Positions 1 through 64,000 of a stretch of 64,000 nt of DNA are shown here, piece after piece. The stretch spans positions 224,001-288,000 of the forward strand of contig JBEKIW010000002.1 in assembly GCA_050011565.1 (NCBI GenBank), read 5' to 3'. How positions within the stretch are numbered: position 1 is the stretch's first letter; each line of letters opens with the position of its first letter. The notes under the pieces are model-generated. The model saw only the letters and a list, made by a program, of their open reading frames with translations, made no database searches and was not told the DNA's origin. The stretch is from Dehalococcoidia bacterium (GTDB lineage Bacteria; Chloroflexota; Dehalococcoidia; GIF9; UBA5629). Made by a program: the position numbers and the translations under genes.

Positions 1-179
1 CCGAGGTGGAAATCGGCGGTGTAAGACGTCGCGTCAGTATAGTACTCACTCCGGAAGCCAAGGTCGGTGACTACGTCCTGCTCCACACCGGCTACGCCAT
101 AAACGTCGTCAATGAAGCTGAAGCGCAAGAGACCCTGAAGATCTTAGAAGAGATGGCAAGTTTAGATGAAGTTCATTGA
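1..179 (+). CDS. hypC: Hydrogenase maturation chaperone HypC (5'-partial)
   Basis: Own translation from nt 3: EVEIGGVRRRVSIVLTPEAKVGDYVLLHTGYAINVV...; VGDYVLxHxGYA motif; overlaps the hypD start. Confidence 0.92.
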   Translation, partial: EVEIGGVRRRVSIVLTPEAKVGDYVLLHTGYAINVVNEAEAQETLKILEEMASLDEVH

Positions 180-1251
180 CGAATTCCGTGATGTCGAGCT
201 GGCAAAAAAGCTGGTAAACAGGATAAAACAGCTATCGACCAGACCGACCAGATTGATGGAGTTCTGCGGCGGCCATACCGTTTCCATCATGAGGAGCGGT
301 CTACGCCAGCTACTGCCGCCCACCGTCGAAATGCTCTCCGGCCCGGGCTGCCCGGTATGCGTTACGGCCAATGCCGACATCGACAAGTCTATTGCTCTGG
401 CCAGTCTGCCGGATGTCATCATCACTACCTTCGGCGATATGATGAAAGTGCCCGGCAGCTACTCCAGCCTGCAGCAAGCCAGAGCCACAGAAGCGGATAT
501 ACGCATCGTATATTCCACTCAGGACGCGCTACAAATCGCCAGAGACAACCCGACGCAGTCCGTCATCTTTATCGGCATCGGCTTCGAGACCACTGCCCCG
601 ACCATTGCCGCTTCTATACTTCAGGCGGAAAATGAAGGAATCAAAAACTACTATGTCCTTTGCCTGTCCAAACTGTGCCCGCCGATAATGAAAGCTCTGC
701 TTGATTTGGGTGAGCTCAAGCTGGACGGCATAATCTGTCCCGGACATGTCAGCGTTATAATCGGCTCCCGCCCTTATGAATTCATACCCCGCGAATACGG
801 CGTTGCCTGCGTCGTCTCCGGCTTCGAGCCGCTGGACATACTGCTCTCAGTAGAGATGCTGGTAGAGCAAATCGAAAGCGGCAAGCCAAAGGTGGAGATA
901 GCCTATCGACGTGGTGTAAAGCCTGAAGGTAACAAAACGGCATTGGAGTTGATGGATCGCGTTTTTGAAGTTGACAGCGCCGACTGGCGGGGCATAGGTG
1001 TGGTGCCGGCCAGCGGGTTAAAGATAAGGAAAAAATTCGAGCGCTTCGATGCCGAGCAAGCTTTCTCAATAACCCTGGAGCCCGTCCGAGAGGCAAAGGG
1101 ATGTATCTGCGGCGATATACTGCGCGGCGTAAAGATACCAATCGACTGCAAGCTATTCCGCAAGGCCTGTACACCGGAACACCCGGTCGGGCCCTGCATG
1201 GTATCTTCCGAAGGTTCCTGCGCCGCTTATTATCAATATGAAACTGTTTAG
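166..1251 (+). CDS. hypD: Hydrogenase formation protein HypD
   Basis: MEFCGGHT, GPGCPVC, GFETT, PGHVS, GPCMVSSEGSC motifs. Confidence 0.97.
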   Translation: MKFIDEFRDVELAKKLVNRIKQLSTRPTRLMEFCGGHTVSIMRSGLRQLLPPTVEMLSGPGCPVCVTANADIDKSIALASLPDVIITTFGDMMKVPGSYSSLQQARATEADIRIVYSTQDALQIARDNPTQSVIFIGIGFETTAPTIAASILQAENEGIKNYYVLCLSKLCPPIMKALLDLGELKLDGIICPGHVSVIIGSRPYEFIPREYGVACVVSGFEPLDILLSVEMLVEQIESGKPKVEIAYRRGVKPEGNKTALELMDRVFEVDSADWRGIGVVPASGLKIRKKFERFDAEQAFSITLEPVREAKGCICGDILRGVKIPIDCKLFRKACTPEHPVGPCMVSSEGSCAAYYQYETV

Positions 1252-1254
1252 CAA

Positions 1255-1299
1255 CCTCACCCCCTTAATCTCCCCCTCCTTTGTAAGGAGAGGGAGAAG
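1255..1299. repeat. REP-like palindrome, family 1 (CCCTCACC...CTCTCCC-loop-GGGAGAG type)
   Basis: cctcacccccttaa followed by hairpin tctccccctcctt-tgt-aaggagagggaga; related copies at 39831, 49617, 52251. Confidence 0.6.
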
Positions 1300-1350
1300 A
1301 GTGGACTGGACCTGTCCATACATGTCTTAGTATCAATACGGGACTGAATA

Positions 1351-2358
1351 ATGAATGATGAAACCATCTTGCTGGCCCACGGCAGCGGCAGCCGGCTAAG
1401 TCACGACCTGATTGAGAAAAATTTCCTGCCGCCGCTAACTAATCCGCTATTAGCCAGGCTGGATGATTCGGCGGTTTTCGACCTCAGCGGTCGCCTCGCC
1501 TTCACCACCGACAGCTACGTGGTCAGCCCTATCTTCTTCCCCGGCGGCGATATCGGCAAGCTGGCTGTCTGCGGTACCGTCAACGACTTATCTATGAGCG
1601 GAGCTGCGCCGCTTTACTTGAGCCTGTCCTTCATAATAGAAGAAGGCTTAACAATTGGCAAACTGAAAAAGGTGGTCGGTTCCATAAAAGCAGCGGCTGA
1701 AGAAGCCGGCGTAAATATAGTCACCGGCGATACCAAGGTGGTAAACCGCGGCAGCGCCGATAAGCTGTTCATCAACACCTCCGGCATCGGCATCATCCCT
1801 GAAGGCGTAGATATATCCGGGGCTAATGCCAAATTGGGAGATAAAATTATCCTCAGCGGCACCATCGGCGACCACGGCATTGCCGTGATGAGCCAGCGAG
1901 AAGGGCTCAAGTTCTCAGTGCCCGTCCAAAGCGATTGCGCCCCGCTTAACAAACTGGTGTCGCAGATGCTTGAAGCCTCGCGACGTATTCACTGCCTGCG
2001 TGACCCAACCCGAGGCGGCTTAGCCACGACGCTTAATGAATTCGCCAGGCAGTCTGGAGTCGGCATCAGGATAGAAGAGGAGAAGATTCCGGTGCTCGAT
2101 GCTGTTCGAGCCGCCTGCGAGCTTCTCGGTTTCGACCCGCTGTATGTGGCCAATGAAGGCAAGCTCGTGGCTATAGTGGCGCCAAACGATGCTGGGAAAA
2201 TTCTGGCCAGGATGAAGCGGAATAAGTATGGCGCCGACGCTGCCGTCATCGGCGAGGTAACCGATGAGCATAAAGGCAAGGTCATATTGAAGACGCGGCT
2301 TGGTGCCTCCCGCATCGTCGACATGTTAAGCGGCGAACTGCTGCCCCGCATTTGCTAA
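1351..2358 (+). CDS. hypE: Hydrogenase maturation carbamoyl dehydratase HypE
   Basis: HGSG, FTTDSYVV, GTVND, RDPTRGG, C-terminal PRIC. Confidence 0.97.
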   Translation: MNDETILLAHGSGSRLSHDLIEKNFLPPLTNPLLARLDDSAVFDLSGRLAFTTDSYVVSPIFFPGGDIGKLAVCGTVNDLSMSGAAPLYLSLSFIIEEGLTIGKLKKVVGSIKAAAEEAGVNIVTGDTKVVNRGSADKLFINTSGIGIIPEGVDISGANAKLGDKIILSGTIGDHGIAVMSQREGLKFSVPVQSDCAPLNKLVSQMLEASRRIHCLRDPTRGGLATTLNEFARQSGVGIRIEEEKIPVLDAVRAACELLGFDPLYVANEGKLVAIVAPNDAGKILARMKRNKYGADAAVIGEVTDEHKGKVILKTRLGASRIVDMLSGELLPRIC

Positions 2359-2462
2359 GTACGGTCAGTCCTCCCAGTATTTGGATAACTAAGGTGTGGA
2401 CAATCTACGCATAAACTTTTGATTACGGTTCTTCGTTTCTAGTTAAGAAAGGAGGTCTCCAA

Positions 2463-2603
2463 ATGCAAGCCTACTGTGTCAAATGCCGCACCAAAAGAGA
2501 AATGAGCAATCCGAGGGCAGTCAAGATGAAAAACGGTAAGCCGGCTACCCAGGGTGTTTGCCCCAGATGCGGCACCAAGATGTTCCGAATAGGACAGAGC
2601 TAA
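2463..2603 (+). CDS. 46-aa basic zinc-ribbon protein, DUF5679-like (not in ORF track)
   Basis: MQAYCVKCRTKREMSNPRAVKMKNGKPATQGVCPRCGTKMFRIGQS; two CxxC; strong SD AAGGAGGT upstream; hairpin downstream. Confidence 0.85.
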   Translation: MQAYCVKCRTKREMSNPRAVKMKNGKPATQGVCPRCGTKMFRIGQS

Positions 2604-2627
2604 ACATCCAACCTGTCAGAAATGATT

Positions 2628-2658
2628 GAAGCCGGGTATTTTCAGGATGCCCGGCTTC
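2628..2658. terminator. Probable intrinsic, possibly bidirectional, terminator
   Basis: GAAGCCGGGTAT-N7-ATGCCCGGCTTC stem between convergent genes. Confidence 0.7.
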
Positions 2659-2690
2659 TCATTTTCGAATAGCATATCTAGGAAAAAATC

Positions 2691-4781
2691 TCACACGCTC
2701 TTCTGCGCTTTAGTGCCAGTCTTGGTAGCGGCGGCGCCGTAGAATCTATACATATCCCGACCCTGCTCCTTAGCCCGGTACATGGCGGTGTCGGCATTCT
2801 TCAATAAGATTTCAATATCCTTTCCATCCTCAGGGTAAACAGCAATGCCGATGCTGGTCGTAATATTGAGCTGGTGACCATCGAAAACAAGTGGCTCTCG
2901 AAAGACATCCAAGATTCTTTGGGCTAACCTGGAAGCATTGGCCGGCTGGCAGACTTGTGGTAGCACCAAAACGAACTCGTCTCCACCGATACGGGCAATC
3001 GTATCGCTCTTACGAGTAACACTTGTCAATCGCTCGGCAACGGCTTTCAGCAACTGGTCACCGACACCATGTCCCAGAGTATCATTAATAGTCTTAAATT
3101 TATCCAAATCGAGCATCAATACAGCCAATCTGTTACCACTGCGCCGTGATAGAGCCAATCCCATGGTAAGACGGTCGCTCAACAATGTTCTGTTAGGCAG
3201 GCCGGTCAGCGAGTCATGTGTGGCCATTTCAGCAATCTTTTGCTCGTACTGCTTATGTTCGGTAACGTCACGGCTGACCGCCCGGAATCCGACAATCTTC
3301 CCCGCCTTGTCCCGCAAAGGAGAAACCGAATTTTCTACGAACATCTGCGTTCCGTCCTTTCTAACGGTGGCAAAAGGATATGATTTCAGCGGCTCGCCTG
3401 TCCGATAGACTTTATTCCAGGCCTTATATACGCTCTTTAAATCCTCTTTGAGCACGTAAGCTCGATAGTTCGTTCCGATTAACTCTTCCTCGGAGTATCC
3501 GAATTGACGACAAGCTGATTTATTGACAAAATTGATATTACCGGCTAGGTCCAGCTCATAGTAGCCTTCCTCTATCTCCTCCAGTATGGATCGATATTTC
3601 TCCTCCGACTGTCTTAAAGCTTCCTCCATCCGCACACGCTCGGTAACATCATGGCTGACTCCACGAAAACCGACTATCTCGCCTTTCTCGTTTCGCATGG
3701 GGAAAGCCGATATTTCAGCGAATCCATGGCTACCGTCTTTTCTAACGAAAGTGGAACTAATGGCTTTGATTGGCTGACCGGTACGGTAAAGCTTCTTATA
3801 CTCTTCATAAATTTTTTGGGATTCTTCAGGCGTGTGGATGGCTCTGGAGTTCATACCTATCAGCTCTTCCATGGTATATCCCAAGCTGCGGCATAAAGCA
3901 TCGTTTACGAAGGTGTAGTTGCCGGCCAGGTCGTTTTCATAGTAATCATCGTGTATCTCATCCATTATGGTGCGGTATCGCTCCTCGGACTTTCTTAAAG
4001 CTTCCTCCATCTGCACACGTTCGGTAACATCATGGCTGACTCCACGAAAGCCTACTATCTCACCTTTCTCGTTTCGCATGGGGAAAGCCGATAGTTCACC
4101 AACTCCGTAACTGCCATCTTTGCGAACGAATTTGGTGGTAAGGGCTTTGATTGGCTGACCTGTACGATAAACCTGGTTAAAGGTCTTATAAATTCTTTCG
4201 ACATCATCACTGGCGTTGGTGACCTTATAGTTCATACCTATCAGCTCTTCCGCGGTATATGCCACGCTACGGCAGAAGGCATCATTTACGAAGGTGTAAT
4301 TGCCAGCCAGGTCAACTTCAAAATAATCATCATGCGTCTCGTCCATGATAGTCCGGTATCTCTCCTCTGACTTGGCTAAGGTCTCTTCCGACTGCTTGCG
4401 TTCGGTGATATCCATAAAGCTTCCCACGGCGGACCGCTTTCCACTATACTCAGTTGAGGTCAACCTCTCCAGAACCCAAATTACCCCGCCGTCCTTTTTT
4501 AGGAATCTGTACTCATAGGGAAAGGAACTTCCACCCTTTAAGCTGTCTATTGCCTTTTTCCTGACTATTTCTCTATCCTCGGGATGAACCAGGTCGAGAG
4601 GATACACACCTAGAAGTTCCGGTTCTGTATAGCCCGTTAGCTCCTGGAATAGTGAGTTAACATACTGAAATCTTCCGTCCTGGATAATATAAATCCCTGT
4701 GCCGGCACACCGCATTAACGCTTGCGCCAGCTCTTCAGAGCCATTCATCCTGGATTTGTTTTGTTTAACCGTCTTTTCCAC
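2691..4781 (-). CDS. Diguanylate cyclase with four PAS/PAC domains
   Basis: Four PAS-PAC repeats (DITE/DVTE ends); HDSLTGLPNR, DLDKFKTINDTLGH, RKSD I-site, GGDEF. Confidence 0.95.
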   Translation of the reverse strand: MEKTVKQNKSRMNGSEELAQALMRCAGTGIYIIQDGRFQYVNSLFQELTGYTEPELLGVYPLDLVHPEDREIVRKKAIDSLKGGSSFPYEYRFLKKDGGVIWVLERLTSTEYSGKRSAVGSFMDITERKQSEETLAKSEERYRTIMDETHDDYFEVDLAGNYTFVNDAFCRSVAYTAEELIGMNYKVTNASDDVERIYKTFNQVYRTGQPIKALTTKFVRKDGSYGVGELSAFPMRNEKGEIVGFRGVSHDVTERVQMEEALRKSEERYRTIMDEIHDDYYENDLAGNYTFVNDALCRSLGYTMEELIGMNSRAIHTPEESQKIYEEYKKLYRTGQPIKAISSTFVRKDGSHGFAEISAFPMRNEKGEIVGFRGVSHDVTERVRMEEALRQSEEKYRSILEEIEEGYYELDLAGNINFVNKSACRQFGYSEEELIGTNYRAYVLKEDLKSVYKAWNKVYRTGEPLKSYPFATVRKDGTQMFVENSVSPLRDKAGKIVGFRAVSRDVTEHKQYEQKIAEMATHDSLTGLPNRTLLSDRLTMGLALSRRSGNRLAVLMLDLDKFKTINDTLGHGVGDQLLKAVAERLTSVTRKSDTIARIGGDEFVLVLPQVCQPANASRLAQRILDVFREPLVFDGHQLNITTSIGIAVYPEDGKDIEILLKNADTAMYRAKEQGRDMYRFYGAAATKTGTKAQKSV
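3613..4370. repeat. Internal tandem duplication (381-bp period) of a PAS-PAC unit
   Basis: Near-identical DNA beginning cttaaagcttcctccat at 3613 and at 3994. Confidence 0.85.
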
Positions 4782-4979
4782 TTACGTTATCTCAACAATC
4801 TTTCCATAACTTATCGCTAGATACACTTAATATAGTATATCGCCTACCAGAGCTATAAGTGAATAGCCTATAGGTAATTTTATGTCTAGTAAAAAGGTAC
4901 TACCGACTAAGCTCTGGAGGTAGCCAAACCATAATTTGTATCGTGACTCTTGCAGTCATTTTTTAATCACTCGGCCTAT

Positions 4980-5008
4980 TTGCAATGATAGTTATAAACG
5001 TGTAGAAT
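4980..5008 (+). promoter_or_regulatory. Sigma70-type promoter of the hydrogenase-metVF operon
   Basis: TTGCAA-N17-TAGAAT; palindrome TGACT-N5-AGTCA at 4944-4958 upstream. Confidence 0.6.
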
Positions 5009-5045
5009 TTGCGATTGGCAGTTCTTGGCAAAGAAAGGGGGTCAA

Positions 5046-5942
5046 ATGCCTAAGGCAAACGTTCAAGAAATTCCGCTTGTCTGGATACAAGCAGGCACCT
5101 GCACCGGATGCTCAGTCTCAGTCCTCAATTCAGTCAGCCCGACCATCAAGAATGTCCTTATAGATGAAATTATCCCTGGTAAACACCTAAACCTGAAATT
5201 CCAGGCAACCGTAATGGCCGGCGAAGGGGACGCCGTAATTAAGGTGCTGGAAAATACGCCAAAGACAAATAAAGGTGGCTATGTCCTAATAGTCGAAGGC
5301 GCCATCCCCACCAAGGATGGCGGTGCTTATGGGTCACTTGGTGAGAAAAACGACAAACCGGTGCCCATGGCAGAGAGAGTAGAAGCATTAGCCAGGGATG
5401 CCCTGGCAATCGTGGCACTGGGCACCTGCGCTACCTTCGGCGGTATAGCTGCCGGCAAGCCTAATCCCGGTGGCTATGTGGGTGCGGAAAAATTCCTTAA
5501 ATCCCGCAATATAAACAAGCCGTTGATTAATATCGCCGGCTGTCCACCCCACCCCGATTGGTTCATAGGCAGCGTCGCCTCCGTACTGCTTCTCGGTTTG
5601 CCCAAGCCGGAAGACCTGGACGAGCTTAAACGTCCCAAGGTCTTCTATGGCAATTTAATCCACGAAAATTGCCCCAGAAGAGCCTACTTCGATGAAGGAA
5701 AATTTGCTAAAAAGTTCGGCGAACCGGGCTGCCTCAATGAGCTGGGCTGTAAGGGACCGGTTACGCATGCCGATTGCCCGCTGAGGAAGTGGAATCACGG
5801 AACAAACTGGTGCATCGATGCCGGTTCGCCGTGCATCGGCTGCTGTGAGCCCGGATTTCCCGATCTGGTGGCTCCCGTCTATCAGAAATTAAGCGATGCC
5901 AACATGCCCATGATAGGTAAACTCCCGGGAAAGGAGAAATAG
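5046..5942 (+). CDS. [NiFe]-hydrogenase small subunit (group 1/1a-like), no TAT signal, no membrane anchor
   Basis: CTGC, GTCATFGG, GCPPHP, HENCPRR, LGCKGP, WCIDAGSPCIGC; ATG 5046 after AAGGGGGT. Confidence 0.92.
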   Translation: MPKANVQEIPLVWIQAGTCTGCSVSVLNSVSPTIKNVLIDEIIPGKHLNLKFQATVMAGEGDAVIKVLENTPKTNKGGYVLIVEGAIPTKDGGAYGSLGEKNDKPVPMAERVEALARDALAIVALGTCATFGGIAAGKPNPGGYVGAEKFLKSRNINKPLINIAGCPPHPDWFIGSVASVLLLGLPKPEDLDELKRPKVFYGNLIHENCPRRAYFDEGKFAKKFGEPGCLNELGCKGPVTHADCPLRKWNHGTNWCIDAGSPCIGCCEPGFPDLVAPVYQKLSDANMPMIGKLPGKEK

Positions 5943-5945
5943 AAA

Positions 5946-7505
5946 TTGAGCAAGATTGTTGTTGACCCGGTCACCCGCCTCGAAGGTCACTATAAGGTTG
6001 AAGTTGTCACCGATAAAGGCGTGGTCAAAGAAGCTCACAGTTCAGGCATGATGTTCCGTGGCCTCGAAATAATACTCCGGGGAAGAGACCCGCGCGATGC
6101 CCAAATGTATACACAGCGTATCTGTGGAGTCTGCCCTACCAGCCATTCCACGGCTGCCACGCTTAACCTCGACAGCGCTTTCGGTCTCGCCGATAAGATA
6201 CCCGACAACGGACGTATTATCCGTAACCTCATATTGGGAGCGGCGCATGTTTCCGACCACATTCTTCACTTCTATCACCTGGCAGCTCTCGATTACGTGG
6301 ATGTTACCAAGATACTCAAATACGAGGGCAATGACCCAAGTTTGAACTCTGTCAAGGAATTTGCCCAGCGAGGAGAGCTGGCTCCATTTGTACCTCGATA
6401 TGAAGGTGACTACCGCTTAAGCGATAAGGTGAATATAGGCGCACTGGCTCATTATATTCAAGCTCTGGAGATGAGACGCAAGGGTCAGGAGATGCTGGTT
6501 ATCTTCGGCGGCAAGATGCCTCATAATATGGCTATCGTCCCCGGCGGAGTTACTTCAACCGTCACCGTGGATAAAATAGCCTCTTTCCTGTGGATGCTCA
6601 ATGAGCTCAGGGATTTCGTCGATAATGTTTATATTCCCGACGTCCTGGCCGTGGCCGAAGCCTATGCCGACTATTTCGAAATCGGCGCCGGCTGCGGCAA
6701 TCTACTGTCTTACGGAAGCTTCGACCTCGAAGGTAATAATCCCGATTACACCAAGAGGAAGAGGCTTATGAAGCAGGGGACGGTTTCAACTGACCTTAAG
6801 CTCGGTGCTCTAGACCCGAACAAGATTATGGAATATGTAAAGCATTCCTGGTATGCCGATTCCAGCACCGGCAAGCACCCGTCAAAAGGCGCGACGGAGC
6901 CTCAACTGGAAAAGAAAGGCGCCTACACCTGGGTGAAAGCTCCGCGATACGACGGCAAGGTATATGAAGTCGGCCCGCTGGCCCGTATAGCAGCTAGTTA
7001 TGCCGACGGAGAGCCAACGGTTAAAACGCTGGTCGACTCTGTTCTTTCGAAGTTTAAGGCCAGCCCCAAGGCTTTATTCTCAGTGCTCGGTCGCCATGCC
7101 GCCCGTGCCCTCTATACCAAGTTTCTGGCTGATACAATGCCCGGGTGGCTGCTCCAGCTAAAGCCGGGTGAGCCGGCTTACATAGACTACACCATACCCG
7201 ACGAAGCCTTTGGAATGGGATTAGTTGATGGTGCCAGAGGTGCTCTGGGGCACTGGATTGAGATAAAGGATAAGAAAATTGCCAATTACCAGTGCGTGGT
7301 GCCAAGCACCTGGAATATGTCGCCGAAAGACGACAACGGACAGCCCGGACCGGTAGAACAAGCCCTTATCGGCACCAAGATAAAGGATGAAAATAATCCT
7401 TTTGAGATCGGTCGCATTATCCGCTCCTTCGACCCCTGTCTGGCTTGCGCCATTCATGTTATTACGCCCAAAGGAAAAACTCTTGGAATATACAAAGTCA
7501 GTTGA
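5946..7505 (+). CDS. [NiFe]-hydrogenase large subunit (group 1/1a-like)
   Basis: DPVTRLEGH, L1 RICGVCPTSH, L2 FDPCLACAIH plus cleavable C-terminal extension. Confidence 0.95.
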   Translation: MSKIVVDPVTRLEGHYKVEVVTDKGVVKEAHSSGMMFRGLEIILRGRDPRDAQMYTQRICGVCPTSHSTAATLNLDSAFGLADKIPDNGRIIRNLILGAAHVSDHILHFYHLAALDYVDVTKILKYEGNDPSLNSVKEFAQRGELAPFVPRYEGDYRLSDKVNIGALAHYIQALEMRRKGQEMLVIFGGKMPHNMAIVPGGVTSTVTVDKIASFLWMLNELRDFVDNVYIPDVLAVAEAYADYFEIGAGCGNLLSYGSFDLEGNNPDYTKRKRLMKQGTVSTDLKLGALDPNKIMEYVKHSWYADSSTGKHPSKGATEPQLEKKGAYTWVKAPRYDGKVYEVGPLARIAASYADGEPTVKTLVDSVLSKFKASPKALFSVLGRHAARALYTKFLADTMPGWLLQLKPGEPAYIDYTIPDEAFGMGLVDGARGALGHWIEIKDKKIANYQCVVPSTWNMSPKDDNGQPGPVEQALIGTKIKDENNPFEIGRIIRSFDPCLACAIHVITPKGKTLGIYKVS

Positions 7506-8001
7506 GACACGAACGCGTCATAGCAGCCCGAGAATCACCATTCTGGGCATCGGCAACCTGCTACTCAAAGACGAAGGTATAGGCGTCCACCTGGTTCAAA
7601 AACTGGCTGGCGTTGTAGACAACGCTAATGTCAATATAATCGACGCCGGCACTTATCCCGACTTTCTGTCTCTGGTAGATGACAATTTAGACAAATTAAT
7701 CATTGTAGACGCTGTTAAAACCGGAGATAGGCCGGGAACTATATATCGATTCGGCTCCGATGACCTAGATTTAGATTCCACGCTGCCGGTTTCGGCACAC
7801 GATATGGGCGTATTAGATAGTCTAAAAACGATGGCTTTACTCAATAGACAGCCAAAATCAACAGTCATTATCGGCATCGAGCCCAGGACCATAGACTTCG
7901 GGCTTGACCTTTCCCCGGAAATTGAAGATAAACTACCCAAAATTATTAGTTTAGTTCTCAAGGAGATAGAGGAAACCACAGCTATGGAGGTAGACAAATG
8001 A
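7456..8001 (+). CDS. Hydrogenase maturation protease (HyaD/HybD family); start uncertain
   Basis: LGIGNLLLKDEGIGV, IIVDAV, SAHD, GIEP motifs. Confidence 0.9.
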   Translation: MLLRPKEKLLEYTKSVETRTRHSSPRITILGIGNLLLKDEGIGVHLVQKLAGVVDNANVNIIDAGTYPDFLSLVDDNLDKLIIVDAVKTGDRPGTIYRFGSDDLDLDSTLPVSAHDMGVLDSLKTMALLNRQPKSTVIIGIEPRTIDFGLDLSPEIEDKLPKIISLVLKEIEETTAMEVDK

Positions 8002-8684
8002 TAATCTCTGAATTAAAGCCGCTTCCGGAAATCTTAGGTTATTTAGACAAGGACAAGAAAATCTTTATAGCCGGCTGCAAAGGTTGTGCCGAGGTCTGCC
8101 AGACGGGGGATGAGCCTCAGGTCCTCGACATGAAACAGAAACTGGAGCAAGAAGGCAAGACAGTCACCGGCCACTGCGTTGTCGATTTCCTGTGTGATAA
8201 AGCTCTAATCAAGACCAGGCTGTTTCCCCATGAGGATGAGATAGATGCTGCCGATTCTCTGCTGGTAATGACCTGCGGTATCGGAGTCCAGGCAACAGCG
8301 GCTGTGGTGAACAAACTGGTACATCCGGCGGCTAACACCATCAATGTCGGCGGTGCCGGTGGGACGTGGCGGGGCAGCGAGCGCTGCCGTGAATGCGGCG
8401 ACTGCGTGCTGGATTTAACCGGTGGCATTTGCCCCTTGACTGCCTGCACCAAATGGCTCGTCAACGGACCTTGCGGCGGTGCTAAAAATGGCAAGTGTGA
8501 GGTTGAACCCGATGTACGTGACTGCGGCTGGCACCTTATTTACGAAAGGCTGAAAAAATTGGGCCAGTTGGACAAAATGCGAACAATCATGCCGGTGGTC
8601 AAGAACTACAGCAAAATGCAACCGCCGAAGGCGCTAAGGTCCACCATAATGTGGGCGCTGGAGCAGCAAGAAACAAAAGTTTAG
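7998..8684 (+). CDS. metV: Methylene-THF reductase Fe-S/Zn subunit MetV
   Basis: GCKGCAEVC, CGIG, CRECGDC, GICPLTAC, NGPCGG, KCEV, CGW; directly upstream of metF. Confidence 0.88.
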   Translation: MIISELKPLPEILGYLDKDKKIFIAGCKGCAEVCQTGDEPQVLDMKQKLEQEGKTVTGHCVVDFLCDKALIKTRLFPHEDEIDAADSLLVMTCGIGVQATAAVVNKLVHPAANTINVGGAGGTWRGSERCRECGDCVLDLTGGICPLTACTKWLVNGPCGGAKNGKCEVEPDVRDCGWHLIYERLKKLGQLDKMRTIMPVVKNYSKMQPPKALRSTIMWALEQQETKV

Positions 8685-8710
8685 CTATCCTTAAAGGAGG
8701 TAAACAGAGA

Positions 8711-9577
8711 ATGAGTCTGCGTGAAAAACTTCAGAACGGCAAGTTTATAGTCACCGCTGAAATCGGCCCGGCTAAAGGTGTAGACATACACGAGTTCAAC
8801 GAGAATGCCGACTTGCTTAAAAGCAGAGTAGATGCGGTTAATTGTACCGACCAGCAGAGTGCTGTAATGAGATTGGGGTCACTTGCCGCCTGCTACCTGC
8901 TCAAACAAAAAGGCGTCGAGCCTGTGTTCCAGATGACCTGCCGGGACCGCAACCGCATCGCACTGCAGTCAGACTTACTTAGCGCTTACGTTATGGGTGT
9001 TGAAAATGTTCTGTGTCTTACCGGAGACTATGTCACCTTAGGAGACCATCCTGACGCCAAACCTGTCTTCGACCTCGATTCCGTTTCCTTACTGTATGCC
9101 GCCCGACAATTAGAACAGGGCAAAGACCTTGCCGGCAAGGAGCTAAAAGGCACACCTAAATTCTTCCTCGGCGCCTGCGTCACTCCCGGTGCCGACCCTG
9201 TGGAACCGCAGCTTATCAAAATGGAGAGAAAGGTAAAGGCCGGTGCCCAGTTCTTCCAGACCCAGGCCATCTACGAGCCAAAAACCTTCGAAGCCTTCAT
9301 GAAAGAAGCTAAGAAATTCGGCGTGCCGATTTTAGTCGGTATCGTGGTGCTAAGGTCAGCCGGTATGGCCAAATTTATGAATAAAAACGTTGCCGGCATA
9401 CATGTCCCCGATGAGCTTATCAACGAGATGGACAAAGCCGAGAACAAATTGCAGAAGGGCGTAGAGATAGCCGCCCGCTTAATCAATGAGATGAAGGGCA
9501 TGTGCCAGGGGGCTCATATCATGGCTATCGGCCTGGAATCGAAGGTGCCTGCAATTCTCGATGCCGCTAAGTTATAA
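8711..9577 (+). CDS. metF: Methylenetetrahydrofolate reductase MetF
   Basis: TAEIGP, QMTCRDRNRIALQSDLL, LCLTGD, GAQFFQTQ; SD AAGGAGGT. Confidence 0.93.
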   Translation: MSLREKLQNGKFIVTAEIGPAKGVDIHEFNENADLLKSRVDAVNCTDQQSAVMRLGSLAACYLLKQKGVEPVFQMTCRDRNRIALQSDLLSAYVMGVENVLCLTGDYVTLGDHPDAKPVFDLDSVSLLYAARQLEQGKDLAGKELKGTPKFFLGACVTPGADPVEPQLIKMERKVKAGAQFFQTQAIYEPKTFEAFMKEAKKFGVPILVGIVVLRSAGMAKFMNKNVAGIHVPDELINEMDKAENKLQKGVEIAARLINEMKGMCQGAHIMAIGLESKVPAILDAAKL

Positions 9578-9592
9578 AGTTAAGGGGCAGAT

Positions 9593-10369
9593 GTGCGCAT
9601 CGTTCGCTTTGTGGCCTGGGGGCGAGCTAAGTACGGTATATTAGCCCGCAACACCATACGCGGACTCCGCGGCAGCCCTTTCTCTCACTTTCAGTATCTA
9701 AATAGCCCATCTATATTTGACGGCAGCACTTACACGCTGGATAAGGTCAGATTGCTTCCCCCGTGCCTTCCCTCAAAGATTGTCTGCCTGGGATTGAATT
9801 ATCGCAGCCACATCGAGGAGATGAAACTGCCTATGCCGTCAGTGCCGCTCATCTTCCTTAAGCCCTCCACCGCAGTTATCGGCCCCGACGACAAAATCAT
9901 ACTGCCCCGCGGCTGGAAACGCATCGACTATGAAGGCGAGCTGGGTGTAGTTATCGGCAAAAAGGCAAAGGATGTTCCAGAAGGGGAAGCAAAGGAATAT
10001 GTGCTGGGCTACACTTGTTTTAACGATGTATCCGACCGACATGCCCAGGCGAATGATGGCCAGTGGACCAGAGCTAAAGGCTATGACACCTTCGCCCCAA
10101 TAGGTCCGTGGATAGAGACGGAGGCCGATCCGGACAATCTGAAACTTGAGACTTACCTTAACAGCGAGCTGCGCCAGTCAGCTTCTACCAGCGACCTGCT
10201 TTTCGGAATATCTACGCTTATTAATTTTATTTCCGGTATTATGACGCTGCTCCCCGGCGATGTCATTGCCACAGGCACGCCATCAGGCGTCAGCCCGCTA
10301 AAGCCGGGCGACATGGTTGAAGTCAGAATAGAAAACATCGGCACGCTGAAAAATTTTGTAGCCATCTAA
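9593..10369 (+). CDS. Fumarylacetoacetate hydrolase family protein
   Basis: KIVCLGLNY, FLKP, DYEGEL, NDVS, KGYDTF, PGDVIATGTP. Confidence 0.92.
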   Translation: MRIVRFVAWGRAKYGILARNTIRGLRGSPFSHFQYLNSPSIFDGSTYTLDKVRLLPPCLPSKIVCLGLNYRSHIEEMKLPMPSVPLIFLKPSTAVIGPDDKIILPRGWKRIDYEGELGVVIGKKAKDVPEGEAKEYVLGYTCFNDVSDRHAQANDGQWTRAKGYDTFAPIGPWIETEADPDNLKLETYLNSELRQSASTSDLLFGISTLINFISGIMTLLPGDVIATGTPSGVSPLKPGDMVEVRIENIGTLKNFVAI

Positions 10370-10457
10370 AAGTAACCAGTTCACGCTATGTTCTGCTCCA
10401 TGACACCTGATATACTTATCCTTTGGACGGCGAACCACAGATAGTCGGAGGTTGGAT

Positions 10458-11108
10458 ATGAACTTAACTTTAATTGAGGCGCTGACTATTGGAGATGCCT
10501 GGTTCCAGTGTCTGGAAAAGGCTCTGGTAGAAGGCAGGACATATCGTATACAGCAGGGCAGTTTCGAGGGTACACATCGGAAAGAAATACCTCTAGTCGC
10601 TATCATAATTCGCAACCCTGGCGTCAGACCATTGAGACCTGATGTACCCATGGGGGTGCCGGCACCTACGACGGATGAGGTCATCCACGACTATATGTCA
10701 TATTTGATGACCGGTGCCAAACAGGAGAATGAAGAGTACACCTATGGCGAGGACCTGGCGCCACAAATCGATGAGGTAATCAAGCGCTATAAGCGGGGAG
10801 TGGATACCAACCAGATGTGCATGACGATCGGCAACAGGAAAAGCATTAAGTTAAAAGACCCGCCGTGTTTAAGAGTGGTGGACACCCGCGTTCAGGACGG
10901 CCAGCTCAATTTCGTTCTTTACTTCAGGAGCTGGGATTTATGGGGTGGCTTCCCTACCAATATGGGCGGATTGCAAATGCTGAAAGAATATATGGCCGAG
11001 GAGATCGGTGTAAAAGATGGCTCCCTTATTGCCTTCAGTAAAGGGCTTCATTTATACGAGCATTGCTGGGACCTGGCCAAAATGGTACTGCATATGCCAC
11101 CGGAATGA
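10458..11108 (+). CDS. thyA: Thymidylate synthase, short archaeal-like ThyA
   Basis: YTYG, PPC (catalytic Cys), FRSWD, FPTN, HLY; SD GGAGGT. Confidence 0.8.
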   Translation: MNLTLIEALTIGDAWFQCLEKALVEGRTYRIQQGSFEGTHRKEIPLVAIIIRNPGVRPLRPDVPMGVPAPTTDEVIHDYMSYLMTGAKQENEEYTYGEDLAPQIDEVIKRYKRGVDTNQMCMTIGNRKSIKLKDPPCLRVVDTRVQDGQLNFVLYFRSWDLWGGFPTNMGGLQMLKEYMAEEIGVKDGSLIAFSKGLHLYEHCWDLAKMVLHMPPE

Positions 11109-11186
11109 ACAATCTAGCTTAATCTTCGGCTGGTAAATTCCACATTACAGCAGTTAGCGAACAGGATTCTAGGGTACCAAGGAAAA

Positions 11187-11768
11187 ATGCCGGAAGGTCA
11201 TTTCGATACGAATAGGGCACCGATTCTCGACAGTGAAGAACGTATCAAAGAGCTGAGACCTTACCAACTCCTCAAGGACACGGCCGGAGTTACTTCCGGC
11301 ATGACCTGCATAGACCTCGGCTGCGGTACCGGAACTTTTTCCTTCCCTATGCTTCTCTGCGTCGGCAGTGAAGGTGTTGTCTATGCCATTGATGACAGTG
11401 CTGAAATGCTGGAGCATATTCGAGCCAAGAATCCGCCGCCAAATCTGATACTGGTTCATGGCGATGTCAGCCAAACGGGGCTTGATAATGAGATTGCCGA
11501 TTTTTGTCTTCTGGCTTTCATCATGCACGAAGTCGAACAGCCGGCTAATCTCCTGGCCGAGGTATTTCGCCTGCTTAAGCCTGAAGGCAGGCTTTTAGTA
11601 ATAGAGTGGAAAGCCGATTTAGATTCGCCAGGCCCTCCACAAAGTAGGCGTCTATACAGAGAAACCGTTGACCAGCTTTTCAAGCAGGCGGATTTACGCG
11701 ATTTCGAATACATCGACTGGTCCAAGAACCACTACGTGACAACGGGCAGCAAAATGAGAACCGATTAG
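11187..11768 (+). CDS. Class I SAM-dependent methyltransferase
   Basis: IDLGCGTG, YAIDDS, RLLKPEG. Confidence 0.88.
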   Translation: MPEGHFDTNRAPILDSEERIKELRPYQLLKDTAGVTSGMTCIDLGCGTGTFSFPMLLCVGSEGVVYAIDDSAEMLEHIRAKNPPPNLILVHGDVSQTGLDNEIADFCLLAFIMHEVEQPANLLAEVFRLLKPEGRLLVIEWKADLDSPGPPQSRRLYRETVDQLFKQADLRDFEYIDWSKNHYVTTGSKMRTD

Positions 11769-11834
11769 GCAGCGTCAGCACATTAAGCACCCGGGCAAAC
11801 AACAAATAGCTCTATTCAAGCATTGGACTGCGAT

Positions 11835-13244
11835 TTACCGATTGCCCAACCGCCGTAGAATCTTCGCCCGCTCCTGGACCTTTTTTATGATGTCGCGAGT
11901 CTCGATAAAATCGGTGGTGTGCCTTCCCGACCTGAATGTTTCGTCGTCCAACGCCACCTGGTGGAACAGAGTAATCGACTCGATGCCTTCGATTCTTATC
12001 TCACTCAGAGCCCTCTGCATCCGTAATATAGCTTCTTCCCTGGTCTTCCCTCTTACCAGTAGTTTAAACAGCAATGAATCATAATCATGAGGAAGCTCAT
12101 AACCTTCATAGACTCCTTCATCGATCCTGACTCCCAAACCGTGGGGAAATCGAAGGCCCGTTATTTTACCGGGACTGGGGAAAAAGTTACGCGTCGGATC
12201 CTCTGCGGTTATCCGGCAATTTATAGAAGGTGCATCAAGTCTAATATCTTCCTGGTTATAACTCAATCGCTCTCCAGCGGCAATTCTGATTTGCTCTTTG
12301 ACGATGTCTACATTGGCAGCGAGCTCCGTCACACAGTGCTCCACCTGCAAACGAGAGTTAACTTCGTTAAAGTAGAACTCCTGGGTGTCCGGCACGTAAA
12401 AGAACTCTACAGTCAGCGCATTGACGTACTGCAAAGCCACCGCCACGTCGAGAGCCGTCACGTACATCTTCATTCTCAAGTGCGGCGATAAAATTTGGCA
12501 CGGTGCTTCTTCTATCAGCTTCTGAAACCTTCGCTGAACGGAGCAGTCCCTTTCCCCCAGATGAATAACGTTACCGAACTTATCAGCCAGGACTTGGACC
12601 TCTATGTGCTTTACTCCGGTGAGAAGCTTCTCAACATAGAATGAGGGCACGCCGAACGCCTTTTTCCCTCTCTCCTTCACAAAGCGAACAGCCTCTTCCA
12701 GCTCTTTGCTATCTCTAGCTACGACCATACCGATGCCGCCCCCACCACCCGAGGGCTTGATAATAACGGGATAGCCGATGCTTTCCGCCGCCTGTTCCAC
12801 GTCGGCAAGCTTTACGTTACCTAAGCCCGTAAAAGGCTCGTCGGAGCCCGGGATTATAGGTATATTAAGCATTCTCATCAACTGCCGCGCCCTGTGCTTT
12901 GGCTTAACTTTATACATACACTCGCTGGTAGGGCCTATGAAGACAATCCCCTGTTTTTCACACATTTCGGCAAACTCGGGATTCTCGGCTAAAAAGCCAT
13001 AGCCCGGGTGAAGGGCGTCGGCTTTGCTCCGCATGGCAACTTCCAGTATTTTCTCCGTATTAAGATAGCTCTTCGTTGCCTCCGCCGGTCCAATGAGGTA
13101 GGCCTCGTCAGCCAGCTTTACATGCAGCGAGTTGGCATCAACATCGGAATAAACTACAACCGTACTTATGCCCATCTCTTTGCAGGTCCTTATTATCCTG
13201 ACGGCAATTTCGCCGCGGTTGGGAATCATAATTTTGCGAAACAT
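11835..13244 (-). CDS. Biotin carboxylase (AccC/PycA-like)
   Basis: NRGEIAVR, HPGYGFLAEN, GGGGIGM, ERDCSVQRR, RLQVEH. Confidence 0.92.
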   Translation of the reverse strand: MFRKIMIPNRGEIAVRIIRTCKEMGISTVVVYSDVDANSLHVKLADEAYLIGPAEATKSYLNTEKILEVAMRSKADALHPGYGFLAENPEFAEMCEKQGIVFIGPTSECMYKVKPKHRARQLMRMLNIPIIPGSDEPFTGLGNVKLADVEQAAESIGYPVIIKPSGGGGGIGMVVARDSKELEEAVRFVKERGKKAFGVPSFYVEKLLTGVKHIEVQVLADKFGNVIHLGERDCSVQRRFQKLIEEAPCQILSPHLRMKMYVTALDVAVALQYVNALTVEFFYVPDTQEFYFNEVNSRLQVEHCVTELAANVDIVKEQIRIAAGERLSYNQEDIRLDAPSINCRITAEDPTRNFFPSPGKITGLRFPHGLGVRIDEGVYEGYELPHDYDSLLFKLLVRGKTREEAILRMQRALSEIRIEGIESITLFHQVALDDETFRSGRHTTDFIETRDIIKKVQERAKILRRLGNR

Positions 13245-13319
13245 GACCTTATCCTCTACTTAAAAAACACAATCGAAAAACAGAATATTTTCTTAGTGTA
13301 GCCTAAAAGATAACCAGAT

Positions 13320-13802
13320 TCAATCGAGATACGTTATTTTGGCAGCCGGTCTACCCCGCAACTCAAACTCTATCCCGGCCTCATTAAATAAATCCATGAA
13401 GGAATTATCGGCATAATTGCCGAAGGTGACAAACCGCTTAATCTTAGCATTCACCAGCATCTTGGCGCAGAGTATACACGGATTATGCGTAACATAAACC
13501 GTCGCGCTTTCGAGGCTGACACCATGAAGCGATGCCTGTATGATGACATTCTGCTCCGCATGGATGCCGCGACAAATCTCATGCCTTGTTCCGGACGGTA
13601 TCTTCATCTCGTCTCTGAGGCAGCCAAGCTCAAGACAGTCTTTTAGCCCGGCAGGTGCGCCGTTGTAACCGGTAGCTAAAATATGCTTGTCTTTAACGGC
13701 CACGGCTCCAACATGGTGCCGGTGGCACGTCGAGCGTTCCGCCACCACAGAAGCTATCTTCAGGAAATATTCATCGATTTCCGGCCGGATTACTTTCTTC
13801 AT
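13320..13802 (-). CDS. dCMP deaminase (ComEB/cytidine deaminase family)
   Basis: RSTC, TGYNG, HAEQN, PCILC zinc motifs. Confidence 0.92.
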
Positions 13803-14341
13803 CTTAATACTGATAGCACCTTCTTAGTTTCTCTTACCAGGCCTTTCAATGAGGACTCGTTTATAATTGTAAAGTCGGCCATGGCTATAGGCCCACCCTT
13901 GTTAGTATTCTCCAGCTCGGCGACATCGCGGCTGGCAGCTTCTTCTGCCGTTAATGGACGGACATGCCGTTTCCCCAGCCTCTCATACCTGGTCCCGGGT
14001 GATGCCCAGACAGCGACCACACGAAAACTATTTCCATAACGACTTCTGAGCAATGTGTACTCTTCCCACGAATAGAGGCCGTCCACCACAACGTTTGTCG
14101 ACTTGAGCCAGGCATCAATCTTGGGCAGATTCAGTTCGGCGTAGGCTGCCATACCGTGCTCTTGTCTCAGTTGCTGCCTGACCTGGCGTTCGTTTTCCTC
14201 GTTTAGCTGAAGACCTCTTTTCTTGATTTCCTCGTCGGTTATGTCTCCAAACCTCACCTTCTTGAAGCCGTTCCCCTCAAACACACTGGCTACCTCGGAC
14301 TTACCTGAGCCCGCCATACCGACAATTGATACCACCTGCAT
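13799..14341 (-). CDS. P-loop kinase, probable archaeal-type dephospho-CoA kinase
   Basis: GMAGSGKS Walker A, VVVDG, RD..E, IAMAD; 4-nt overlap with the deaminase. Confidence 0.72.
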
Positions 14342-14534
14342 TTCTAAACTGTTTCCAGATGAAATTCGTTCTCCCCATTATAGGGAAAACAGCTACCAGT
14401 TGGCAAAGCGATGCGAGTCTGAACTTTTGAAGCCATGCTACCCCCAATGCTATAATTAGTGACAAAGCCTCATGCACATCCGCAATCGAGCCAACTTCCA
14501 CCGAAGACTAATCACAAATTTAGGAGGAAACAAG

Positions 14535-14876
14535 ATGAAAACGAACATGGCTGTCATGCTTGCCGTATTAGGGCTGGTCACTCTGGGATTGTTTGCCAAT
14601 CTGGGCTGCAGCTCTGGCGGCGCCGATGTTTACCTGGAAGGGGTAACCCTCGGTTCGGTAACAGTCGAGGGAAAACCGGTTTCCGGGCTGCCGTCACAGA
14701 CAGTGAACATCGTCCTGAAGGTTGATGCCAAACAGATAAACATAAGCTCCGCCGGCGGGCAGACCACCATTAAATTAAGCCCCTCGAACGCCACCATAGT
14801 TACTGGCCCGAATGGCACCAGCTTCACCGGCGTCAAACCGGAACAGGTAGAAATCCAGTGGCCTGGCACACAGTAG
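14535..14876 (+). CDS. Hypothetical lipoprotein
   Basis: SD AGGAGG; MK, hydrophobic stretch, NLGC lipobox-like; beta-rich mature part. Confidence 0.72.
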   Translation: MKTNMAVMLAVLGLVTLGLFANLGCSSGGADVYLEGVTLGSVTVEGKPVSGLPSQTVNIVLKVDAKQINISSAGGQTTIKLSPSNATIVTGPNGTSFTGVKPEQVEIQWPGTQ

Positions 14877-14883
14877 AAAATTT

Positions 14884-17064
14884 ATGGATGTTTTAGCTGG
14901 ACTTAACCCGGCCCAAAAAAAGGCCGTAGAAACCATTGACGGGCCGCTGCTTATCGTTGCCGGCCCCGGCAGCGGCAAGACCAGGGTCATCACCCACCGT
15001 GTCGCTTACCTGATAAAGGTGTGCGGCGTAAACCCTCACCGCATTATGGCCGTCACCTTCACCAACAAGGCTGCAAGGGAGATGGCGGAGAGATTGGAAA
15101 AGCTGCTGGGGCAGACAGCGGGTGACTTAACTCTGGGCACCTTCCATGCCATCTGCGCCCGAATACTGCGCCAGGAAGGCAAGGCCATCGGGCTGGACTC
15201 CAGATTCGTTATCTACGACGAGGAAGACCAGCTAAGCCTGATAAAGCAGAGCCTGCAGGAACTCGACCTCGACCCCAAGCAGTACACGCCGAGAGCTATC
15301 CAATCGGCCATCAAGTACGCCAAAAGCCGGCTGCTGACGCCGGCAGACTACGCCGAGCAAACCAGCAATTATTTCGAAACCGTAGTCCAACGCGTCTACG
15401 AGAGATATCAGCAATCACTAACCCGTAGCCACGGCGTCGACTTCGATGACCTGCTGATGAGGACAGTCCAGCTATTCAACGACCATCCCAAGGTTCTCGC
15501 CAAATATCAATCACGTTATCTTCATATTCTGGTCGACGAGTTTCAGGATACCAACATCACCCAGTATATGCTGATAAAGCAGCTGGCGGGAAAACACCGG
15601 AATGTCTGTGTTGTCGGCGACCCCGACCAGTCGATTTATTCCTGGAGATTTGCCGATTTGCGTAACATACTGAGCTTCGAGAAGGATTATCCCGATGCCA
15701 AAGTAGCCTTCCTGGAGCAGAATTATCGCTCTACCAAGACCATACTCGATGTGGCGTCCAGCATCATCACCATCAACTCACGGCGTAAACCTAAACGCCT
15801 GTGGACGGATAACGAGGCTGGCGTTCCGGTCTCCGTTATCCAGACTTACAACGAGGGTGAAGAGGCCCAGTTTGTCATCAGCGAAATAGAAAGGCTGGTA
15901 AGCGAAAACCTTACCACAGCCGGCGGTTGTGCCGTGATGTACCGGGTCAATGCGCAGTCCCGAGCTTTGGAAGAAGCTTACATGCGCTATGGACTGCCGT
16001 ACAAGCTCGTCGGCGGCACCCGTTTCTACCAGAGGCGCGAGATTAAAGATATCATCGCCTACCTGAGGCTGATACACAACCCTGCCGACAGTATCAGCCT
16101 CACTCGAATAATAAATGTCCCCGGCAGAGGCATCGGCCAGCGTACTCTGGCTGAGCTATCAGGCTGGGCAAAAAATCAGGACATATCTTTATATTCGGCA
16201 CTTAAGATGGTGGCGGAGAAGAAAGGGCCAGCCTTAACACCGCGGGCTAACTACGCTCTGATAAGCTTCTTGACCTTACTTAACGAATTCATCACTAAAA
16301 GCGGGGAGCTAAATCTCACCGGTTTGCTCAATGAGGTGCTGGAGAAGACAGGCTACAAGGTGCACGTTCTCAACGAGGAAAACGGCGAGGAGCGCTGGGA
16401 GAACATACAAGAGCTTTTCACCGTAGCTAGAGATTACGACGAACTCAGCCCCACTGAGGCGTTGTCTACATTCCTCGAGAAGGTAAGCCTGGTCTCAGAC
16501 GTAGACGAGCTTGAAGAAAAGGTAGACGCCACCACGCTGATTACGCTGCACCAGGCCAAGGGTCTGGAATTCCCCGTTGTCTTCATCGTCGGCATGGAGG
16601 AAGGACTGCTGCCACATCGGAGGTCTATGGAAGACCCCGATGAACTGGAGGAGGAACGCCGGTTGTGCTATGTAGGAGTAACCCGGGCGCAGCAGCGAGT
16701 TTATTTACTACATACCTATCACCGCAACCTGTTCGGCAGCAGCTCGGCAACTCTACCCTCGCGCTTTCTCCAGGACATCCCCAAACAATTAATTGCCGGC
16801 AAAGGCCTGTGGGAAGATGACGGGGACAAGGCAGATGAATTCACGCCGATAACCACCCTTTATTCCAGGTCGACCATTAAGCCATTGAGCAGCCTGAAAT
16901 TAGAAATTGGCGACCGTGTTCAACACAAGATGTTCGGTGAAGGTGTGGTTATAAACTGCTCGCCCAATAAGGACGATCAGGAAATAACCGTCGCCTTCGA
17001 TGGAGCCGGCGTTAAGCATCTGCTCCTTAGCCTGGCACCCCTCGAAAAAATAGAGACAAGCTGA
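14884..17064 (+). CDS. pcrA: ATP-dependent DNA helicase PcrA/UvrD
   Basis: AGPGSGKT, TFTNKAA, VDEFQD, GDPDQSIY, QNYRS, HQAKGLEF, EERRLCYVGVTRA. Confidence 0.96.
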   Translation: MDVLAGLNPAQKKAVETIDGPLLIVAGPGSGKTRVITHRVAYLIKVCGVNPHRIMAVTFTNKAAREMAERLEKLLGQTAGDLTLGTFHAICARILRQEGKAIGLDSRFVIYDEEDQLSLIKQSLQELDLDPKQYTPRAIQSAIKYAKSRLLTPADYAEQTSNYFETVVQRVYERYQQSLTRSHGVDFDDLLMRTVQLFNDHPKVLAKYQSRYLHILVDEFQDTNITQYMLIKQLAGKHRNVCVVGDPDQSIYSWRFADLRNILSFEKDYPDAKVAFLEQNYRSTKTILDVASSIITINSRRKPKRLWTDNEAGVPVSVIQTYNEGEEAQFVISEIERLVSENLTTAGGCAVMYRVNAQSRALEEAYMRYGLPYKLVGGTRFYQRREIKDIIAYLRLIHNPADSISLTRIINVPGRGIGQRTLAELSGWAKNQDISLYSALKMVAEKKGPALTPRANYALISFLTLLNEFITKSGELNLTGLLNEVLEKTGYKVHVLNEENGEERWENIQELFTVARDYDELSPTEALSTFLEKVSLVSDVDELEEKVDATTLITLHQAKGLEFPVVFIVGMEEGLLPHRRSMEDPDELEEERRLCYVGVTRAQQRVYLLHTYHRNLFGSSSATLPSRFLQDIPKQLIAGKGLWEDDGDKADEFTPITTLYSRSTIKPLSSLKLEIGDRVQHKMFGEGVVINCSPNKDDQEITVAFDGAGVKHLLLSLAPLEKIETS

Positions 17065-17114
17065 GGACTTTCTTCAATTGTATTTATACACTAAACCGTG
17101 TAATATGAACTGAC

Positions 17115-18755
17115 ATGCCTATCAGAATTCTGGCCTGTGAAGTTGTCTCCAAGATTGCCGCCGGTGAGGTGGTGGACAGGCCGGCTTCGGTGGTGAAGGA
17201 GCTGGTGGAGAACTCGCTGGATGCCGGCGCCACACAGATATCCGTCGAGACACAGGATGGCGGCGTACGCCTCATCAGGGTAACCGACAACGGCAGCGGC
17301 ATACCCGCCACCGATGTGGAACGTGCCTTTCATCGCTACGCCACCAGCAAGATTGAAACGCTGACCGACCTAGAAAAAATTTCCACGCTGGGCTTCCGAG
17401 GTGAGGCTCTGCCCAGCATAGCCTCCGCAGCCGATGTGGAAATCCTGACCAAGGCCGACGTTGATACTGCCGGCAGCTACCTCCACCTCAAGAGCAGCAA
17501 TATAGCAAAGAGGGATAAACGCACTCGACCTCAAGGCACCACCGTCATCGTGCATCACCTTTTCCGTAACGTCCCGGTGCGACTGAAATTCCTCAAGTCG
17601 GCAACCACCGAAAGCGGCCACATTGCCAACCTTTTGAGCCAGTATGCACTGGCCTTCCCCGAGGTGCGATTCAATCTTGTCCTGGATGGGCGGCTGACCC
17701 TCCACACCTCGGGCAACGGCAGCTTAGAAGAAGTTGTCGCCGAAGTTTACGGATTGGAAATAGCCAGGCAAATGTTGAAGATTGGCGAAACGGACCAGGT
17801 TCCGGGTGTATCCGGCCTGGTAAGCCCGCCATCGCTGGCTCGCTCTAGTCGCAGCTACCTCAGCTTTTTCGTCAACCGTCGCTGGGTAAGCAGCAGCCTG
17901 CTGGCTCGAGCCACTGAAGATGCCTATCACGGCTTGCTTATCACCGGCAAGCATCCTATTGCCATCGTAAATGTTTCATTGCCGCCGCAGGAGCTAGATA
18001 TCAATGTCCATCCCACAAAAAGAGACGTAAAATTCCGCAACAGCCAGATTGTCTACGCAGCAGTTCAAAAGTCAATACAGAAAGTGCTGGTAAAAGCACC
18101 GCCGCCTGAAATTAAGACCGGCGCACCCTCATTTACCCCACCTCCAAGCTTGTGGACAGTCAAAGGTGCCGAGCCGGTTTCCCTGCCTATATTGAGGGTT
18201 GTGGGACAGCTCGCCAGCAACTATATCATGGCTGAAGGCCCCGAAGGCCTCTATCTTATCGACCAGCACGCCGCCCATGAACGTGTCCTGTTCGAAAAAA
18301 TCCTGTCCCAGCGCGCTCAGCGGCAGATAGAAATTCAGGGCTTGCTTGAGCCAGTGAGCCTGGAATTAACTCCCAAGCAAGAGGAGGTTTTGAAAAAGAA
18401 GGCTGAGCTGCTGGGTGAGTTCGGCTTCAGTCTTGAGCACTTTGGCGCCAGGAGCTACCTGCTTAAAGCGGTGCCCGCCATAATGAAGGAGGGAAACCTG
18501 TCCGAAGCGGTCAGTACACTGTTAGACTCCATAGCCATCGAAGAGGAACCAGCTAAGCGCGACGAAAAAATAGCTCAGTCTGTAGCCTGTCACAGTGCTG
18601 TCAAGGCCGGGCATTCATTAAATGCCGAGGAAATGAGAGAGCTGATAAAGCAACTGGAACAGACCAGGCAGCCGCGCACCTGCCCCCACGGCAGGCCGAC
18701 CATGATACATCTGAGCTCACACCAATTGGAAAAGGAATTCGGCAGGACCGGCTAA
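17115..18755 (+). CDS. mutL: DNA mismatch repair endonuclease MutL
   Basis: IAAGEVV, ENSLDAGA, GFRGEAL, DQHAAHE, ACH, CPHGRP. Confidence 0.97.
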   Translation: MPIRILACEVVSKIAAGEVVDRPASVVKELVENSLDAGATQISVETQDGGVRLIRVTDNGSGIPATDVERAFHRYATSKIETLTDLEKISTLGFRGEALPSIASAADVEILTKADVDTAGSYLHLKSSNIAKRDKRTRPQGTTVIVHHLFRNVPVRLKFLKSATTESGHIANLLSQYALAFPEVRFNLVLDGRLTLHTSGNGSLEEVVAEVYGLEIARQMLKIGETDQVPGVSGLVSPPSLARSSRSYLSFFVNRRWVSSSLLARATEDAYHGLLITGKHPIAIVNVSLPPQELDINVHPTKRDVKFRNSQIVYAAVQKSIQKVLVKAPPPEIKTGAPSFTPPPSLWTVKGAEPVSLPILRVVGQLASNYIMAEGPEGLYLIDQHAAHERVLFEKILSQRAQRQIEIQGLLEPVSLELTPKQEEVLKKKAELLGEFGFSLEHFGARSYLLKAVPAIMKEGNLSEAVSTLLDSIAIEEEPAKRDEKIAQSVACHSAVKAGHSLNAEEMRELIKQLEQTRQPRTCPHGRPTMIHLSSHQLEKEFGRTG

Positions 18756-18756
18756 A

Positions 18757-18870
18757 AAATTAAAAGTCAAAGACCAAAAGTCGGGGATTCAAATCAAAAG
18801 TTATAAATAAGCACTTAAATATTTTGGATTTATTATCTGCACTTTTAACTTTTTGCTTTTAACCTTTTAT
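18757..18870. repeat. AT-rich degenerate inverted heptamer arrays between convergent genes
   Basis: Left arm aaaagtc-aaagacc-aaaagtc; right arm ttttaac-tttttgc-ttttaac. Confidence 0.45.
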
Positions 18871-19986
18871 TTATTGCAGCCATTCCTTGCCGGCACGCTC
18901 ATTAACGCTGCACAATGACAGGTCTTCGGAGCCGACGCGCTTCTTGTTTTCTGGAATGGCTCTGACGCAATTTTTATTGCAGGAATCGCAGTTGACGATG
19001 TCGTCGAATCTACCTTCCTGCGCCTTTTTCGCCCATTGAGGGTCGGTGATAAGCTGACGCCCCAGAGCCACCAAATCAGCTTTATTCTGTGAGATAATCT
19101 CTGCGGCCAGCTCAGGTGAGTTAATCCGCCCCACGGCTATCACGGGCATATCTACCGCCTTCTTTATCGCCTCGGCCTGAGAAATATATGTACCCATCGG
19201 CTGCCTTTTCGACGGCATGATTTGCCTGGCAAGCCTCCCATAAGAAACATCGATGATGTCAACCCCAGCCTTTTTCAGAGCCTGAGCCAATTTTAGGCTC
19301 TGCTCCAGCATGATGCCTCCCACCACGCCCTCTTCGGCGGACAGCCGCCAGAATAAGGGATAATCTTCACCCACCGCCTTTCTGACTGCTTTGACACATT
19401 CCAGGGCAAAGGTCATCCTCTTCTCCACACTGCCACCGTATTTATCGCTTCGCTGGTTATCCAGAGGGGAGAAGAACCGGTGCAGCAGGTAGGCATGAGC
19501 ACCGTGAATGTCGACAAAATCCATACCGGCTTCCCTGGCGCTGGCTGCCGCAGCGGCAAACTTGCCGGTTATGATTTTAATTTCAGCCGCCTTAAGCTCA
19601 CGAGCCTCTCTCGTGGCTGAGGGGGCAATAAATTCACCTTGCGTACCCGTAAGTCCGGCAGGAAAATGAAAGCCGTGCCACAGCTGAATGCCAATTTTAG
19701 CTCCGGTATCATGAATGTCGGCAACCAGCGATGACAGCCCTTGCAGGAACGAAGCCAGGGCTCCGCTTTTTCCCCAAGCTTCGTCGGAGGCCAGTATATC
19801 CACAGCGGTCGCCGGCAGGATGATAGTACCTACACCTCCTCGGGCTCGCTCAAGATAGAAAGCCCTGGCCCTCCGGCTGCGGAATCCCAGGCTTAGCTGC
19901 ATCGGCGCCATGACTATCCGGTTCTTGATTTGGAGGCCCTTGATTGTAAATGGTGTGAACAAGGCAGAAATATTATTCTGTGGCAT
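18871..19986 (-). CDS. NADH:flavin oxidoreductase (Old Yellow Enzyme family) with C-terminal Fe-S motif
   Basis: KNRIVMAPM, ERARGG, HGAHAYLL, NQRSDKYGGS, CDSCNKNC...CSVN. Confidence 0.9.
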   Translation of the reverse strand: MPQNNISALFTPFTIKGLQIKNRIVMAPMQLSLGFRSRRARAFYLERARGGVGTIILPATAVDILASDEAWGKSGALASFLQGLSSLVADIHDTGAKIGIQLWHGFHFPAGLTGTQGEFIAPSATREARELKAAEIKIITGKFAAAAASAREAGMDFVDIHGAHAYLLHRFFSPLDNQRSDKYGGSVEKRMTFALECVKAVRKAVGEDYPLFWRLSAEEGVVGGIMLEQSLKLAQALKKAGVDIIDVSYGRLARQIMPSKRQPMGTYISQAEAIKKAVDMPVIAVGRINSPELAAEIISQNKADLVALGRQLITDPQWAKKAQEGRFDDIVNCDSCNKNCVRAIPENKKRVGSEDLSLCSVNERAGKEWLQ

Positions 19987-20065
19987 CGTCTTATAAGCCT
20001 CTCTGGTGTTTGATTTTCACATTAGTTGGGGATGGCTGCGATAGTCTCGCAGTGACGACTACCGG

Positions 20066-20479
20066 CTACACTCTGTAGCAAATCTCCGGTAGTTTCTTAT
20101 CCGTATTGCTGTCCCTTACGTACCTAAGCATGTGAATTGCATAGAGAATGACAAAGCCGGCTAAATCCTCACCCCGCATCATCTTTATTCTGTCGCCGGA
20201 GAATAAAACTTTAAGATTGCTGGCGAACTCGTCGTCAGCACGGTTAAACACATAAAAGACCCGCACTCCGGGAAATATCTCCTTGCTTATCGCCCAATCC
20301 TCGCCAATTCCCAGCGATTCTACCTTGCCGCCGATAAACCCGGCTAATTCTGACACATCGGTAACGTATTCGAGGGCTTCCTTCCTGGATCTAAGCGCAT
20401 GGTCAATCTGCTTCTGATGCGGGCTGACCGCTCCTTCTATTTGCTGAAGACTAATTAATTTCTTGTCCTTAAGCCCCAT
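20066..20479 (-). CDS. DUF3786-like protein
   Basis: FPGV...DDEF...LF...ED pattern recalled from DUF3786; follows cooC. Confidence 0.55.
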   Translation of the reverse strand: MGLKDKKLISLQQIEGAVSPHQKQIDHALRSRKEALEYVTDVSELAGFIGGKVESLGIGEDWAISKEIFPGVRVFYVFNRADDEFASNLKVLFSGDRIKMMRGEDLAGFVILYAIHMLRYVRDSNTDKKLPEICYRV

Positions 20480-20503
20480 TCAATACCTTCCTGTATAAGC
20501 GAT

Positions 20504-21259
20504 TTACAGCTCAAATTTGGAGATGATTTCCTTTACGCTTTGCCTGAGTGGTGAGCCTTCAGGTAGCTCGATTATCGGTTTTCCTTTTATATCCAGATCG
20601 GCAAGATTCGGGTCTTCGGGTATAGTAGCTATAAGCTCCAGGCCGAAATCGCTGACAGCCTTTCCTATCTCCTGTGGCAGTCCGTTTTTAAGTCGATTTA
20701 CTGCCAGTACTACCTTGCCGACCTTGGTTCTCATTTCCTTGATCAAATCCTTCATCCTGGCCGCCGTGGTTATGCCCCGCATGGTAACATCCGAGACAAT
20801 AAGCAGTATGTCAACATCCCGCGTTGTCTGACGGCTTATGTGTTCCATGCCCGCTTCCGAATCGATAACGGTATAATCGTAGTTCTTAGCTAATCTATCG
20901 ATAGACAGGCGCAGCATGTGATTGGCGGCGCAGTAGCACCCGGGCCCCTCCGGCCGCCCCATAGCCAGCAGGTCAACCTTAGCCGACTCCACCAATGCCT
21001 GTCTTATCTTCATATCCAGAAGGTCTTGCTTGGAAACGGTGGGCGAAAGCCGTCCTTTTTGTATATCTTCAGTGACATCCTCGCGAGCCCTGCCCACAGT
21101 CTCTCCCAGAGGCAGACCCAAAGCCGCATTTAGATTGGTGGCAGGGTCGGCGTCAATTGCCAGAACTACCCCTTTTTTGGACAGCAAATCTACCAATAAA
21201 GCAGCGATTGCCGTCTTGCCTACACCTCCTTTTCCCGCTATTACAATCATTTTGCCCAT
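20504..21259 (-). CDS. cooC: CODH/ACS nickel-insertion ATPase CooC/AcsF
   Basis: GKGGVGKT, IDADP, GPGCYC, DSEAGMEHISR. Confidence 0.93.
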   Translation of the reverse strand: MGKMIVIAGKGGVGKTAIAALLVDLLSKKGVVLAIDADPATNLNAALGLPLGETVGRAREDVTEDIQKGRLSPTVSKQDLLDMKIRQALVESAKVDLLAMGRPEGPGCYCAANHMLRLSIDRLAKNYDYTVIDSEAGMEHISRQTTRDVDILLIVSDVTMRGITTAARMKDLIKEMRTKVGKVVLAVNRLKNGLPQEIGKAVSDFGLELIATIPEDPNLADLDIKGKPIIELPEGSPLRQSVKEIISKFEL

Positions 21260-21405
21260 CTCAACCCTCCAAACTCGCTATTGAACAATTAAGACGCACT
21301 CAAGCAATGTCATCGGCTTGTGCGACGTACTATTATACCTTGAAATGAATATCACAGTCATTTTGGGCTGACAGCCGCTGTTTCCTAGTTAGTTTTACCC
21401 GCCCC

Positions 21406-21434
21406 TTGCAGCAGGTTGACATTTAATGTATAAT
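21406..21434 (+). promoter_or_regulatory. Sigma70-type promoter of the zinc-ribbon/RRM locus
   Basis: TTGCAG-N17-TATAAT; implies a leader of about 110 nt. Confidence 0.55.
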
Positions 21435-21552
21435 ACTTATTCAGTGGTTTCAGTTTAGGTTCATCACAACTTAGTTTATATTACTCATATTTACTCAAGT
21501 GCTGGATGACCAAGGCTCCAACCAACTATTTATAAGAGAGGAGGTCATCTAG

Positions 21553-21843
21553 ATGAGTTATCAGGACAAGTCTATCCAGTGTTCCGATTGCGGAACCACA
21601 TTTACCTTCAGTGCCGAAGAACAAGAGCTCTTCGCGTCTAGAGGCTATACCAACGAGCCCAAGCGCTGCGAATCCTGCCGCCAGGCAAGGAAATCAGAGC
21701 GTTATGGAAGCAGGCCCCAACGGCAAATGTTCCCCGCAACTTGCGCCCAGTGTGGCAAAGAGACACAGGTACCGTTTGAGCCCCGTGAAGGTAGACCCGT
21801 ATATTGTAGCGATTGCTACAATAAGGCCAAACTAAGCAAATAA
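21553..21843 (+). CDS. Zinc-ribbon / CxxC-x17-CxxC domain protein
   Basis: CSDCG..FTF..EEQ..F...G..NEPKRC..CR and CAQCG...VPFEP..GRPVYCSDC; SD GGAGGT. Confidence 0.9.
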   Translation: MSYQDKSIQCSDCGTTFTFSAEEQELFASRGYTNEPKRCESCRQARKSERYGSRPQRQMFPATCAQCGKETQVPFEPREGRPVYCSDCYNKAKLSK

Positions 21844-21858
21844 AGCTGCTTTTTAGTA

Positions 21859-21892
21859 CATGCATAGGCTGGGTGTCCTCAGCCTATGCATG
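21859..21892. other. Intergenic hairpin with a perfect 13-bp stem
   Basis: CATGCATAGGCTG-N8-CAGCCTATGCATG; no U-tract on the + strand. Confidence 0.7.
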
Positions 21893-21925
21893 CTTATACT
21901 ACACATTAAGCAAAGGAGGCATCAA

Positions 21926-22285
21926 TTGAATATCTATGTGGGTAATCTATCCTATGAGGTAACCGAAGAGGAATTGCGGGACGAATTCGCGGCTTTCGGA
22001 GAAGTGGCCTCGGCAAATATAATAAAGGACAAGTATAGCGGGCAATCTAAGGGATTTGCATTTGTTGAAATGCCGTTGTTGTCTGCAGGCCAAGCGGCTA
22101 TTACCGGCTTGAACGGTAAAATGCTGCAGAACCGAGCAATAGCTGTAAGTGGTGCCCGTCCTCGTACTGACAACAGAAATAGTCGTGGCTCTTATGGCGG
22201 TGGTGGTTATGGCGGTGGTGGTAGAGGCGGCAGAGGTGGTGGTGGAGGTGGCAGGAGTGGTGGCGGAGGCAGGAAAAGGTATTAA
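21926..22285 (+). CDS. RRM (RNP-1) RNA-binding protein with Gly/Arg-rich tail
   Basis: TTG start after AAGGAGG; IYVGNL (RNP2), KGFAFVEM (RNP1), RGG/GGG tail. Confidence 0.93.
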   Translation: MNIYVGNLSYEVTEEELRDEFAAFGEVASANIIKDKYSGQSKGFAFVEMPLLSAGQAAITGLNGKMLQNRAIAVSGARPRTDNRNSRGSYGGGGYGGGGRGGRGGGGGGRSGGGGRKRY

Positions 22286-22316
22286 TAGCTTAATCACCTC
22301 AGGATAGGAGCAGCAA

Positions 22317-23105
22317 ATAACGAGAAATATACATAGCAATACAATAATCGTTGGCAACCTCAACATCCGCTACTTTACCGGCGGGCAAGGCGACCCGCTG
22401 GTGATAATTCACGGAGGAGGCGACGGGGCCAGGGCGTGGTTAAAAAATGCAGAGGAGCTCTCCAAGTACTATAGCGTTTATATCCCCGACCTCCCCGGCT
22501 TCGGCCTCAGTCAATCGGCTAACGACAGGTTTCATTTACCTGAATACGTAGCCTTTATAGAAGACTTTTCATCTACGCTGGGCATTGAGCGCTTCCATTT
22601 AATGGGGCATTCCATTGGCGGCGGCATCGCCCTACACTATGCGCTGAAATTCCCACAGAAAATAAGGGGGCTGGTGCTCGTCAGTAGTTGGTGCCTGGGA
22701 ATTGAAGCTGCGCTGTGGGTCAGGCTCCTGTCTCACCCGGCTCTTTGCAGGTATCTTGGGGAAGCCGGCATTGCCGTCTCCAAGGGCGTCAAATGGCTGG
22801 CTCGTTCATTTTATGCTCCTTTCAGATTCGCCAATCCTATTACCCGGGTCAAGATGGACATGGGGAAGACCATGATAACTTTGAGGGGGCAGACTACGGT
22901 ATTACAGGACCGTCTTTGCGAACTGACTATGCCTACGTTGGTGGTGTGGGGTGATGGGGACCGTATCGTACCTGCGGCTCATGCCTACGTGGCCGCCGAG
23001 TTGATTCCCGATTGCCAGCTATATGTCTTCAAAGGCTGCGGGCATAACGCATACAAGCAAAGAGTCGAGGAGTTTTCGCAGCTTCTGGCAAGATTCCTGG
23101 ACTAA
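22317..23105 (+). CDS. Alpha/beta hydrolase; probable ATA start
   Basis: IRYFTGGQGDPLVIIHG, DLPGFG, GHSIGG, WGDGD, GH; frame open back to a stop at 22305. Confidence 0.88.
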   Translation: MTRNIHSNTIIVGNLNIRYFTGGQGDPLVIIHGGGDGARAWLKNAEELSKYYSVYIPDLPGFGLSQSANDRFHLPEYVAFIEDFSSTLGIERFHLMGHSIGGGIALHYALKFPQKIRGLVLVSSWCLGIEAALWVRLLSHPALCRYLGEAGIAVSKGVKWLARSFYAPFRFANPITRVKMDMGKTMITLRGQTTVLQDRLCELTMPTLVVWGDGDRIVPAAHAYVAAELIPDCQLYVFKGCGHNAYKQRVEEFSQLLARFLD

Positions 23106-23293
23106 TAAACTCCCCGCTAACAAAAAATCCACCTATTTTTTTCTTATAACCTTTCCTTTAATCTCTATCTTTACACCTCCGAAGACAAATTGCTATTCAA
23201 CCACGTGAAGACATTCCTTTGGAGTGCTATACTATCTCCCCAGGAGCTAAAATCTCTCCGTATTCCGCTAAAAAAGAAAGGGGAAAGAACGCC

Positions 23294-24502
23294 ATGGAGG
23301 AATACAAAGTCTACAAGTATCGATGGGTTATTCTGGCTGTCTACATGTACGTAGCCGCACTGACGCAGCTCTACTGGCTGAACTTCGCCGCCATCGACAC
23401 CTTTATCGAAGAGCGTTTAAGCATACCGGCCAGCAGCGTCATGTGGTTCACGCTGGTCTTTCCCCTGGTGCAGGTCTTGCTTACCATGCCTGCAGGCCTG
23501 ATTATCGATAGAAAAGGGTTTAAATATGGCGTCGGCATAGGCGCTCTGTTCACCGGCGTATTTGCCATGCTCCGCCTGGCCAGTCCCGACTCATTTACCA
23601 TCCTTCTGATTTCCCAGATAGGTATTTCAATCGGGCAGCCTTTTATATTAAACGGCGTTACCAAGCTCGCCGTAACCTGGTTTCCACAGAAAGAAGAGGC
23701 AACCGCGGTGGGGCTTGGTTCACTGGCATTGTTTGTCGGTATGATGGTTGCATTAGGGGCAACTCCGGCGCTGGTGCAATCTCTTAGCTTCGAAACAATG
23801 CTTCTGGTCTACGGCGCCATAGGCCTTCTGGGAGTGGTGCTATTCTTTGCACTGGTTAAATCTAAGCCCGAAACGCCGCCGAGAGAACTGGAAGAGCAGG
23901 TGGAAATCGCCGGTTGGCAGGGCATCAAGCATATCCTGAAAATCAGGGACTTCGTTATCCTCGGATTCATTGCCATGATTGGTATTGGCGTCTTTAATGG
24001 GCTGGCTACCTGGCTGGAGAAAATATTGAACGAACTGCATCAAATCCCAATGACCGACGCCGGAACTATATCGGCAATACTCATTCTCTCCGGTATGCTC
24101 GGCTGCATTATTATACCCATGGTTTCGGATAAAATCATGAAGAGGAAGCCTTTTCTAATAGCAGCATCTGCAATCGGAGCTCTGGGCATTGTCGCTTTGA
24201 TGATTTCCAAAGGCTACTCCCTGAATATGCTGAACGGCATCATTCTCGGCTTCTTTTTGATTTCGGCTCTGCCCATAATGCTGACCATGTCCACCGAGAT
24301 TACCGGCGCCAGATTTGCCGGTATTTCAGTTGGCTATTTGCAGCTCTTAGGCAACGCGGCTGCCGTAGTTATTGTTCCCGTAATAGAATTTATGCGCGGA
24401 ACCACCGGGCAGTATATCTGGCCGCTGGCATTCATCGCCGGGCTATTGGGCATATCCTTCATACTGTCAATAGTGATAAGAGAGCCGGCAAAAAGCAGGT
24501 GA
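23294..24502 (+). CDS. MFS transporter
   Basis: YRWVIL, GLIIDRKGFK (motif A), WFPQKE, VSDKIMKRK; about 12 hydrophobic segments. Confidence 0.92.
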   Translation: MEEYKVYKYRWVILAVYMYVAALTQLYWLNFAAIDTFIEERLSIPASSVMWFTLVFPLVQVLLTMPAGLIIDRKGFKYGVGIGALFTGVFAMLRLASPDSFTILLISQIGISIGQPFILNGVTKLAVTWFPQKEEATAVGLGSLALFVGMMVALGATPALVQSLSFETMLLVYGAIGLLGVVLFFALVKSKPETPPRELEEQVEIAGWQGIKHILKIRDFVILGFIAMIGIGVFNGLATWLEKILNELHQIPMTDAGTISAILILSGMLGCIIIPMVSDKIMKRKPFLIAASAIGALGIVALMISKGYSLNMLNGIILGFFLISALPIMLTMSTEITGARFAGISVGYLQLLGNAAAVVIVPVIEFMRGTTGQYIWPLAFIAGLLGISFILSIVIREPAKSR

Positions 24503-24530
24503 ACTGAAATTCGTTAGGCCTTACCGGGGT

Positions 24531-25190
24531 CTACTGTGCTGTTTCGCCATAGATGGCAGCGAAGAATGCCTTTTCCAGTTCAACCGCCTCAGCCGGGAGC
24601 TGGTTAACTTTGCCTATACTCAGTGCCGAGACGTATATTTTGGCCATCTCCTCCGCCAGCTCACAGATAGTCAGGGCTTCGCGCATGTCCCTGCCTACGG
24701 AAAGAACGCCATGATTTGCCAGTATGACGGCGTTTCTCGGCCCCAGCGCCGAGACCACACTTTTCGCCAACTCGGGAGTCCCCGGGAAAGCATACTCGGC
24801 AACTTTTATCTCCCCGCCGATATAGATAACCTGCTCATCGATTAGTGGAGGTATATCCAGGCGGGCAACGGCAATGGCGCTGCAAAAAGCGGGGTGAGCG
24901 TGAACCACGGCATTGACCTTTTTCCGCGCCTTGTGAACTTCGATGTGCATTATTGTCTCAATGGACGATTTTAGCTCACCTTCAACCCGCTTCCCGGCAA
25001 AGTCAACAACCACTATGTCGTCAACCTTGAGCGAATCGTAATAGCGGCCGCTGGGAGTAATGGCCAGCAGTTCCCGACCACCCGGGTCTTTAAGTCGCAA
25101 GCTAATATTCCCCGCCGTGCCCACCGCTAGCCCCTTCCTCTCCATCTCCTGAGCCGCTTCAATCACTTGCCTCTTTTCAGATTCCCACAT
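24531..25190 (-). CDS. Class II aldolase/adducin family protein (FucA-like)
   Basis: AGNIS, ITPSG, SSIE..MH, VVHAH, LANHG. Confidence 0.9.
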   Translation of the reverse strand: MWESEKRQVIEAAQEMERKGLAVGTAGNISLRLKDPGGRELLAITPSGRYYDSLKVDDIVVVDFAGKRVEGELKSSIETIMHIEVHKARKKVNAVVHAHPAFCSAIAVARLDIPPLIDEQVIYIGGEIKVAEYAFPGTPELAKSVVSALGPRNAVILANHGVLSVGRDMREALTICELAEEMAKIYVSALSIGKVNQLPAEAVELEKAFFAAIYGETAQ

Positions 25191-25286
25191 AACTATATCT
25201 TCTCCTGATTTTTGAGCATTATATCAGAACGTTCGGCTAGCTCACTATCCACAATTGGAACTAGGCTGACGTTGTCGATTGACTGC

Positions 25287-27188
25287 CTACTCGGGCTTCT
25301 TAGCGCCTGAGACCGGCACCAGGCTGAGTGGGGAGAGGCGGATGACGGCGTTGTATTCCGGCGGGCAGACGAGCTGGCAACTGCCACATTTGGTGCACTT
25401 GGTTTGGTCGATGACCTTTATACCCTTTTCATTGGTGACGATGGCTTTTACCGGACAGGATAATACGCAATGTTCACAGGCTCGCTCGCACTTTTCTGGA
25501 AGTATGTAATAGGCGATCAGCTCTTTGCACACCAGCGCCGGACACCGTTTCTCGATAATATGAGCTTCGTATTCATCACGGAAATAGCGAATTGTAGTCA
25601 GTGCCGGATTGGCAGCGGTTCTGCCCAGGCCGCACAGCGAACCACCCCTGATATCCTCCCCCAGCTCAACCAGCAAATCCATATACTCGGGCTTGCCTTT
25701 GCCGACGGTTATGTCTTCCAATATGTCCAGCATCTGCTTGGTGCCAATGCGGCAGGTGGAACATTTACCGCATGACTCCTTCTGCGTAAAGTCGAGGAAG
25801 AACTTGGCTGTATCAACCATGCAGTTGTCCTCGTCCATGGCAATCACACCGCCGGAGCCCATAATCGCTCCGGCTTTACGCAGTGAATCGAAATCCACCG
25901 GCGTCCGCAGCATGCTCTCCGGCAAACAGCCGCCGGAAGGTCCGCCGATTTGCACCGCCTTGAACTTTTTTCCGCTCCTCATGCCACCGCCGATATCGAA
26001 GATAAGCTCGTGCAGCGTCGTGCCCATGGCCACCTCTGCCAGGCCGGTGTTGACCATCTTCCCGGCCAGCGCAAACGCGGCTGTGCCCTTGCTCGCTTCA
26101 GTGCCAATGCCGGAAAACCAATCGGCGCCGCGAGCCAGTATCAGAGGAACGTAGGCATAGGTCTTGACGTTGTTAAGCACAGTAGGCTTGCCCCACAAGC
26201 CGGACTTCACCGAATGAGGTGGCCTGGCTCTGGGCATGCTCCGCCTGCCTTCGATAGCATACATCAGTGCGGTTGACTCGCCGGAGACGAAGGCGCCAGC
26301 ACCCTGGACTATCTCTATACCAAAGCTAAATCCGCTGCCCAAAATATCATCGCCCAGTAGTCCTAAATTCGCTGCCTGTTTCAAGGCGACCTCCAACCGC
26401 TCGATGGCCAGTGGATACTCAGCCCGGATATAGACGAAACCATCATGAGCACCGACGGCATAGGCGGCGATAATCATGCCTTCTATGACCTGCTGCGGGT
26501 CGCTCTCCAGTACCACCCGGTCCATAAAAGCCCCCGGGTCGCCTTCATCAGCATTACAGATAACATACTTTGTCCGGCCTGATGCCTGGCGGCACTGCTC
26601 CCATTTCCTGCCTGTGGGGAAACCGGCGCCACCACGACCCCTGAGACCCGATTTCTTTATCTCTTCAATTATGTCATCTGGCTTCATCTTCAGCGCTTTG
26701 ACCAGACTACCGTAGCCGCCATTGGCAATATAGTGATTTATATTCGCCGGGTCGATGTAACCGCAGTTACGCAGAAGCAGACGATATTCATGCTCAAATC
26801 TGGAAAGCTCAGGTATATAGACCGCTTTGTCCTCACCGCCGCCCAGCGTGCCCAGGGCCAGGTCGAGACAAGGGTCGTCGCCCACAACATAGCCTTCCAC
26901 AAGCGTAGGCACCACCTGAGGAGTTACGTTGTTGTAGCAAACGGTGAAGGAGCCCGGCTTGATTATTGTTACAAGCGGCTCAAACGAGCAAAGGCCGATG
27001 CAGCCGACCTCGGTCACCTTAACCCGGGCTTTTCTCTTCGCCAGCTCGTGGTTAAAGGCCTCGACTACGGGCAGTGCACCGGCAGCTCGCCCACACGTAG
27101 CCGTTCCAATGAGGATGTGTGGGACTTCACCGTGATAGTGGGAGTCCCAGTCCGCCTTGGCCTGCTTCTGAATCTCTTCAAAGGTCAT
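25287..27188 (-). CDS. NuoF/HydB-like flavin NAD(P)H-binding subunit with N-terminal thioredoxin-like and C-terminal 2x[4Fe-4S] domains
   Basis: SGLRGRGGAGFPTG, CNADEGDPGAFMDR, GGPSGG, SCGKCSTCR, LCGLG, two C-terminal ferredoxin motifs; alternative TTG start 27194. Confidence 0.93.
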   Translation of the reverse strand: MTFEEIQKQAKADWDSHYHGEVPHILIGTATCGRAAGALPVVEAFNHELAKRKARVKVTEVGCIGLCSFEPLVTIIKPGSFTVCYNNVTPQVVPTLVEGYVVGDDPCLDLALGTLGGGEDKAVYIPELSRFEHEYRLLLRNCGYIDPANINHYIANGGYGSLVKALKMKPDDIIEEIKKSGLRGRGGAGFPTGRKWEQCRQASGRTKYVICNADEGDPGAFMDRVVLESDPQQVIEGMIIAAYAVGAHDGFVYIRAEYPLAIERLEVALKQAANLGLLGDDILGSGFSFGIEIVQGAGAFVSGESTALMYAIEGRRSMPRARPPHSVKSGLWGKPTVLNNVKTYAYVPLILARGADWFSGIGTEASKGTAAFALAGKMVNTGLAEVAMGTTLHELIFDIGGGMRSGKKFKAVQIGGPSGGCLPESMLRTPVDFDSLRKAGAIMGSGGVIAMDEDNCMVDTAKFFLDFTQKESCGKCSTCRIGTKQMLDILEDITVGKGKPEYMDLLVELGEDIRGGSLCGLGRTAANPALTTIRYFRDEYEAHIIEKRCPALVCKELIAYYILPEKCERACEHCVLSCPVKAIVTNEKGIKVIDQTKCTKCGSCQLVCPPEYNAVIRLSPLSLVPVSGAKKPE

Positions 27189-27200
27189 CGCCAACCTCTT

Positions 27201-27280
27201 ATGTCACCCTGAGCGGAAGCGAAGGGTCTCTAGGCCCCTCACTCCGAGATTCTTCGTCGATTCTCTCCTCAGAATGACAT
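27201..27280. repeat. REP/MITE-like element, family 2 (TGTCA...GAG...GAGATT...CTC...TGACA)
   Basis: Terminal inverted repeats atgtca/tgacat; internal gcgaagggtctc/gagattcttcg; related copy at 59671. Confidence 0.72.
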
Positions 27281-27297
27281 TTAGGGTCATCACTTCC

Positions 27298-27786
27298 TTA
27301 CTGCTTTTCTGGCGGCTCCTGGCTTACTGGTTTAATTGTCACCAGCACTTCCTCGACCTTCGGAGGCGTCATCCTGGGATAGACGGAGTCGCTGACTACC
27401 ACGACCGGAGCCAGGGCACAGCAGCCGACGCAGGCTACTCTGTCCAGGCTGAACTCTTGGTCCGGCGTAATGCCACCTACCTGTATATCGAGCTCCCTGG
27501 ACATAGCCTCGAGTACCAGCCTGCCGCCGGCCAAATGACAGGCGGTGCCCATACAGACTTTTACGGGGTGCTTGCCCAGAGGTGTGAAGCGGAACAGATT
27601 ATAAAAAGTAGCGATGCCGTACACCGTGCTCTCCGGAATTTCCAGAAAGTCGGCGATGGCCAGCATCGCCTCTTTTGAAATATAGCCTAGCTTATGTTGA
27701 ACTTGCTGAAGAAGGGAGATTAAATGGCGTCTATCCTTCTTTCTTTTTATAAGGATGTCTGCCAGATCCTGGTTCAGTTCTGCCAC
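27298..27786 (-). CDS. NuoE/HydC-like [2Fe-2S] subunit
   Basis: VYGIATFY, VCMGTACH, ACVGCCALAP; start overlaps the acsC stop. Confidence 0.93.
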   Translation of the reverse strand: MAELNQDLADILIKRKKDRRHLISLLQQVQHKLGYISKEAMLAIADFLEIPESTVYGIATFYNLFRFTPLGKHPVKVCMGTACHLAGGRLVLEAMSRELDIQVGGITPDQEFSLDRVACVGCCALAPVVVVSDSVYPRMTPPKVEEVLVTIKPVSQEPPEKQ

Positions 27787-29141
27787 TTCTTCACGAGACC
27801 CGGTAGGTATGCTGGTATCTCGCTGGCTTCTCTAGGTCCAACGATGATTTCCCAGCCGGGCAAAGCCTCCTCCAGCTCTCCCTTAATCCGGGCTACTTTG
27901 CCTGGGATAACCAGTTTCCGGTGCTTTACCCTGTCTTCGATGCCCGATTTTTTAATGAACGGTCCGATGGAGTCACCGGAGAACTTCCCCGCCGCCCAGC
28001 CGGTGAGAACGCCAAGTCCTTCGGTGTCCTTGACGCAGAGCCATGACGAGACTTTGCTGCCTTCGATTTCCGAGGCCACAATAAAATAGGTCAACGCCCA
28101 GTTGCTGGTAATCAACACCGGTGATTGGTCGGTCGGCTCGCCTATCTCGTAAATCTTCTGCTCCACGGACATAGGTATGCGCGGGTCGGTATAGATATTT
28201 AGCCTCTGGACCAGCAACGGCAGCAATGAGTACTTGTCGAAGTCGGATAAGACGATAACGCCCGGATATTTAATCACAAACATAGCCGCCAGCAGGATTT
28301 GTCTGATTTCATCTTTGCCTATAAAACAGGGGAATCCGATGGTGGGATAACCCAGAGGTCTGAAGTTCTGTTTCAAGGCTGCGCGCCGAATAAGCGTTTG
28401 GTCCCTGATGGCTTCCTGCATATTTTTAGCGATCGGGTCTAGTACTATCTCATCCAGACCGGCTTCCTTCAGCTTGGTGGTCAACGGTATCAGCTCTTCT
28501 ACGCTGTTGCCCTTCACCACTACCGGCGTCGGCGAACTCTTAATTCCGGCAATTATTTTGTCAATGTTATCTTTGGTAACAGCATAGAGCAGCGGCTTTC
28601 TTTCACCGCATATCTTCTTAGCTGAAAGCAGAACGTCAACATCCTCCGACATTAACACCAGAGGCAAATCGGTGCCGGCACAGACTTTCTTAACCAGTGC
28701 CTCAAATTTAGCTTTATCGCCCGACTCAAAATGCAGCGCCAAAACGTTCGCCTTAAGAGTCAGTCCTACCCACGGGAACTGTAATTCTTGTATCTTCTTA
28801 AGCTTCTCGTCGACCTTAGCCTCAGGTTCTTTGTCTGAGATAAGCAGGGCGATGCCCGGCTGATGGATGAAGGTCTTCTCATGCCTGTAAACCACCTCCT
28901 CACCGCCGATCAAGAGGGCATTTTTGCCTGAGCCGATGGTTACCGGCTTGATAGGTGGCGCCAGGGCCTCTTCCAGTTCAGCCTTAACCTCTACTGCAAG
29001 GTAAGAACATTTATCCAGCGAAACGCCGCCGGAAGCCAGCTTCATGGCGAAGGCAAAACAGGTGGGGAAACCGCACTCACGGCAATTCTTCTTGCCTCCA
29101 TCCGGAAGCTTCTTTACAACATCAGTTCCTTTTAGCGCCAT
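27774..29141 (-). CDS. acsC: Corrinoid Fe-S protein large (gamma) subunit AcsC/CdhE
   Basis: NCRECGFPTCFAFA, GGEEVVYRHEK, IYTDP, TSNWALTYF, VLTGWAAGKF. Confidence 0.96.
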   Translation of the reverse strand: MALKGTDVVKKLPDGGKKNCRECGFPTCFAFAMKLASGGVSLDKCSYLAVEVKAELEEALAPPIKPVTIGSGKNALLIGGEEVVYRHEKTFIHQPGIALLISDKEPEAKVDEKLKKIQELQFPWVGLTLKANVLALHFESGDKAKFEALVKKVCAGTDLPLVLMSEDVDVLLSAKKICGERKPLLYAVTKDNIDKIIAGIKSSPTPVVVKGNSVEELIPLTTKLKEAGLDEIVLDPIAKNMQEAIRDQTLIRRAALKQNFRPLGYPTIGFPCFIGKDEIRQILLAAMFVIKYPGVIVLSDFDKYSLLPLLVQRLNIYTDPRIPMSVEQKIYEIGEPTDQSPVLITSNWALTYFIVASEIEGSKVSSWLCVKDTEGLGVLTGWAAGKFSGDSIGPFIKKSGIEDRVKHRKLVIPGKVARIKGELEEALPGWEIIVGPREASEIPAYLPGLVKKWQN

Positions 29142-29161
29142 TGAAATCCTCCTAGCTCATT

Positions 29162-30388
29162 TTATACTGGAAGCTCCACCTCACCCTTCACCCACGGATG
29201 ACCTACCTTATCCAGGAACGCAATCAATTCATCGACGTTCTTGACGTCTTCCTCCGTAGCTATTTTATCGTACACGTCTGCAGGTATAGCCTCCTTATAT
29301 CTCTCTTTTATCTCCTTTGGCATCCACACGCAGCGCCTCAATCCGCCATCGGCAAAAAGGAATTTGGGCGACCTCAAATACTCCAGAGCCATACCCAAAA
29401 AGCCCTCTACCTGCCGGCCGCCGCTGGTATCCGCTGCCATAGTCGAGAACGGCACACCGACCACAGTATTGCCCGCAAAATCCCTGTGGACGAGGCCGAA
29501 GGCATCGACTTCAGGAATATAGAACCAGATCGCCTGGAAGCAACCGCAGGAAGTATGCGGATGCTCGAAAGCGCTGTGTAGAAAGACCCGGTTATAAGCC
29601 CCCATGGATTTTATTGCTCCCAGCTCGTTGCAGCCTTTGTACTCCCCTCTTATCGGGTCTAAACATTCACCCTTCTTTACCTCCTGCACCGGACCCTCCG
29701 GGTCGAGCTTATAAGCAGCTCTACCATCGAACCAGCTTATGGCTCCGCAATTAGCAATCCTCTCCGGGGTAGCAATGCAGATATGGGTTGGAGCAAAGCT
29801 CTGACACAGGGCGCAGCTATAAAACTCCTGAACATCGTCTTCTTTCAAGCCCCTGGCTCTCTCATCCCTGGCCTTATAGACCTCGCGAGCCTTGGCTAGA
29901 AGCTCCTCAACCTTCTTTTCATCGGTAACGAAGGTAATGGAAATCTTCTCGATGATATCTAATTCCGATGTATAGAGGAACATCAGTATCTGGCCAATCG
30001 CTTCAAAAGAGTTAAGCCCCTTAGAGACGGAATCCTTGCTGAGCCTGATCCAGACTTCGTCTCTCTGGTTCATATGATACAAGCCCTCTATGTAGTTGGC
30101 ATAAAGGTGCATCCTTCTCTCAAAGACCGGCTCCATGTCTTTCTCTAACTTGGCGCCGGCAACGTTAATCATCAAGCCTATGGGATAACTGCCGCCTTCT
30201 TTCAAGTCTTTGATGTCCGGACCGATGACCTCAATCTTCTGGTCCTCAACTTCATCAAGGCTTTTCAGAGTGACCAGCTCAAATTTGCTCTTCGCCTGCG
30301 GACCGCCGAACTCGACATACATGTCGCCTTTTCTGATTACTTCGCCCTCATACTGGGGCCCAACGTCTACCGGGAAAATTCCTGCCAT
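29162..30388 (-). CDS. cdhC: Acetyl-CoA synthase, archaeal-type beta subunit CdhC (lacks the bacterial N-terminal domain)
   Basis: PVDVGPQYEGE start, CALCQSFAPTH, CGAISW, PHTSCGCF; 408 aa. Confidence 0.95.
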   Translation of the reverse strand: MAGIFPVDVGPQYEGEVIRKGDMYVEFGGPQAKSKFELVTLKSLDEVEDQKIEVIGPDIKDLKEGGSYPIGLMINVAGAKLEKDMEPVFERRMHLYANYIEGLYHMNQRDEVWIRLSKDSVSKGLNSFEAIGQILMFLYTSELDIIEKISITFVTDEKKVEELLAKAREVYKARDERARGLKEDDVQEFYSCALCQSFAPTHICIATPERIANCGAISWFDGRAAYKLDPEGPVQEVKKGECLDPIRGEYKGCNELGAIKSMGAYNRVFLHSAFEHPHTSCGCFQAIWFYIPEVDAFGLVHRDFAGNTVVGVPFSTMAADTSGGRQVEGFLGMALEYLRSPKFLFADGGLRRCVWMPKEIKERYKEAIPADVYDKIATEEDVKNVDELIAFLDKVGHPWVKGEVELPV

Positions 30389-30392
30389 TCTA

Positions 30393-30947
30393 TTATGCCT
30401 CCTTGCTCTTTAAATTTGTTATTAGATTATCTAGAAATTCCTTCCACTGTTCATCTTTTCTGAAATTAGGAAGGGAAAAGCTGGCATGCGGATAGTAGAA
30501 TTTGCACAAGGTCATAGTCTTAAGGTGTGGGGCGTAGTGCTTTAAGGTTGACAGGCCTTGCTCAGCCAGGTCAGTCCTGAAGCCGAGAAACATCACCAAA
30601 TCGTGATTGCCTTCCTTCTTAACCCCTTTCCAGCCCGGGTCTTTGAGATGGTTGAGTATCTCTATGATGTCGTAGCTGCTGGCCGGCTCAACGCCCAGTT
30701 CAAGCAGCTTTTTCTTGGTATGAGCTGTGGCGCATATCGGTATATCGAGGGTTTTAGCTATTTCCACGCCATACTCGATAAGGGATTTACCACCCAAAGT
30801 CGTGGTAAGTGACCAGGCACCGAGAACAAGAAGAGGCCTCTGAGCACGTTTTATAAGGTGGGCATACTCACCGGCATCTTCGATAAGCCTGGCTGACTTA
30901 GTCCCGGTTAACACATTAACTCGATGATACGGTAAAGTCGTGGTCAT
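30393..30947 (-). CDS. cdhB: CODH/ACS epsilon subunit CdhB
   Basis: IKRAQRPLLVLG, LKDPGWKG, HDLVMFLG, STLKHYAP, YPHASFS. Confidence 0.9.
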   Translation of the reverse strand: MTTTLPYHRVNVLTGTKSARLIEDAGEYAHLIKRAQRPLLVLGAWSLTTTLGGKSLIEYGVEIAKTLDIPICATAHTKKKLLELGVEPASSYDIIEILNHLKDPGWKGVKKEGNHDLVMFLGFRTDLAEQGLSTLKHYAPHLKTMTLCKFYYPHASFSLPNFRKDEQWKEFLDNLITNLKSKEA

Positions 30948-30963
30948 AACATAACCTCCTTGC

Positions 30964-31659
30964 TTATGCTACCTTAGCCGATTTTAGAGCCTTCCCCGCC
31001 GCCAGTTTGGTCATAAGGCCGGCGCGATGCATTAAAGTATCTTCAAACTCCTGGTCCATTACCATTGTCGACAGGCAGGGATACTGGTGATGGAGAAGCC
31101 CGGCTTTCTCTACGGCGTCTCTTTCCCAGATTCCGACCAAACCATCAGCTACATACGGAGTACAACCACACGGAGCCCCCCTGATAACTGCCACCCGTTT
31201 TATTCTATCTTTATCGAGCTCTATATCCAGTTCCGGCTTTCCGAAATATTTAGCAAATTCTTTAATATGAGGGTTCTGACTATCTTTTTCCGTCAGAGTA
31301 CAGAAGGGGACCGGATAGACCATATCCACACCCATCGATTCCAGCTTCCGCTTAATTTGCTTGGCTAAACCCGGTGGCAGCCAGGTACGGTTATCTGCCG
31401 GGGCGATGACTGCTTTGGCGCCGCTTTTCTTTACCATGTCGGGAATTATTTGAGCCACCCCGGGATGCTCACCCAGGGATATCAACAAATCGGCCGCCGG
31501 CAGCTCTTTGGGTAGAAACTCACCAGCGTCATCGATTATAGCCGGCAAGTCCTGAGCAAAGGTGAAAGTATAAACCTTCCAGCCGGCCGGGCCGCACTTC
31601 CTTATATTATCGGCAATCCTCTGGCCATAATGGCCTTGTATAGCTACCAGAACTCGCAT
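30964..31659 (-). CDS. DUF166-family protein
   Basis: GHYGQR, IIDD..EFLP, PVPFCTL, FGKP, RGAPCG, YPCL. Confidence 0.7.
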   Translation of the reverse strand: MRVLVAIQGHYGQRIADNIRKCGPAGWKVYTFTFAQDLPAIIDDAGEFLPKELPAADLLISLGEHPGVAQIIPDMVKKSGAKAVIAPADNRTWLPPGLAKQIKRKLESMGVDMVYPVPFCTLTEKDSQNPHIKEFAKYFGKPELDIELDKDRIKRVAVIRGAPCGCTPYVADGLVGIWERDAVEKAGLLHHQYPCLSTMVMDQEFEDTLMHRAGLMTKLAAGKALKSAKVA

Positions 31660-31680
31660 GAATCCTCTTTTTAAATCTCC

Positions 31681-33987
31681 TTAGTGGACAACCGACTCTA
31701 TCGGCACCTCTGATGGATAAGTTCCTATCAATGTGGGCAGGGTTAAAACCGGCTTCTCCTTCCAGCCCACTTTCTCGAGGTATGCCATGACCTCCTTCTT
31801 AAAGAAGATGGGTATATCAGTAGCCTTTCTAACGAAAAGATGGAGGTCGTCGGGAAGGCTGCCCATATACTGCTTATGCAGAGCAATGTAGTGCGTGAGC
31901 TTTAACTGGCGTCCTTGAGCGGTATCGTTCTTCCTGATGCACAGCTTGGCCATAGTGACCATCGCCCTCTCCTTGGACTCTACCACGGTAATTAAGTGCT
32001 CCGGTGATGGTTCTTCGGTATTCACCAGCTTCTTCTCCCTGCCGTCCATCACCGTCCAGTCGTCCTCCTCCTTCCGGCTCAGATAGAGTCTTCTATACTT
32101 AGCGGAATGAGGACCGAGGACTACTGGTATACCAAGGCGATTACAGCCCGTGGCAATAGACGCTGCCTTCTGAGAATAAGCTCCCCAGGCGAGGCCGCAG
32201 GCACCGACCCGGTTCAAGATGTAGTCGGCTATAACCTCATAATTACCTCGCAAAGGCAGCGTGGCGAAGATGTTGGCTACCTTCATGGCAGCGCCGGTGA
32301 TGTGGGCATTAGCTACACAGGAGCCGACGTTAAGCACGCCGCCGGCATCGAAGTTGGGCGGGTATTTCTCGTAAATAGTTTTGCCGTCTTTGTCCTTCTT
32401 CATCCCGGCCACCATGGCCGAGCAGCCGCTGAGAACCACAATATATTTCCTCTTGGCGAATTCCTCAGCAATATCGGCTATCTCGGTGATTTCCTCAGGG
32501 AAGTTGGAACAGCCGACGATGGCGATTATCCCGGGTATCGTTCCCAGTACAATGGGCGCTCCGACTTTTCGAATTTCCACATCCATAATAGGTCCTCGCC
32601 CGGCGCGCATTTTCCATGTCTCCCAGCTGGCTGCCGCCTGCATCATCTTGATTATGGGCACATGGCGAGGGCATTCCTGGTCACATTTGCCGCAGCCGAT
32701 GCATTTATTGAATACTTCGGTTAGCGGCTGGAGGTTGCCGTTCTTGGCCGCCTCGATAGCATCACCGACCGGAAGTAAGTTAGGGCAGACCTGGCTGCAC
32801 ATATTGCACAGCTTATGGTCCTTAGCCAGATCCGGCACCTCTTCCGGTTTAACCAGTACCTTGTTTCTCTTCGGCGCCAGTTCCATGGCCACCCTGACAG
32901 CTACTTCGGCAGCTTTATCCGGGTCGAATATCAATGTCTGCTTTCCATTCACCATTTCGCTGACTATTTCGTTGGCTTCCCTCTTGGTCACATCATCAAG
33001 CCCGTAGCATACCTTGTCATTGGTGGCAATCAAGGCGGTGCCTGCTTTGGCAGCCTCGACCGGCGTATCGCATCTGACACACTGCTCATCGGTGACGATA
33101 ACATCGGCGATGCCCGTCCTGACGAAAAATAACTGGCGGGACAGCGGGCCGACTACTTTAGCTCGATTGCTGTATCTGGCCACTTCCTGAGCCGTGCAGC
33201 AAATTCCGGCCACCTCTACCTTATCCTGCAGACCATTGGCATTTATATAATCGACAATGGGAATAGCTGTAACCGGGTTATGGCCTATTAAAAGGATGAC
33301 GGGCTTCGTCCTGTCCACCGCACCCCATCCCAGGTCAACCAGCGAAGTTTCAGCCACAGATGTCGGATAGCCGAAACCGACTATCTCGGCAATATCGGCG
33401 GCTTCCAGTGCCACGTGGTCTAACATGGAGATATGAAGCGCTTTCGACTCATAATCAAGTGCCGACCCCTCCTGACCCGTATGGAGCGCCGATACGCAGT
33501 GAATAAGCTGATTCTCCACGTACTCAATAGCTTTCTCCAGGTCACCCAAATTTTCGGGCTTCAGTCCCATGACCGTCCTTATATGTGGGGCTTCCACAAG
33601 TACCTGATCACCAAGGTTAATTTTATAGTCCGGTCCGTGTTTCTCAATTAAATATTGAAGTACGTGCCGGCCATGTCCGGCATGGGCTGCCGTACCCATA
33701 CAACATGCCATTAGCACAACCCTGGCTTGCTGAGCCGAAATATCGATGCCGCAAGCCCCTCTCTTATCCCCGGTGAGGTCGCATTTGCCGTAGGTACAAA
33801 AACAGCACAAATCACACATGGGGGCATAAAAAGGTTTGTAGGTCTTGAGCAACCTCATGTCCCAGTTTCTCAAGTCGGGCAGCTCGGGCATTGGAGTGTG
33901 TCCCACAGGCTCCCAATTGTCTTCCGCCCGTATTATCTCGTTAACTTTATCTTTCCGTGTATGTTTCTTCTTGGTTACTACCGCCAT
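31681..33987 (-). CDS. cdhA: CO dehydrogenase, archaeal-type alpha subunit CdhA
   Basis: LRNWDMRLL, CDLCCFCTYGKCDL, GACGI, GHN, GICCTA, DEQCVR, GCSN, SGC, GSCVANAH, two ferredoxin-like motifs. Confidence 0.96.
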   Translation of the reverse strand: MAVVTKKKHTRKDKVNEIIRAEDNWEPVGHTPMPELPDLRNWDMRLLKTYKPFYAPMCDLCCFCTYGKCDLTGDKRGACGIDISAQQARVVLMACCMGTAAHAGHGRHVLQYLIEKHGPDYKINLGDQVLVEAPHIRTVMGLKPENLGDLEKAIEYVENQLIHCVSALHTGQEGSALDYESKALHISMLDHVALEAADIAEIVGFGYPTSVAETSLVDLGWGAVDRTKPVILLIGHNPVTAIPIVDYINANGLQDKVEVAGICCTAQEVARYSNRAKVVGPLSRQLFFVRTGIADVIVTDEQCVRCDTPVEAAKAGTALIATNDKVCYGLDDVTKREANEIVSEMVNGKQTLIFDPDKAAEVAVRVAMELAPKRNKVLVKPEEVPDLAKDHKLCNMCSQVCPNLLPVGDAIEAAKNGNLQPLTEVFNKCIGCGKCDQECPRHVPIIKMMQAAASWETWKMRAGRGPIMDVEIRKVGAPIVLGTIPGIIAIVGCSNFPEEITEIADIAEEFAKRKYIVVLSGCSAMVAGMKKDKDGKTIYEKYPPNFDAGGVLNVGSCVANAHITGAAMKVANIFATLPLRGNYEVIADYILNRVGACGLAWGAYSQKAASIATGCNRLGIPVVLGPHSAKYRRLYLSRKEEDDWTVMDGREKKLVNTEEPSPEHLITVVESKERAMVTMAKLCIRKNDTAQGRQLKLTHYIALHKQYMGSLPDDLHLFVRKATDIPIFFKKEVMAYLEKVGWKEKPVLTLPTLIGTYPSEVPIESVVH

Positions 33988-34055
33988 TATTAGTTCCTCC
34001 TTCTAACAGGCTGTGATAGACGGAATTATAGTACTATTAGGAATAATTATCAATA

Positions 34056-34961
34056 CTATATTTTGCCGTCAATAGCCTCTTTTATAAGCTTAAGGCTTTC
34101 AGGTTGGCGCAGTACCAGTATATTTGCGCCAGCCAAGAGCAGGCTGAGAGCAGTAACGCATTCCCATAAAAGCCCCTGCTTTTCGTTCTCTTTAGCCTGT
34201 TTGGTTTTCCCTGACTCGCTGCCCAGGTCAGCGATAATCGGCATCTGCATCGTATTATCGCCAAACATGACGCCAATGTGCTTCGTTCTCTCCATTATGG
34301 TAAAGCTGTATTCCATGCCATAGCCTAGAGCCGAACTCAGCGGGTCGATGACTATCCGCTCACGCGGGAAAGTCTTCAACAGCTTCACATTCAGTTCTTT
34401 CTCCAGGTTTATATCCAGTGGAGACTGAGCGATTATGCAGTGCCCGTGCTCTAAAGCGGCTTTGGCTATGGGCTCGTAGTTCTCCTTTGCCACCGGGCCC
34501 ACAAGAAGGTTCTCGCCGGCGCAGGCTTCCGCCACCTTGGTCAGGACCTCGATATCCTTCTTCTCATCCCCGGAACCGTAGACAATAAGCGGTGTTTTTA
34601 TAGCCGAGGCTACCTGCTTAACCACCGCGGCCGCCTTGTCCGCCGGGGCATTATCTCCGGCCGGGTCGGTACTCACCAGCCGCAGGCAAACCAGGTCGGC
34701 GCCGAACTCGAGGCACTTCTTCGCCCATGCCACCGGGTCGGAAAGAACGCCTTCATAAGGCCGGCGTTCCCATTCAGTCCAGGTCTTTGGCTCGGAATCA
34801 AAGACTTCCAATGCCAGTCGCGGCCGATTTTCTATGTTGCCCTCAAAAAAATGAAAGGGAAGAACGTTCTCCTCTCCAATCTTTAAAGCTTTCTCCCCCT
34901 TGCCAATCACCACCTCGGCTACTCTTCCAGAATAGGTTTCCAAAGGTGCTTTATAGTCCAT
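34056..34961 (-). CDS. acsD: Corrinoid Fe-S protein small (delta) subunit AcsD/CdhD
   Basis: LPFHFFEG, DPVAWAKKC, SPLDINL, ALGYGMEYS. Confidence 0.94.
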   Translation of the reverse strand: MDYKAPLETYSGRVAEVVIGKGEKALKIGEENVLPFHFFEGNIENRPRLALEVFDSEPKTWTEWERRPYEGVLSDPVAWAKKCLEFGADLVCLRLVSTDPAGDNAPADKAAAVVKQVASAIKTPLIVYGSGDEKKDIEVLTKVAEACAGENLLVGPVAKENYEPIAKAALEHGHCIIAQSPLDINLEKELNVKLLKTFPRERIVIDPLSSALGYGMEYSFTIMERTKHIGVMFGDNTMQMPIIADLGSESGKTKQAKENEKQGLLWECVTALSLLLAGANILVLRQPESLKLIKEAIDGKI

Positions 34962-34983
34962 CGTTCGCTCCTTTTAATTACTT

Positions 34984-35862
34984 CTAGCTCTCAAGCCAGG
35001 CGTGAGAATAAAGCGTCCCACCCATAAGAACCTTGGCGGTTTTCACGTAATCCTGTTCCTCTTTTGACAGGGAACCCATATCTACGGATTCGCTATCCAT
35101 GGTCTTATAGATAAGGTCGACAATTTTGGGAAGTTCACCCTTGTTCAATCGGACAAGGTCCTTGTCCAACACATCGGCAATCGCCGAGTAAAGTCCGCTT
35201 CTGCCCAGCATCACCATATAAGTGCGGTTAAGTATGCCCCTGAGTTCCTCGGGCGTTCCGTTGGACACATTGGACAGCCCGACTGTTGACTTGACGCCGG
35301 GTAGCAGGTCAGCCAGCATGCTTATGAAGTCCAGGGCTTCCCTGACCTGTTTCTGGTCAGCGCTGACCGGCAAAATAATGGGGTCAACCCAGATGTCTTC
35401 GTTGGGAATTCCCATCTCGTTGGCGAGCGCCACCGTTTCCATAATACTTTCAATCCTGGAATCAATATCGGGTGGGCATCCTTTGTCGGTAAGAACGGAA
35501 ATAACTACGTTGGTATTATATTTCTTAGCTAGAGGCAACATGCGTTCTTTGCTATCGGTCCTCCCGGAGGCCGAATTAAGCAGAGGTCTTTTCTTGCAGG
35601 CTTTGAGGCCGGCTTCCATGGCCACAGGATTTAAGGTATCCACGGAAACAGGTAAATCGCTAACCCCCTGAATCGTATTAACCAGCCACTGCGTTACTTC
35701 CTCGGGGTCTCTCTTCGCCGGTCCCAGATTCAAGTCAATGTAGTCTGCTCCGGCGGCGGTCTGGGTCTTGGCTAAGTCCTGTATTACCTGTTGATTGCGT
35801 TCCTTGACAGCGTCATTGACGTCCTTGGAAATAATGTGAATGCTCTCGCCGATTAAGACCAT
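34984..35862 (-). CDS. acsE: Methyl-THF:corrinoid Fe-S protein methyltransferase AcsE (pterin-binding)
   Basis: LIGESIH, GADYIDLN, DIWVDP, GLSNVS, LNRTY; heads the acs cluster. Confidence 0.9.
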   Translation of the reverse strand: MVLIGESIHIISKDVNDAVKERNQQVIQDLAKTQTAAGADYIDLNLGPAKRDPEEVTQWLVNTIQGVSDLPVSVDTLNPVAMEAGLKACKKRPLLNSASGRTDSKERMLPLAKKYNTNVVISVLTDKGCPPDIDSRIESIMETVALANEMGIPNEDIWVDPIILPVSADQKQVREALDFISMLADLLPGVKSTVGLSNVSNGTPEELRGILNRTYMVMLGRSGLYSAIADVLDKDLVRLNKGELPKIVDLIYKTMDSESVDMGSLSKEEQDYVKTAKVLMGGTLYSHAWLES

Positions 35863-35903
35863 AATTTGCCCCCCCTTTTGTGAATTAGGTCTAAAACCGC
35901 ATA

Positions 35904-35961
35904 ATTGTAGCATTTCACTATTTGAGCGTCAACAGCATTTGTACCTAATCAAGTAAGGTAC
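35904..35961 (-). promoter_or_regulatory. Promoter of the acs/cdh operon with upstream palindrome
   Basis: Minus strand TTGACG-N17-TACAAT with extended TG; GTACCT-N9-AGGTAC at 35941-35961. Confidence 0.6.
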
Positions 35962-36018
35962 ACCAGTCGCAGCTGCATAATTGAAAGCTTCTGACGTTGA
36001 CAGCTATAATTGACATTT

Positions 36019-37866
36019 GTGAGCCAAAAAATGAACAGCCTGGATGACATTCTTTATGAGGTCTCCAGGCCAGCTCGCTACAGCGGAGGCGAATGGAACA
36101 GCAGGGTTAAAGACTGGCAGGCAACCCGAGTCCGAATCGCCCTGGCTTTTCCCGACGTATACGAAATTGGCATGTCCAATCTGGCGCTGCCTATCCTCTA
36201 CAAAATAATCAATGACCAGCCCGACACCCTGGCTGAAAGAGTCTATGCCCCCTGGGTCGACATGGAGGTTCTCCTGCGACAGAATAAAATCGCGCTGTTC
36301 GGCCTGGAGACAAGACACCCTCTGAAAGATTTCGACGTTATCGGCTTTTCCCTCGGCTATGAGCTTACCTATACCAATGTGCTGAATATGCTCGACCTGG
36401 CTAAAATCCCGCTTTTCAGTCACCAGAGGAACAATTCGTATCCGCTGATAGTGGCCGGCGGCAGCTGCGCCCTAAACCCGGAGCCGATGGCCGATTTCAT
36501 AGACCTGTTTGTTATCGGCGAGGCTGAAGAGGTCATATTGAAACTATTAGGTGTGTTCAGGGCTTTCAAAGGCAATAAGAAAAAACTGCTGGTAGAAGCC
36601 GCCGGTCTGGCCGGTGTCTATGTACCGAGCTTGTATGAAGCGTCCTACCACAAAGACGGCACTTTCGCCGGTATAATCCCAAAAACGACCGAAGTTAAGC
36701 TGCCAATTAAGCGCCAGATAATAGATAAATTGCCACCGCCGGTTACGGACCCGGTGGTACCTAACATCAGAGTAGTTCATGACCGTGGAGCCGTCGAAAT
36801 CCAGCGGGGATGCAGCCGGGGTTGTCGCTTCTGCCAGGCCGGGATGATTTACCGGCCGGTCCGTGAACTTCCGGAGGAACAAGTAACCGACGCCGTGGCA
36901 GCGCTGGTGAGCAGCTGCGGGTATAGCGAAGTTTCCCTGGTGTCGCTCAGCACCGGTGATTATCGCGATATTAGCGGACTGATTGGGCAGCTGAGCCGCA
37001 AGTACAGCCGGGACAACCTTATCCTTTCCTTACCCAGCTTGCGAATTGACACATCGTCGATAGAGCTAATAGAGTCACTACCCCATCGCCGCAAGACCAC
37101 ACTTACCTTCGCCCCCGAAGCTGGAACCGAAAGGCTGCGGCGGGCTATAAACAAAAATATCTCTGAAGAGGCGATGTTCAACACCTTCGCCGCCGCCTTC
37201 GAAAAAGGATGGTTTAATCTAAAGCTATATTTTATGGTCGGGCTGCCCACTGAGACCATTGAAGACGTGGAGGGCATAGTAGATTTTGTTGCCAGGACCT
37301 CCCAGCTGGGCAGGAAGTTGCGAAACAGAGCGCCGGGACTGAGGGTCAGTGTCGCCACCTTTGTCCCCAAGCCCCACACCCCCTGCCAATGGCTAGCTCA
37401 GAATACGGAAGATGAGCTAACTCCTAAACATGAACTGCTCAAGCAAGGCTTGCGCCGGCTTGGAGTCCACCTTTCGTGGCAAGACACGAAAACCAGCCAG
37501 CTTGAAGCGGCTCTATCCCGCGGCGACCGCAGGCTCGGCAAAATTATACACAGGGCGTGGGAACTGGGCAATAGGTTCGATGCCTGGCAGGAATGTTTTA
37601 ACTACGGCAACTGGTTAAAGGCGTTCCAGGAAAACGAGCTTGACCCCGCCTTCTATGCCAATCGGGAGCGACCCTTAGAAGAGATATTGCCCTGGCAGCA
37701 CATAGATACCGGAGTAACCCAAAACTTCCTCAAGAAGGAATACCAAGGTATGCGCCTGGGCAAGAATACCTCCGATTGTCGTCATGGGGCGTGTAATGCC
37801 TGCGGGCTGCAGCGACGGCACCCCGATTGCCGGAAAAAATTCAAAACAAGGGACAAATTGATATAA
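36019..37866 (+). CDS. Radical SAM protein, TIGR03960-like
   Basis: RPARYSGGEWN, FPDVYEIGMS, RGCSRGCRFCQAG, FAPEAG, FVPKPHTP; start uncertain (36010-36031). Confidence 0.9.
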   Translation: MSQKMNSLDDILYEVSRPARYSGGEWNSRVKDWQATRVRIALAFPDVYEIGMSNLALPILYKIINDQPDTLAERVYAPWVDMEVLLRQNKIALFGLETRHPLKDFDVIGFSLGYELTYTNVLNMLDLAKIPLFSHQRNNSYPLIVAGGSCALNPEPMADFIDLFVIGEAEEVILKLLGVFRAFKGNKKKLLVEAAGLAGVYVPSLYEASYHKDGTFAGIIPKTTEVKLPIKRQIIDKLPPPVTDPVVPNIRVVHDRGAVEIQRGCSRGCRFCQAGMIYRPVRELPEEQVTDAVAALVSSCGYSEVSLVSLSTGDYRDISGLIGQLSRKYSRDNLILSLPSLRIDTSSIELIESLPHRRKTTLTFAPEAGTERLRRAINKNISEEAMFNTFAAAFEKGWFNLKLYFMVGLPTETIEDVEGIVDFVARTSQLGRKLRNRAPGLRVSVATFVPKPHTPCQWLAQNTEDELTPKHELLKQGLRRLGVHLSWQDTKTSQLEAALSRGDRRLGKIIHRAWELGNRFDAWQECFNYGNWLKAFQENELDPAFYANRERPLEEILPWQHIDTGVTQNFLKKEYQGMRLGKNTSDCRHGACNACGLQRRHPDCRKKFKTRDKLI

Positions 37867-37897
37867 TGTATTTATATCACTCTTAGAGGAGGGGGCA

Positions 37898-39820
37898 ATG
37901 GTATCACCATCTTTTCCTTCAGAAGAAACGTATTGGCCGTTCAAGAAATATATGGATATGTATAACCGGTCAATACAAGACCCGGAACGTTTCTGGGCTG
38001 AGGAGGCCCGTAAGCTGGACTGGTTCAAGACCTGGGACAAAGTCCTCGACTGGCAACCGCCTTTTGCCCGCTGGTTTGAAGGTGGCAGGTTAAATGCCAG
38101 CTATCAATGCGTTGACCGTCATGTTAAAACATGGCGAAGAAGCAAGGTTGCCATATACTGGGAAGGAGAGCTGGGCGATAGCCAGGTCTTAAGCTATTCC
38201 ACATTGTACCGCTGGGTCAATAAATTCGCTTCAGTCCTCAAAAATCTGGGTGTCAATAAAGGAGATACGGTCGTCCTATATCTGCCGATGATTCCCGAGC
38301 TACCTATATTCATGCTCGCCTGCGCCAGAATAGGAGCCCCACATACCGTGGTATTCTCCGGCTTTAGCGCTCAGGCACTGGCCGACAGGATTAACGATCT
38401 CCAGGCCAAAGTTCTGGTCACCGCAGACGCCGGCTTCAGAAGAGGTAAACACCTGGAACTGAAGAACATCAGCGACGAAGCCGTAAGCCTATCGCCTTCA
38501 ATTGAAAAGGTGGTGGTGGCTAGAAGGGCAGGTATAGACATCAACATGAAACCGGGGCGAGACGTCTGGCTACACGAATTGCTAGATGATGCCAGCTCCT
38601 TCGTGCCCGCTGAACCGGTTGAGGCCACCCATCCCCTTTACATCCTCTATACTTCAGGTACCACCGGAAAGCCTAAGGGCATTGTCCATGGCACCGGCGG
38701 CTACCTCGTTTTCACTAATTCCGGCTACGAATGGGTCTTTAATGTAAAGGAGGAATCCGTTTACTGGTGCACCGCCGATGTGGGCTGGGTCACCGGGCAC
38801 AGCTCCATAGTCTATGGTCCCTTGTGCCACGGCGCTGCCATCGTCCTTTATGAAGGAGCTCCTGATTACCCCTCGGTAGATAGATGGTGGGACATCGTAG
38901 AGAAATATGGAGTTTCTATATTTTATACCTCGCCTACCGGCATCAGGATGCTTATGAAATATGGCGAAGATGTGGTCAAGAAACACGACCTGAGCAGCTT
39001 GGAGCTACTGGGCAGTGTTGGAGAAGCCATAAACCCCGAAGCCTGGCAATGGTATTACAAGGTCATCGGCGGCGAAAGATGTCCTATAGTAGACACCTGG
39101 TGGCAAACTGAAACCGGCGGTACTATGATATCGCCAACCCCAGGCATAGAGTCAGTACCTCTTAAGCCGGGCTCAGCAACCTTCCCCCTGCCCGGGGTCA
39201 ATGCCGATATATTTGATGAAAGCGGTAAATCAGTGCCATCCGGAGAGAAAGGCTATCTGGTTATAAAATCACCCTGGCCGGGGATGCTCACGGGCATTCA
39301 CGGAGACCCGCAAAGGTACCAGGAGACCTACTGGTCTAAATTCCCCGGCATGTTCTATACCGGCGACTATGCCATCAAGGACAAAGATGGCTACTACTGG
39401 TTGCTGGGCAGAGCCGATGAAGTCCTCAAAATAGCCGGGCATAGAATAGGCACCATAGAGATAGAAGATGCTGTTGTATCTCACGAAGCTGTAGTTGAGG
39501 CGGCTGTAGCCAGCAGGCCAGACGAGGTTAAGGGCGAATGCGTGGTCGTCTTCGCTACACTTAAGCAAGGGGTAGAACCCTCTCAGGAACTCAAGAACAA
39601 GATAAAGCAGCACATACGTAAGACGATGGGGCCTGTAGTCACTCCCGACGAAATCTACTTTGTCACCAAATTGCCCAAGACAAGGAGTGGCAAAATAATG
39701 AGACGAGTTCTCAAGGCAGTAGCCAGCGGTACCGCGATTGGCGACTTGACTACCCTTGAGGACGGAACCTCTGTGGACGAGGTGAAGAAAGCCTTCGAGG
39801 AGCTTCAGAAAAAGGTGTAG
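37898..39820 (+). CDS. acs: Acetate--CoA ligase (AMP-forming acetyl-CoA synthetase)
   Basis: YTSGTTGKPKG, ADVGWVTGHS, VGEAINPE, DTWWQTETGG, LPKTRSGKIMRR. Confidence 0.96.
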   Translation: MVSPSFPSEETYWPFKKYMDMYNRSIQDPERFWAEEARKLDWFKTWDKVLDWQPPFARWFEGGRLNASYQCVDRHVKTWRRSKVAIYWEGELGDSQVLSYSTLYRWVNKFASVLKNLGVNKGDTVVLYLPMIPELPIFMLACARIGAPHTVVFSGFSAQALADRINDLQAKVLVTADAGFRRGKHLELKNISDEAVSLSPSIEKVVVARRAGIDINMKPGRDVWLHELLDDASSFVPAEPVEATHPLYILYTSGTTGKPKGIVHGTGGYLVFTNSGYEWVFNVKEESVYWCTADVGWVTGHSSIVYGPLCHGAAIVLYEGAPDYPSVDRWWDIVEKYGVSIFYTSPTGIRMLMKYGEDVVKKHDLSSLELLGSVGEAINPEAWQWYYKVIGGERCPIVDTWWQTETGGTMISPTPGIESVPLKPGSATFPLPGVNADIFDESGKSVPSGEKGYLVIKSPWPGMLTGIHGDPQRYQETYWSKFPGMFYTGDYAIKDKDGYYWLLGRADEVLKIAGHRIGTIEIEDAVVSHEAVVEAAVASRPDEVKGECVVVFATLKQGVEPSQELKNKIKQHIRKTMGPVVTPDEIYFVTKLPKTRSGKIMRRVLKAVASGTAIGDLTTLEDGTSVDEVKKAFEELQKKV

Positions 39821-39830
39821 AGGGCACATT

Positions 39831-39864
39831 CCTTCCCCCTCGACGGGGGAGGGCTGGCGTGGGT
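39831..39864. repeat. REP-like palindrome, family 1 (may double as acs terminator)
   Basis: ccttccccc-tcgac-gggggaggg followed by ctggcgtgggt. Confidence 0.55.
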
Positions 39865-39870
39865 ATGAAC

Positions 39871-39899
39871 TTGACATATATATTAAAAACAGCTAATCT
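39871..39899 (+). promoter_or_regulatory. Sigma70 promoter of rplY
   Basis: TTGACA-N17-TAATCT. Confidence 0.62.
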
Positions 39900-39932
39900 C
39901 TATGTTTTGGACTCAATATATGAGGTTACGAT

Positions 39933-40613
39933 ATGAAACGACATGAACTCGAAGTTTCTAAAAGAGAAATAACGGGCAAGAAAGTGAGATTTCTGCGCCG
40001 TCAAGGTATTGTTCCGGCCCATATTTACGGACACGGCATCGAATCCACTTCCATAAATGTAGACACCAGAAGCCTCAAACATCTGCTGGCCCATGTTGGC
40101 CAGACCGACCTAATATCCCTCAAAGTTGACAACTCAAAGGACCCTGTAAGGGTGTTAATGCGCGAGATTCAGAGGAACCCTCTTAACGATGAGCCTCTCC
40201 ACGTGGACTTCTACCAGGTCAGTATGACCGAAAAGATTAAAACAGAGGTCCCACTGGTGTTCATCGGGGAAGCACCGGTGCTGAAGAAGGTCAAGAACAG
40301 CTCCATATTCCATTTAATTGACTCCCTATATATCGAAGCCTTACCCGATGACTTACCTCACAGCTTCGAGGTCGATGTTTCACATCTGGAAGAACTCGAT
40401 CACACCATCCATGTCAAAGATATACCTCTTGGCCCTGGAATAACGCTTCTTAGTGACCCTGAACAGATGGCAGTTAAAGTAGCCGAAGCTCGTAAAGAGG
40501 AGGAGGTGGTACCTGCGGTGGTTGAGGCCGAGCTTAAGGAAGAGGGTGCGGAAGAAGTGGGAGAGGCTGAAGCTGGGGCTGAGGCCGAAGCGGGTGCTGA
40601 AGAAGAAAAGTAA
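39933..40613 (+). CDS. rplY: 50S ribosomal protein L25 (Ctc-type, acidic tail)
   Basis: GKKVRFLRRQGIVPAHIYG, LHVDFYQV, IHVKDI. Confidence 0.96.
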   Translation: MKRHELEVSKREITGKKVRFLRRQGIVPAHIYGHGIESTSINVDTRSLKHLLAHVGQTDLISLKVDNSKDPVRVLMREIQRNPLNDEPLHVDFYQVSMTEKIKTEVPLVFIGEAPVLKKVKNSSIFHLIDSLYIEALPDDLPHSFEVDVSHLEELDHTIHVKDIPLGPGITLLSDPEQMAVKVAEARKEEEVVPAVVEAELKEEGAEEVGEAEAGAEAEAGAEEEK

Positions 40614-40651
40614 ATTCCAGCATTCAGGATTTACTATCGCAGCCTGCAGCG

Positions 40652-40765
40652 CTATCTGCCTTCGGTAAATATGCGGTTTATGGCAATATTCAACTGCTTG
40701 CCATCAAACGGCTTGGTAATATAGGGTGATTTAGCCTTAGACAGAAAAGCCATTGTATGCGCCAC
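40652..40765 (-). pseudogene. Remnant of a response-regulator receiver-domain C-terminus
   Basis: Minus-strand translation VAHTMAFLSKAKSPYITKPFDGKQLNIAINRIFTEGR*; YITKPF motif plus helix 5; N-terminal part absent. Confidence 0.6.
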
Positions 40766-40777
40766 CTGCCGCTGGAA

Positions 40778-41575
40778 TTAGCTATGCGCTGGGATAAAGT
40801 CGCGCAAAGCCTGTAAGTACGGTTGCATACCGCCTGACATAATGGTATTGTGGTCGACCCCGGGGATTATGATAAGGCGCTTGTCTTCAGCAGCAATGAT
40901 TTCATAAAGCGCCTTGCCCTCCTCGACAGGCACAATCTGGTCATACTCACCATGAATAATTAATGTGGGAAGAGAAATCTTCCCCAGTAGTTCCAAGCTA
41001 TAAGGCGCCCTGGGCACAATAACTCCAAGAGATTCCAGCGGAAAGCCTAAATACTTTAACAGGTTAAATACGTTGGAAAAGCCGCTCTCTATAATCAAAC
41101 CATTCAGTTGACTCTGGTAATTGGAAGCCAGCTCGATGGCAGACGCACTGCCCAGAGAACGACCCATAATGAACAGGTTTCCTGAAAATCCCCCGTCTTT
41201 CAAAACTCGCTTAAAGCCTTCAAAGATGGGATGAGCATCTTTTATCATATTACTAAGCGTAGGCTTGCCCCCGCTACTGCCGTAGCCCCGGTAATCAGCC
41301 ACAAAAAGATTGAGTCCAGTCTGATTATAGATAGACCCAATCGGCAAATAATCGCTGGCTATTTCCCCGTTACCGTGAAAGAAAAGTATATTCGGGTTAT
41401 TCTTTTCCCCGACATAGAAGCCATAAGAAATTGAAACAGCCTCATCAACAGGAATTGAGCCGCCGATAACGTTATCGTCGGCAGATTTCTCCAAAAAATC
41501 CCGACGCGGGTAAAAGATAAATTGAAGAATTTCCGGCCTGTCCAGCGCTTCAAGCTCCGGCCACGGCTTCGCCAT
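40778..41575 (-). CDS. Alpha/beta hydrolase
   Basis: FFHGNGE, DYRGYG, GRSLGS, IHGEYD, DHN. Confidence 0.9.
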   Translation of the reverse strand: MAKPWPELEALDRPEILQFIFYPRRDFLEKSADDNVIGGSIPVDEAVSISYGFYVGEKNNPNILFFHGNGEIASDYLPIGSIYNQTGLNLFVADYRGYGSSGGKPTLSNMIKDAHPIFEGFKRVLKDGGFSGNLFIMGRSLGSASAIELASNYQSQLNGLIIESGFSNVFNLLKYLGFPLESLGVIVPRAPYSLELLGKISLPTLIIHGEYDQIVPVEEGKALYEIIAAEDKRLIIIPGVDHNTIMSGGMQPYLQALRDFIPAHS

Positions 41576-41591
41576 TTCTTGCTCCCTTACC

Positions 41592-42059
41592 TCAAATCCT
41601 CAGTATTTCGCCTTTGGTATCCTCATCAATTGTGAGGATACCAAAAGACTGCCATCCCGGGCCGGGGTTAAAGAAGAGAACTTCTCCAATCTGTTCAATC
41701 TTTGCCCGATGGCTATGTCCATATATGATAATATCCACGTCGCCGAGCAGGTCTTTCACCCTGTTTTCTATTCCTGCCGGGCTGCCCCAGCCGTGGGTAA
41801 TCCCAATTTTCTTACTTCCGACCATAAAAATCTCCTTCTCCGGTAACAGGCTTCTGAGCTTCATCGAATCGACATTGCCGTGTACTGCCTTCACTTCGCC
41901 CAGTTGCTTTAGCCCATCGAGAACCTCTGAGCCAACAAAGTCGCCGGCATGAACAATCAAATCCACCCTCGAAAATGCCCTAACAACCTTGGCCGATATT
42001 TCCTCAGCCAGATGAATATGGGTATCTGAAAGCACACCTATCCTCACCAACGTCTCCAT
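41592..42059 (-). CDS. Metallophosphoesterase, YfcE/MJ0936 family
   Basis: SDTH, HAGD, HGNVD, THG, GHSH, NPG. Confidence 0.92.
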   Translation of the reverse strand: METLVRIGVLSDTHIHLAEEISAKVVRAFSRVDLIVHAGDFVGSEVLDGLKQLGEVKAVHGNVDSMKLRSLLPEKEIFMVGSKKIGITHGWGSPAGIENRVKDLLGDVDIIIYGHSHRAKIEQIGEVLFFNPGPGWQSFGILTIDEDTKGEILRI

Positions 42060-42076
42060 AAAGATAAAACAGGGTT

Positions 42077-42766
42077 TTAAAGGTTTTTCAAAAACTCTTC
42101 GATTGCCCGATTCACTTCTACAGGTTTTTCTAAAAAGCAGTGATGCGAGCCGCCTTCCACAACAACCAGCCTGGCGCCGACTATTTTATTGGCTAAATAT
42201 TGGGAATACTTGACCGGCGTCATGTCATCCTCGCCGCCGCAGATAACCAATGTGGGGACTGCAATTTGATTGACTTTATCCATTATGTCGAACCTGTCAC
42301 AGCACCTGAAATCGTTAAGTTGCACGGCAGCGCCTACCTTAACCACTCCGTTAATTATGTTCTCTCTTACTTCGGGAGCCACCCGGCTGTATGGTGGTTC
42401 AATTATATTTTTCAGCCACGGAGACGGCGCATTAATGCCGTCTTCAAGTAATTTAAGAAACTCCGGCCTTACCCTCAGCCTGGCTCCGGTATCAATCAAT
42501 ATAAGTGCCTTTACATCCTGGGGATAACTAAGTGCATACGCCTGGGCCACAGCACCGCCCATAGAATGCCCTGCAATTACAAGCTGTGAATGACCTTTTC
42601 GACGGACATAGTGATGAAGCCACTCGGCATACTGGTCGACGCTAGTACATAGTTTACCCTCAGGATGACCCGGGAGATTGATGGCTTCAGAATCGGTGAA
42701 GTGTTCAGTTTGGTAATGCCAGACCAAGCCGGTGTTGCCGGCGCCATTAATGAAGATGAGCTTCAT
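42077..42766 (-). CDS. Alpha/beta hydrolase
   Basis: NLPGH, GHSMGG, CGGEDDMTP, GSH. Confidence 0.88.
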   Translation of the reverse strand: MKLIFINGAGNTGLVWHYQTEHFTDSEAINLPGHPEGKLCTSVDQYAEWLHHYVRRKGHSQLVIAGHSMGGAVAQAYALSYPQDVKALILIDTGARLRVRPEFLKLLEDGINAPSPWLKNIIEPPYSRVAPEVRENIINGVVKVGAAVQLNDFRCCDRFDIMDKVNQIAVPTLVICGGEDDMTPVKYSQYLANKIVGARLVVVEGGSHHCFLEKPVEVNRAIEEFLKNL

Positions 42767-43368
42767 CCCAATACCTGCAAGACGCCCTGGCGAATCATTT
42801 TTATGGCAATTGCCGCCAGAAACAGACTGACTACCTTCGATGCAGCTCTAACGCCTCCTTGACCCAGGAAAGCCACCACCCGGTTAGCCTGCGTAAAAAG
42901 TAGCCAACCTATTGCCAGATTGATGACAAAAGAAATTACCACAATAATGATGGAGTACTGGTCGATTAGTATGAGTAAGGTAGTTAAGACTGCCGGCCCG
43001 ACTACTAGAGGGGTGCCTATGGGGACGATGCCCAGCATGTCACCGCCAACTGAAGCCTGAGCATCAACCATCTTGCCGGTGATTAAATCCTTGGCGGCCA
43101 GGAGAAACAGGATAATACCGCCGGCAACGAGGAAGTCAGATATCTGAATGCCTAAAAGCAGAAAAACACCCTTGCCGATAGCCACAAAGCCCAGGCCTAA
43201 TCCCAGGGCGGTAATTACCGCCAGGCGCACTGTTCGGCTGCGCTCCTTGGCCTTCATATCCCCTGTCAAGGGAACTAATATGGGCAAGACACCGACGGCA
43301 TCCATGGCCACAAAGAGAGGAACAAAGGTCAAGCCGAATTCTTGCAGAATATTTAATACTTTGTCCAT
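42763..43368 (-). CDS. MarC family membrane protein
   Basis: LFVAMDAVG, AGGIILF, VPIGTPLVVGP. Confidence 0.9.
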   Translation of the reverse strand: MDKVLNILQEFGLTFVPLFVAMDAVGVLPILVPLTGDMKAKERSRTVRLAVITALGLGLGFVAIGKGVFLLLGIQISDFLVAGGIILFLLAAKDLITGKMVDAQASVGGDMLGIVPIGTPLVVGPAVLTTLLILIDQYSIIIVVISFVINLAIGWLLFTQANRVVAFLGQGGVRAASKVVSLFLAAIAIKMIRQGVLQVLG

Positions 43369-43392
43369 AGCCAGCAAATAGAAAGACGCCTA

Positions 43393-45852
43393 TTACTCAG
43401 CCTTAGTCTTGTCGGCTGCCTTACTATCCCCCTGTTGGACGCAGTCAATTGAGACTACGCTGTCATGCTCTTCCAGTGTCTTCAAATGCACGCCCTGGGT
43501 ATCCCTGCCCTGAAGCGAAACCTCATCATCAACGGAGATTCGGATGACGATACCACCAGCGGAAACAATAATGACATGCTGCTTTGGAGGTATAAGCTTA
43601 GCCGCTATAACCTTACCTGTCTTATCCGTGACCCTATGAGCATACACACCCTTGCCGCCCCGGGCTTGAAGAGGGAAATTCTTTGCCCGGCTGCGCTTAC
43701 CAAAGCCTTTCTCCGTAACCGTAAGTAGAGCCGCGTCTCGGAAGATAGCACCCATCGCTACCAGGCGGTCTCTGGGAGCAAGTCTAATACCGCGCACGCC
43801 GCCGCTGGTCCGTGATGCCGGTCGTAAGGCCTTCACAGCAAACCTGATGCCTTGCCCGTTTTGAGTTACTAAAATAATTTCGCCTTTTTGCGTTACTACG
43901 TCAGCCGCCACCAACTCCTCATCAGTCCGAAGCCTCATGGCAATAAGTCCGCTGCTCCTGACCGAAGCAAATTTGTCAAAACTGGTCTTCTTCACAATGC
44001 CTCTCGAGGTAGCCATTACCATAAACAGGCCGGGCACGAACTCCTTAATCACCACCAGGGCGGTTATCTGCTCCTTCGGGTCAATCGAAAGGAGGTTAGC
44101 CAAGGCTGTTCCTTTGGTAGCTCGCGACAAGTCCTGCGTGATATCGTAGCATCTGAGCCTGTAAACCTTACCTCGATTGGTAAATAGCAGCAAATTATCA
44201 TGCGTGTCAGCTACCACACAGTGCTTCACCATATCAGTTTCCCGGGTTACCATTCCCGTGACACCGACGCCGCCGCGGTGCTGCTTTTGATAAGTTGTAG
44301 CCGGTATTCTTTTAATGTACCCCTGTTCGCTAAGCGTAACAATCACATCCTGATGGGGAATCAGGTCTTCGTCCTGAAACTCTTCAGCCTCTTCACGTTT
44401 AATAGCAGTACGGCGCTGGTCGCCGTAAGTCGTTTTAAGGTCGGTGACATCCTGCTTAATCAGGAAAAGTATCTTCTTCGGGTTCGCCAGGAGGCCCTCG
44501 AGATAAGCGATATTCTTCACCACCTCGGTATACTCATCGACTATTTTTTTCTGCTCTAACTGTGCCAACCGGCGCAGCTGCATATCCAGAATCGCCTGAG
44601 CCTGAATTTGGGACAGCTTAAATTTCTCCATCAAGCTGGTTCGAGCTGAATCCGCCGTCTCCGCTTTTCGTATAGTCTGTATAACCGCATCCAGTTGGTC
44701 GAGCGCAATTCTGAACCCTTCCAGGATATGGGCTCGGTCCTTCGCCTTCTGGAGGTCAAACTGGGAACGGCGGGTGATGACCTCGCGACGGAAATCGATG
44801 TAGCAAGTCAAGGCTTCTTTAAGATTGATAACCCGAGGCTGACCATCAACCAGAGCCAGCATATTAATAAAGAAGGCGGACCGCATGGAAGTATATTTGT
44901 ACAGGTTGTTACAAATCTTGGTAGGTTGAGCATCTTTTCGCAGCCCAATAACTATCCTCATGCCGTGTCTGTCAGATTCATCGCGAACATCGCTTATCCC
45001 CTCAATCCTTCTCTCCCTGGCCAGGTCAGCTATCCTTTCTACCAGAGTGGCTTTGTTCGTTTGATAAGGAAGTTCGGATATTATCAATTGCTGGCGGCCG
45101 CCTCTTAGAGTTTCATCGGTAACTTTAGCCTGAACTACAATCTTGCCTTGCCCGCTGGCATAAGCGCTCTTGATGCCCTGCCGGCCCAAAATAATTCCTC
45201 CCGTAGGGAAATCCGGGCCCTTCACAATCTTCATTAAATCATCTACATCAGCCTCGGGGTCGCTTATAAGATAGCTAATGGCATCGCATATCTCGCTTAA
45301 GTTGTGAGGCGGTATATTGGTAGCCATACCCACGGCGATGCCTGACGAGCCATTCACCATCAGATTTGGCATTCTGGCCGGTAAGACCGTTGGTTCCTTT
45401 AAGCTATCGTCGAAATTGGGCATGAAGTCGACTGTTTCTTTGTCGATATCGATCAACATTTCTTCGGCAATTTTTGACAGCCGCGCTTCGGTGTAACGCA
45501 TAGCCGCTGGCGGGTCATCGTCCATACTGCCGAAATTGCCCTGCCCGTCAACAAGCGTATATCGCATGGAAAAATCTTGCGCCATTCTGACCATAGATTC
45601 GTATATAGGCGCGTCCCCGTGAGGATGATATTTACCCATCACATCACCAACTATACGAGCGCTCTTCTTATAGGAACTGTTATGACGAAGGCTGAGTCCA
45701 TCCATACCATAGAGTATCCGCCTATGAACCGGCTTCAAGCCATCGCGTACGTCCGGCAAGGCTCGCGAAACAATAACACTCATAGCGTAGTCGAGGTAGG
45801 AGCTCTTCATCTCCTCTTCAATAATTACTGGTTTAACTACTCCGACTTCCAT
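43393..45852 (-). CDS. gyrA: DNA gyrase subunit A
   Basis: [32 protein letters not shown], GyrA-box QHRGGVG. Confidence 0.97.
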
Positions 45853-45856
45853 TCAA

Positions 45857-46699
45857 TTACTCCTCTTCGATAAACTCTTCTTCTTCTATCGCCGGTTCCT
45901 CATCAGTGGCGACCCCTTCGAATATGGAAAAGCCTTCAGGTATGAGTTCACCCTCATCCAGCTCGGCATACTCCCCTTCCTCCAGAGCTTCCTCTTCCAC
46001 AGCCTCATGTCGCAGCAAAGTATCTTTAACATGTGGTTGAAAGCCTTCAACAGCCTTGACTGGGAAGGAAAGCCGCCCGACCTGACTGGGATGCTGAAAT
46101 GTCTCCCTGATAATAACCCTGGCGTTATTGGTATCAATTTTGACAATGGCCGCGACATACTTATTACCGCCTTCTATCAACCTGGCGAGACGAAGGCCAT
46201 GGGGTGGCTCAACCAGCCCCAGGTACTCTCCCTGCTCGTTTTCTACGACAAGCTGCCGGCCCCTGACCTTCAAATAAACCTGGTTGCCCGCAGCCATTTT
46301 AGCCAGTACCTCTTTGGGCGCCAGGTCCTTAAGATTTACGACACCGGCCTTGCCCATTTCGCCGATAAAAAGGTCCGGGGAGGCCTCGCGGCGTTCTTCC
46401 TTTACGCTGACCTTGGAGTCACGCAACAACGACAGCCGCTGTAAATTTCTTTGAGCGATAGAATTGTAAGGGTCAAGTTCAATAGTACGGCTGTAGGCTT
46501 CTTTAGCTTTGGCGAATTCGCCCAACTCCGTATATGCCCTACCCAACCGGTTGTAGGCATCTATATCTGTAGGGAAAAGGTCAATTATGCTCTGATTGAC
46601 GGTAACTGCTTCCTGCCATCTACTCTGCATTGCCAGAGCAATAGCCTCTTGACTCGCTTTCCGTCTAAGCCTAGCCTTATCTTCTTCACGGTCAGGCAT
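45857..46699 (-). CDS. Tetratricopeptide repeat protein with acidic tail
   Basis: AYNRLGRAY..LG...AY...ELDP TPR pattern; translationally adjacent to gyrA. Confidence 0.82.
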   Translation of the reverse strand: MPDREEDKARLRRKASQEAIALAMQSRWQEAVTVNQSIIDLFPTDIDAYNRLGRAYTELGEFAKAKEAYSRTIELDPYNSIAQRNLQRLSLLRDSKVSVKEERREASPDLFIGEMGKAGVVNLKDLAPKEVLAKMAAGNQVYLKVRGRQLVVENEQGEYLGLVEPPHGLRLARLIEGGNKYVAAIVKIDTNNARVIIRETFQHPSQVGRLSFPVKAVEGFQPHVKDTLLRHEAVEEEALEEGEYAELDEGELIPEGFSIFEGVATDEEPAIEEEEFIEEE

Positions 46700-46922
46700 T
46701 TTTATACCCCCTGCAATTGCCGTGCCAACTCATGTCTGTAACACTCCATTTACCTGTGCCATATCCTGATGCAATCATATTATTTTACAGTAGTCACTGT
46801 GGCAAAAAAAGCGAGACTTGTCAAGTGTCTAAAGCCCAATCACAAATAAATTTTTGACAAAAAAGGTTCATTATGTTAGCCTACTAATCTAGGAAATACA
46901 AGCGAAAGCAAAAGGGGAATCT

Positions 46923-47141
46923 GTGAGAGACAAAGTGCAAACCGTGCTGGATAATATTCGACCGAGCCTCCGTGCCGATGGAGGGGATATAGAACTTGTT
47001 GACGTTAAAGATGGCATTGTTAGTGTGAAACTTAAGGGAGCGTGCGCCGGCTGCCCTATGTCAACTATGACCCTTAAGAACGGCATTGAGCGAATACTAA
47101 AGCAAGAGTTATCCGACGTAAAAGAAGTTATCGCTGTCTAG
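46923..47141 (+). CDS. NifU-C/Nfu family Fe-S carrier
   Basis: IRPSLRADGGDIEL, GACAGCP, TLKNGIE. Confidence 0.93.
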   Translation: MRDKVQTVLDNIRPSLRADGGDIELVDVKDGIVSVKLKGACAGCPMSTMTLKNGIERILKQELSDVKEVIAV

Positions 47142-47143
47142 CG

Positions 47144-48367
47144 TTAACTTTCCCCGTATTCCAGGGCAAACGCCTTGTGTAATGCCTTAATAGCGTCCTT
47201 CGCTCTATCCTCCGCAATAATGCAGGTTATCTTTATTTCAGAAGTGGTGATGAGCTGTATATTTATGCTCTGTTCAGAAAGAGCCCGAAACATCCCCGAC
47301 GCATAGCCCGGCGTGTTCTGCATTCCAGTGCCCACTATGCTGATTTTAGCCAGCGTCGAATCGCTGACGCAGTCCTTGGCCCCGATAGACTTAGCTATAG
47401 GTTTAATCAGAGACATGGCCTTATCTAAATCGCCTCTAGCTACGGTGAAGGTTAAATCAGTAATTTTATTGATGCTGGCATTTTGAACGATAGTATCCAC
47501 ACTTATGTTTGCTTTAGCTAACAGTTCGAAGACTGCTGAAGCTATCCCCGGCCGGTCGGGAACACCGACTATAGTGACCTTGGCCACATTAAGGTCGTGA
47601 GCAATACCCCGCACTTTGTTTCTTACTTCCATTGGAATCCCTCCATGAATGATAGTACCAGGCTTATCATTGAAGCTGGAAGCCACCAGTATGGGCATAT
47701 TATAAACCTGGCCCAGCTCCACCGCCCGTGAATGCATCACTTTGGCACCTAAGGTCGCCAGCTCCAGCATTTCCTCATAGCCGATTTCCTTAAGTTTGTG
47801 GGCTTCCGGCACAATATGAGGGTCCGCTGTAAACACACCCTCGACATCCGTGTAAATCTCGCATATTTGTGCTTTGAGAGCCGCAGCCAGAGCTACAGCC
47901 GTGGTATCCGAACCGCCTCGACCGAGGGTGGTAATATCCTTATCTTTGGTTATCCCTTGAAATCCGGCGACAATGACAATATTGCCTTTCTCCAATTCTT
48001 TAACAATTCGCTTTGGCTCAATATGCGTTATGCGAGCTTTGCTGTAGACAGCATCGGTCTCTATGCCCGCCTGGGGACCGCTCAAGCTCACCGCTTTATA
48101 GCCCATGTTATGCAACGCCATAGCCATTAGGGTGCTGGAAACTATTTCGCCGGTGGACAATAAAACATCGAGCTCGCGCTCCTGCGGCTTAGGATTAATC
48201 TTCCTGGCCAGCTGAATCAGTTCATCAGTAGTTTTGCCCATGGCGGAGACGACCACCACCACCTCGTTCCCCTTTTTCTTGGTCTCAGCTATGCGCCGAG
48301 CCACGTTGTTTAGCTTGTCGGCATCAGCTACCGAGCTACCGCCATATTTTTGAACTACCAGCGCCAT
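47144..48367 (-). CDS. lysC: Aspartate kinase
   Basis: [23 protein letters not shown], two ACT domains. Confidence 0.96.
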
Positions 48368-48415
48368 TTTTCCTCCTGCTTATTCTAAACCATCTAAAAG
48401 CTGTTTTCCACCTGT

Positions 48416-49612
48416 CTATGTTCGTGTCAGCTTATTCATAATTTTATACCCGTCGTCGATAAAAATGCCAGCGTTTTTAGCCTCGGCCTCGGTGAATTTT
48501 TTAGCCCCGTTCGAGTCAAACCCGGAACCCCAGAGCATAAACGGCACCGGCTCATCGGTATGAGTCTGAATCTTTATCGGCGTCGGATGGTCGGGCAATA
48601 CCAGAACTCGAAGTTCGCCCGGATTCGAGGAGCGTATCCGTCTGACAACTTCTTTATCTATTATCTGCAGAGCCTCTACTTTATCATCAATTAAACCGGC
48701 GTGAGCCGCCTCGTCCGGTGACTCGATGTGTATAACAACTAAATCATACTTCTCCAGCGCCTTTAAAGCTCCGTTGGCTTGAGCCACGTAATCGTTATCC
48801 GGACCATCGGTAACGCCGGGAATATCCAGAACCTTCATCTCCGCCATTTGAGCCAGTCCGCGGAGAAGGTCTACACCGGATGTCATAGCCGCATTAAGAC
48901 CGTATGCTTTCTTGAAAGGCGGCATCTCCGGTATTCTGCCGCTGCCCCAGAATAGCCAGATCATGGTCGCCGGGATATCGCCGCGAGCTTTCCGCTCCAC
49001 ATTTACCGGATGCCCCTTAAGCACAGCTTTGGAGTTTTCCATGAGGTCTAGTAACAGTTCGCTGCCCGCGCCCCGTGGCAGAAAGTCGGCGATTGGCTTA
49101 TCCGGTATATCATGCGGCGGGGTGCAGTTAGCCATAAGTACGTCCTCCCGCCCTTTTATCTTGCATATATGGCGATATCGAACGCCGGGATAAAAATGTA
49201 TTTCGTCGCTGCCAAGCTTTTCATTCAAGGCAGCAATAAGGACATGCGCTTCGTCTGTGTCGATATGTCCTGAGCTATAGCTCCACATCTTTCCGTCACG
49301 AACCGCGACCAGATTGCAGCGAAATACGACCTCATTGTCGGCGACGGGAATACCCATGCTCTTAGCCTCGATACCGCTCCTCCCCCTGTAATATACCTTC
49401 GGGTCGTAACCAAGCACCGACATGCAGGCACAAGCGCTGCTCGGCTCCATTCCCTGCGGCACAGTACGGACCAGCCTAACGACACCTTCCTGCGCCATGG
49501 CATTCAGATTCGGTATACGTGCCAACTCCAGACAGGTCTTGCCGCCGCGTTCAGGCAATGGCCAACCGGCAGCGCCGTCAATTATTAAAACGCAGTACTT
49601 CATTGCAGCCAT
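48416..49612 (-). CDS. Cofactor-independent phosphoglycerate mutase family (ApgM/proposed homoserine kinase type)
   Basis: DGAAG, GYDP..YY.GR, FRCNL, PPHDI, DEAAH, DHPTP, HTDEPVP. Confidence 0.88.
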   Translation of the reverse strand: MAAMKYCVLIIDGAAGWPLPERGGKTCLELARIPNLNAMAQEGVVRLVRTVPQGMEPSSACACMSVLGYDPKVYYRGRSGIEAKSMGIPVADNEVVFRCNLVAVRDGKMWSYSSGHIDTDEAHVLIAALNEKLGSDEIHFYPGVRYRHICKIKGREDVLMANCTPPHDIPDKPIADFLPRGAGSELLLDLMENSKAVLKGHPVNVERKARGDIPATMIWLFWGSGRIPEMPPFKKAYGLNAAMTSGVDLLRGLAQMAEMKVLDIPGVTDGPDNDYVAQANGALKALEKYDLVVIHIESPDEAAHAGLIDDKVEALQIIDKEVVRRIRSSNPGELRVLVLPDHPTPIKIQTHTDEPVPFMLWGSGFDSNGAKKFTEAEAKNAGIFIDDGYKIMNKLTRT

Positions 49613-49616
49613 TATT

Positions 49617-49654
49617 TCCCCTCACTCGACCGGAGAGGATTAAGGTGAGGGTGA
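49617..49654. repeat. REP-like palindrome, family 1 (reverse orientation)
   Basis: Reverse complement tcaccctcaccttaatcctctccggtcgagtgagggga. Confidence 0.6.
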
Positions 49655-49679
49655 AAAAACACTATCTAGTTTACAATGC

Positions 49680-49708
49680 TTGCCCCAAAAGTTAAAGCCG
49701 CTTATAAT
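49680..49708 (+). promoter_or_regulatory. tRNA-Pro promoter
   Basis: TTGCCC-N17-TATAAT followed by a GC-rich discriminator. Confidence 0.65.
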
Positions 49709-49717
49709 AAGCGGCGG

Positions 49718-49791
49718 CGGGGCGTAGCGCAGTCTGGTAGCGCGCAGCGTTCGGGACGCTGAGGTCGGAGGTTCGAACCCTCTCGCCCCGA
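49718..49791 (+). tRNA. tRNA-Pro (anticodon CGG); CCA not encoded
   Basis: Acceptor CGGGGCG/CGCCCCG, D-arm GCGC/GCGC, anticodon arm CAGCG-TTCGGGA-CGCTG, T-loop GGTTCGAA. Confidence 0.97.
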
Positions 49792-49916
49792 CATTCAAAA
49801 CTGTGTTAATCCCTGTCTTCTAGCTCTCATATATTCCCTCATATAAGTTCTGTATTCCTTAGTGTCTTTTTTGGCATTTTCCCTAACCTTTTTTTCTTTT
49901 TCCTGCTAAGGTAAGG

Positions 49917-50264
49917 TTAGTCCGTCTTTTTGTCTACTAGGTAAGCGTCTAAAGCTTCGGTTACTACGTCTTTAATCTGCCTCCTATCCCAATAAGCAGC
50001 TCTTTTTACCTTGTGTACCAAGTCCTGACGCAGGATAAAAGTAGCTCTAGTCCAGCCTTTTGGCAATCCTTTAGATGATGTAGAGGTACTAATAACAGAC
50101 ACGTGGGGGATATTTACTCCACCACTTACTTTAATACGTGGTTTTGCCTTAACTATTGTTGGCTTTGAAGTAGAAGTAAGTGTAGTCGCTTGCTCTACAA
50201 CTGGCGTAAAAATCTTATCTAAGCCACTTTGAGCAAAAGGGTCTCTGCCTAACCTACGCTCCAT
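49917..50264 (-). CDS. ParA partner: predicted ribbon-helix-helix centromere-binding protein
   Basis: N-terminal RRLGRDPF..GLDKIF; low-complexity linker; C-terminal RATFIL strand plus two helices; overlaps the parA stop; SD GGAGGT. Confidence 0.72.
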   Translation of the reverse strand: MERRLGRDPFAQSGLDKIFTPVVEQATTLTSTSKPTIVKAKPRIKVSGGVNIPHVSVISTSTSSKGLPKGWTRATFILRQDLVHKVKRAAYWDRRQIKDVVTEALDAYLVDKKTD

Positions 50265-51021
50265 AATGCACCTCCATCTGTACTACTCTCTGAGCTAGAG
50301 CCATAAAATCCTGAGCACCTAGGCTATTTGGTCTGTATGCTAGAATATCCCAGCCTCTTGATGGTGCTTCTGCTAGGCTTATACAATCCCGAATCACGCC
50401 TAGAATTTTGCCTGGAAAATGCTCCTCTACTTTCGCAATAACCTCTCTGTTCAAAATACGCCTCTGGTCGTACATTGTACCTATAATTCCCGTTATTTCT
50501 ATGTTGCTATTAAGTCGCTTTTTAACACGTTCTACAATCTCTACCAGTCTCGCCATGCCTTGCATGCTTAAAAATTCAGCTTGCATAGGTACAAAAACCT
50601 CCCTTGCAGCGGTAAGGGCATTAACCACTATCATACCTAGACTTGGTGGACAGTCGAATAGTATATAGTCAAAGCTATTGACGCCGGACACAATCTCCTT
50701 TAATAACACCTGACTACCTACTTCGTTAGCCATTTCCACGTCAAAACCAGCCAGTTTAGGGCTTGCGGGTACAACAAATAAGTTGGTATTGAGCTGCCGC
50801 CACATAGCAGCATCCAGCTTAGCCTCTCCACGTAAGACCTCATATATGCTCTCTTTTACTTGGTCGGGTGGTATACCAAAACTAGAAGTCAAAGCCATTT
50901 GCTGGTCCAGGTCAAATAAAAGACACTTTTTGCCAAGGCTAACCAAGGCAGCTCCTAGGTTTAAAGTACATGTCGTTTTTCCTACCCCACCTTTTTCATT
51001 GGTCAAAGATATTATTCTCAA
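50254..51021 (-). CDS. parA: ParA/Soj family partition ATPase (no N-terminal HTH)
   Basis: NEKGGVGKTT deviant Walker A, DLDQQ, DCPPSLG, LAEAPS; SD TAAGGAGG. Confidence 0.95.
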   Translation of the reverse strand: MRIISLTNEKGGVGKTTCTLNLGAALVSLGKKCLLFDLDQQMALTSSFGIPPDQVKESIYEVLRGEAKLDAAMWRQLNTNLFVVPASPKLAGFDVEMANEVGSQVLLKEIVSGVNSFDYILFDCPPSLGMIVVNALTAAREVFVPMQAEFLSMQGMARLVEIVERVKKRLNSNIEITGIIGTMYDQRRILNREVIAKVEEHFPGKILGVIRDCISLAEAPSRGWDILAYRPNSLGAQDFMALAQRVVQMEVHYGA

Positions 51022-51037
51022 TAAATACCTCCTTATC

Positions 51038-51118
51038 GTTTACTTCGTTTACTCTGTTTACTTCATTTACTATGTTTACCTTGTATACTTTGTTTACCAT
51101 GTAAACTCAGTATACTAT
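51038..51118. repeat. Centromere/operator-like array: nine 9-bp units with GTWWAC core
   Basis: GTTTACttc GTTTACtct GTTTACttc ATTTACtat GTTTACctt GTATACttt GTTTACcat GTAAACtca GTATACtat. Confidence 0.88.
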
Positions 51119-51137
51119 TTTAAAATACAAATGTCAA
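51109..51137 (-). promoter_or_regulatory. parA operon promoter
   Basis: Minus strand TTGACA-N17-TATACT; the -10 box lies inside the last repeat unit. Confidence 0.8.
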
Positions 51138-51189
51138 GATGCCAGAACAATTAAGACCTGTAGGAATTGAGTATGCTCTGAGGAGTTAG

Positions 51190-51342
51190 TTATAGGTAGC
51201 ACAGTAACTGCCTGAAATGCCTTTCAATCGTAATTTGACTGAAGTCTGTTAATCCCCTGGTATTGATTCTATCTGTGAGATACCAGTTTGATACCTTAGC
51301 CAAGTTGTTTTTTGTTAATCCCGACATGCTTTTTAGCTTCAT
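51190..51342 (-). pseudogene. 50-aa ORF, probable N-terminal stub of a tyrosine integrase
   Basis: Starts 10 nt inside the right att; YLTDRINTRGLTDFSQITIERHFRQLLCYL resembles the core-binding helices of Xer/phage integrases (pattern recognition only). Confidence 0.45.
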
Positions 51343-51351
51343 TTTTAAGCA

Positions 51352-51396
51352 TTCGGGACGCTGAGGTCGGAGGTTCGAACCCTCTCGCCCCGACCA
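51352..51396 (+). repeat. Displaced 3' half of tRNA-Pro (att repeat) ending in ACCA
   Basis: Identical to 49750-49792 and continues into CCA. Confidence 0.93.
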
Positions 51397-51398
51397 GC

Positions 51399-52172
51399 TT
51401 ATCCTATCCTCTGTTTGGCCTCTTCCCACAGGGCATTCTGCTCGTCAAGAGACAGGCTGGCTAAGTCGAGGCCGCGCTCGCGGCAGACTTCCTCCATGTG
51501 GGCGAAGCGGCGATAGAAACGCTGATTAGCCGAGCGTAGCGCTATCTCCAGGTCTATATCCAACCGGCGAGCAATATTTGCCAAAGTAAAAAGCAAATCA
51601 CCGAACTCGTTGGCTTTTTCCTGCTGGTTAGGAGCCTGTTTAATTTCGGCCACCTCCTCGGCCAGCTTATCTATGATTTCCTCCACCTTATCCCAATCGA
51701 AGCCCACCCCCGCCACCCGTCGCTGCATCGATTGGCTGTAGGCCAGTGCCGGCATCTGCTCCGGCATGCCGGCTAAAATCGATTCTCCCTCCCGTTCCTC
51801 TTGCTTCAAAGCTTCCCAGTTTTGCTCCACCTCCACGACGTCCTTCACTTTCTGACTGCCGAAGACATGCGGATGACGATGGATTAATTTGTGGCTTATA
51901 CCGCGGACGACATCATCAACATCGAACTGTCCCGACTCAGCCGCGATTTGGGCATGGAGCATAATCTGCAGCAGGAGGTCACCTAACTCGTCGCGGAGCT
52001 TTTCTGGAACGCCTTCGTCCAGAGTCTGCAGGACCTCGTAGGATTCTTCAACCAAAAATGGTCTTAGCGAGGCGTGCGTTTGTTTCTTATCCCAGGGACA
52101 GCCGTCCGGGCCGCGCAGCCTGGCAATAATTTCTTTGAGCGCCGTAAAACTGTCCGATTCTTTCTTAGGCAA
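51399..52172 (-). CDS. mazG: Nucleoside triphosphate pyrophosphohydrolase MazG
   Basis: LRGPDGCPWD, EESYE, ELGDLL, KLIHRHPHVF, GFDW, EFGDLLF. Confidence 0.96.
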   Translation of the reverse strand: MPKKESDSFTALKEIIARLRGPDGCPWDKKQTHASLRPFLVEESYEVLQTLDEGVPEKLRDELGDLLLQIMLHAQIAAESGQFDVDDVVRGISHKLIHRHPHVFGSQKVKDVVEVEQNWEALKQEEREGESILAGMPEQMPALAYSQSMQRRVAGVGFDWDKVEEIIDKLAEEVAEIKQAPNQQEKANEFGDLLFTLANIARRLDIDLEIALRSANQRFYRRFAHMEEVCRERGLDLASLSLDEQNALWEEAKQRIG

Positions 52173-52250
52173 AATTGACCCCGGCTAGAACCTATTTCGA
52201 CGCCATTATAATAAGGTAGTTATCAATTAGCAATTAGGTTGGTTTTGTTC

Positions 52251-52287
52251 CCCCTCACTCTAACTCTCTCCCGCCGGGGGAGAGAGA
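52251..52287. repeat. REP-like palindrome, family 1
   Basis: cccctcactctaac followed by tctctccc-gccgg-gggagaga. Confidence 0.65.
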
Positions 52288-52305
52288 AATAAAAGGATAA
52301 TAATA

Positions 52306-52335
52306 AACCCTCTGAAAAAGGTGCTTCAGAGGGTT
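52306..52335 (-). terminator. Intrinsic terminator after the zinc peptidase gene
   Basis: AACCCTCTGAA-N8-TTCAGAGGGTT; U-rich tail on the minus strand. Confidence 0.7.
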
Positions 52336-52358
52336 AGTGCAAAGCAGCAGAAAGACGC

Positions 52359-53066
52359 CTACCTTCGATTACCGCCCAAGGCAAGCATAACAAAATAGAA
52401 GAGTTGAGCCACTGCCTGAAGCGTAGCCGCTACATAGGTTAAAGCAGCGGCCGATAGAACAGCGCTAGCCCCATCATATTCCTGCGCCACCACCAGCCCG
52501 GTGCTGCGCAACATCTGCCTTGCCCGGTGGCTGGCATTATATTCCACAGGCAGAGTTACAAGGCTAAATATCACAGCCAGTGAAAACAGGAATACACCCA
52601 CCCAGACCACCGTCATGCCAAAAGCAGTGCCAAACCACGACAGCAGCAAACCCAGTATAACAAAGATATATCCGAGGGTACTGCCGAGGTTAGCTGCCGG
52701 CACCAAAGACGTGCGAAACCTCATATAGGAATAGCCAACCTGGTCTTGAACGGCATGCCCCACCTCATGCGCCACGATTCCCAGCGCAGCCACAGACGGC
52801 GTGTTCGCCACCGCCGGGGAAAGACGCAGCACTTTTTTGCTGGGGTCGTAGTGGTCACCCAGTCTACTTTTCACCTCCTCGACTCTAACATTGCCCAGCC
52901 CGTTAGACCGGAGCAACTTTTCGGCTGCCTCGGACCCGGTGATATGCTGAGAATTGACCACTTTGGAATACTTATTGAAAGCAGAATTCACCCTTGCCTG
53001 CGCATATATCATGAAGATAAGCGGCGGTATCATAATTAGAAACCACATCGGGTCAAAGAAAAACAT
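52359..53066 (-). CDS. Membrane zinc metallopeptidase, YugP family
   Basis: DHYDP, AHEVGHAVQ, VTLPVEYNAS, AAALTYVA. Confidence 0.92.
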   Translation of the reverse strand: MFFFDPMWFLIMIPPLIFMIYAQARVNSAFNKYSKVVNSQHITGSEAAEKLLRSNGLGNVRVEEVKSRLGDHYDPSKKVLRLSPAVANTPSVAALGIVAHEVGHAVQDQVGYSYMRFRTSLVPAANLGSTLGYIFVILGLLLSWFGTAFGMTVVWVGVFLFSLAVIFSLVTLPVEYNASHRARQMLRSTGLVVAQEYDGASAVLSAAALTYVAATLQAVAQLFYFVMLALGGNRR

Positions 53067-53119
53067 CTTCTACATTCCTCCTGAACAACAGTTAATTTTA
53101 GTCAAAACAAAAAATTCTG

Positions 53120-54064
53120 TCAAAGCAAATGGCTACCGATGAAATCCCGCTGCCCCCTCACAAATTCCTCCGCGGATAGCTCACGCTTTCCCTCCAATTG
53201 TAACTTCACCAGCCCCAGAACCCCGTCTCCGGTTTCAACTCCGACTGTTACCGGCGCCGGCGGAGGCAACGCTACCACCTTGCCGGGCTCATCGGACTTT
53301 TCACCATAAAGCGGCAACACTTTAACCAGCTTCAACCGCTTATCGCGCCACCGGGCAAAGCTCCCCGGCCAGGGGTCGAAGGCGCGTACCCGTCTCCATA
53401 ATTCCTGAGTGGAAAGCCGCCAGTCTATCTCCCCGTCTTCCTTTTTAATCATCTTGCTGTGGCTGGCCCCACTTTCGTCCTGAGGTCGCGGCTTTTTTCG
53501 CCCTTCAATCCATAAAGGTAAGGTTTCCATCAGCAACTGCGCCCCAACTTGAGCCAGCTTAACGCTGAGCGAGCCGGTGGTATCTTCATCCGATATTGGC
53601 ACTTCTCTCTGATTCAAAATGGGGCCGGTATCCATACCTGCATCCAGCAACATAATGGTGACGCCGGTTATTTCATCGCCCTGCAAAATGGCTGCGGCCA
53701 TCGGTGACGCACCCCGGTGCCGGGGTAGAAGAGAGGGGTGGACATTGAAACAACCGAACTTTGGCAAGTTCAGTACTTCCGGCGGTAAAAGCAGCCCGAA
53801 AGCGGCTACCACAATCAGGTCCGGAGCCAACGCAGCCAATTTCTCCACCGTGCCGGCAACTTTAAATTTTTCTATCAGGACGACATCGAGTCCCTGGGAT
53901 AACGCCAACTGTTTCACCGGCGACGACATAATTTGCTGACCGCGTCCGGCTCTTTTATCCGGTTGCGTATAGACGGCAACTACCTGATAACCGCCGTGAA
54001 TCAACGCTTCCAGACTGGGAACAGCGAACTCCGGAGTGCCCATAAAAATAATTCGTTTTTCCAT
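53120..54064 (-). CDS. fmt: Methionyl-tRNA formyltransferase
   Basis: FMGTPEFA, TQPD, NVHPSLLP, GMDTG, RAFDPWP. Confidence 0.97.
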   Translation of the reverse strand: MEKRIIFMGTPEFAVPSLEALIHGGYQVVAVYTQPDKRAGRGQQIMSSPVKQLALSQGLDVVLIEKFKVAGTVEKLAALAPDLIVVAAFGLLLPPEVLNLPKFGCFNVHPSLLPRHRGASPMAAAILQGDEITGVTIMLLDAGMDTGPILNQREVPISDEDTTGSLSVKLAQVGAQLLMETLPLWIEGRKKPRPQDESGASHSKMIKKEDGEIDWRLSTQELWRRVRAFDPWPGSFARWRDKRLKLVKVLPLYGEKSDEPGKVVALPPPAPVTVGVETGDGVLGLVKLQLEGKRELSAEEFVRGQRDFIGSHLL

Positions 54065-54287
54065 GCTAAATAAATTTTAGCAGGTTTCTCCATTATGTCA
54101 AAAACCCCCTTGACACCCCAAGAGAACGCTGTGTTAATCTTAGGGAGTTGTGGCGCGGGTCCTCGGAAAAATTTCGTTAGTAATTATCCGCTAAAAACCA
54201 CTGTCAAAAGAATTAAATTTTGGTTAGGGGTGGGGGGTTTTTGTTGCGTTTCCGGGGGGCTTTCAAACGAAATTTGTTAGGAGAGAG

Positions 54288-55655
54288 TTGAAGTCAGCAC
54301 AATCAATATGGGAAGCCGCTCTGGGAGAACTTCAACTCCAAGTTACTAAGCCGAACTTTGATACCTGGCTTAAGGATACTACCGGTATAAGTTATAAGGA
54401 AGGCATCTTTGTCATCGGTGCCCCTAACGTCTTCATCGCCGAATGGTTAAGAAGTCGCCTCCATTCTCTAATTAAAAGAACTCTCACCAGCATTACCAGC
54501 CAGCCTGTTGATGTCCAATTTGCCATTCGACCTATCAATCAGGAGATACAACCGGTCGCGGCTCGTCAGGCTGACGGAGGCACAAGCACCAGATTAAGGG
54601 AACCAATAACAGCATTCAGGCTAAATCCAAAATACACCTTTGATAATTTTGTAGTCGGTGAAAGCAACCGGCTGGCTTATGCAGCAGCCCTGGAGATTGC
54701 CGAAGAGCCGGGCAACAAATATAATCCTCTGTTTCTCTACGGTGACACCGGTTGCGGTAAAACACATCTGCTGCATGCCATCGGACAAATAGCCAAGGCC
54801 AAGGGGCTAACAACACTTATAGCCAGTGCCGAGCAGTTTACTAACCAGTTCGTAATCGCCCTCAAGAATAATAAAATCGATGATTTCCACCGCAAGTTCA
54901 GGAGCACCGACTTCCTGCTGGTGGATGATGTCCAATTCCTGAGTGGTAAAGCGCAAACACAGGAATGCCTGTTTCACATTTTCAACGACCTCTATGAAAA
55001 TAACTGCCAGATTGTGGTTACCAGCGACCGTCCGCCAAGAGCCATACCCTCGATCACCAAGAAACTAAGGTCCCGGTTGGAGTGGGGTCTTATCGCTGAC
55101 CTTGGCGTACCGGATTTGGAAACGCGACTGGCTATACTGAGAGTTAAATCGAAACAATTAAACATGTCGCTGCCACCAGAAGTTCTGCGGTTTCTCGCCG
55201 TACAATTTCAGCATAATACGCGCGAATTGGAGGGTGCGCTGAACCGGGTGTTCACTTACTCGAGGCTTAGCGGCGGAAAAATAGATATGAAGCTTACCGC
55301 ACAGTCATTGGCGGACATAATACCGAAAGACAGCAAGCATGAGGCTACACCTACGCCAAAGCTCATAATGACGACTGTAGCTAACTACTACGGGATTGAT
55401 ATGGAAGGGCTAACGGGTAAAGGGAGAGACAAGCAAACCTCATTAGCCCGACAGGTCACCATGTACCTGTTACGTGAGCGAAACCATTGCGGCTTGGCTG
55501 AAATCGGCAAAATGTTAGGCGGCCGGGACCATACCACCATAATGCACGGCTGCGAAAAAATCGCTGCCGAATTAGATGTTAATCCCGAACTCCAGGACTC
55601 AGTAAACGAGATCCGCCAAAAGTTGAAGCCCCGAAGAACCCCATCCGCATCTTAA
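54288..55655 (+). CDS. dnaA: Chromosomal replication initiator DnaA
   Basis: LNPKYTFDNFV, YNPLFLYG..GCGKTHL, DDVQFL, RELEGAL, GGRDHTTI. Confidence 0.97.
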   Translation: MKSAQSIWEAALGELQLQVTKPNFDTWLKDTTGISYKEGIFVIGAPNVFIAEWLRSRLHSLIKRTLTSITSQPVDVQFAIRPINQEIQPVAARQADGGTSTRLREPITAFRLNPKYTFDNFVVGESNRLAYAAALEIAEEPGNKYNPLFLYGDTGCGKTHLLHAIGQIAKAKGLTTLIASAEQFTNQFVIALKNNKIDDFHRKFRSTDFLLVDDVQFLSGKAQTQECLFHIFNDLYENNCQIVVTSDRPPRAIPSITKKLRSRLEWGLIADLGVPDLETRLAILRVKSKQLNMSLPPEVLRFLAVQFQHNTRELEGALNRVFTYSRLSGGKIDMKLTAQSLADIIPKDSKHEATPTPKLIMTTVANYYGIDMEGLTGKGRDKQTSLARQVTMYLLRERNHCGLAEIGKMLGGRDHTTIMHGCEKIAAELDVNPELQDSVNEIRQKLKPRRTPSAS

Positions 55656-55659
55656 ATAA

Positions 55660-55857
55660 GGGCGTTTGTGGAAAAACGGCGCCGGATAGTGGATAATTCT
55701 CCCAGCCCTGTTGATAAACCAGCACATTGAAATGGCAAAACTTTGCATTCGTAATATATATCTTTCCACATTATCTATGTTCTTTAAACATTATTAATAA
55801 TATAACACTATACTATATAAACATAATTAATATATATAGTATAAGGATATTACTATA
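55660..55857. other. Probable oriC: DnaA boxes plus AT-rich unwinding element
   Basis: TGTGGAAAA 55667, AGTGGATAA 55688, TGTTGATAA 55709, CTTTCCACA 55762; very AT-rich tract from about 55783. Confidence 0.85.
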
Positions 55858-56940
55858 GTGGATAGAGCGGACATACTGGCATATGGTGGAAGTGGGGGTA
55901 ATGGTGTGGTTAGCTTTCACCACGAGAAGTTTATACCTCTCGGCGGACCCGATGGTGGGGACGGTGGGAAAGGTGGAAGCGTCTACCTTGTTGCCGATAG
56001 GAGTGTTAACACGCTGAAGCAATTCAAGCGCCAGAGGCAATTTAAGGCAGCATCGGGTAAGGACGGAGGGAAGCAGAAAAAACACGGCGCTAAAGGTGAT
56101 GACCTCATAATTAAGGTGCCTTTAGGAACAACGGTAGTTCTTAATAAAGAAGAGCAGGAAGTGCTGCTGGCGGATTTGAGCCAGCAGGGACAGAAAGTTC
56201 TGGTGGCTAAGGGGGGCCGGGGTGGCTTGGGTAATGTTCATTTCGCCACGTCCATAAACCAGGCTCCCAAAACGGCTACCAAGGGTATGCCCGGCGAAGA
56301 ACATCGCCTGGTTCTTGACCTTAAACTTATCGCCGATGTGGGCATTATCGGCTATCCCAATGCAGGTAAGTCCACTCTTTTGACCGCATTATCCAAAGCC
56401 AGGCCTAAAATAGCTGATTATCCTTTCACCACTATCGAACCGGCTCTCGGCGTCGTCGAAGTAGGCATGAAGACATTTGTTTTGGCGGAAATTCCCGGGC
56501 TTGTGGATGGCGCCCATCTGGGCAAAGGGCTGGGGCATGAATTTCTGCGCCATGCGGAAAGAACTAAAATCTTGCTTCACTTGATTGACGGCAGCTCCCC
56601 GACGGTGATTGATAACATGAACAATCTGAACCGGGAGCTGGCTTTATATAAGCCGGAGATGGCACAAAAGCCTCAGCTGGTGGCGGTAAATAAGGTGGAC
56701 TTGCCCGATGTCCAGGCTCGGCTGCCGGATATTCACTGGCTTTTCAAGTCTCTGGGGATAAAGGTCTTCTTTATCTCGGCAGTTACCGGGCAAGGTTTAT
56801 CCGAGCTAATGCCGGAGATAATGACTATGTTGGAGAGGGTGGGAGATATACAGGTTTGTCCAGAGGTACCAATAGCCGTTTTTAAACCCAAGCCCAGGGT
56901 TGGGCGGACAAAGAAAAAAGTTATTGAGCAGGCGGATTAA
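55858..56940 (+). CDS. obgE: GTPase ObgE/CgtA
   Basis: GGPDGGDGG, GYPNAGKST, DYPFTT, FLRHAER, NKVD. Confidence 0.96.
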   Translation: MDRADILAYGGSGGNGVVSFHHEKFIPLGGPDGGDGGKGGSVYLVADRSVNTLKQFKRQRQFKAASGKDGGKQKKHGAKGDDLIIKVPLGTTVVLNKEEQEVLLADLSQQGQKVLVAKGGRGGLGNVHFATSINQAPKTATKGMPGEEHRLVLDLKLIADVGIIGYPNAGKSTLLTALSKARPKIADYPFTTIEPALGVVEVGMKTFVLAEIPGLVDGAHLGKGLGHEFLRHAERTKILLHLIDGSSPTVIDNMNNLNRELALYKPEMAQKPQLVAVNKVDLPDVQARLPDIHWLFKSLGIKVFFISAVTGQGLSELMPEIMTMLERVGDIQVCPEVPIAVFKPKPRVGRTKKKVIEQAD

Positions 56941-57549
56941 ATGAACGTTGGTGTACTAGGCGGCACTTTTGACCCCATTCATTCGGGACATCTGGTCGTT
57001 GCTGAAGAAGCCAGACTAAAGCTTAAGCTTGCCCAGTTAATCTTTGTCCCCACAGGGCAGCCGTGGCTTAAAACGAACCGGAAAATTACCCCGGCCGTTC
57101 ACCGCTTAGAGATGGTGAAGCGGGCGATTGCCGGCAATGCCAATTTTGAGCTTTCGACTGTTGAGGTAGACCGGCCCGGGCCTTCCTACGGCGTGGACAC
57201 GGTAACTATTTTACAGCAGCAGCTAGGTACCAGGGCCAAGATTTTCTTTCTAATCGGCTGGGATAGCTTGGCCGAGTTGCCTCAGTGGCGGGAGCCGGCC
57301 AGGCTCATTCAACTCTGCAAGTTGGTGGCGGTTACCAGGCCGGGTCTGAGCCGCCCGGATTTAAAGTCGCTGGAACCATCTGTCCCCGGAATAACTCAGA
57401 GCGTGGTCTGGCTGGATATACCGCCCATAAATATCAGCTCTTCAGACATACGGGATAGAGTGGCTCAGGGGTTGTCCATCTACGGCCTGGTGCCTGAAGC
57501 GGTGGAAAGATACATAAAAGAAAATAAGCTGTACCGGAAACGGAAATAA
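56941..57549 (+). CDS. nadD: Nicotinate-nucleotide adenylyltransferase
   Basis: GGTFDPIHSGH, IGWDS, ISSSDIR. Confidence 0.96.
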   Translation: MNVGVLGGTFDPIHSGHLVVAEEARLKLKLAQLIFVPTGQPWLKTNRKITPAVHRLEMVKRAIAGNANFELSTVEVDRPGPSYGVDTVTILQQQLGTRAKIFFLIGWDSLAELPQWREPARLIQLCKLVAVTRPGLSRPDLKSLEPSVPGITQSVVWLDIPPINISSSDIRDRVAQGLSIYGLVPEAVERYIKENKLYRKRK

Positions 57550-57559
57550 AGCGGATAAA

Positions 57560-59491
57560 CTAGATATCCAGGTTTCTCACGCTTCTGGCGTGGGCCTGGA
57601 TGAAGGCTTTTCGAGGGGGAACTTCACTGCCCATAAGCATATGGAATATCCTGTCCGCAGCCATGGCATCTTCGATTTCCACCTTGAGCAAAGTTCGTGA
57701 TTCCGGGTTCATAGTGGTGTCCCATAGCTGCTCGGCGCTCATTTCCCCCAACCCCTTATAGCGCTGGATCTCCGATTTGCTGCCTTTAAGCTCCTTAAGC
57801 TTGGCATCCCTTTCTTTATCTGAGTAAATCCAGAATTGTTGCTTACCCGATTGAATGCGATAAAGGGGTGGCTGGGCGATGAAAAGGTGGCCCTGGCTGA
57901 TGAGCTCTGTCATGTTGCGGTAAAAGAAGGTAAGTAACAGTGTCCGGATGTGAGAGCCGTCAACATCGGCATCAGTCATAATGATTATGCGGTGGTAGCG
58001 CAGCCTGGAGAAGTCGAGCTGGTCGCCGATGCCGGCGCCTACTGCGGTGATAATAGCCCGTATTTCTTCATGGTCCAGAATCTTGTCTTTGGGTGCCTTT
58101 TCCACATTAAGTATTTTGCCTCGCAGTGGCAGTATAGCCTGGAAACGGCGGTCTCGACCCTGCTTGGCTGAACCTCCGGCTGAGTCACCTTCAACCAGGT
58201 AAAGCTCACACTGGCTGGGGTCGGTCTCCGAACAGCTAGCCAGCTTTCCGGGCAGAGTACCGGTATCAAGGCCGCTTCTCTTAAAGATAAGGTCGCGAGC
58301 CTTTCGGGCTGCCTCTCTAGCTTTAGCTGAAACAAAGCACTTATCTATGATTGCTTTGGCGTCATCTGGGTGTTGTTCCAGGTACACGGCAAGGCCATCA
58401 GCAAATATGGCTTCGACCTGGGTCTTTATTTCAGGATTGCCCAATTTGGCTTTGGTTTGCCCCTCGAACTGAGGCTCAACCAGCTTGACGCTGATTACCG
58501 ATGTCAGCCCATCACGGAAGTCATCACCTATCAGGTTGGGGTCGGAATCCTTCAACAGCTTGTTTTTCCGGGCATAGTCGTTCAATACGCGGGTAAGCGC
58601 CGAGCGGAACCCGGTAAGATGGCTGCCGCCGTCTATGGTATTGACGCAGTTGGCAAAGCTAAGCGTAGATTCGGAAAAGCCATCGTTGTACTGCAGGGCT
58701 ACCTCGACAATGGTGCTGTTCATGGTGCCGGATATGTAGATAGGCTGGCGATGGAGGACTACCCGGTTCTTATTGAACCGGCTGACCAGAATAGCAATGC
58801 CGCCTTCAAACAGGAATGTTGCCTCCTTGTCGGTTCTTTCGTCTTTGAAGCTTATTTCCAGGTTCTTGTTCAAGAAGGCCAGCTCTTTGAGGCGCTGGCG
58901 AATGGTATCGAAGTTGTAGTTAATCTCAGGGAAGATTTTGGTATCGGCCAGGAAAGTGGTGGTAGTTCCCGTTTCTTCCGTATCGCCTATGACTTCCAAT
59001 TTGCTGATAGGAGTACCACGCTCATATTTCTGGCGATAAATTTTACCATCGCGTCTTACCTCGGCATTGAGCCATGACGACAGTGCATTTACCACCGAAG
59101 CACCGACGCCGTGCAAGCCGCTGGACACCGTGTAAGTGCGACCGCCGAACTTAGCTCCGGCGTGCAGGCGGGTCATCACTGCTTCCAGGGCTGAGGTGTG
59201 GGTTACCGGGTGTTTGTCTACGGGTATGCCGCGGCCGTTATCGATAACCGTCACCGAGTTATCTTTGTGAATTATTATCTCGGTCTTGTCGCAGTAACCA
59301 GCCATGGCCTCGTCTATACTGTTATAGACTATCTCGTAGACCAGGTGATGCAGTCCGTGCTCGTCGGTGCTGCCGATATACATGCCCGGGCGGCGTCGCA
59401 CCGCCTCCAGGCCGTCCAGAACCCGGATATCCTCGGCGGTATAGTCTTGCTGAGCGTTGTTGGTATTGTTTTTAGTTTTTTTCTTCGGCAT
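57560..59491 (-). CDS. gyrB: DNA gyrase subunit B
   Basis: VRRRPGMYIG, GLHGVG, EGDSAGG, PLRGKILN, DADVDG, RYKGLGEM. Confidence 0.97.
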   Translation of the reverse strand: MPKKKTKNNTNNAQQDYTAEDIRVLDGLEAVRRRPGMYIGSTDEHGLHHLVYEIVYNSIDEAMAGYCDKTEIIIHKDNSVTVIDNGRGIPVDKHPVTHTSALEAVMTRLHAGAKFGGRTYTVSSGLHGVGASVVNALSSWLNAEVRRDGKIYRQKYERGTPISKLEVIGDTEETGTTTTFLADTKIFPEINYNFDTIRQRLKELAFLNKNLEISFKDERTDKEATFLFEGGIAILVSRFNKNRVVLHRQPIYISGTMNSTIVEVALQYNDGFSESTLSFANCVNTIDGGSHLTGFRSALTRVLNDYARKNKLLKDSDPNLIGDDFRDGLTSVISVKLVEPQFEGQTKAKLGNPEIKTQVEAIFADGLAVYLEQHPDDAKAIIDKCFVSAKAREAARKARDLIFKRSGLDTGTLPGKLASCSETDPSQCELYLVEGDSAGGSAKQGRDRRFQAILPLRGKILNVEKAPKDKILDHEEIRAIITAVGAGIGDQLDFSRLRYHRIIIMTDADVDGSHIRTLLLTFFYRNMTELISQGHLFIAQPPLYRIQSGKQQFWIYSDKERDAKLKELKGSKSEIQRYKGLGEMSAEQLWDTTMNPESRTLLKVEIEDAMAADRIFHMLMGSEVPPRKAFIQAHARSVRNLDI

Positions 59492-59670
59492 AGCTACAGA
59501 AAACCCTTTTATAGTTTTGGTGTTTTATTGGTAATTCGAGATTGAACATAACGGGCTGGCAAGCAATTCGTAAACACCATATTTAGTGCCTGCCTGCCCC
59601 AAATGTACTAGGGATTGCATTGACTGTATTTTACCACATTTTCCAGAAAATCGAAAGCCCGCGTTCTTTT

Positions 59671-59773
59671 TGTCATCGCGAGGGGCGTAGCCTCGTGGCG
59701 ATCTCAATGTAAGCCAGACTTTGATGCTGTGCAGAGATTGCCACGTCCTTCAGCGGAAGGACTCGCAATGACA
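59671..59773. repeat. REP/MITE-like element, family 2
   Basis: tgtcatcgcgag...cgtggcgatctc / gagattgccacg...ctcgcaatgaca, flanked by T and A runs. Confidence 0.78.
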
Positions 59774-59829
59774 TAAAAAGGGCCCGGAAATTGTTTACGA
59801 GTCTCCCGCCCATGGGTGACCGTTGTGCC

Positions 59830-60114
59830 CTAATGCCAGCTATCGTGCATTTTGGCGGCATTGAGAAGCTTTATGATACTTGGCCCCTTCAGGTCAGTCG
59901 AGCCGCAGCCCGAGGGGTCGAAGTGGTTACATACCGTGCAAGTCACGCTGTACTTGTTTATCTCACTTATATTGACGAACAGGTCACAGGTCTCAGCGCT
60001 GCGGTCAAACCACTCTTCCAGAATTTCGGCAATTTGCGGGTAATGAGCTCTGAAGCTTCTGGAGCTGAAGAAAACGAAATCGGTGCAATCTTTTGGTGGA
60101 TAGTAGATGCGCAA
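59830..60114 (-). CDS. Hypothetical protein (94 aa, CxxC)
   Basis: TTG start 2 nt after the upstream stop with GGAGG SD; co-oriented with the operon. Confidence 0.6.
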   Translation of the reverse strand: MRIYYPPKDCTDFVFFSSRSFRAHYPQIAEILEEWFDRSAETCDLFVNISEINKYSVTCTVCNHFDPSGCGSTDLKGPSIIKLLNAAKMHDSWH

Positions 60115-60116
60115 TT

Positions 60117-60710
60117 TCAGCCTCCCGGTTGTACCGAGATATGAAACTCACACATACTGTTCTCGGGCAGTGTTTTCGGCATCTCGATATTTATGCGGTC
60201 GCCGGTCTTCCCCGCTGCCGCCTCAAAACTGGCAAAGCAGAATCCTTTACAGGGGAGCCCCTTTATGCCGGTCTCGTTGAGCGCATTGTATATCGAACAA
60301 GCGGAGACCTGAAGCACCAGCTCTTTGGTGGTTGCTTTGGATGTATTCCAGCGGTCGGTAGGCCTCAGGCCGAAGATGGATAGCTCTACGTATCTGCCTA
60401 GGCGATGCGGGAAAGATATGCCCGTTTGCCGGTACACTTTCTCAATCATCTCACCGGTGCGGTCCAGATATTTATTGTCACCCAGCTCTATGGTGAGCTT
60501 CATCAGGTTTCTGCCTATCTCTTCGAGTGCTTTGTATAATTCCTTATCGTCCTTGCCCTGCAGGCTCTTCGCCACAGTCCCGATATCGAACTTCTTAGTT
60601 ATTTCCTCCACTAAGCCCTTATCGGCATCGAAAAGCAGAGCTTTGCCCGACTCTTCCAGAGTCATCAATCTTTCCTTCAATAGCTTGCCGTATTTCCAGC
60701 CTGTCGTCAT
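60117..60710 (-). CDS. Hypothetical protein with a C-terminal V4R/ATC-hydrolase-like Cys pattern
   Basis: SD GGAGGT; ACSIY...PCKGFC...KTLP...CEF pattern. Confidence 0.6.
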   Translation of the reverse strand: MTTGWKYGKLLKERLMTLEESGKALLFDADKGLVEEITKKFDIGTVAKSLQGKDDKELYKALEEIGRNLMKLTIELGDNKYLDRTGEMIEKVYRQTGISFPHRLGRYVELSIFGLRPTDRWNTSKATTKELVLQVSACSIYNALNETGIKGLPCKGFCFASFEAAAGKTGDRINIEMPKTLPENSMCEFHISVQPGG

Positions 60711-60721
60711 TTTTACCTCCG

Positions 60722-60958
60722 TTAGAAGCTCACCTGTATGGCGTTTTGGGGGCAGGTGTTGACGCAGTCCATGCAGCCGGTGCATTTTTCAAAGCGGACG
60801 CCGGCCACGATGAACTGGCTGGGGTCAATTTCCCGGAACTTTCGTGGCCCCACCTTGGTGCCCAATCCCAATACATGGGTCGGGCATATGAGAAGGCACT
60901 TGCCGCAGTTGAGTGGGTCATGGCACTTTTTATCATCTACGGTGATTGTTGGCAGCAT
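60722..60958 (-). CDS. 2x[4Fe-4S] ferredoxin
   Basis: CHDPLNCGKCLLICP and CTGCMDCVNTCP. Confidence 0.88.
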   Translation of the reverse strand: MLPTITVDDKKCHDPLNCGKCLLICPTHVLGLGTKVGPRKFREIDPSQFIVAGVRFEKCTGCMDCVNTCPQNAIQVSF

Positions 60959-60981
60959 TTCTTGTTCCTCTCTATAAAGGT

Positions 60982-61812
60982 TTACCAGACATTAGCCAGT
61001 GCCGGCAAACTGGCTCTTTCCACCAGCGATATAGCCTCCTGAGGACATTCAGTGGCGCAAAGCCCACAGCCGAAGCACTGGAACGAGTCGATATAGGCCT
61101 TGTTCTGGCTGGCCGAGAAGCTTAAGGCCTTGAACTGGCAGCGGTGGATGCAGGAGGCGCAGCCGTTACAAAGATCGTTATCGACCCGCGCCACCTGATG
61201 TCCTTTCCACAGGAATTGTATGCCGTGGTCGATGGTAGTCCTTATAGCGCTGCAGTCGGGGTAGTCGCAGTTACAAATCCCGCCGATATACGGTGTGCCG
61301 AAGGTAAACAGAGTCTGCACTAGACCCCTCTTATTCATCTTGGTGACGGCATCCTTGGCTTCATCCGGTGTCAGGAACTGGACACCGCCTCGATAGGTCT
61401 CGGGCCATCTCTCCCACTTATACATTCCCGACCCCATGCCCATGCAGGTAAAGTTCTCTTCGTTGACCAGGCCCAGCATGGAGCGGCGGCAGGCGCAGGT
61501 CATAAGAGCGATTGGGTATATGATATCTATGACCTTGAGTGCGTCCTCCAGGGTAACAACCTGCCCGAAATGGACTGTCCAGGCAAGCTGCTCTACATCG
61601 TGCCTCATCTTGGCTATCGCTTCATGGTCTTTCCTGTCCAGAGCCTCAATGAAATCCCGGTTAATCAAAGCCATACCGCCCGCGACTACAGGATTTGGTT
61701 GTATCTCCGGGCCCTCGTCCTTCCTTATTTTATAGAGCTTCCTAGCGTAGTTAGCCGGATTGAAATACCATCTGGAGTAGCCCTCGGCATACTTTTCACA
61801 CCATTCGCACAT
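60982..61812 (-). CDS. Multi-Fe-S protein with C-terminal 2x[4Fe-4S] domain
   Basis: MCEWC, CACRR, ICNC..PDC, CNGCASCIHRC, CFGCGLCATECP. Confidence 0.85.
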   Translation of the reverse strand: MCEWCEKYAEGYSRWYFNPANYARKLYKIRKDEGPEIQPNPVVAGGMALINRDFIEALDRKDHEAIAKMRHDVEQLAWTVHFGQVVTLEDALKVIDIIYPIALMTCACRRSMLGLVNEENFTCMGMGSGMYKWERWPETYRGGVQFLTPDEAKDAVTKMNKRGLVQTLFTFGTPYIGGICNCDYPDCSAIRTTIDHGIQFLWKGHQVARVDNDLCNGCASCIHRCQFKALSFSASQNKAYIDSFQCFGCGLCATECPQEAISLVERASLPALANVW

Positions 61813-61879
61813 TGTCGTCCTTCCTTTATATTATGGCGTTGCTTCTCAAGTATCAGGAGGTCGCTGTCAGTACTGAGAT

Positions 61880-61941
61880 AGTCTAAGCAGCTCAAGAGAA
61901 ATTGTCAACGTGTTGACTTTATTGTATACTTGTGTTATATT
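61880..61941. promoter_or_regulatory. Back-to-back sigma70 promoters (Fe-S operon on minus, str operon on plus)
   Basis: Minus TTGACA(61908-61903)-N17-TAGACT; plus TTGACT(61913)-N17-TATATT with extended TG. Confidence 0.68.
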
Positions 61942-61947
61942 GCTGCT

Positions 61948-62060
61948 TTGTGTCTACTAGCCATTAGTCTGGGTTCCGAAAACCTGATTAAGCCGGCTGG
62001 TTGAACCGGGCCGAAAACCCGTTGGGGAAGTAGACCGGTGGACAACTAGGTGGCTTTTTA
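61948..62060 (+). promoter_or_regulatory. Structured rpsL 5' leader (candidate cis-regulatory RNA)
   Basis: GTCTACT/AGTAGAC closing helix; two hairpins each containing CCGAAAACC; alternative AGCCATTAG/CTAGGTGGCT pairing before a U run. Confidence 0.5.
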
Positions 62061-62090
62061 ATTGTAAAGACATAATTAAAGGAATATGAA

Positions 62091-62588
62091 ATGCCAACTG
62101 TGAATCAATTAGTCAGAAAGGGACGGCGGAAGCGACCCAAGCGGACCAAAGCTCCGGCATTGGGCATTAGCTTCAATACCCTGAAGAACGTGGTTCGGCG
62201 GGATACAAGGTCACCGCAGAAGCGCGGCGTTTGCGTCATGGTCAAGACAATGACGCCGAAGAAACCAAATTCGGCTTTGCGCAAAATAGCCCGTGTGCGG
62301 CTGACAAACGGCATCGAAGTCACAGCTTACATACCGGGCGAAGGCCATAATTTGCAGGAGCACTCTGTAGTGCTTATCCGTGGCGGTAGAGTAAAGGATT
62401 TACCTGGAGTCAGATATCACATTGTACGGGGCGCTTTAGATACCGGCGGGGTGGAAAATAGGCAGCAGGGGCGGAGTAAGTATGGTGCCAAGCGAGGCAA
62501 GGCAGTGAAGATTGCGGGAGTTCCCTCGCGTGAAGATTTGGGCACACCAGCAGCAAGTAAAACAGTCAAAACTTCGGGTGAGGAATAA
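62091..62588 (+). CDS. rpsL: 30S ribosomal protein S12
   Basis: [32 protein letters not shown]. Confidence 0.98.
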
Positions 62589-63059
62589 ATGCCACGGCGA
62601 GCTAGGGCAACTACCAGGCAAAAAAGTCCCGACTCAAAATACGGAAGCGTTACCGTATCCATACTTGTCAATAAAATGATGTTCGGCGGTAGGAAAGCTA
62701 CGGCCGAACGTGTTGTTTACGACGCTATGGATATTGTCAATAAGAAGTTAAGCACGGAACCTTTGCCGGTCCTGGAACAGGCGCTTAAGAATGCTACGCC
62801 GGTGCTTCAGGTGAAGTCCCGGCGCGTCGGCGGCGCTACTTACCAGGTACCGATTGAGGTTGAACCCGCCCGCGGGCTGTCTCTGGCTATGCGCTGGGTT
62901 ATCGGTTTTGCCAGGGCTCGCAGCGGCAAGTCGATGGCGGAAAAATTAGCGGCGGAGGTCATTGATGCTTCTCAGGGCCAGGGAGCAAGCATTAAGAAGC
63001 GTCAAGATACTCATAAGATGGCCGAGGCAAATAAAGCTTTTGCTCATTATCGATGGTAA
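62589..63059 (+). CDS. rpsG: 30S ribosomal protein S7
   Basis: [27 protein letters not shown]. Confidence 0.98.
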
Positions 63060-63075
63060 TTACAGCAGGAATTAA

Positions 63076-63105
63076 ATCCCAACAGCCCAAAAAGGCCGTT
63101 GGGAT
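63076..63105. other. Intergenic hairpin between rpsG and fusA
   Basis: ATCCCAACAGCC-N6-GGCCGTTGGGAT, one mismatch. Confidence 0.55.
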
Positions 63106-63118
63106 AGGAAACAATGTC

Positions 63119-64000
63119 ATGACCCGGACTTTTCCTTTAGATAAGGTGCGGAATATAGGCATCATAGCCCATATCGATGCCGGTAAGACAACGGTTACTG
63201 AGAGGATTCTGTTTTATACGGGACGCACCTATAAGGTTGGTGCGGTGGATGAGGGGACAGCGGTAATGGACTGGATGGCACAGGAGAGGGAACGAGGTAT
63301 TACGATCACCGCAGCAGCTACCACCTGTCACTGGCAGGAACACCGTATCAATATCATTGATACGCCGGGGCATGTCGATTTTACCGCTGAGGTAGAGCGA
63401 AGTCTTCGCGTTCTGGACGGCGGCGTGGTGGTACTGGATGCCGTGGCCGGAGTCGAGGCTCAATCGGAGACGGTATGGCGGCAGGCGGATAGATACCATG
63501 TACCCAGGATTTGCTTTATCAATAAGATGGACAGGGTTGGTGCCGATTTCTATCACACCGTGGATATGATTGAGGAACGGCTGCGGGCTAAAGCTATATC
63601 GATTCAGTTGCCCTGGGGTAAGGAAAATCAATTTAAAGGGATAATAGATTTAGTCGAAAACAAAGCCTGGTTGTTTTCTGACGACGTTAATATTGCGCCG
63701 GTGGAGTCGCCGATTCCGGAGGAAGAGAGAGAAGAGGCGTCCAGGCGCAGACTGTCCATGATTGAGAGGCTGGCTGAGAATGATGACCATTTGATGTTAC
63801 TTTATGTTGAAGGTAAAGAAATCAGCGGCGAGCAGATTAAAGCTGCTATTAGAAGGTTGACTCTGGCTAATCGCATAGTGCCGGTGTTTTGCGGCACTGC
63901 ATTAAGAAATAAGGGAATACAATCGCTGCTGGATGCCGTTGTTGATTATCTGCCTTCTCCGTTGGACGTACCGCCGCTTAGTGTTATCGATTTGCAGACC
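63119..64000 (+). CDS. fusA: Elongation factor G (3'-partial; not in ORF track)
   Basis: Own translation [25 protein letters not shown]...ERGITI...DTPGHVDF; follows rpsG. Confidence 0.97.

Follow-up and report, generated by a model that had tools for sequence, protein, structure and literature searches.

A leaderless group-1-like [NiFe]-hydrogenase linked to MetVF in Dehalococcoidia: a candidate H2:methylene-THF oxidoreductase

We analysed a window of 64,000 nt from a Dehalococcoidia bacterium (assembly GCA_050011565.1, contig JBEKIW010000002.1, positions 224,001 to 288,000 of the forward strand). Between positions 5046 and 9577 of this window, five genes follow each other in one orientation with nearly no spacers:

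5046 to 5942, + strand, [NiFe]-hydrogenase small subunit (ATG start, 298 aa; Pfam Oxidored_q6 and NiFe_hyd_SSU_C)
5946 to 7505, + strand, [NiFe]-hydrogenase large subunit (TTG start, 519 aa; PF00374, 549 bits)
7483 to 8001, + strand, hydrogenase maturation endopeptidase of the HycI/HybD family (ORF open from 7387)
7998 to 8684, + strand, MetV, Fe-S subunit of a MetVF-type methylene-THF reductase (228 aa; PF12225)
8711 to 9577, + strand, MetF, catalytic flavoprotein subunit of methylene-THF reductase (ATG start, 288 aa; PF02219)

The family assignments exceed curated cut-offs, and the genes are translationally coupled or nearly so. The large subunit starts 3 nt past the small-subunit stop, with the ribosome-binding site GGAAAGGAG. 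For the protease, we infer that the start is probably TTG 7483, behind the ribosome-binding-site-like AAGGAAA, giving a 23-nt overlap with the large-subunit gene. MetV begins in an ATGA overlap with the protease stop, and the MetF start (ATG 8711) lies 26 nt past MetV, behind AAGGAGG, in an ORF open from GTG 8651.

The hydrogenase is group-1-like and closest to periplasmic group 1a enzymes. Its large subunit scores 722 bits against NF033181, over the 600-bit cut-off of this model, and is best matched by the [NiFeSe] enzyme of D. vulgaris (5jsu_B, 456.7 bits). It displays the motifs RICGVC and DPCLACAIH, Cys instead of Sec, and a 15-residue C-terminal extension past the His. The best match of the small subunit is Desulfomicrobium baculatum 1cc1_S (251 bits). 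This subunit has no Tat leader, since the earliest possible ORF start is only 7 codons upstream (TTG 5025) and residue 19 is already the first cluster cysteine. Moreover, the alignment of curated Tat-bearing models to it begins only at model positions 37-47. The small subunit is also devoid of a C-terminal hydrophobic anchor; the protein ends in a conserved tail, (L/M)P-x-I-G. From the alignment to 1cc1_S and the general features of group 1 small subunits, we predicted the ligands of what we take to be the proximal (C19, C22, C128, C166), medial (C244, C256, C263, C266) and distal (H206, C209, C229, C235) clusters.

The operon is flanked upstream by a divergent PAS-GGDEF gene and downstream by FAH-family, ThyA-like and methyltransferase genes, the ThyA-like gene (a family that uses methylene-THF) lying 0.9 kb downstream of metF. 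Next to the operon there is no gene for a cytochrome b, Hdr, Mvh or RnfC. Hdr and Mvh genes are present elsewhere in the same genome, with HdrCBA-HdrBC-HdrA-MvhDGA on contig C1, and a GltD-like-MvhDGA set together with a NuoF/NuoG-like group 3 hydrogenase on contig C6. Two further features bear on transcription:

4979 to 5008, + strand, sigma-70-like promoter match (TTTGCA/TTGCAA, 17-18 nt spacer, TAGAAT; consensus match only)
9593 to 10369, + strand, FAH-family (fumarylacetoacetate-hydrolase) gene

As the FAH-family gene starts only 15 nt past metF, the operon may run further, and we infer that this gene is probably co-transcribed with metF. The promoter match lies 38 nt ahead of the small-subunit start, and no terminator-like site was detected on the + strand from 5046 to 11031. 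Promoter-like sites in the region were not above shuffles (11 vs. 7.9 +/- 2.9). An earlier note, made from sequence alone, had described five co-oriented genes with overlaps or gaps of at most 26 nt, which held for both gene content and spacing. Its claim that the small subunit lacks a TAT leader and a C-terminal anchor is upheld, and its claim that no cytochrome b, Hdr, Mvh or RnfC2 gene is adjacent holds at the locus. That the genes stand behind one promoter was not shown, as promoter and terminator site counts are no better than chance.

We then looked at the conservation of this neighbourhood. A large-subunit orthologue was found in 25 of 41 related genomes. Among 27 loci from related genomes, 20 keep the order small subunit, large subunit, protease, MetV, and 18 of these have a MetF match in the 1.5-kb flank. 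Five of the remaining loci are cut by contig ends and one has an N run replacing the small subunit; the last holds a Tat-bearing paralogue (46% identity), and the ~1 kb of flank left there contains no MetV. The neighbourhood is retained in five families of the order. In addition, MetV of the linked type (at least 55% identity) occurs, among the 41 relatives, only in genomes with the hydrogenase orthologue.

A survey across phyla used the best 80 of 318 relatives from one-genome-per-species contigs. MetV directly follows the hydrogenase in 77 of these 80 loci, the three others ending at a contig edge 2-85 nt past the large subunit. MetF comes next in 71 loci and 8 others are cut; a single locus (L052) has MetV and available room, yet no MetF within 2.7 kb. 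The labels of these loci include Chloroflexota, Desulfobacteraceae, Syntrophobacteraceae, Syntrophaceae, Thermodesulfobacteriota and Actinomycetota. Clustering of the 1093 ORFs around the 80 loci gave 399 clusters, and the only families present in most loci were the large subunit (80), the small subunit (76), MetV, MetF and the protease. The next-commonest neighbours (response regulators, histidine kinases, HypD/E/F, FAH-family protein) were found in at most 22 loci. The FAH-family gene is outside the conserved core (16/80 loci, mainly the closest relatives). At some loci the cluster is neighboured by another MetVF pair, accompanied by an HdrA/MvhD-like fusion or by NuoEFG-like genes. The linkage of MetV to this hydrogenase is strongly conserved.

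The boundary between linked and unlinked relatives is sharp, for leader and anchor loss as for MetVF linkage. Four hydrogenases from other Chloroflexota (L111, L112, L113 and L115), whose large subunits are 57-63% identical, carry TRRDF/TRRHF leaders on their small subunits as well as hydrophobic anchors at the C-terminus, and neither MetV nor MetF lies near them. A relative with 72% identity (L114) is leaderless and followed by MetV-MetF. All linked small subunits with a readable N-terminus (71/71) start 5-12 residues ahead of the first cluster motif. The hydrogenase has lost its export signal and its membrane anchor.

Complex prediction for the small subunit with MetV gave 0.73, 0.73 and 0.74 in three runs, the best of three controls reaching 0.00. 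In the calibration of the tool, 58 of 80 solved complexes and 2 of 110 mismatched pairs attained this mark; these calibration counts are only roughly valid, since our prediction used its own alignments. Between runs, at least 94% of contacts agree, with a partner pLDDT of at least 84. The predicted interface involves residues 204, 207 and 238-239 of the small subunit, which flank the distal ligands H206, C209 and C235, together with tail residues 282-294; on MetV, it involves residues 60, 63 and 67-79, flanking C66. The model thus predicts that MetV docks at the distal Fe-S cluster and the C-terminal tail. No PDB entry is related in sequence to MetV, so it is improbable that the model merely reproduces a known complex structure. 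Positions that the linked clade alone conserves were not enriched at the interface, neither on MetV (4/25 vs. 21/203 others; p 0.29) nor on the small subunit (4/22 vs. 36/276; p 0.34). Eleven MetV cysteines are invariant in 68 of 68 orthologues (C27, C30, C66, C130, C133, C136, C145, C150, C159, C167, C176), whereas 59 of the 68 retain C93.

At 99.2% completeness, the genome encodes a single MetV, a single MetF and one FTHFS. An archaeal-type CODH/ACS with an AcsE-like pterin protein lies at 27.8-35.9 kb of the window, and an AMP-forming acetyl-CoA synthetase adjoins this Cdh cluster.

From these elements (the genes present, the missing leader and anchor, the retained linkage and co-occurrence, the conservation of cluster ligands, and a predicted complex that stands up to its controls), the reading that we favour, with moderate confidence, is a soluble cytoplasmic H2:methylene-THF oxidoreductase, with a group-1-derived [NiFe]-hydrogenase serving MetVF as its electron-input module. 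The physical complex, its activity, the direction from H2 to methylene-THF and the absence of a second acceptor are all inferred. In this reading, the large subunit, matured by the protease, would split H2 at its Ni-Fe site, and electrons would run through the small subunit's three Fe-S clusters as far as the distal one. They would exit there to the docked MetV, held partly by the C-terminal tail, and pass through the MetV clusters to the MetF flavin. MetF would then reduce 5,10-methylene-THF, and the 5-methyl-THF formed would go to the CODH/ACS whose genes lie 18 kb downstream. If true, this would be a fifth type of MetVF reductase, in which hydrogen gas directly drives one step of the Wood-Ljungdahl pathway. 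The pairing of the genes is itself shared with many other uncultured anaerobes.

The earlier note had inferred such a direct electron exchange. This inference is supported, although activity, co-purification, electron direction and a single transcript remain inferred. Those of its proposed computational checks that were run all favour it: classification places the leaderless and anchorless enzyme nearest to periplasmic group 1a, the linkage is kept well beyond the genus (five families of the order, three phylum labels), and the complex of small subunit and MetV passes its controls (0.73 vs. 0.00). It knew of no characterised pairing of this kind; likewise, we found no description of one in the full-text literature searched.

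The reaction of H2 with methylene-THF is calculated to be exergonic by ~41 kJ/mol under standard conditions and still amounts to about -13 to -18 kJ/mol at 1-10 Pa H2 (E0' of -414 mV for H+/H2 and -200 mV for methylene-/methyl-THF). Several points stand against the favoured reading. If H2 were used directly over this 214 mV drop, without conservation, energy would be lost that other acetogens supposedly save. The lack of interface enrichment, locus L052 without MetF and the chance-level promoter and terminator evidence count against it as well. Biochemical, proteomic and transcript evidence is absent, and the Hdr/Mvh complexes encoded elsewhere are possible alternative partners of MetVF. Moreover, the acetyl-CoA synthetase by Cdh and the syntroph-labelled MAGs fit a pathway run oxidatively or for assimilation no less than a reductive one.

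A first, unlikely alternative is that the same four-subunit complex is electron-bifurcating or confurcating: two H2 would reduce methylene-THF (downhill) and ferredoxin (uphill) or, in reverse, methyl-THF and reduced ferredoxin would yield H2, in parallel to MvhAGD-HdrABC. The step would then be reversible and energy-saving. Bifurcation would abolish the energetic waste and make methyl-THF oxidation feasible in the syntroph-labelled carriers of the cluster. MetF is a flavoprotein (with FMN in C. ljungdahlii; PMC8760232), and the hypothesis that MetVF bifurcates is a long-standing one (PMC8760232). The eleven invariant MetV cysteines exceed the need of two [4Fe-4S] clusters, so a branch point or ferredoxin site in MetV is possible. 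However, no ferredoxin-binding site is identifiable from sequence, and no HdrA-, NuoF- or EtfAB-like bifurcating flavoprotein is conserved with the cluster (HdrA-like, NuoE and NuoF neighbours in 9, 8 and 8 of 80 loci, respectively). Purified type II MetVF did not bifurcate with the donors tested (PMC8760232).

It is also doubtful that the complex is real but oxidative in vivo, converting methyl-THF (e.g. from CODH/ACS cleavage of acetyl-CoA after acetate activation) to methylene-THF and releasing electrons as H2. It would then serve C1-unit supply, or help to oxidise acetate or methyl groups syntrophically where H2 is very low. The acetyl-CoA synthetase beside Cdh, the ThyA-like gene and the presence of the cluster in Syntrophobacteraceae- and Syntrophaceae-labelled MAGs agree with this direction, and [NiFeSe]-type relatives are good H2 producers. 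Nevertheless, it is calculated to be uphill by ~41 kJ/mol under standard conditions and still by ~13 kJ/mol at 1 Pa H2, unless methyl-THF is ~170-fold above methylene-THF, and group 1 relatives are uptake enzymes in vivo.

Finally, and again improbably, there may be no complex, the genes being only co-regulated and the hydrogenase reducing a diffusible carrier (e.g. ferredoxin) for MetVF, or MetVF docking on Hdr/Mvh encoded elsewhere; reduced ferredoxin serves type II MetVF in vitro (PMC8760232), Hdr/Mvh sets and, at some loci, the second MetVF pairs described above exist, and the interface-specificity tests were negative, but H2 (-414 mV) reduces low-potential ferredoxin poorly without bifurcation, gene order and translational coupling are kept across phyla, the linked MetV clade strictly co-occurs with the hydrogenase clade, and the predicted complex, which stands up to its controls, forms where electrons are expected to leave.

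The proposed H2:methylene-THF oxidoreductase can be compared with known systems; the MetVF partners in acetogens listed in the earlier note agree with PMC8760232. As in type II MetVF (Clostridium ljungdahlii, Thermoanaerobacter kivui, Eubacterium callanderi; PMC8760232), metV and metF are adjacent, with a Cys-rich Fe-S MetV, a flavin TIM-barrel MetF and no NAD(P)H site in either subunit. In contrast, metVF here always comes behind hydrogenase genes, MetV is predicted to sit on the hydrogenase small subunit, and H2 would replace reduced ferredoxin as the electron donor. The type III reductase of Acetobacterium woodii (MetVF-RnfC2) and the type IV reductases of Moorella thermoacetica and Sporomusa ovata (MetVF-HdrABC-MvhD) are likewise modular, each joining a MetVF core to an adjacently encoded electron-input module (PMC8760232, PMC9430772), whereas the input module here would be a [NiFe]-hydrogenase heterodimer in place of an Hdr/MvhD set or the NADH-oxidising RnfC2. 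With H2 as the source of electrons, S. ovata reduces methylene-THF via periplasmic hydrogenases, quinone and the membrane, without a direct soluble complex (PMC8760232, PMC9430772).

With group 1a enzymes (D. vulgaris Hys, 5jsu; Desulfomicrobium baculatum, 1cc1) and Tat-exported anchored relatives from other Dehalococcoidia families, the hydrogenase shares the Ni-Fe cysteine motifs, the four-Cys medial cluster site, the His-ligated distal cluster and an extended C-terminus that has its own protease. It differs by the absence of a Tat leader, a membrane anchor and an encoded cytochrome or membrane partner, by Cys for Sec, and by a 6-residue insertion (PGKHLN) and the conserved short C-terminal tail in its small subunit. 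MvhAGD-HdrABC of methanogens (5odc) likewise has a cytoplasmic [NiFe]-hydrogenase passing H2 electrons directly to a partner reductase via an Fe-S adaptor, as proposed here. However, its hydrogenase is of another group (the match to group 3c is confined to the first ~118 residues of our large subunit), its HdrA flavoprotein is absent from the hydrogenase-MetVF system, and the MetV N-domain has no significant likeness to MvhD (hhalign probability 1%). The HDCR of A. woodii and T. kivui is a hydrogenase wired by Fe-S subunits to a Wood-Ljungdahl reductase without soluble carriers. It combines an [FeFe]-hydrogenase with a formate dehydrogenase and has no subunits homologous to those of the hydrogenase-MetVF system, sharing with the proposed complex only the concept of a hydrogenase that feeds a pathway reductase directly.

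Two hydrogenase maturation genes are also found upstream of the operon:

166 to 1251, + strand, hypD
1351 to 2358, + strand, hypE-like gene

HypD-like neighbours occur in 18 of the 80 related loci and HypE-like neighbours in 19.

On balance, we read the operon as encoding a soluble H2:methylene-THF oxidoreductase, a reading that the evidence favours without securing it. In this enzyme, the hydrogenase heterodimer would be the input module of MetVF, replacing ferredoxin, RnfC2 or HdrABC-MvhD. Five genes, all co-oriented, make up the operon (5046-9577):

5046-5942, + strand: hydrogenase small subunit, 298 aa (Oxidored_q6 and NiFe_hyd_SSU_C matches)
5946-7505, + strand: hydrogenase large subunit, 519 aa (PF00374, 549 bits; NCBIfam equivalog NF033181, 722 bits for a cut-off of 600)
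third gene, + strand, likeliest start TTG 7483 (inferred): maturation protease of the HycI/HybD type (family match)
fourth gene, + strand: MetV (PF12225, 105.8 bits, above cut-off)
fifth gene, + strand, ATG 8711: MetF (PF02219, 124.9 bits, above cut-off)

The tight gene order claimed in the earlier note held. The small-subunit stop and the large-subunit start are 3 nt apart, with a GGAAAGGAG ribosome-binding site ahead of the large subunit; the large-subunit gene overlaps at its end with the protease ORF; the protease stop and the metV start overlap as ATGA; and 26 nt separate metV from metF, whose ATG is preceded by AAGGAGG. The large subunit has a 15-residue C-terminal extension, which accounts for the protease. 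The genes hypD and hypE lie a short way upstream of the operon, and a FAH-family gene begins 15 nt past metF. The single promoter also claimed is plausible, not shown: the scan gave a sigma-70-like match at 4979-5008 and no terminator-like site on the + strand before 11031, and its promoter and terminator site counts are not above those of shuffled sequence. The adjacent metV and metF identify a MetVF-type methylene-THF reductase core, whose reductase activity with FMN and Fe-S cofactors is inferred from sequence alone, by conserved cysteines and family membership.

Two other features of the surroundings can be mentioned. A gene divergent from the operon and placed between it and hypDE (2691-4781, - strand) encodes a protein of 696 aa that combines four PAS domains with a GGDEF diguanylate cyclase domain and may act as a local regulator. 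A 218-aa ThyA-like protein is encoded at 10452-11108 (+ strand), followed by a methyltransferase gene (11187-11768). It scores 104.7 bits against the archaeal-type thymidylate synthase model TIGR03283, under the cut-off of 174.55 bits, and its gene is kept in the closest relatives only (loci L028, L029 and L035); methylene-THF, the substrate of MetF, is also used by the thymidylate synthase family.

The linkage between this hydrogenase and MetVF is conserved. A large-subunit orthologue is present in 25 of 41 related genomes. Among the 27 loci of these genomes, 20 present the small subunit, large subunit, protease and MetV in this order (with a MetF match inside the 1.5-kb flank for 18 of them), five are truncated at contig ends, one has an N run in the small-subunit position and one is a Tat-bearing paralogue without MetV. 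The conserved gene order covers five families within the order. MetV copies of the linked type (55% identity or more) are restricted to the genomes having the hydrogenase orthologue, other MetV paralogues (35-46% identity) being widespread among the 41 relatives. For a wider sample, we kept the best 80 of 318 relatives (69-97% identity) from one-genome-per-species contigs, all of them MAGs, labelled as Chloroflexota/Dehalococcoidia, Desulfobacteraceae, Syntrophobacteraceae, Syntrophaceae, 'delta proteobacterium', Thermodesulfobacteriota or Actinomycetota. In 77 of these 80 loci, MetV comes directly after the hydrogenase, and the contigs of the other three stop 2-85 nt beyond the large subunit. 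In 63 loci, the protease gene separates the large subunit from MetV. MetF comes after the hydrogenase and MetV in 71 loci and eight more are truncated; at the remaining locus (L052), no MetF was found despite 2.7 kb of room. A linkage not conserved in relatives, which the earlier note had named as a refutation, therefore failed to appear.

Some of these loci show irregularities. At L033, from the same MAG as L007, about 100 N replace the small-subunit gene in an otherwise closed chromosome; they mark either an assembly gap or a masked stretch, which makes the locus uninformative on the small subunit. One MAG carries the cluster twice, on separate contigs (L038 and L028). The FAH-family gene after metF is riddled with stops in L038 (10801-11178), and the ThyA-like gene has one in-frame TAG in L028 (6589-7239).

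The hydrogenase is of the group 1 type, as the earlier note had proposed. The best solved relatives of both subunits are periplasmic group 1a enzymes: the Desulfovibrio vulgaris [NiFeSe] hydrogenase for the large subunit (5jsu_B, 456.7 bits) and the Desulfomicrobium baculatum enzyme for the small subunit (1cc1_S, 251 bits). The top 51 PDB matches of the large subunit are all group 1 enzymes, its score against NF033181 is above cut-off, and alignment to 5jsu_B shows both Ni-Fe ligand motifs, RICGVC and DPCLACAIH. In the small subunit, alignment of 68 sequences shows C19, C22, C128, C166, C209, C229, C235, C244, C263 and C266 to be invariant, whereas 67 sequences have H206 and 62 have C256. The ligands expected for three Fe-S clusters are thus conserved, including a four-Cys medial site and a His-ligated distal site. 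Two other memberships were rejected. For the [NiFeSe] (Hys) enzymes, DPCLACAIH has a Cys codon at the Sec position, the large-subunit orthologues at 107 loci showed no in-frame stops (those within tblastn hits being true gene ends or broken FAH/ThyA-like genes, and nothing else), and the curated NiFeSe models score under their cut-offs. For the group 3c Mvh type, the Mvh/Vhu large subunits match residues 1-118 only (about 118 residues), and hhalign gave the MetV N-domain a probability of only 1% against MvhD.

The absence of a TAT leader and of a C-terminal anchor on the small subunit, also claimed in the earlier note, was confirmed. At most seven extra upstream codons are possible, without any RRxF motif, and there is no room for a leader ahead of the first cluster cysteine, at residue 19. 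At its C-terminus, the protein has a short polar tail. The leader is absent from all linked orthologues (those with MetV-MetF downstream) whose N-terminus is readable. As positive controls, an SRRDFLKY leader was detected in L027, a 46%-identical paralogue from a relative's genome, and leaders were also visible in L111-L113 and L115, from other Chloroflexota. No cytochrome b/c3 or membrane subunit was found among the neighbours in the window or the conserved neighbours of the 80 loci.

The boundary with the exported relatives is sharp in the loci that we inspected. Of 401 genomes sampled from the phylum, 15 gave a large-subunit match (E 1e-200 or better). All nine genomes from one other family of the class (1.4-1.9 Mb, 8/9 single-contig) have a relative with 58-61% large-subunit identity. 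Three of these loci and one 63% relative (from a 5.9-Mb genome) were inspected: the small subunit begins with a TRRDF/TRRHF leader and has a hydrophobic anchor at its C-terminus, and neither MetV nor MetF was found nearby. The 72% relative (L114) has a leaderless small subunit with MetV-MetF downstream. In the relatives inspected on each side of the boundary, the loss of export, the loss of the anchor and the gain of MetVF therefore coincide.

The search for small-subunit relatives among 1.84 billion representative proteins (E 1e-30 or better) gave 321 representatives. P0001 (58% identity) is the sole full-length representative to align from residue 1; among the top 150, an RRxF-type motif is present in 72 of the 82 whose first Cys motif sits more than 30 residues in. 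In a quick tree of 103 rows, including 14 of the 67 linked small subunits, the linked sequences and P0001 form one clade (SH-aLRT 90, under the 95 mark) nested among Tat-type sequences. Sequences labelled Thermodesulfobacteriota or Actinomycetota are intermingled with Chloroflexota ones.

A contact between the small subunit and MetV, for which the earlier note had proposed modelling, is predicted. Two-chain complex prediction with a 68-row alignment per chain scored 0.73, 0.73 and 0.74, the best of three controls scoring 0.00. In the calibration of the tool, 58 of 80 solved complexes attained this mark, as did 2 of 110 mismatched pairs; these counts hold only roughly because custom alignments were used. 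Contact agreement between runs is at least 94%, and partner pLDDT at least 84. The predicted interface comprises small-subunit residues 193-194, 204, 207 and 238-239 (flanking the distal-cluster ligands), 268-270, 274-275 and the tail 282-294, and MetV residues 60, 63, 67-79, 82-83, 102-106 and 187-189, beside the invariant C66. Periplasmic relatives pass electrons to their acceptors at this small-subunit site, by the distal cluster. The tail motif (L/M)P-x-I-G is conserved across the linked clade. A PDB search with a MetV profile gave no real relative, and the AlphaFold2 model of MetV (pLDDT 80.5) resembled only generic alpha/beta folds there, none of them at E 0.001 or better; the result is therefore unlikely to be the memory of a solved complex. 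Clade-specific residues are not significantly enriched at the predicted interface (P = 0.29 for MetV, P = 0.34 for the small subunit). Some positions are merely suggestive: MetV D63 (68/68 linked copies vs. 11% of 18 unlinked), a 4-residue MetV insertion at 69-72 (missing in 11-13 of the 18 unlinked copies) and, likewise, I290 and G291 of the small-subunit tail. An MvhD-like adaptor as the MetV N-domain was rejected for lack of support (hhalign probability 1%, E 0.052), and Pfam gave no match below E 0.01 on residues 1-111. Elsewhere on the small subunit, 10 of 40 positions conserved solely in the MetV-linked clade cluster at residues 30-47, around a 6-residue insertion (PGKHLN) missing from 1cc1_S; this patch, of unexplained role, lies away from the predicted MetV interface.

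We clustered 1093 ORFs around the 80 loci into 399 clusters. The five operon families are the only ones found in most loci. Next in frequency are response regulators and histidine kinases (22/80 loci each), HypE (19), HypD (18), the FAH family (16), HypF (10), HdrA-like (9), NuoE, NuoF and CooC-like (8 each) and CdhD (7). As none exceeds 22 loci, there is no conserved third redox partner. A gene of about 1.2 kb that some loci have between metV and metF, considered as a third redox subunit, was rejected: it encodes a cNMP-binding histidine kinase. Histidine kinase genes are tied to the cluster in 22 of 80 loci; in many of these, the gene is placed between metV and metF and encodes a cNMP-binding HisKA-HATPase protein (L064, L066, L068, L072, L076 and others; e.g. 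9762-10916 in L066). Such a sensor kinase inside a two-subunit enzyme operon is unusual.

The genome (2.0 Mb, 8 contigs, 99.2% complete) encodes one FTHFS, one MetF and one MetV, vs. 2-4 MetV paralogues in most relatives. As the earlier note had stated, no cytochrome b, Hdr, Mvh or RnfC2 gene is adjacent to the operon, Hdr and Mvh being present elsewhere in the genome. A type III enzyme (MetVF-RnfC2) was rejected, with no rnfC2-like NADH-binding subunit gene among the window neighbours of metVF and no RnfD/NqrB family match in the genome. A type IV enzyme (MetVF-HdrABC-MvhD) was rejected at the locus, where no hdrABC or mvhD is clustered; five FlpD/MvhD matches lie on contig C1, on contig C6 and at least 60 kb away on contig C2. 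The other hydrogenases of the genome are all of the cytoplasmic group 3 type:

contig C1: HdrCBA-HdrBC-HdrA-MvhDGA cluster
contig C6: GltD-like-MvhDGA set
contig C6: NuoF/NuoG-like-linked hydrogenase

Inside the Hdr/Mvh cluster of contig C1, outside the window, an FlpD/MvhD-domain match (336343-336711) has one in-frame TGA, possibly a selenocysteine codon. Within the window is an archaeal-type CODH/ACS cluster with an AcsE-like pterin protein (27.8-35.9 kb), beside NuoE/NuoF-like genes and adjoined by an AMP-forming acetyl-CoA synthetase:

25287-35913, - strand, and 37898-39820, + strand: CODH/ACS cluster and flanking genes

Its members are CdhA-like (768 aa), CdhB-like, CdhC, two CdhD-family proteins, the AcsE-like pterin-binding protein and DUF166; the NuoE- and NuoF-like genes follow, and a radical SAM gene adjoins. 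The reductive dehalogenase family PF13486 gave no match, a result without weight since its control matched nothing either.

With E0' of -414 mV for H+/H2 and -200 mV for methylene-/methyl-THF (PMC8760232, PMC9586279), the reaction of H2 with methylene-THF was calculated at about -41 kJ/mol under standard conditions and about -13 to -18 kJ/mol at 1-10 Pa H2. The reductive direction is therefore favoured, even at such pressures. Among the alternatives, Hdr/Mvh partners acting in trans cannot be excluded, given the sets on C1 and C6. A bolder and doubtful reading makes the complex a new flavin-based electron-bifurcating or confurcating enzyme with ferredoxin. If true, Hdr-free acetogens and syntrophs would have a means of saving the energy of the methylene-THF step, or of overcoming the barrier of methyl-THF oxidation. 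A complex working physiologically in the oxidative direction is improbable in view of the calculated energies. Simple co-regulation of hydrogenase and MetVF without any complex is hard to credit beside the conserved gene order and the predicted contact.

Four types of MTHFR have been described: MetF alone, MetVF, MetVF-RnfC2 and MetVF-HdrABC-MvhD (PMC8760232). Unlike the operon studied here, none of them includes a hydrogenase subunit. Sporomusa ovata reduces methylene-THF with H2 via periplasmic hydrogenases, quinone and a type IV enzyme (PMC9430772). The hydrogen-dependent CO2 reductase is a parallel in concept. We found no description of a hydrogenase-MetVF unit in the open-access full texts searched (supplements and subscription journals being outside this scope), nor in passages of PMC5736913, PMC9586279, PMC9430772, PMC10689502 and PMC8760232. 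What is new here is the proposed input module of a MetVF reductase, together with the move of a group 1 hydrogenase lineage into the cytoplasm. A conserved operon hard-wiring a hydrogenase to MetVF is a concrete and directly testable fifth solution; such wiring would help to explain the use of trace H2 by abundant uncultured Dehalococcoidia and other sediment anaerobes. The re-use of a respiratory, exported lineage as a cytoplasmic module matters for hydrogenase classification schemes, in which group implies function. A soluble H2:methylene-THF oxidoreductase could possibly be used in H2-driven C1 biocatalysis.

Finally, some genomes have, beside the hydrogenase-linked metVF, a second set whose input module differs (L051, 9032-11128; L059, 10657-13040; L076, 30-3389). 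In L051 and L059, GAF-histidine kinases separate metV and metF of this second copy. The second set comes with NuoG/NuoE/NuoF-like genes in L059 and with a large HdrA-like protein in Syntrophobacteraceae-labelled MAGs, and in L051 a single protein of 698 aa joins an HdrA-like FAD/Fe-S part to an MvhD (FlpD) domain and a MetV domain.
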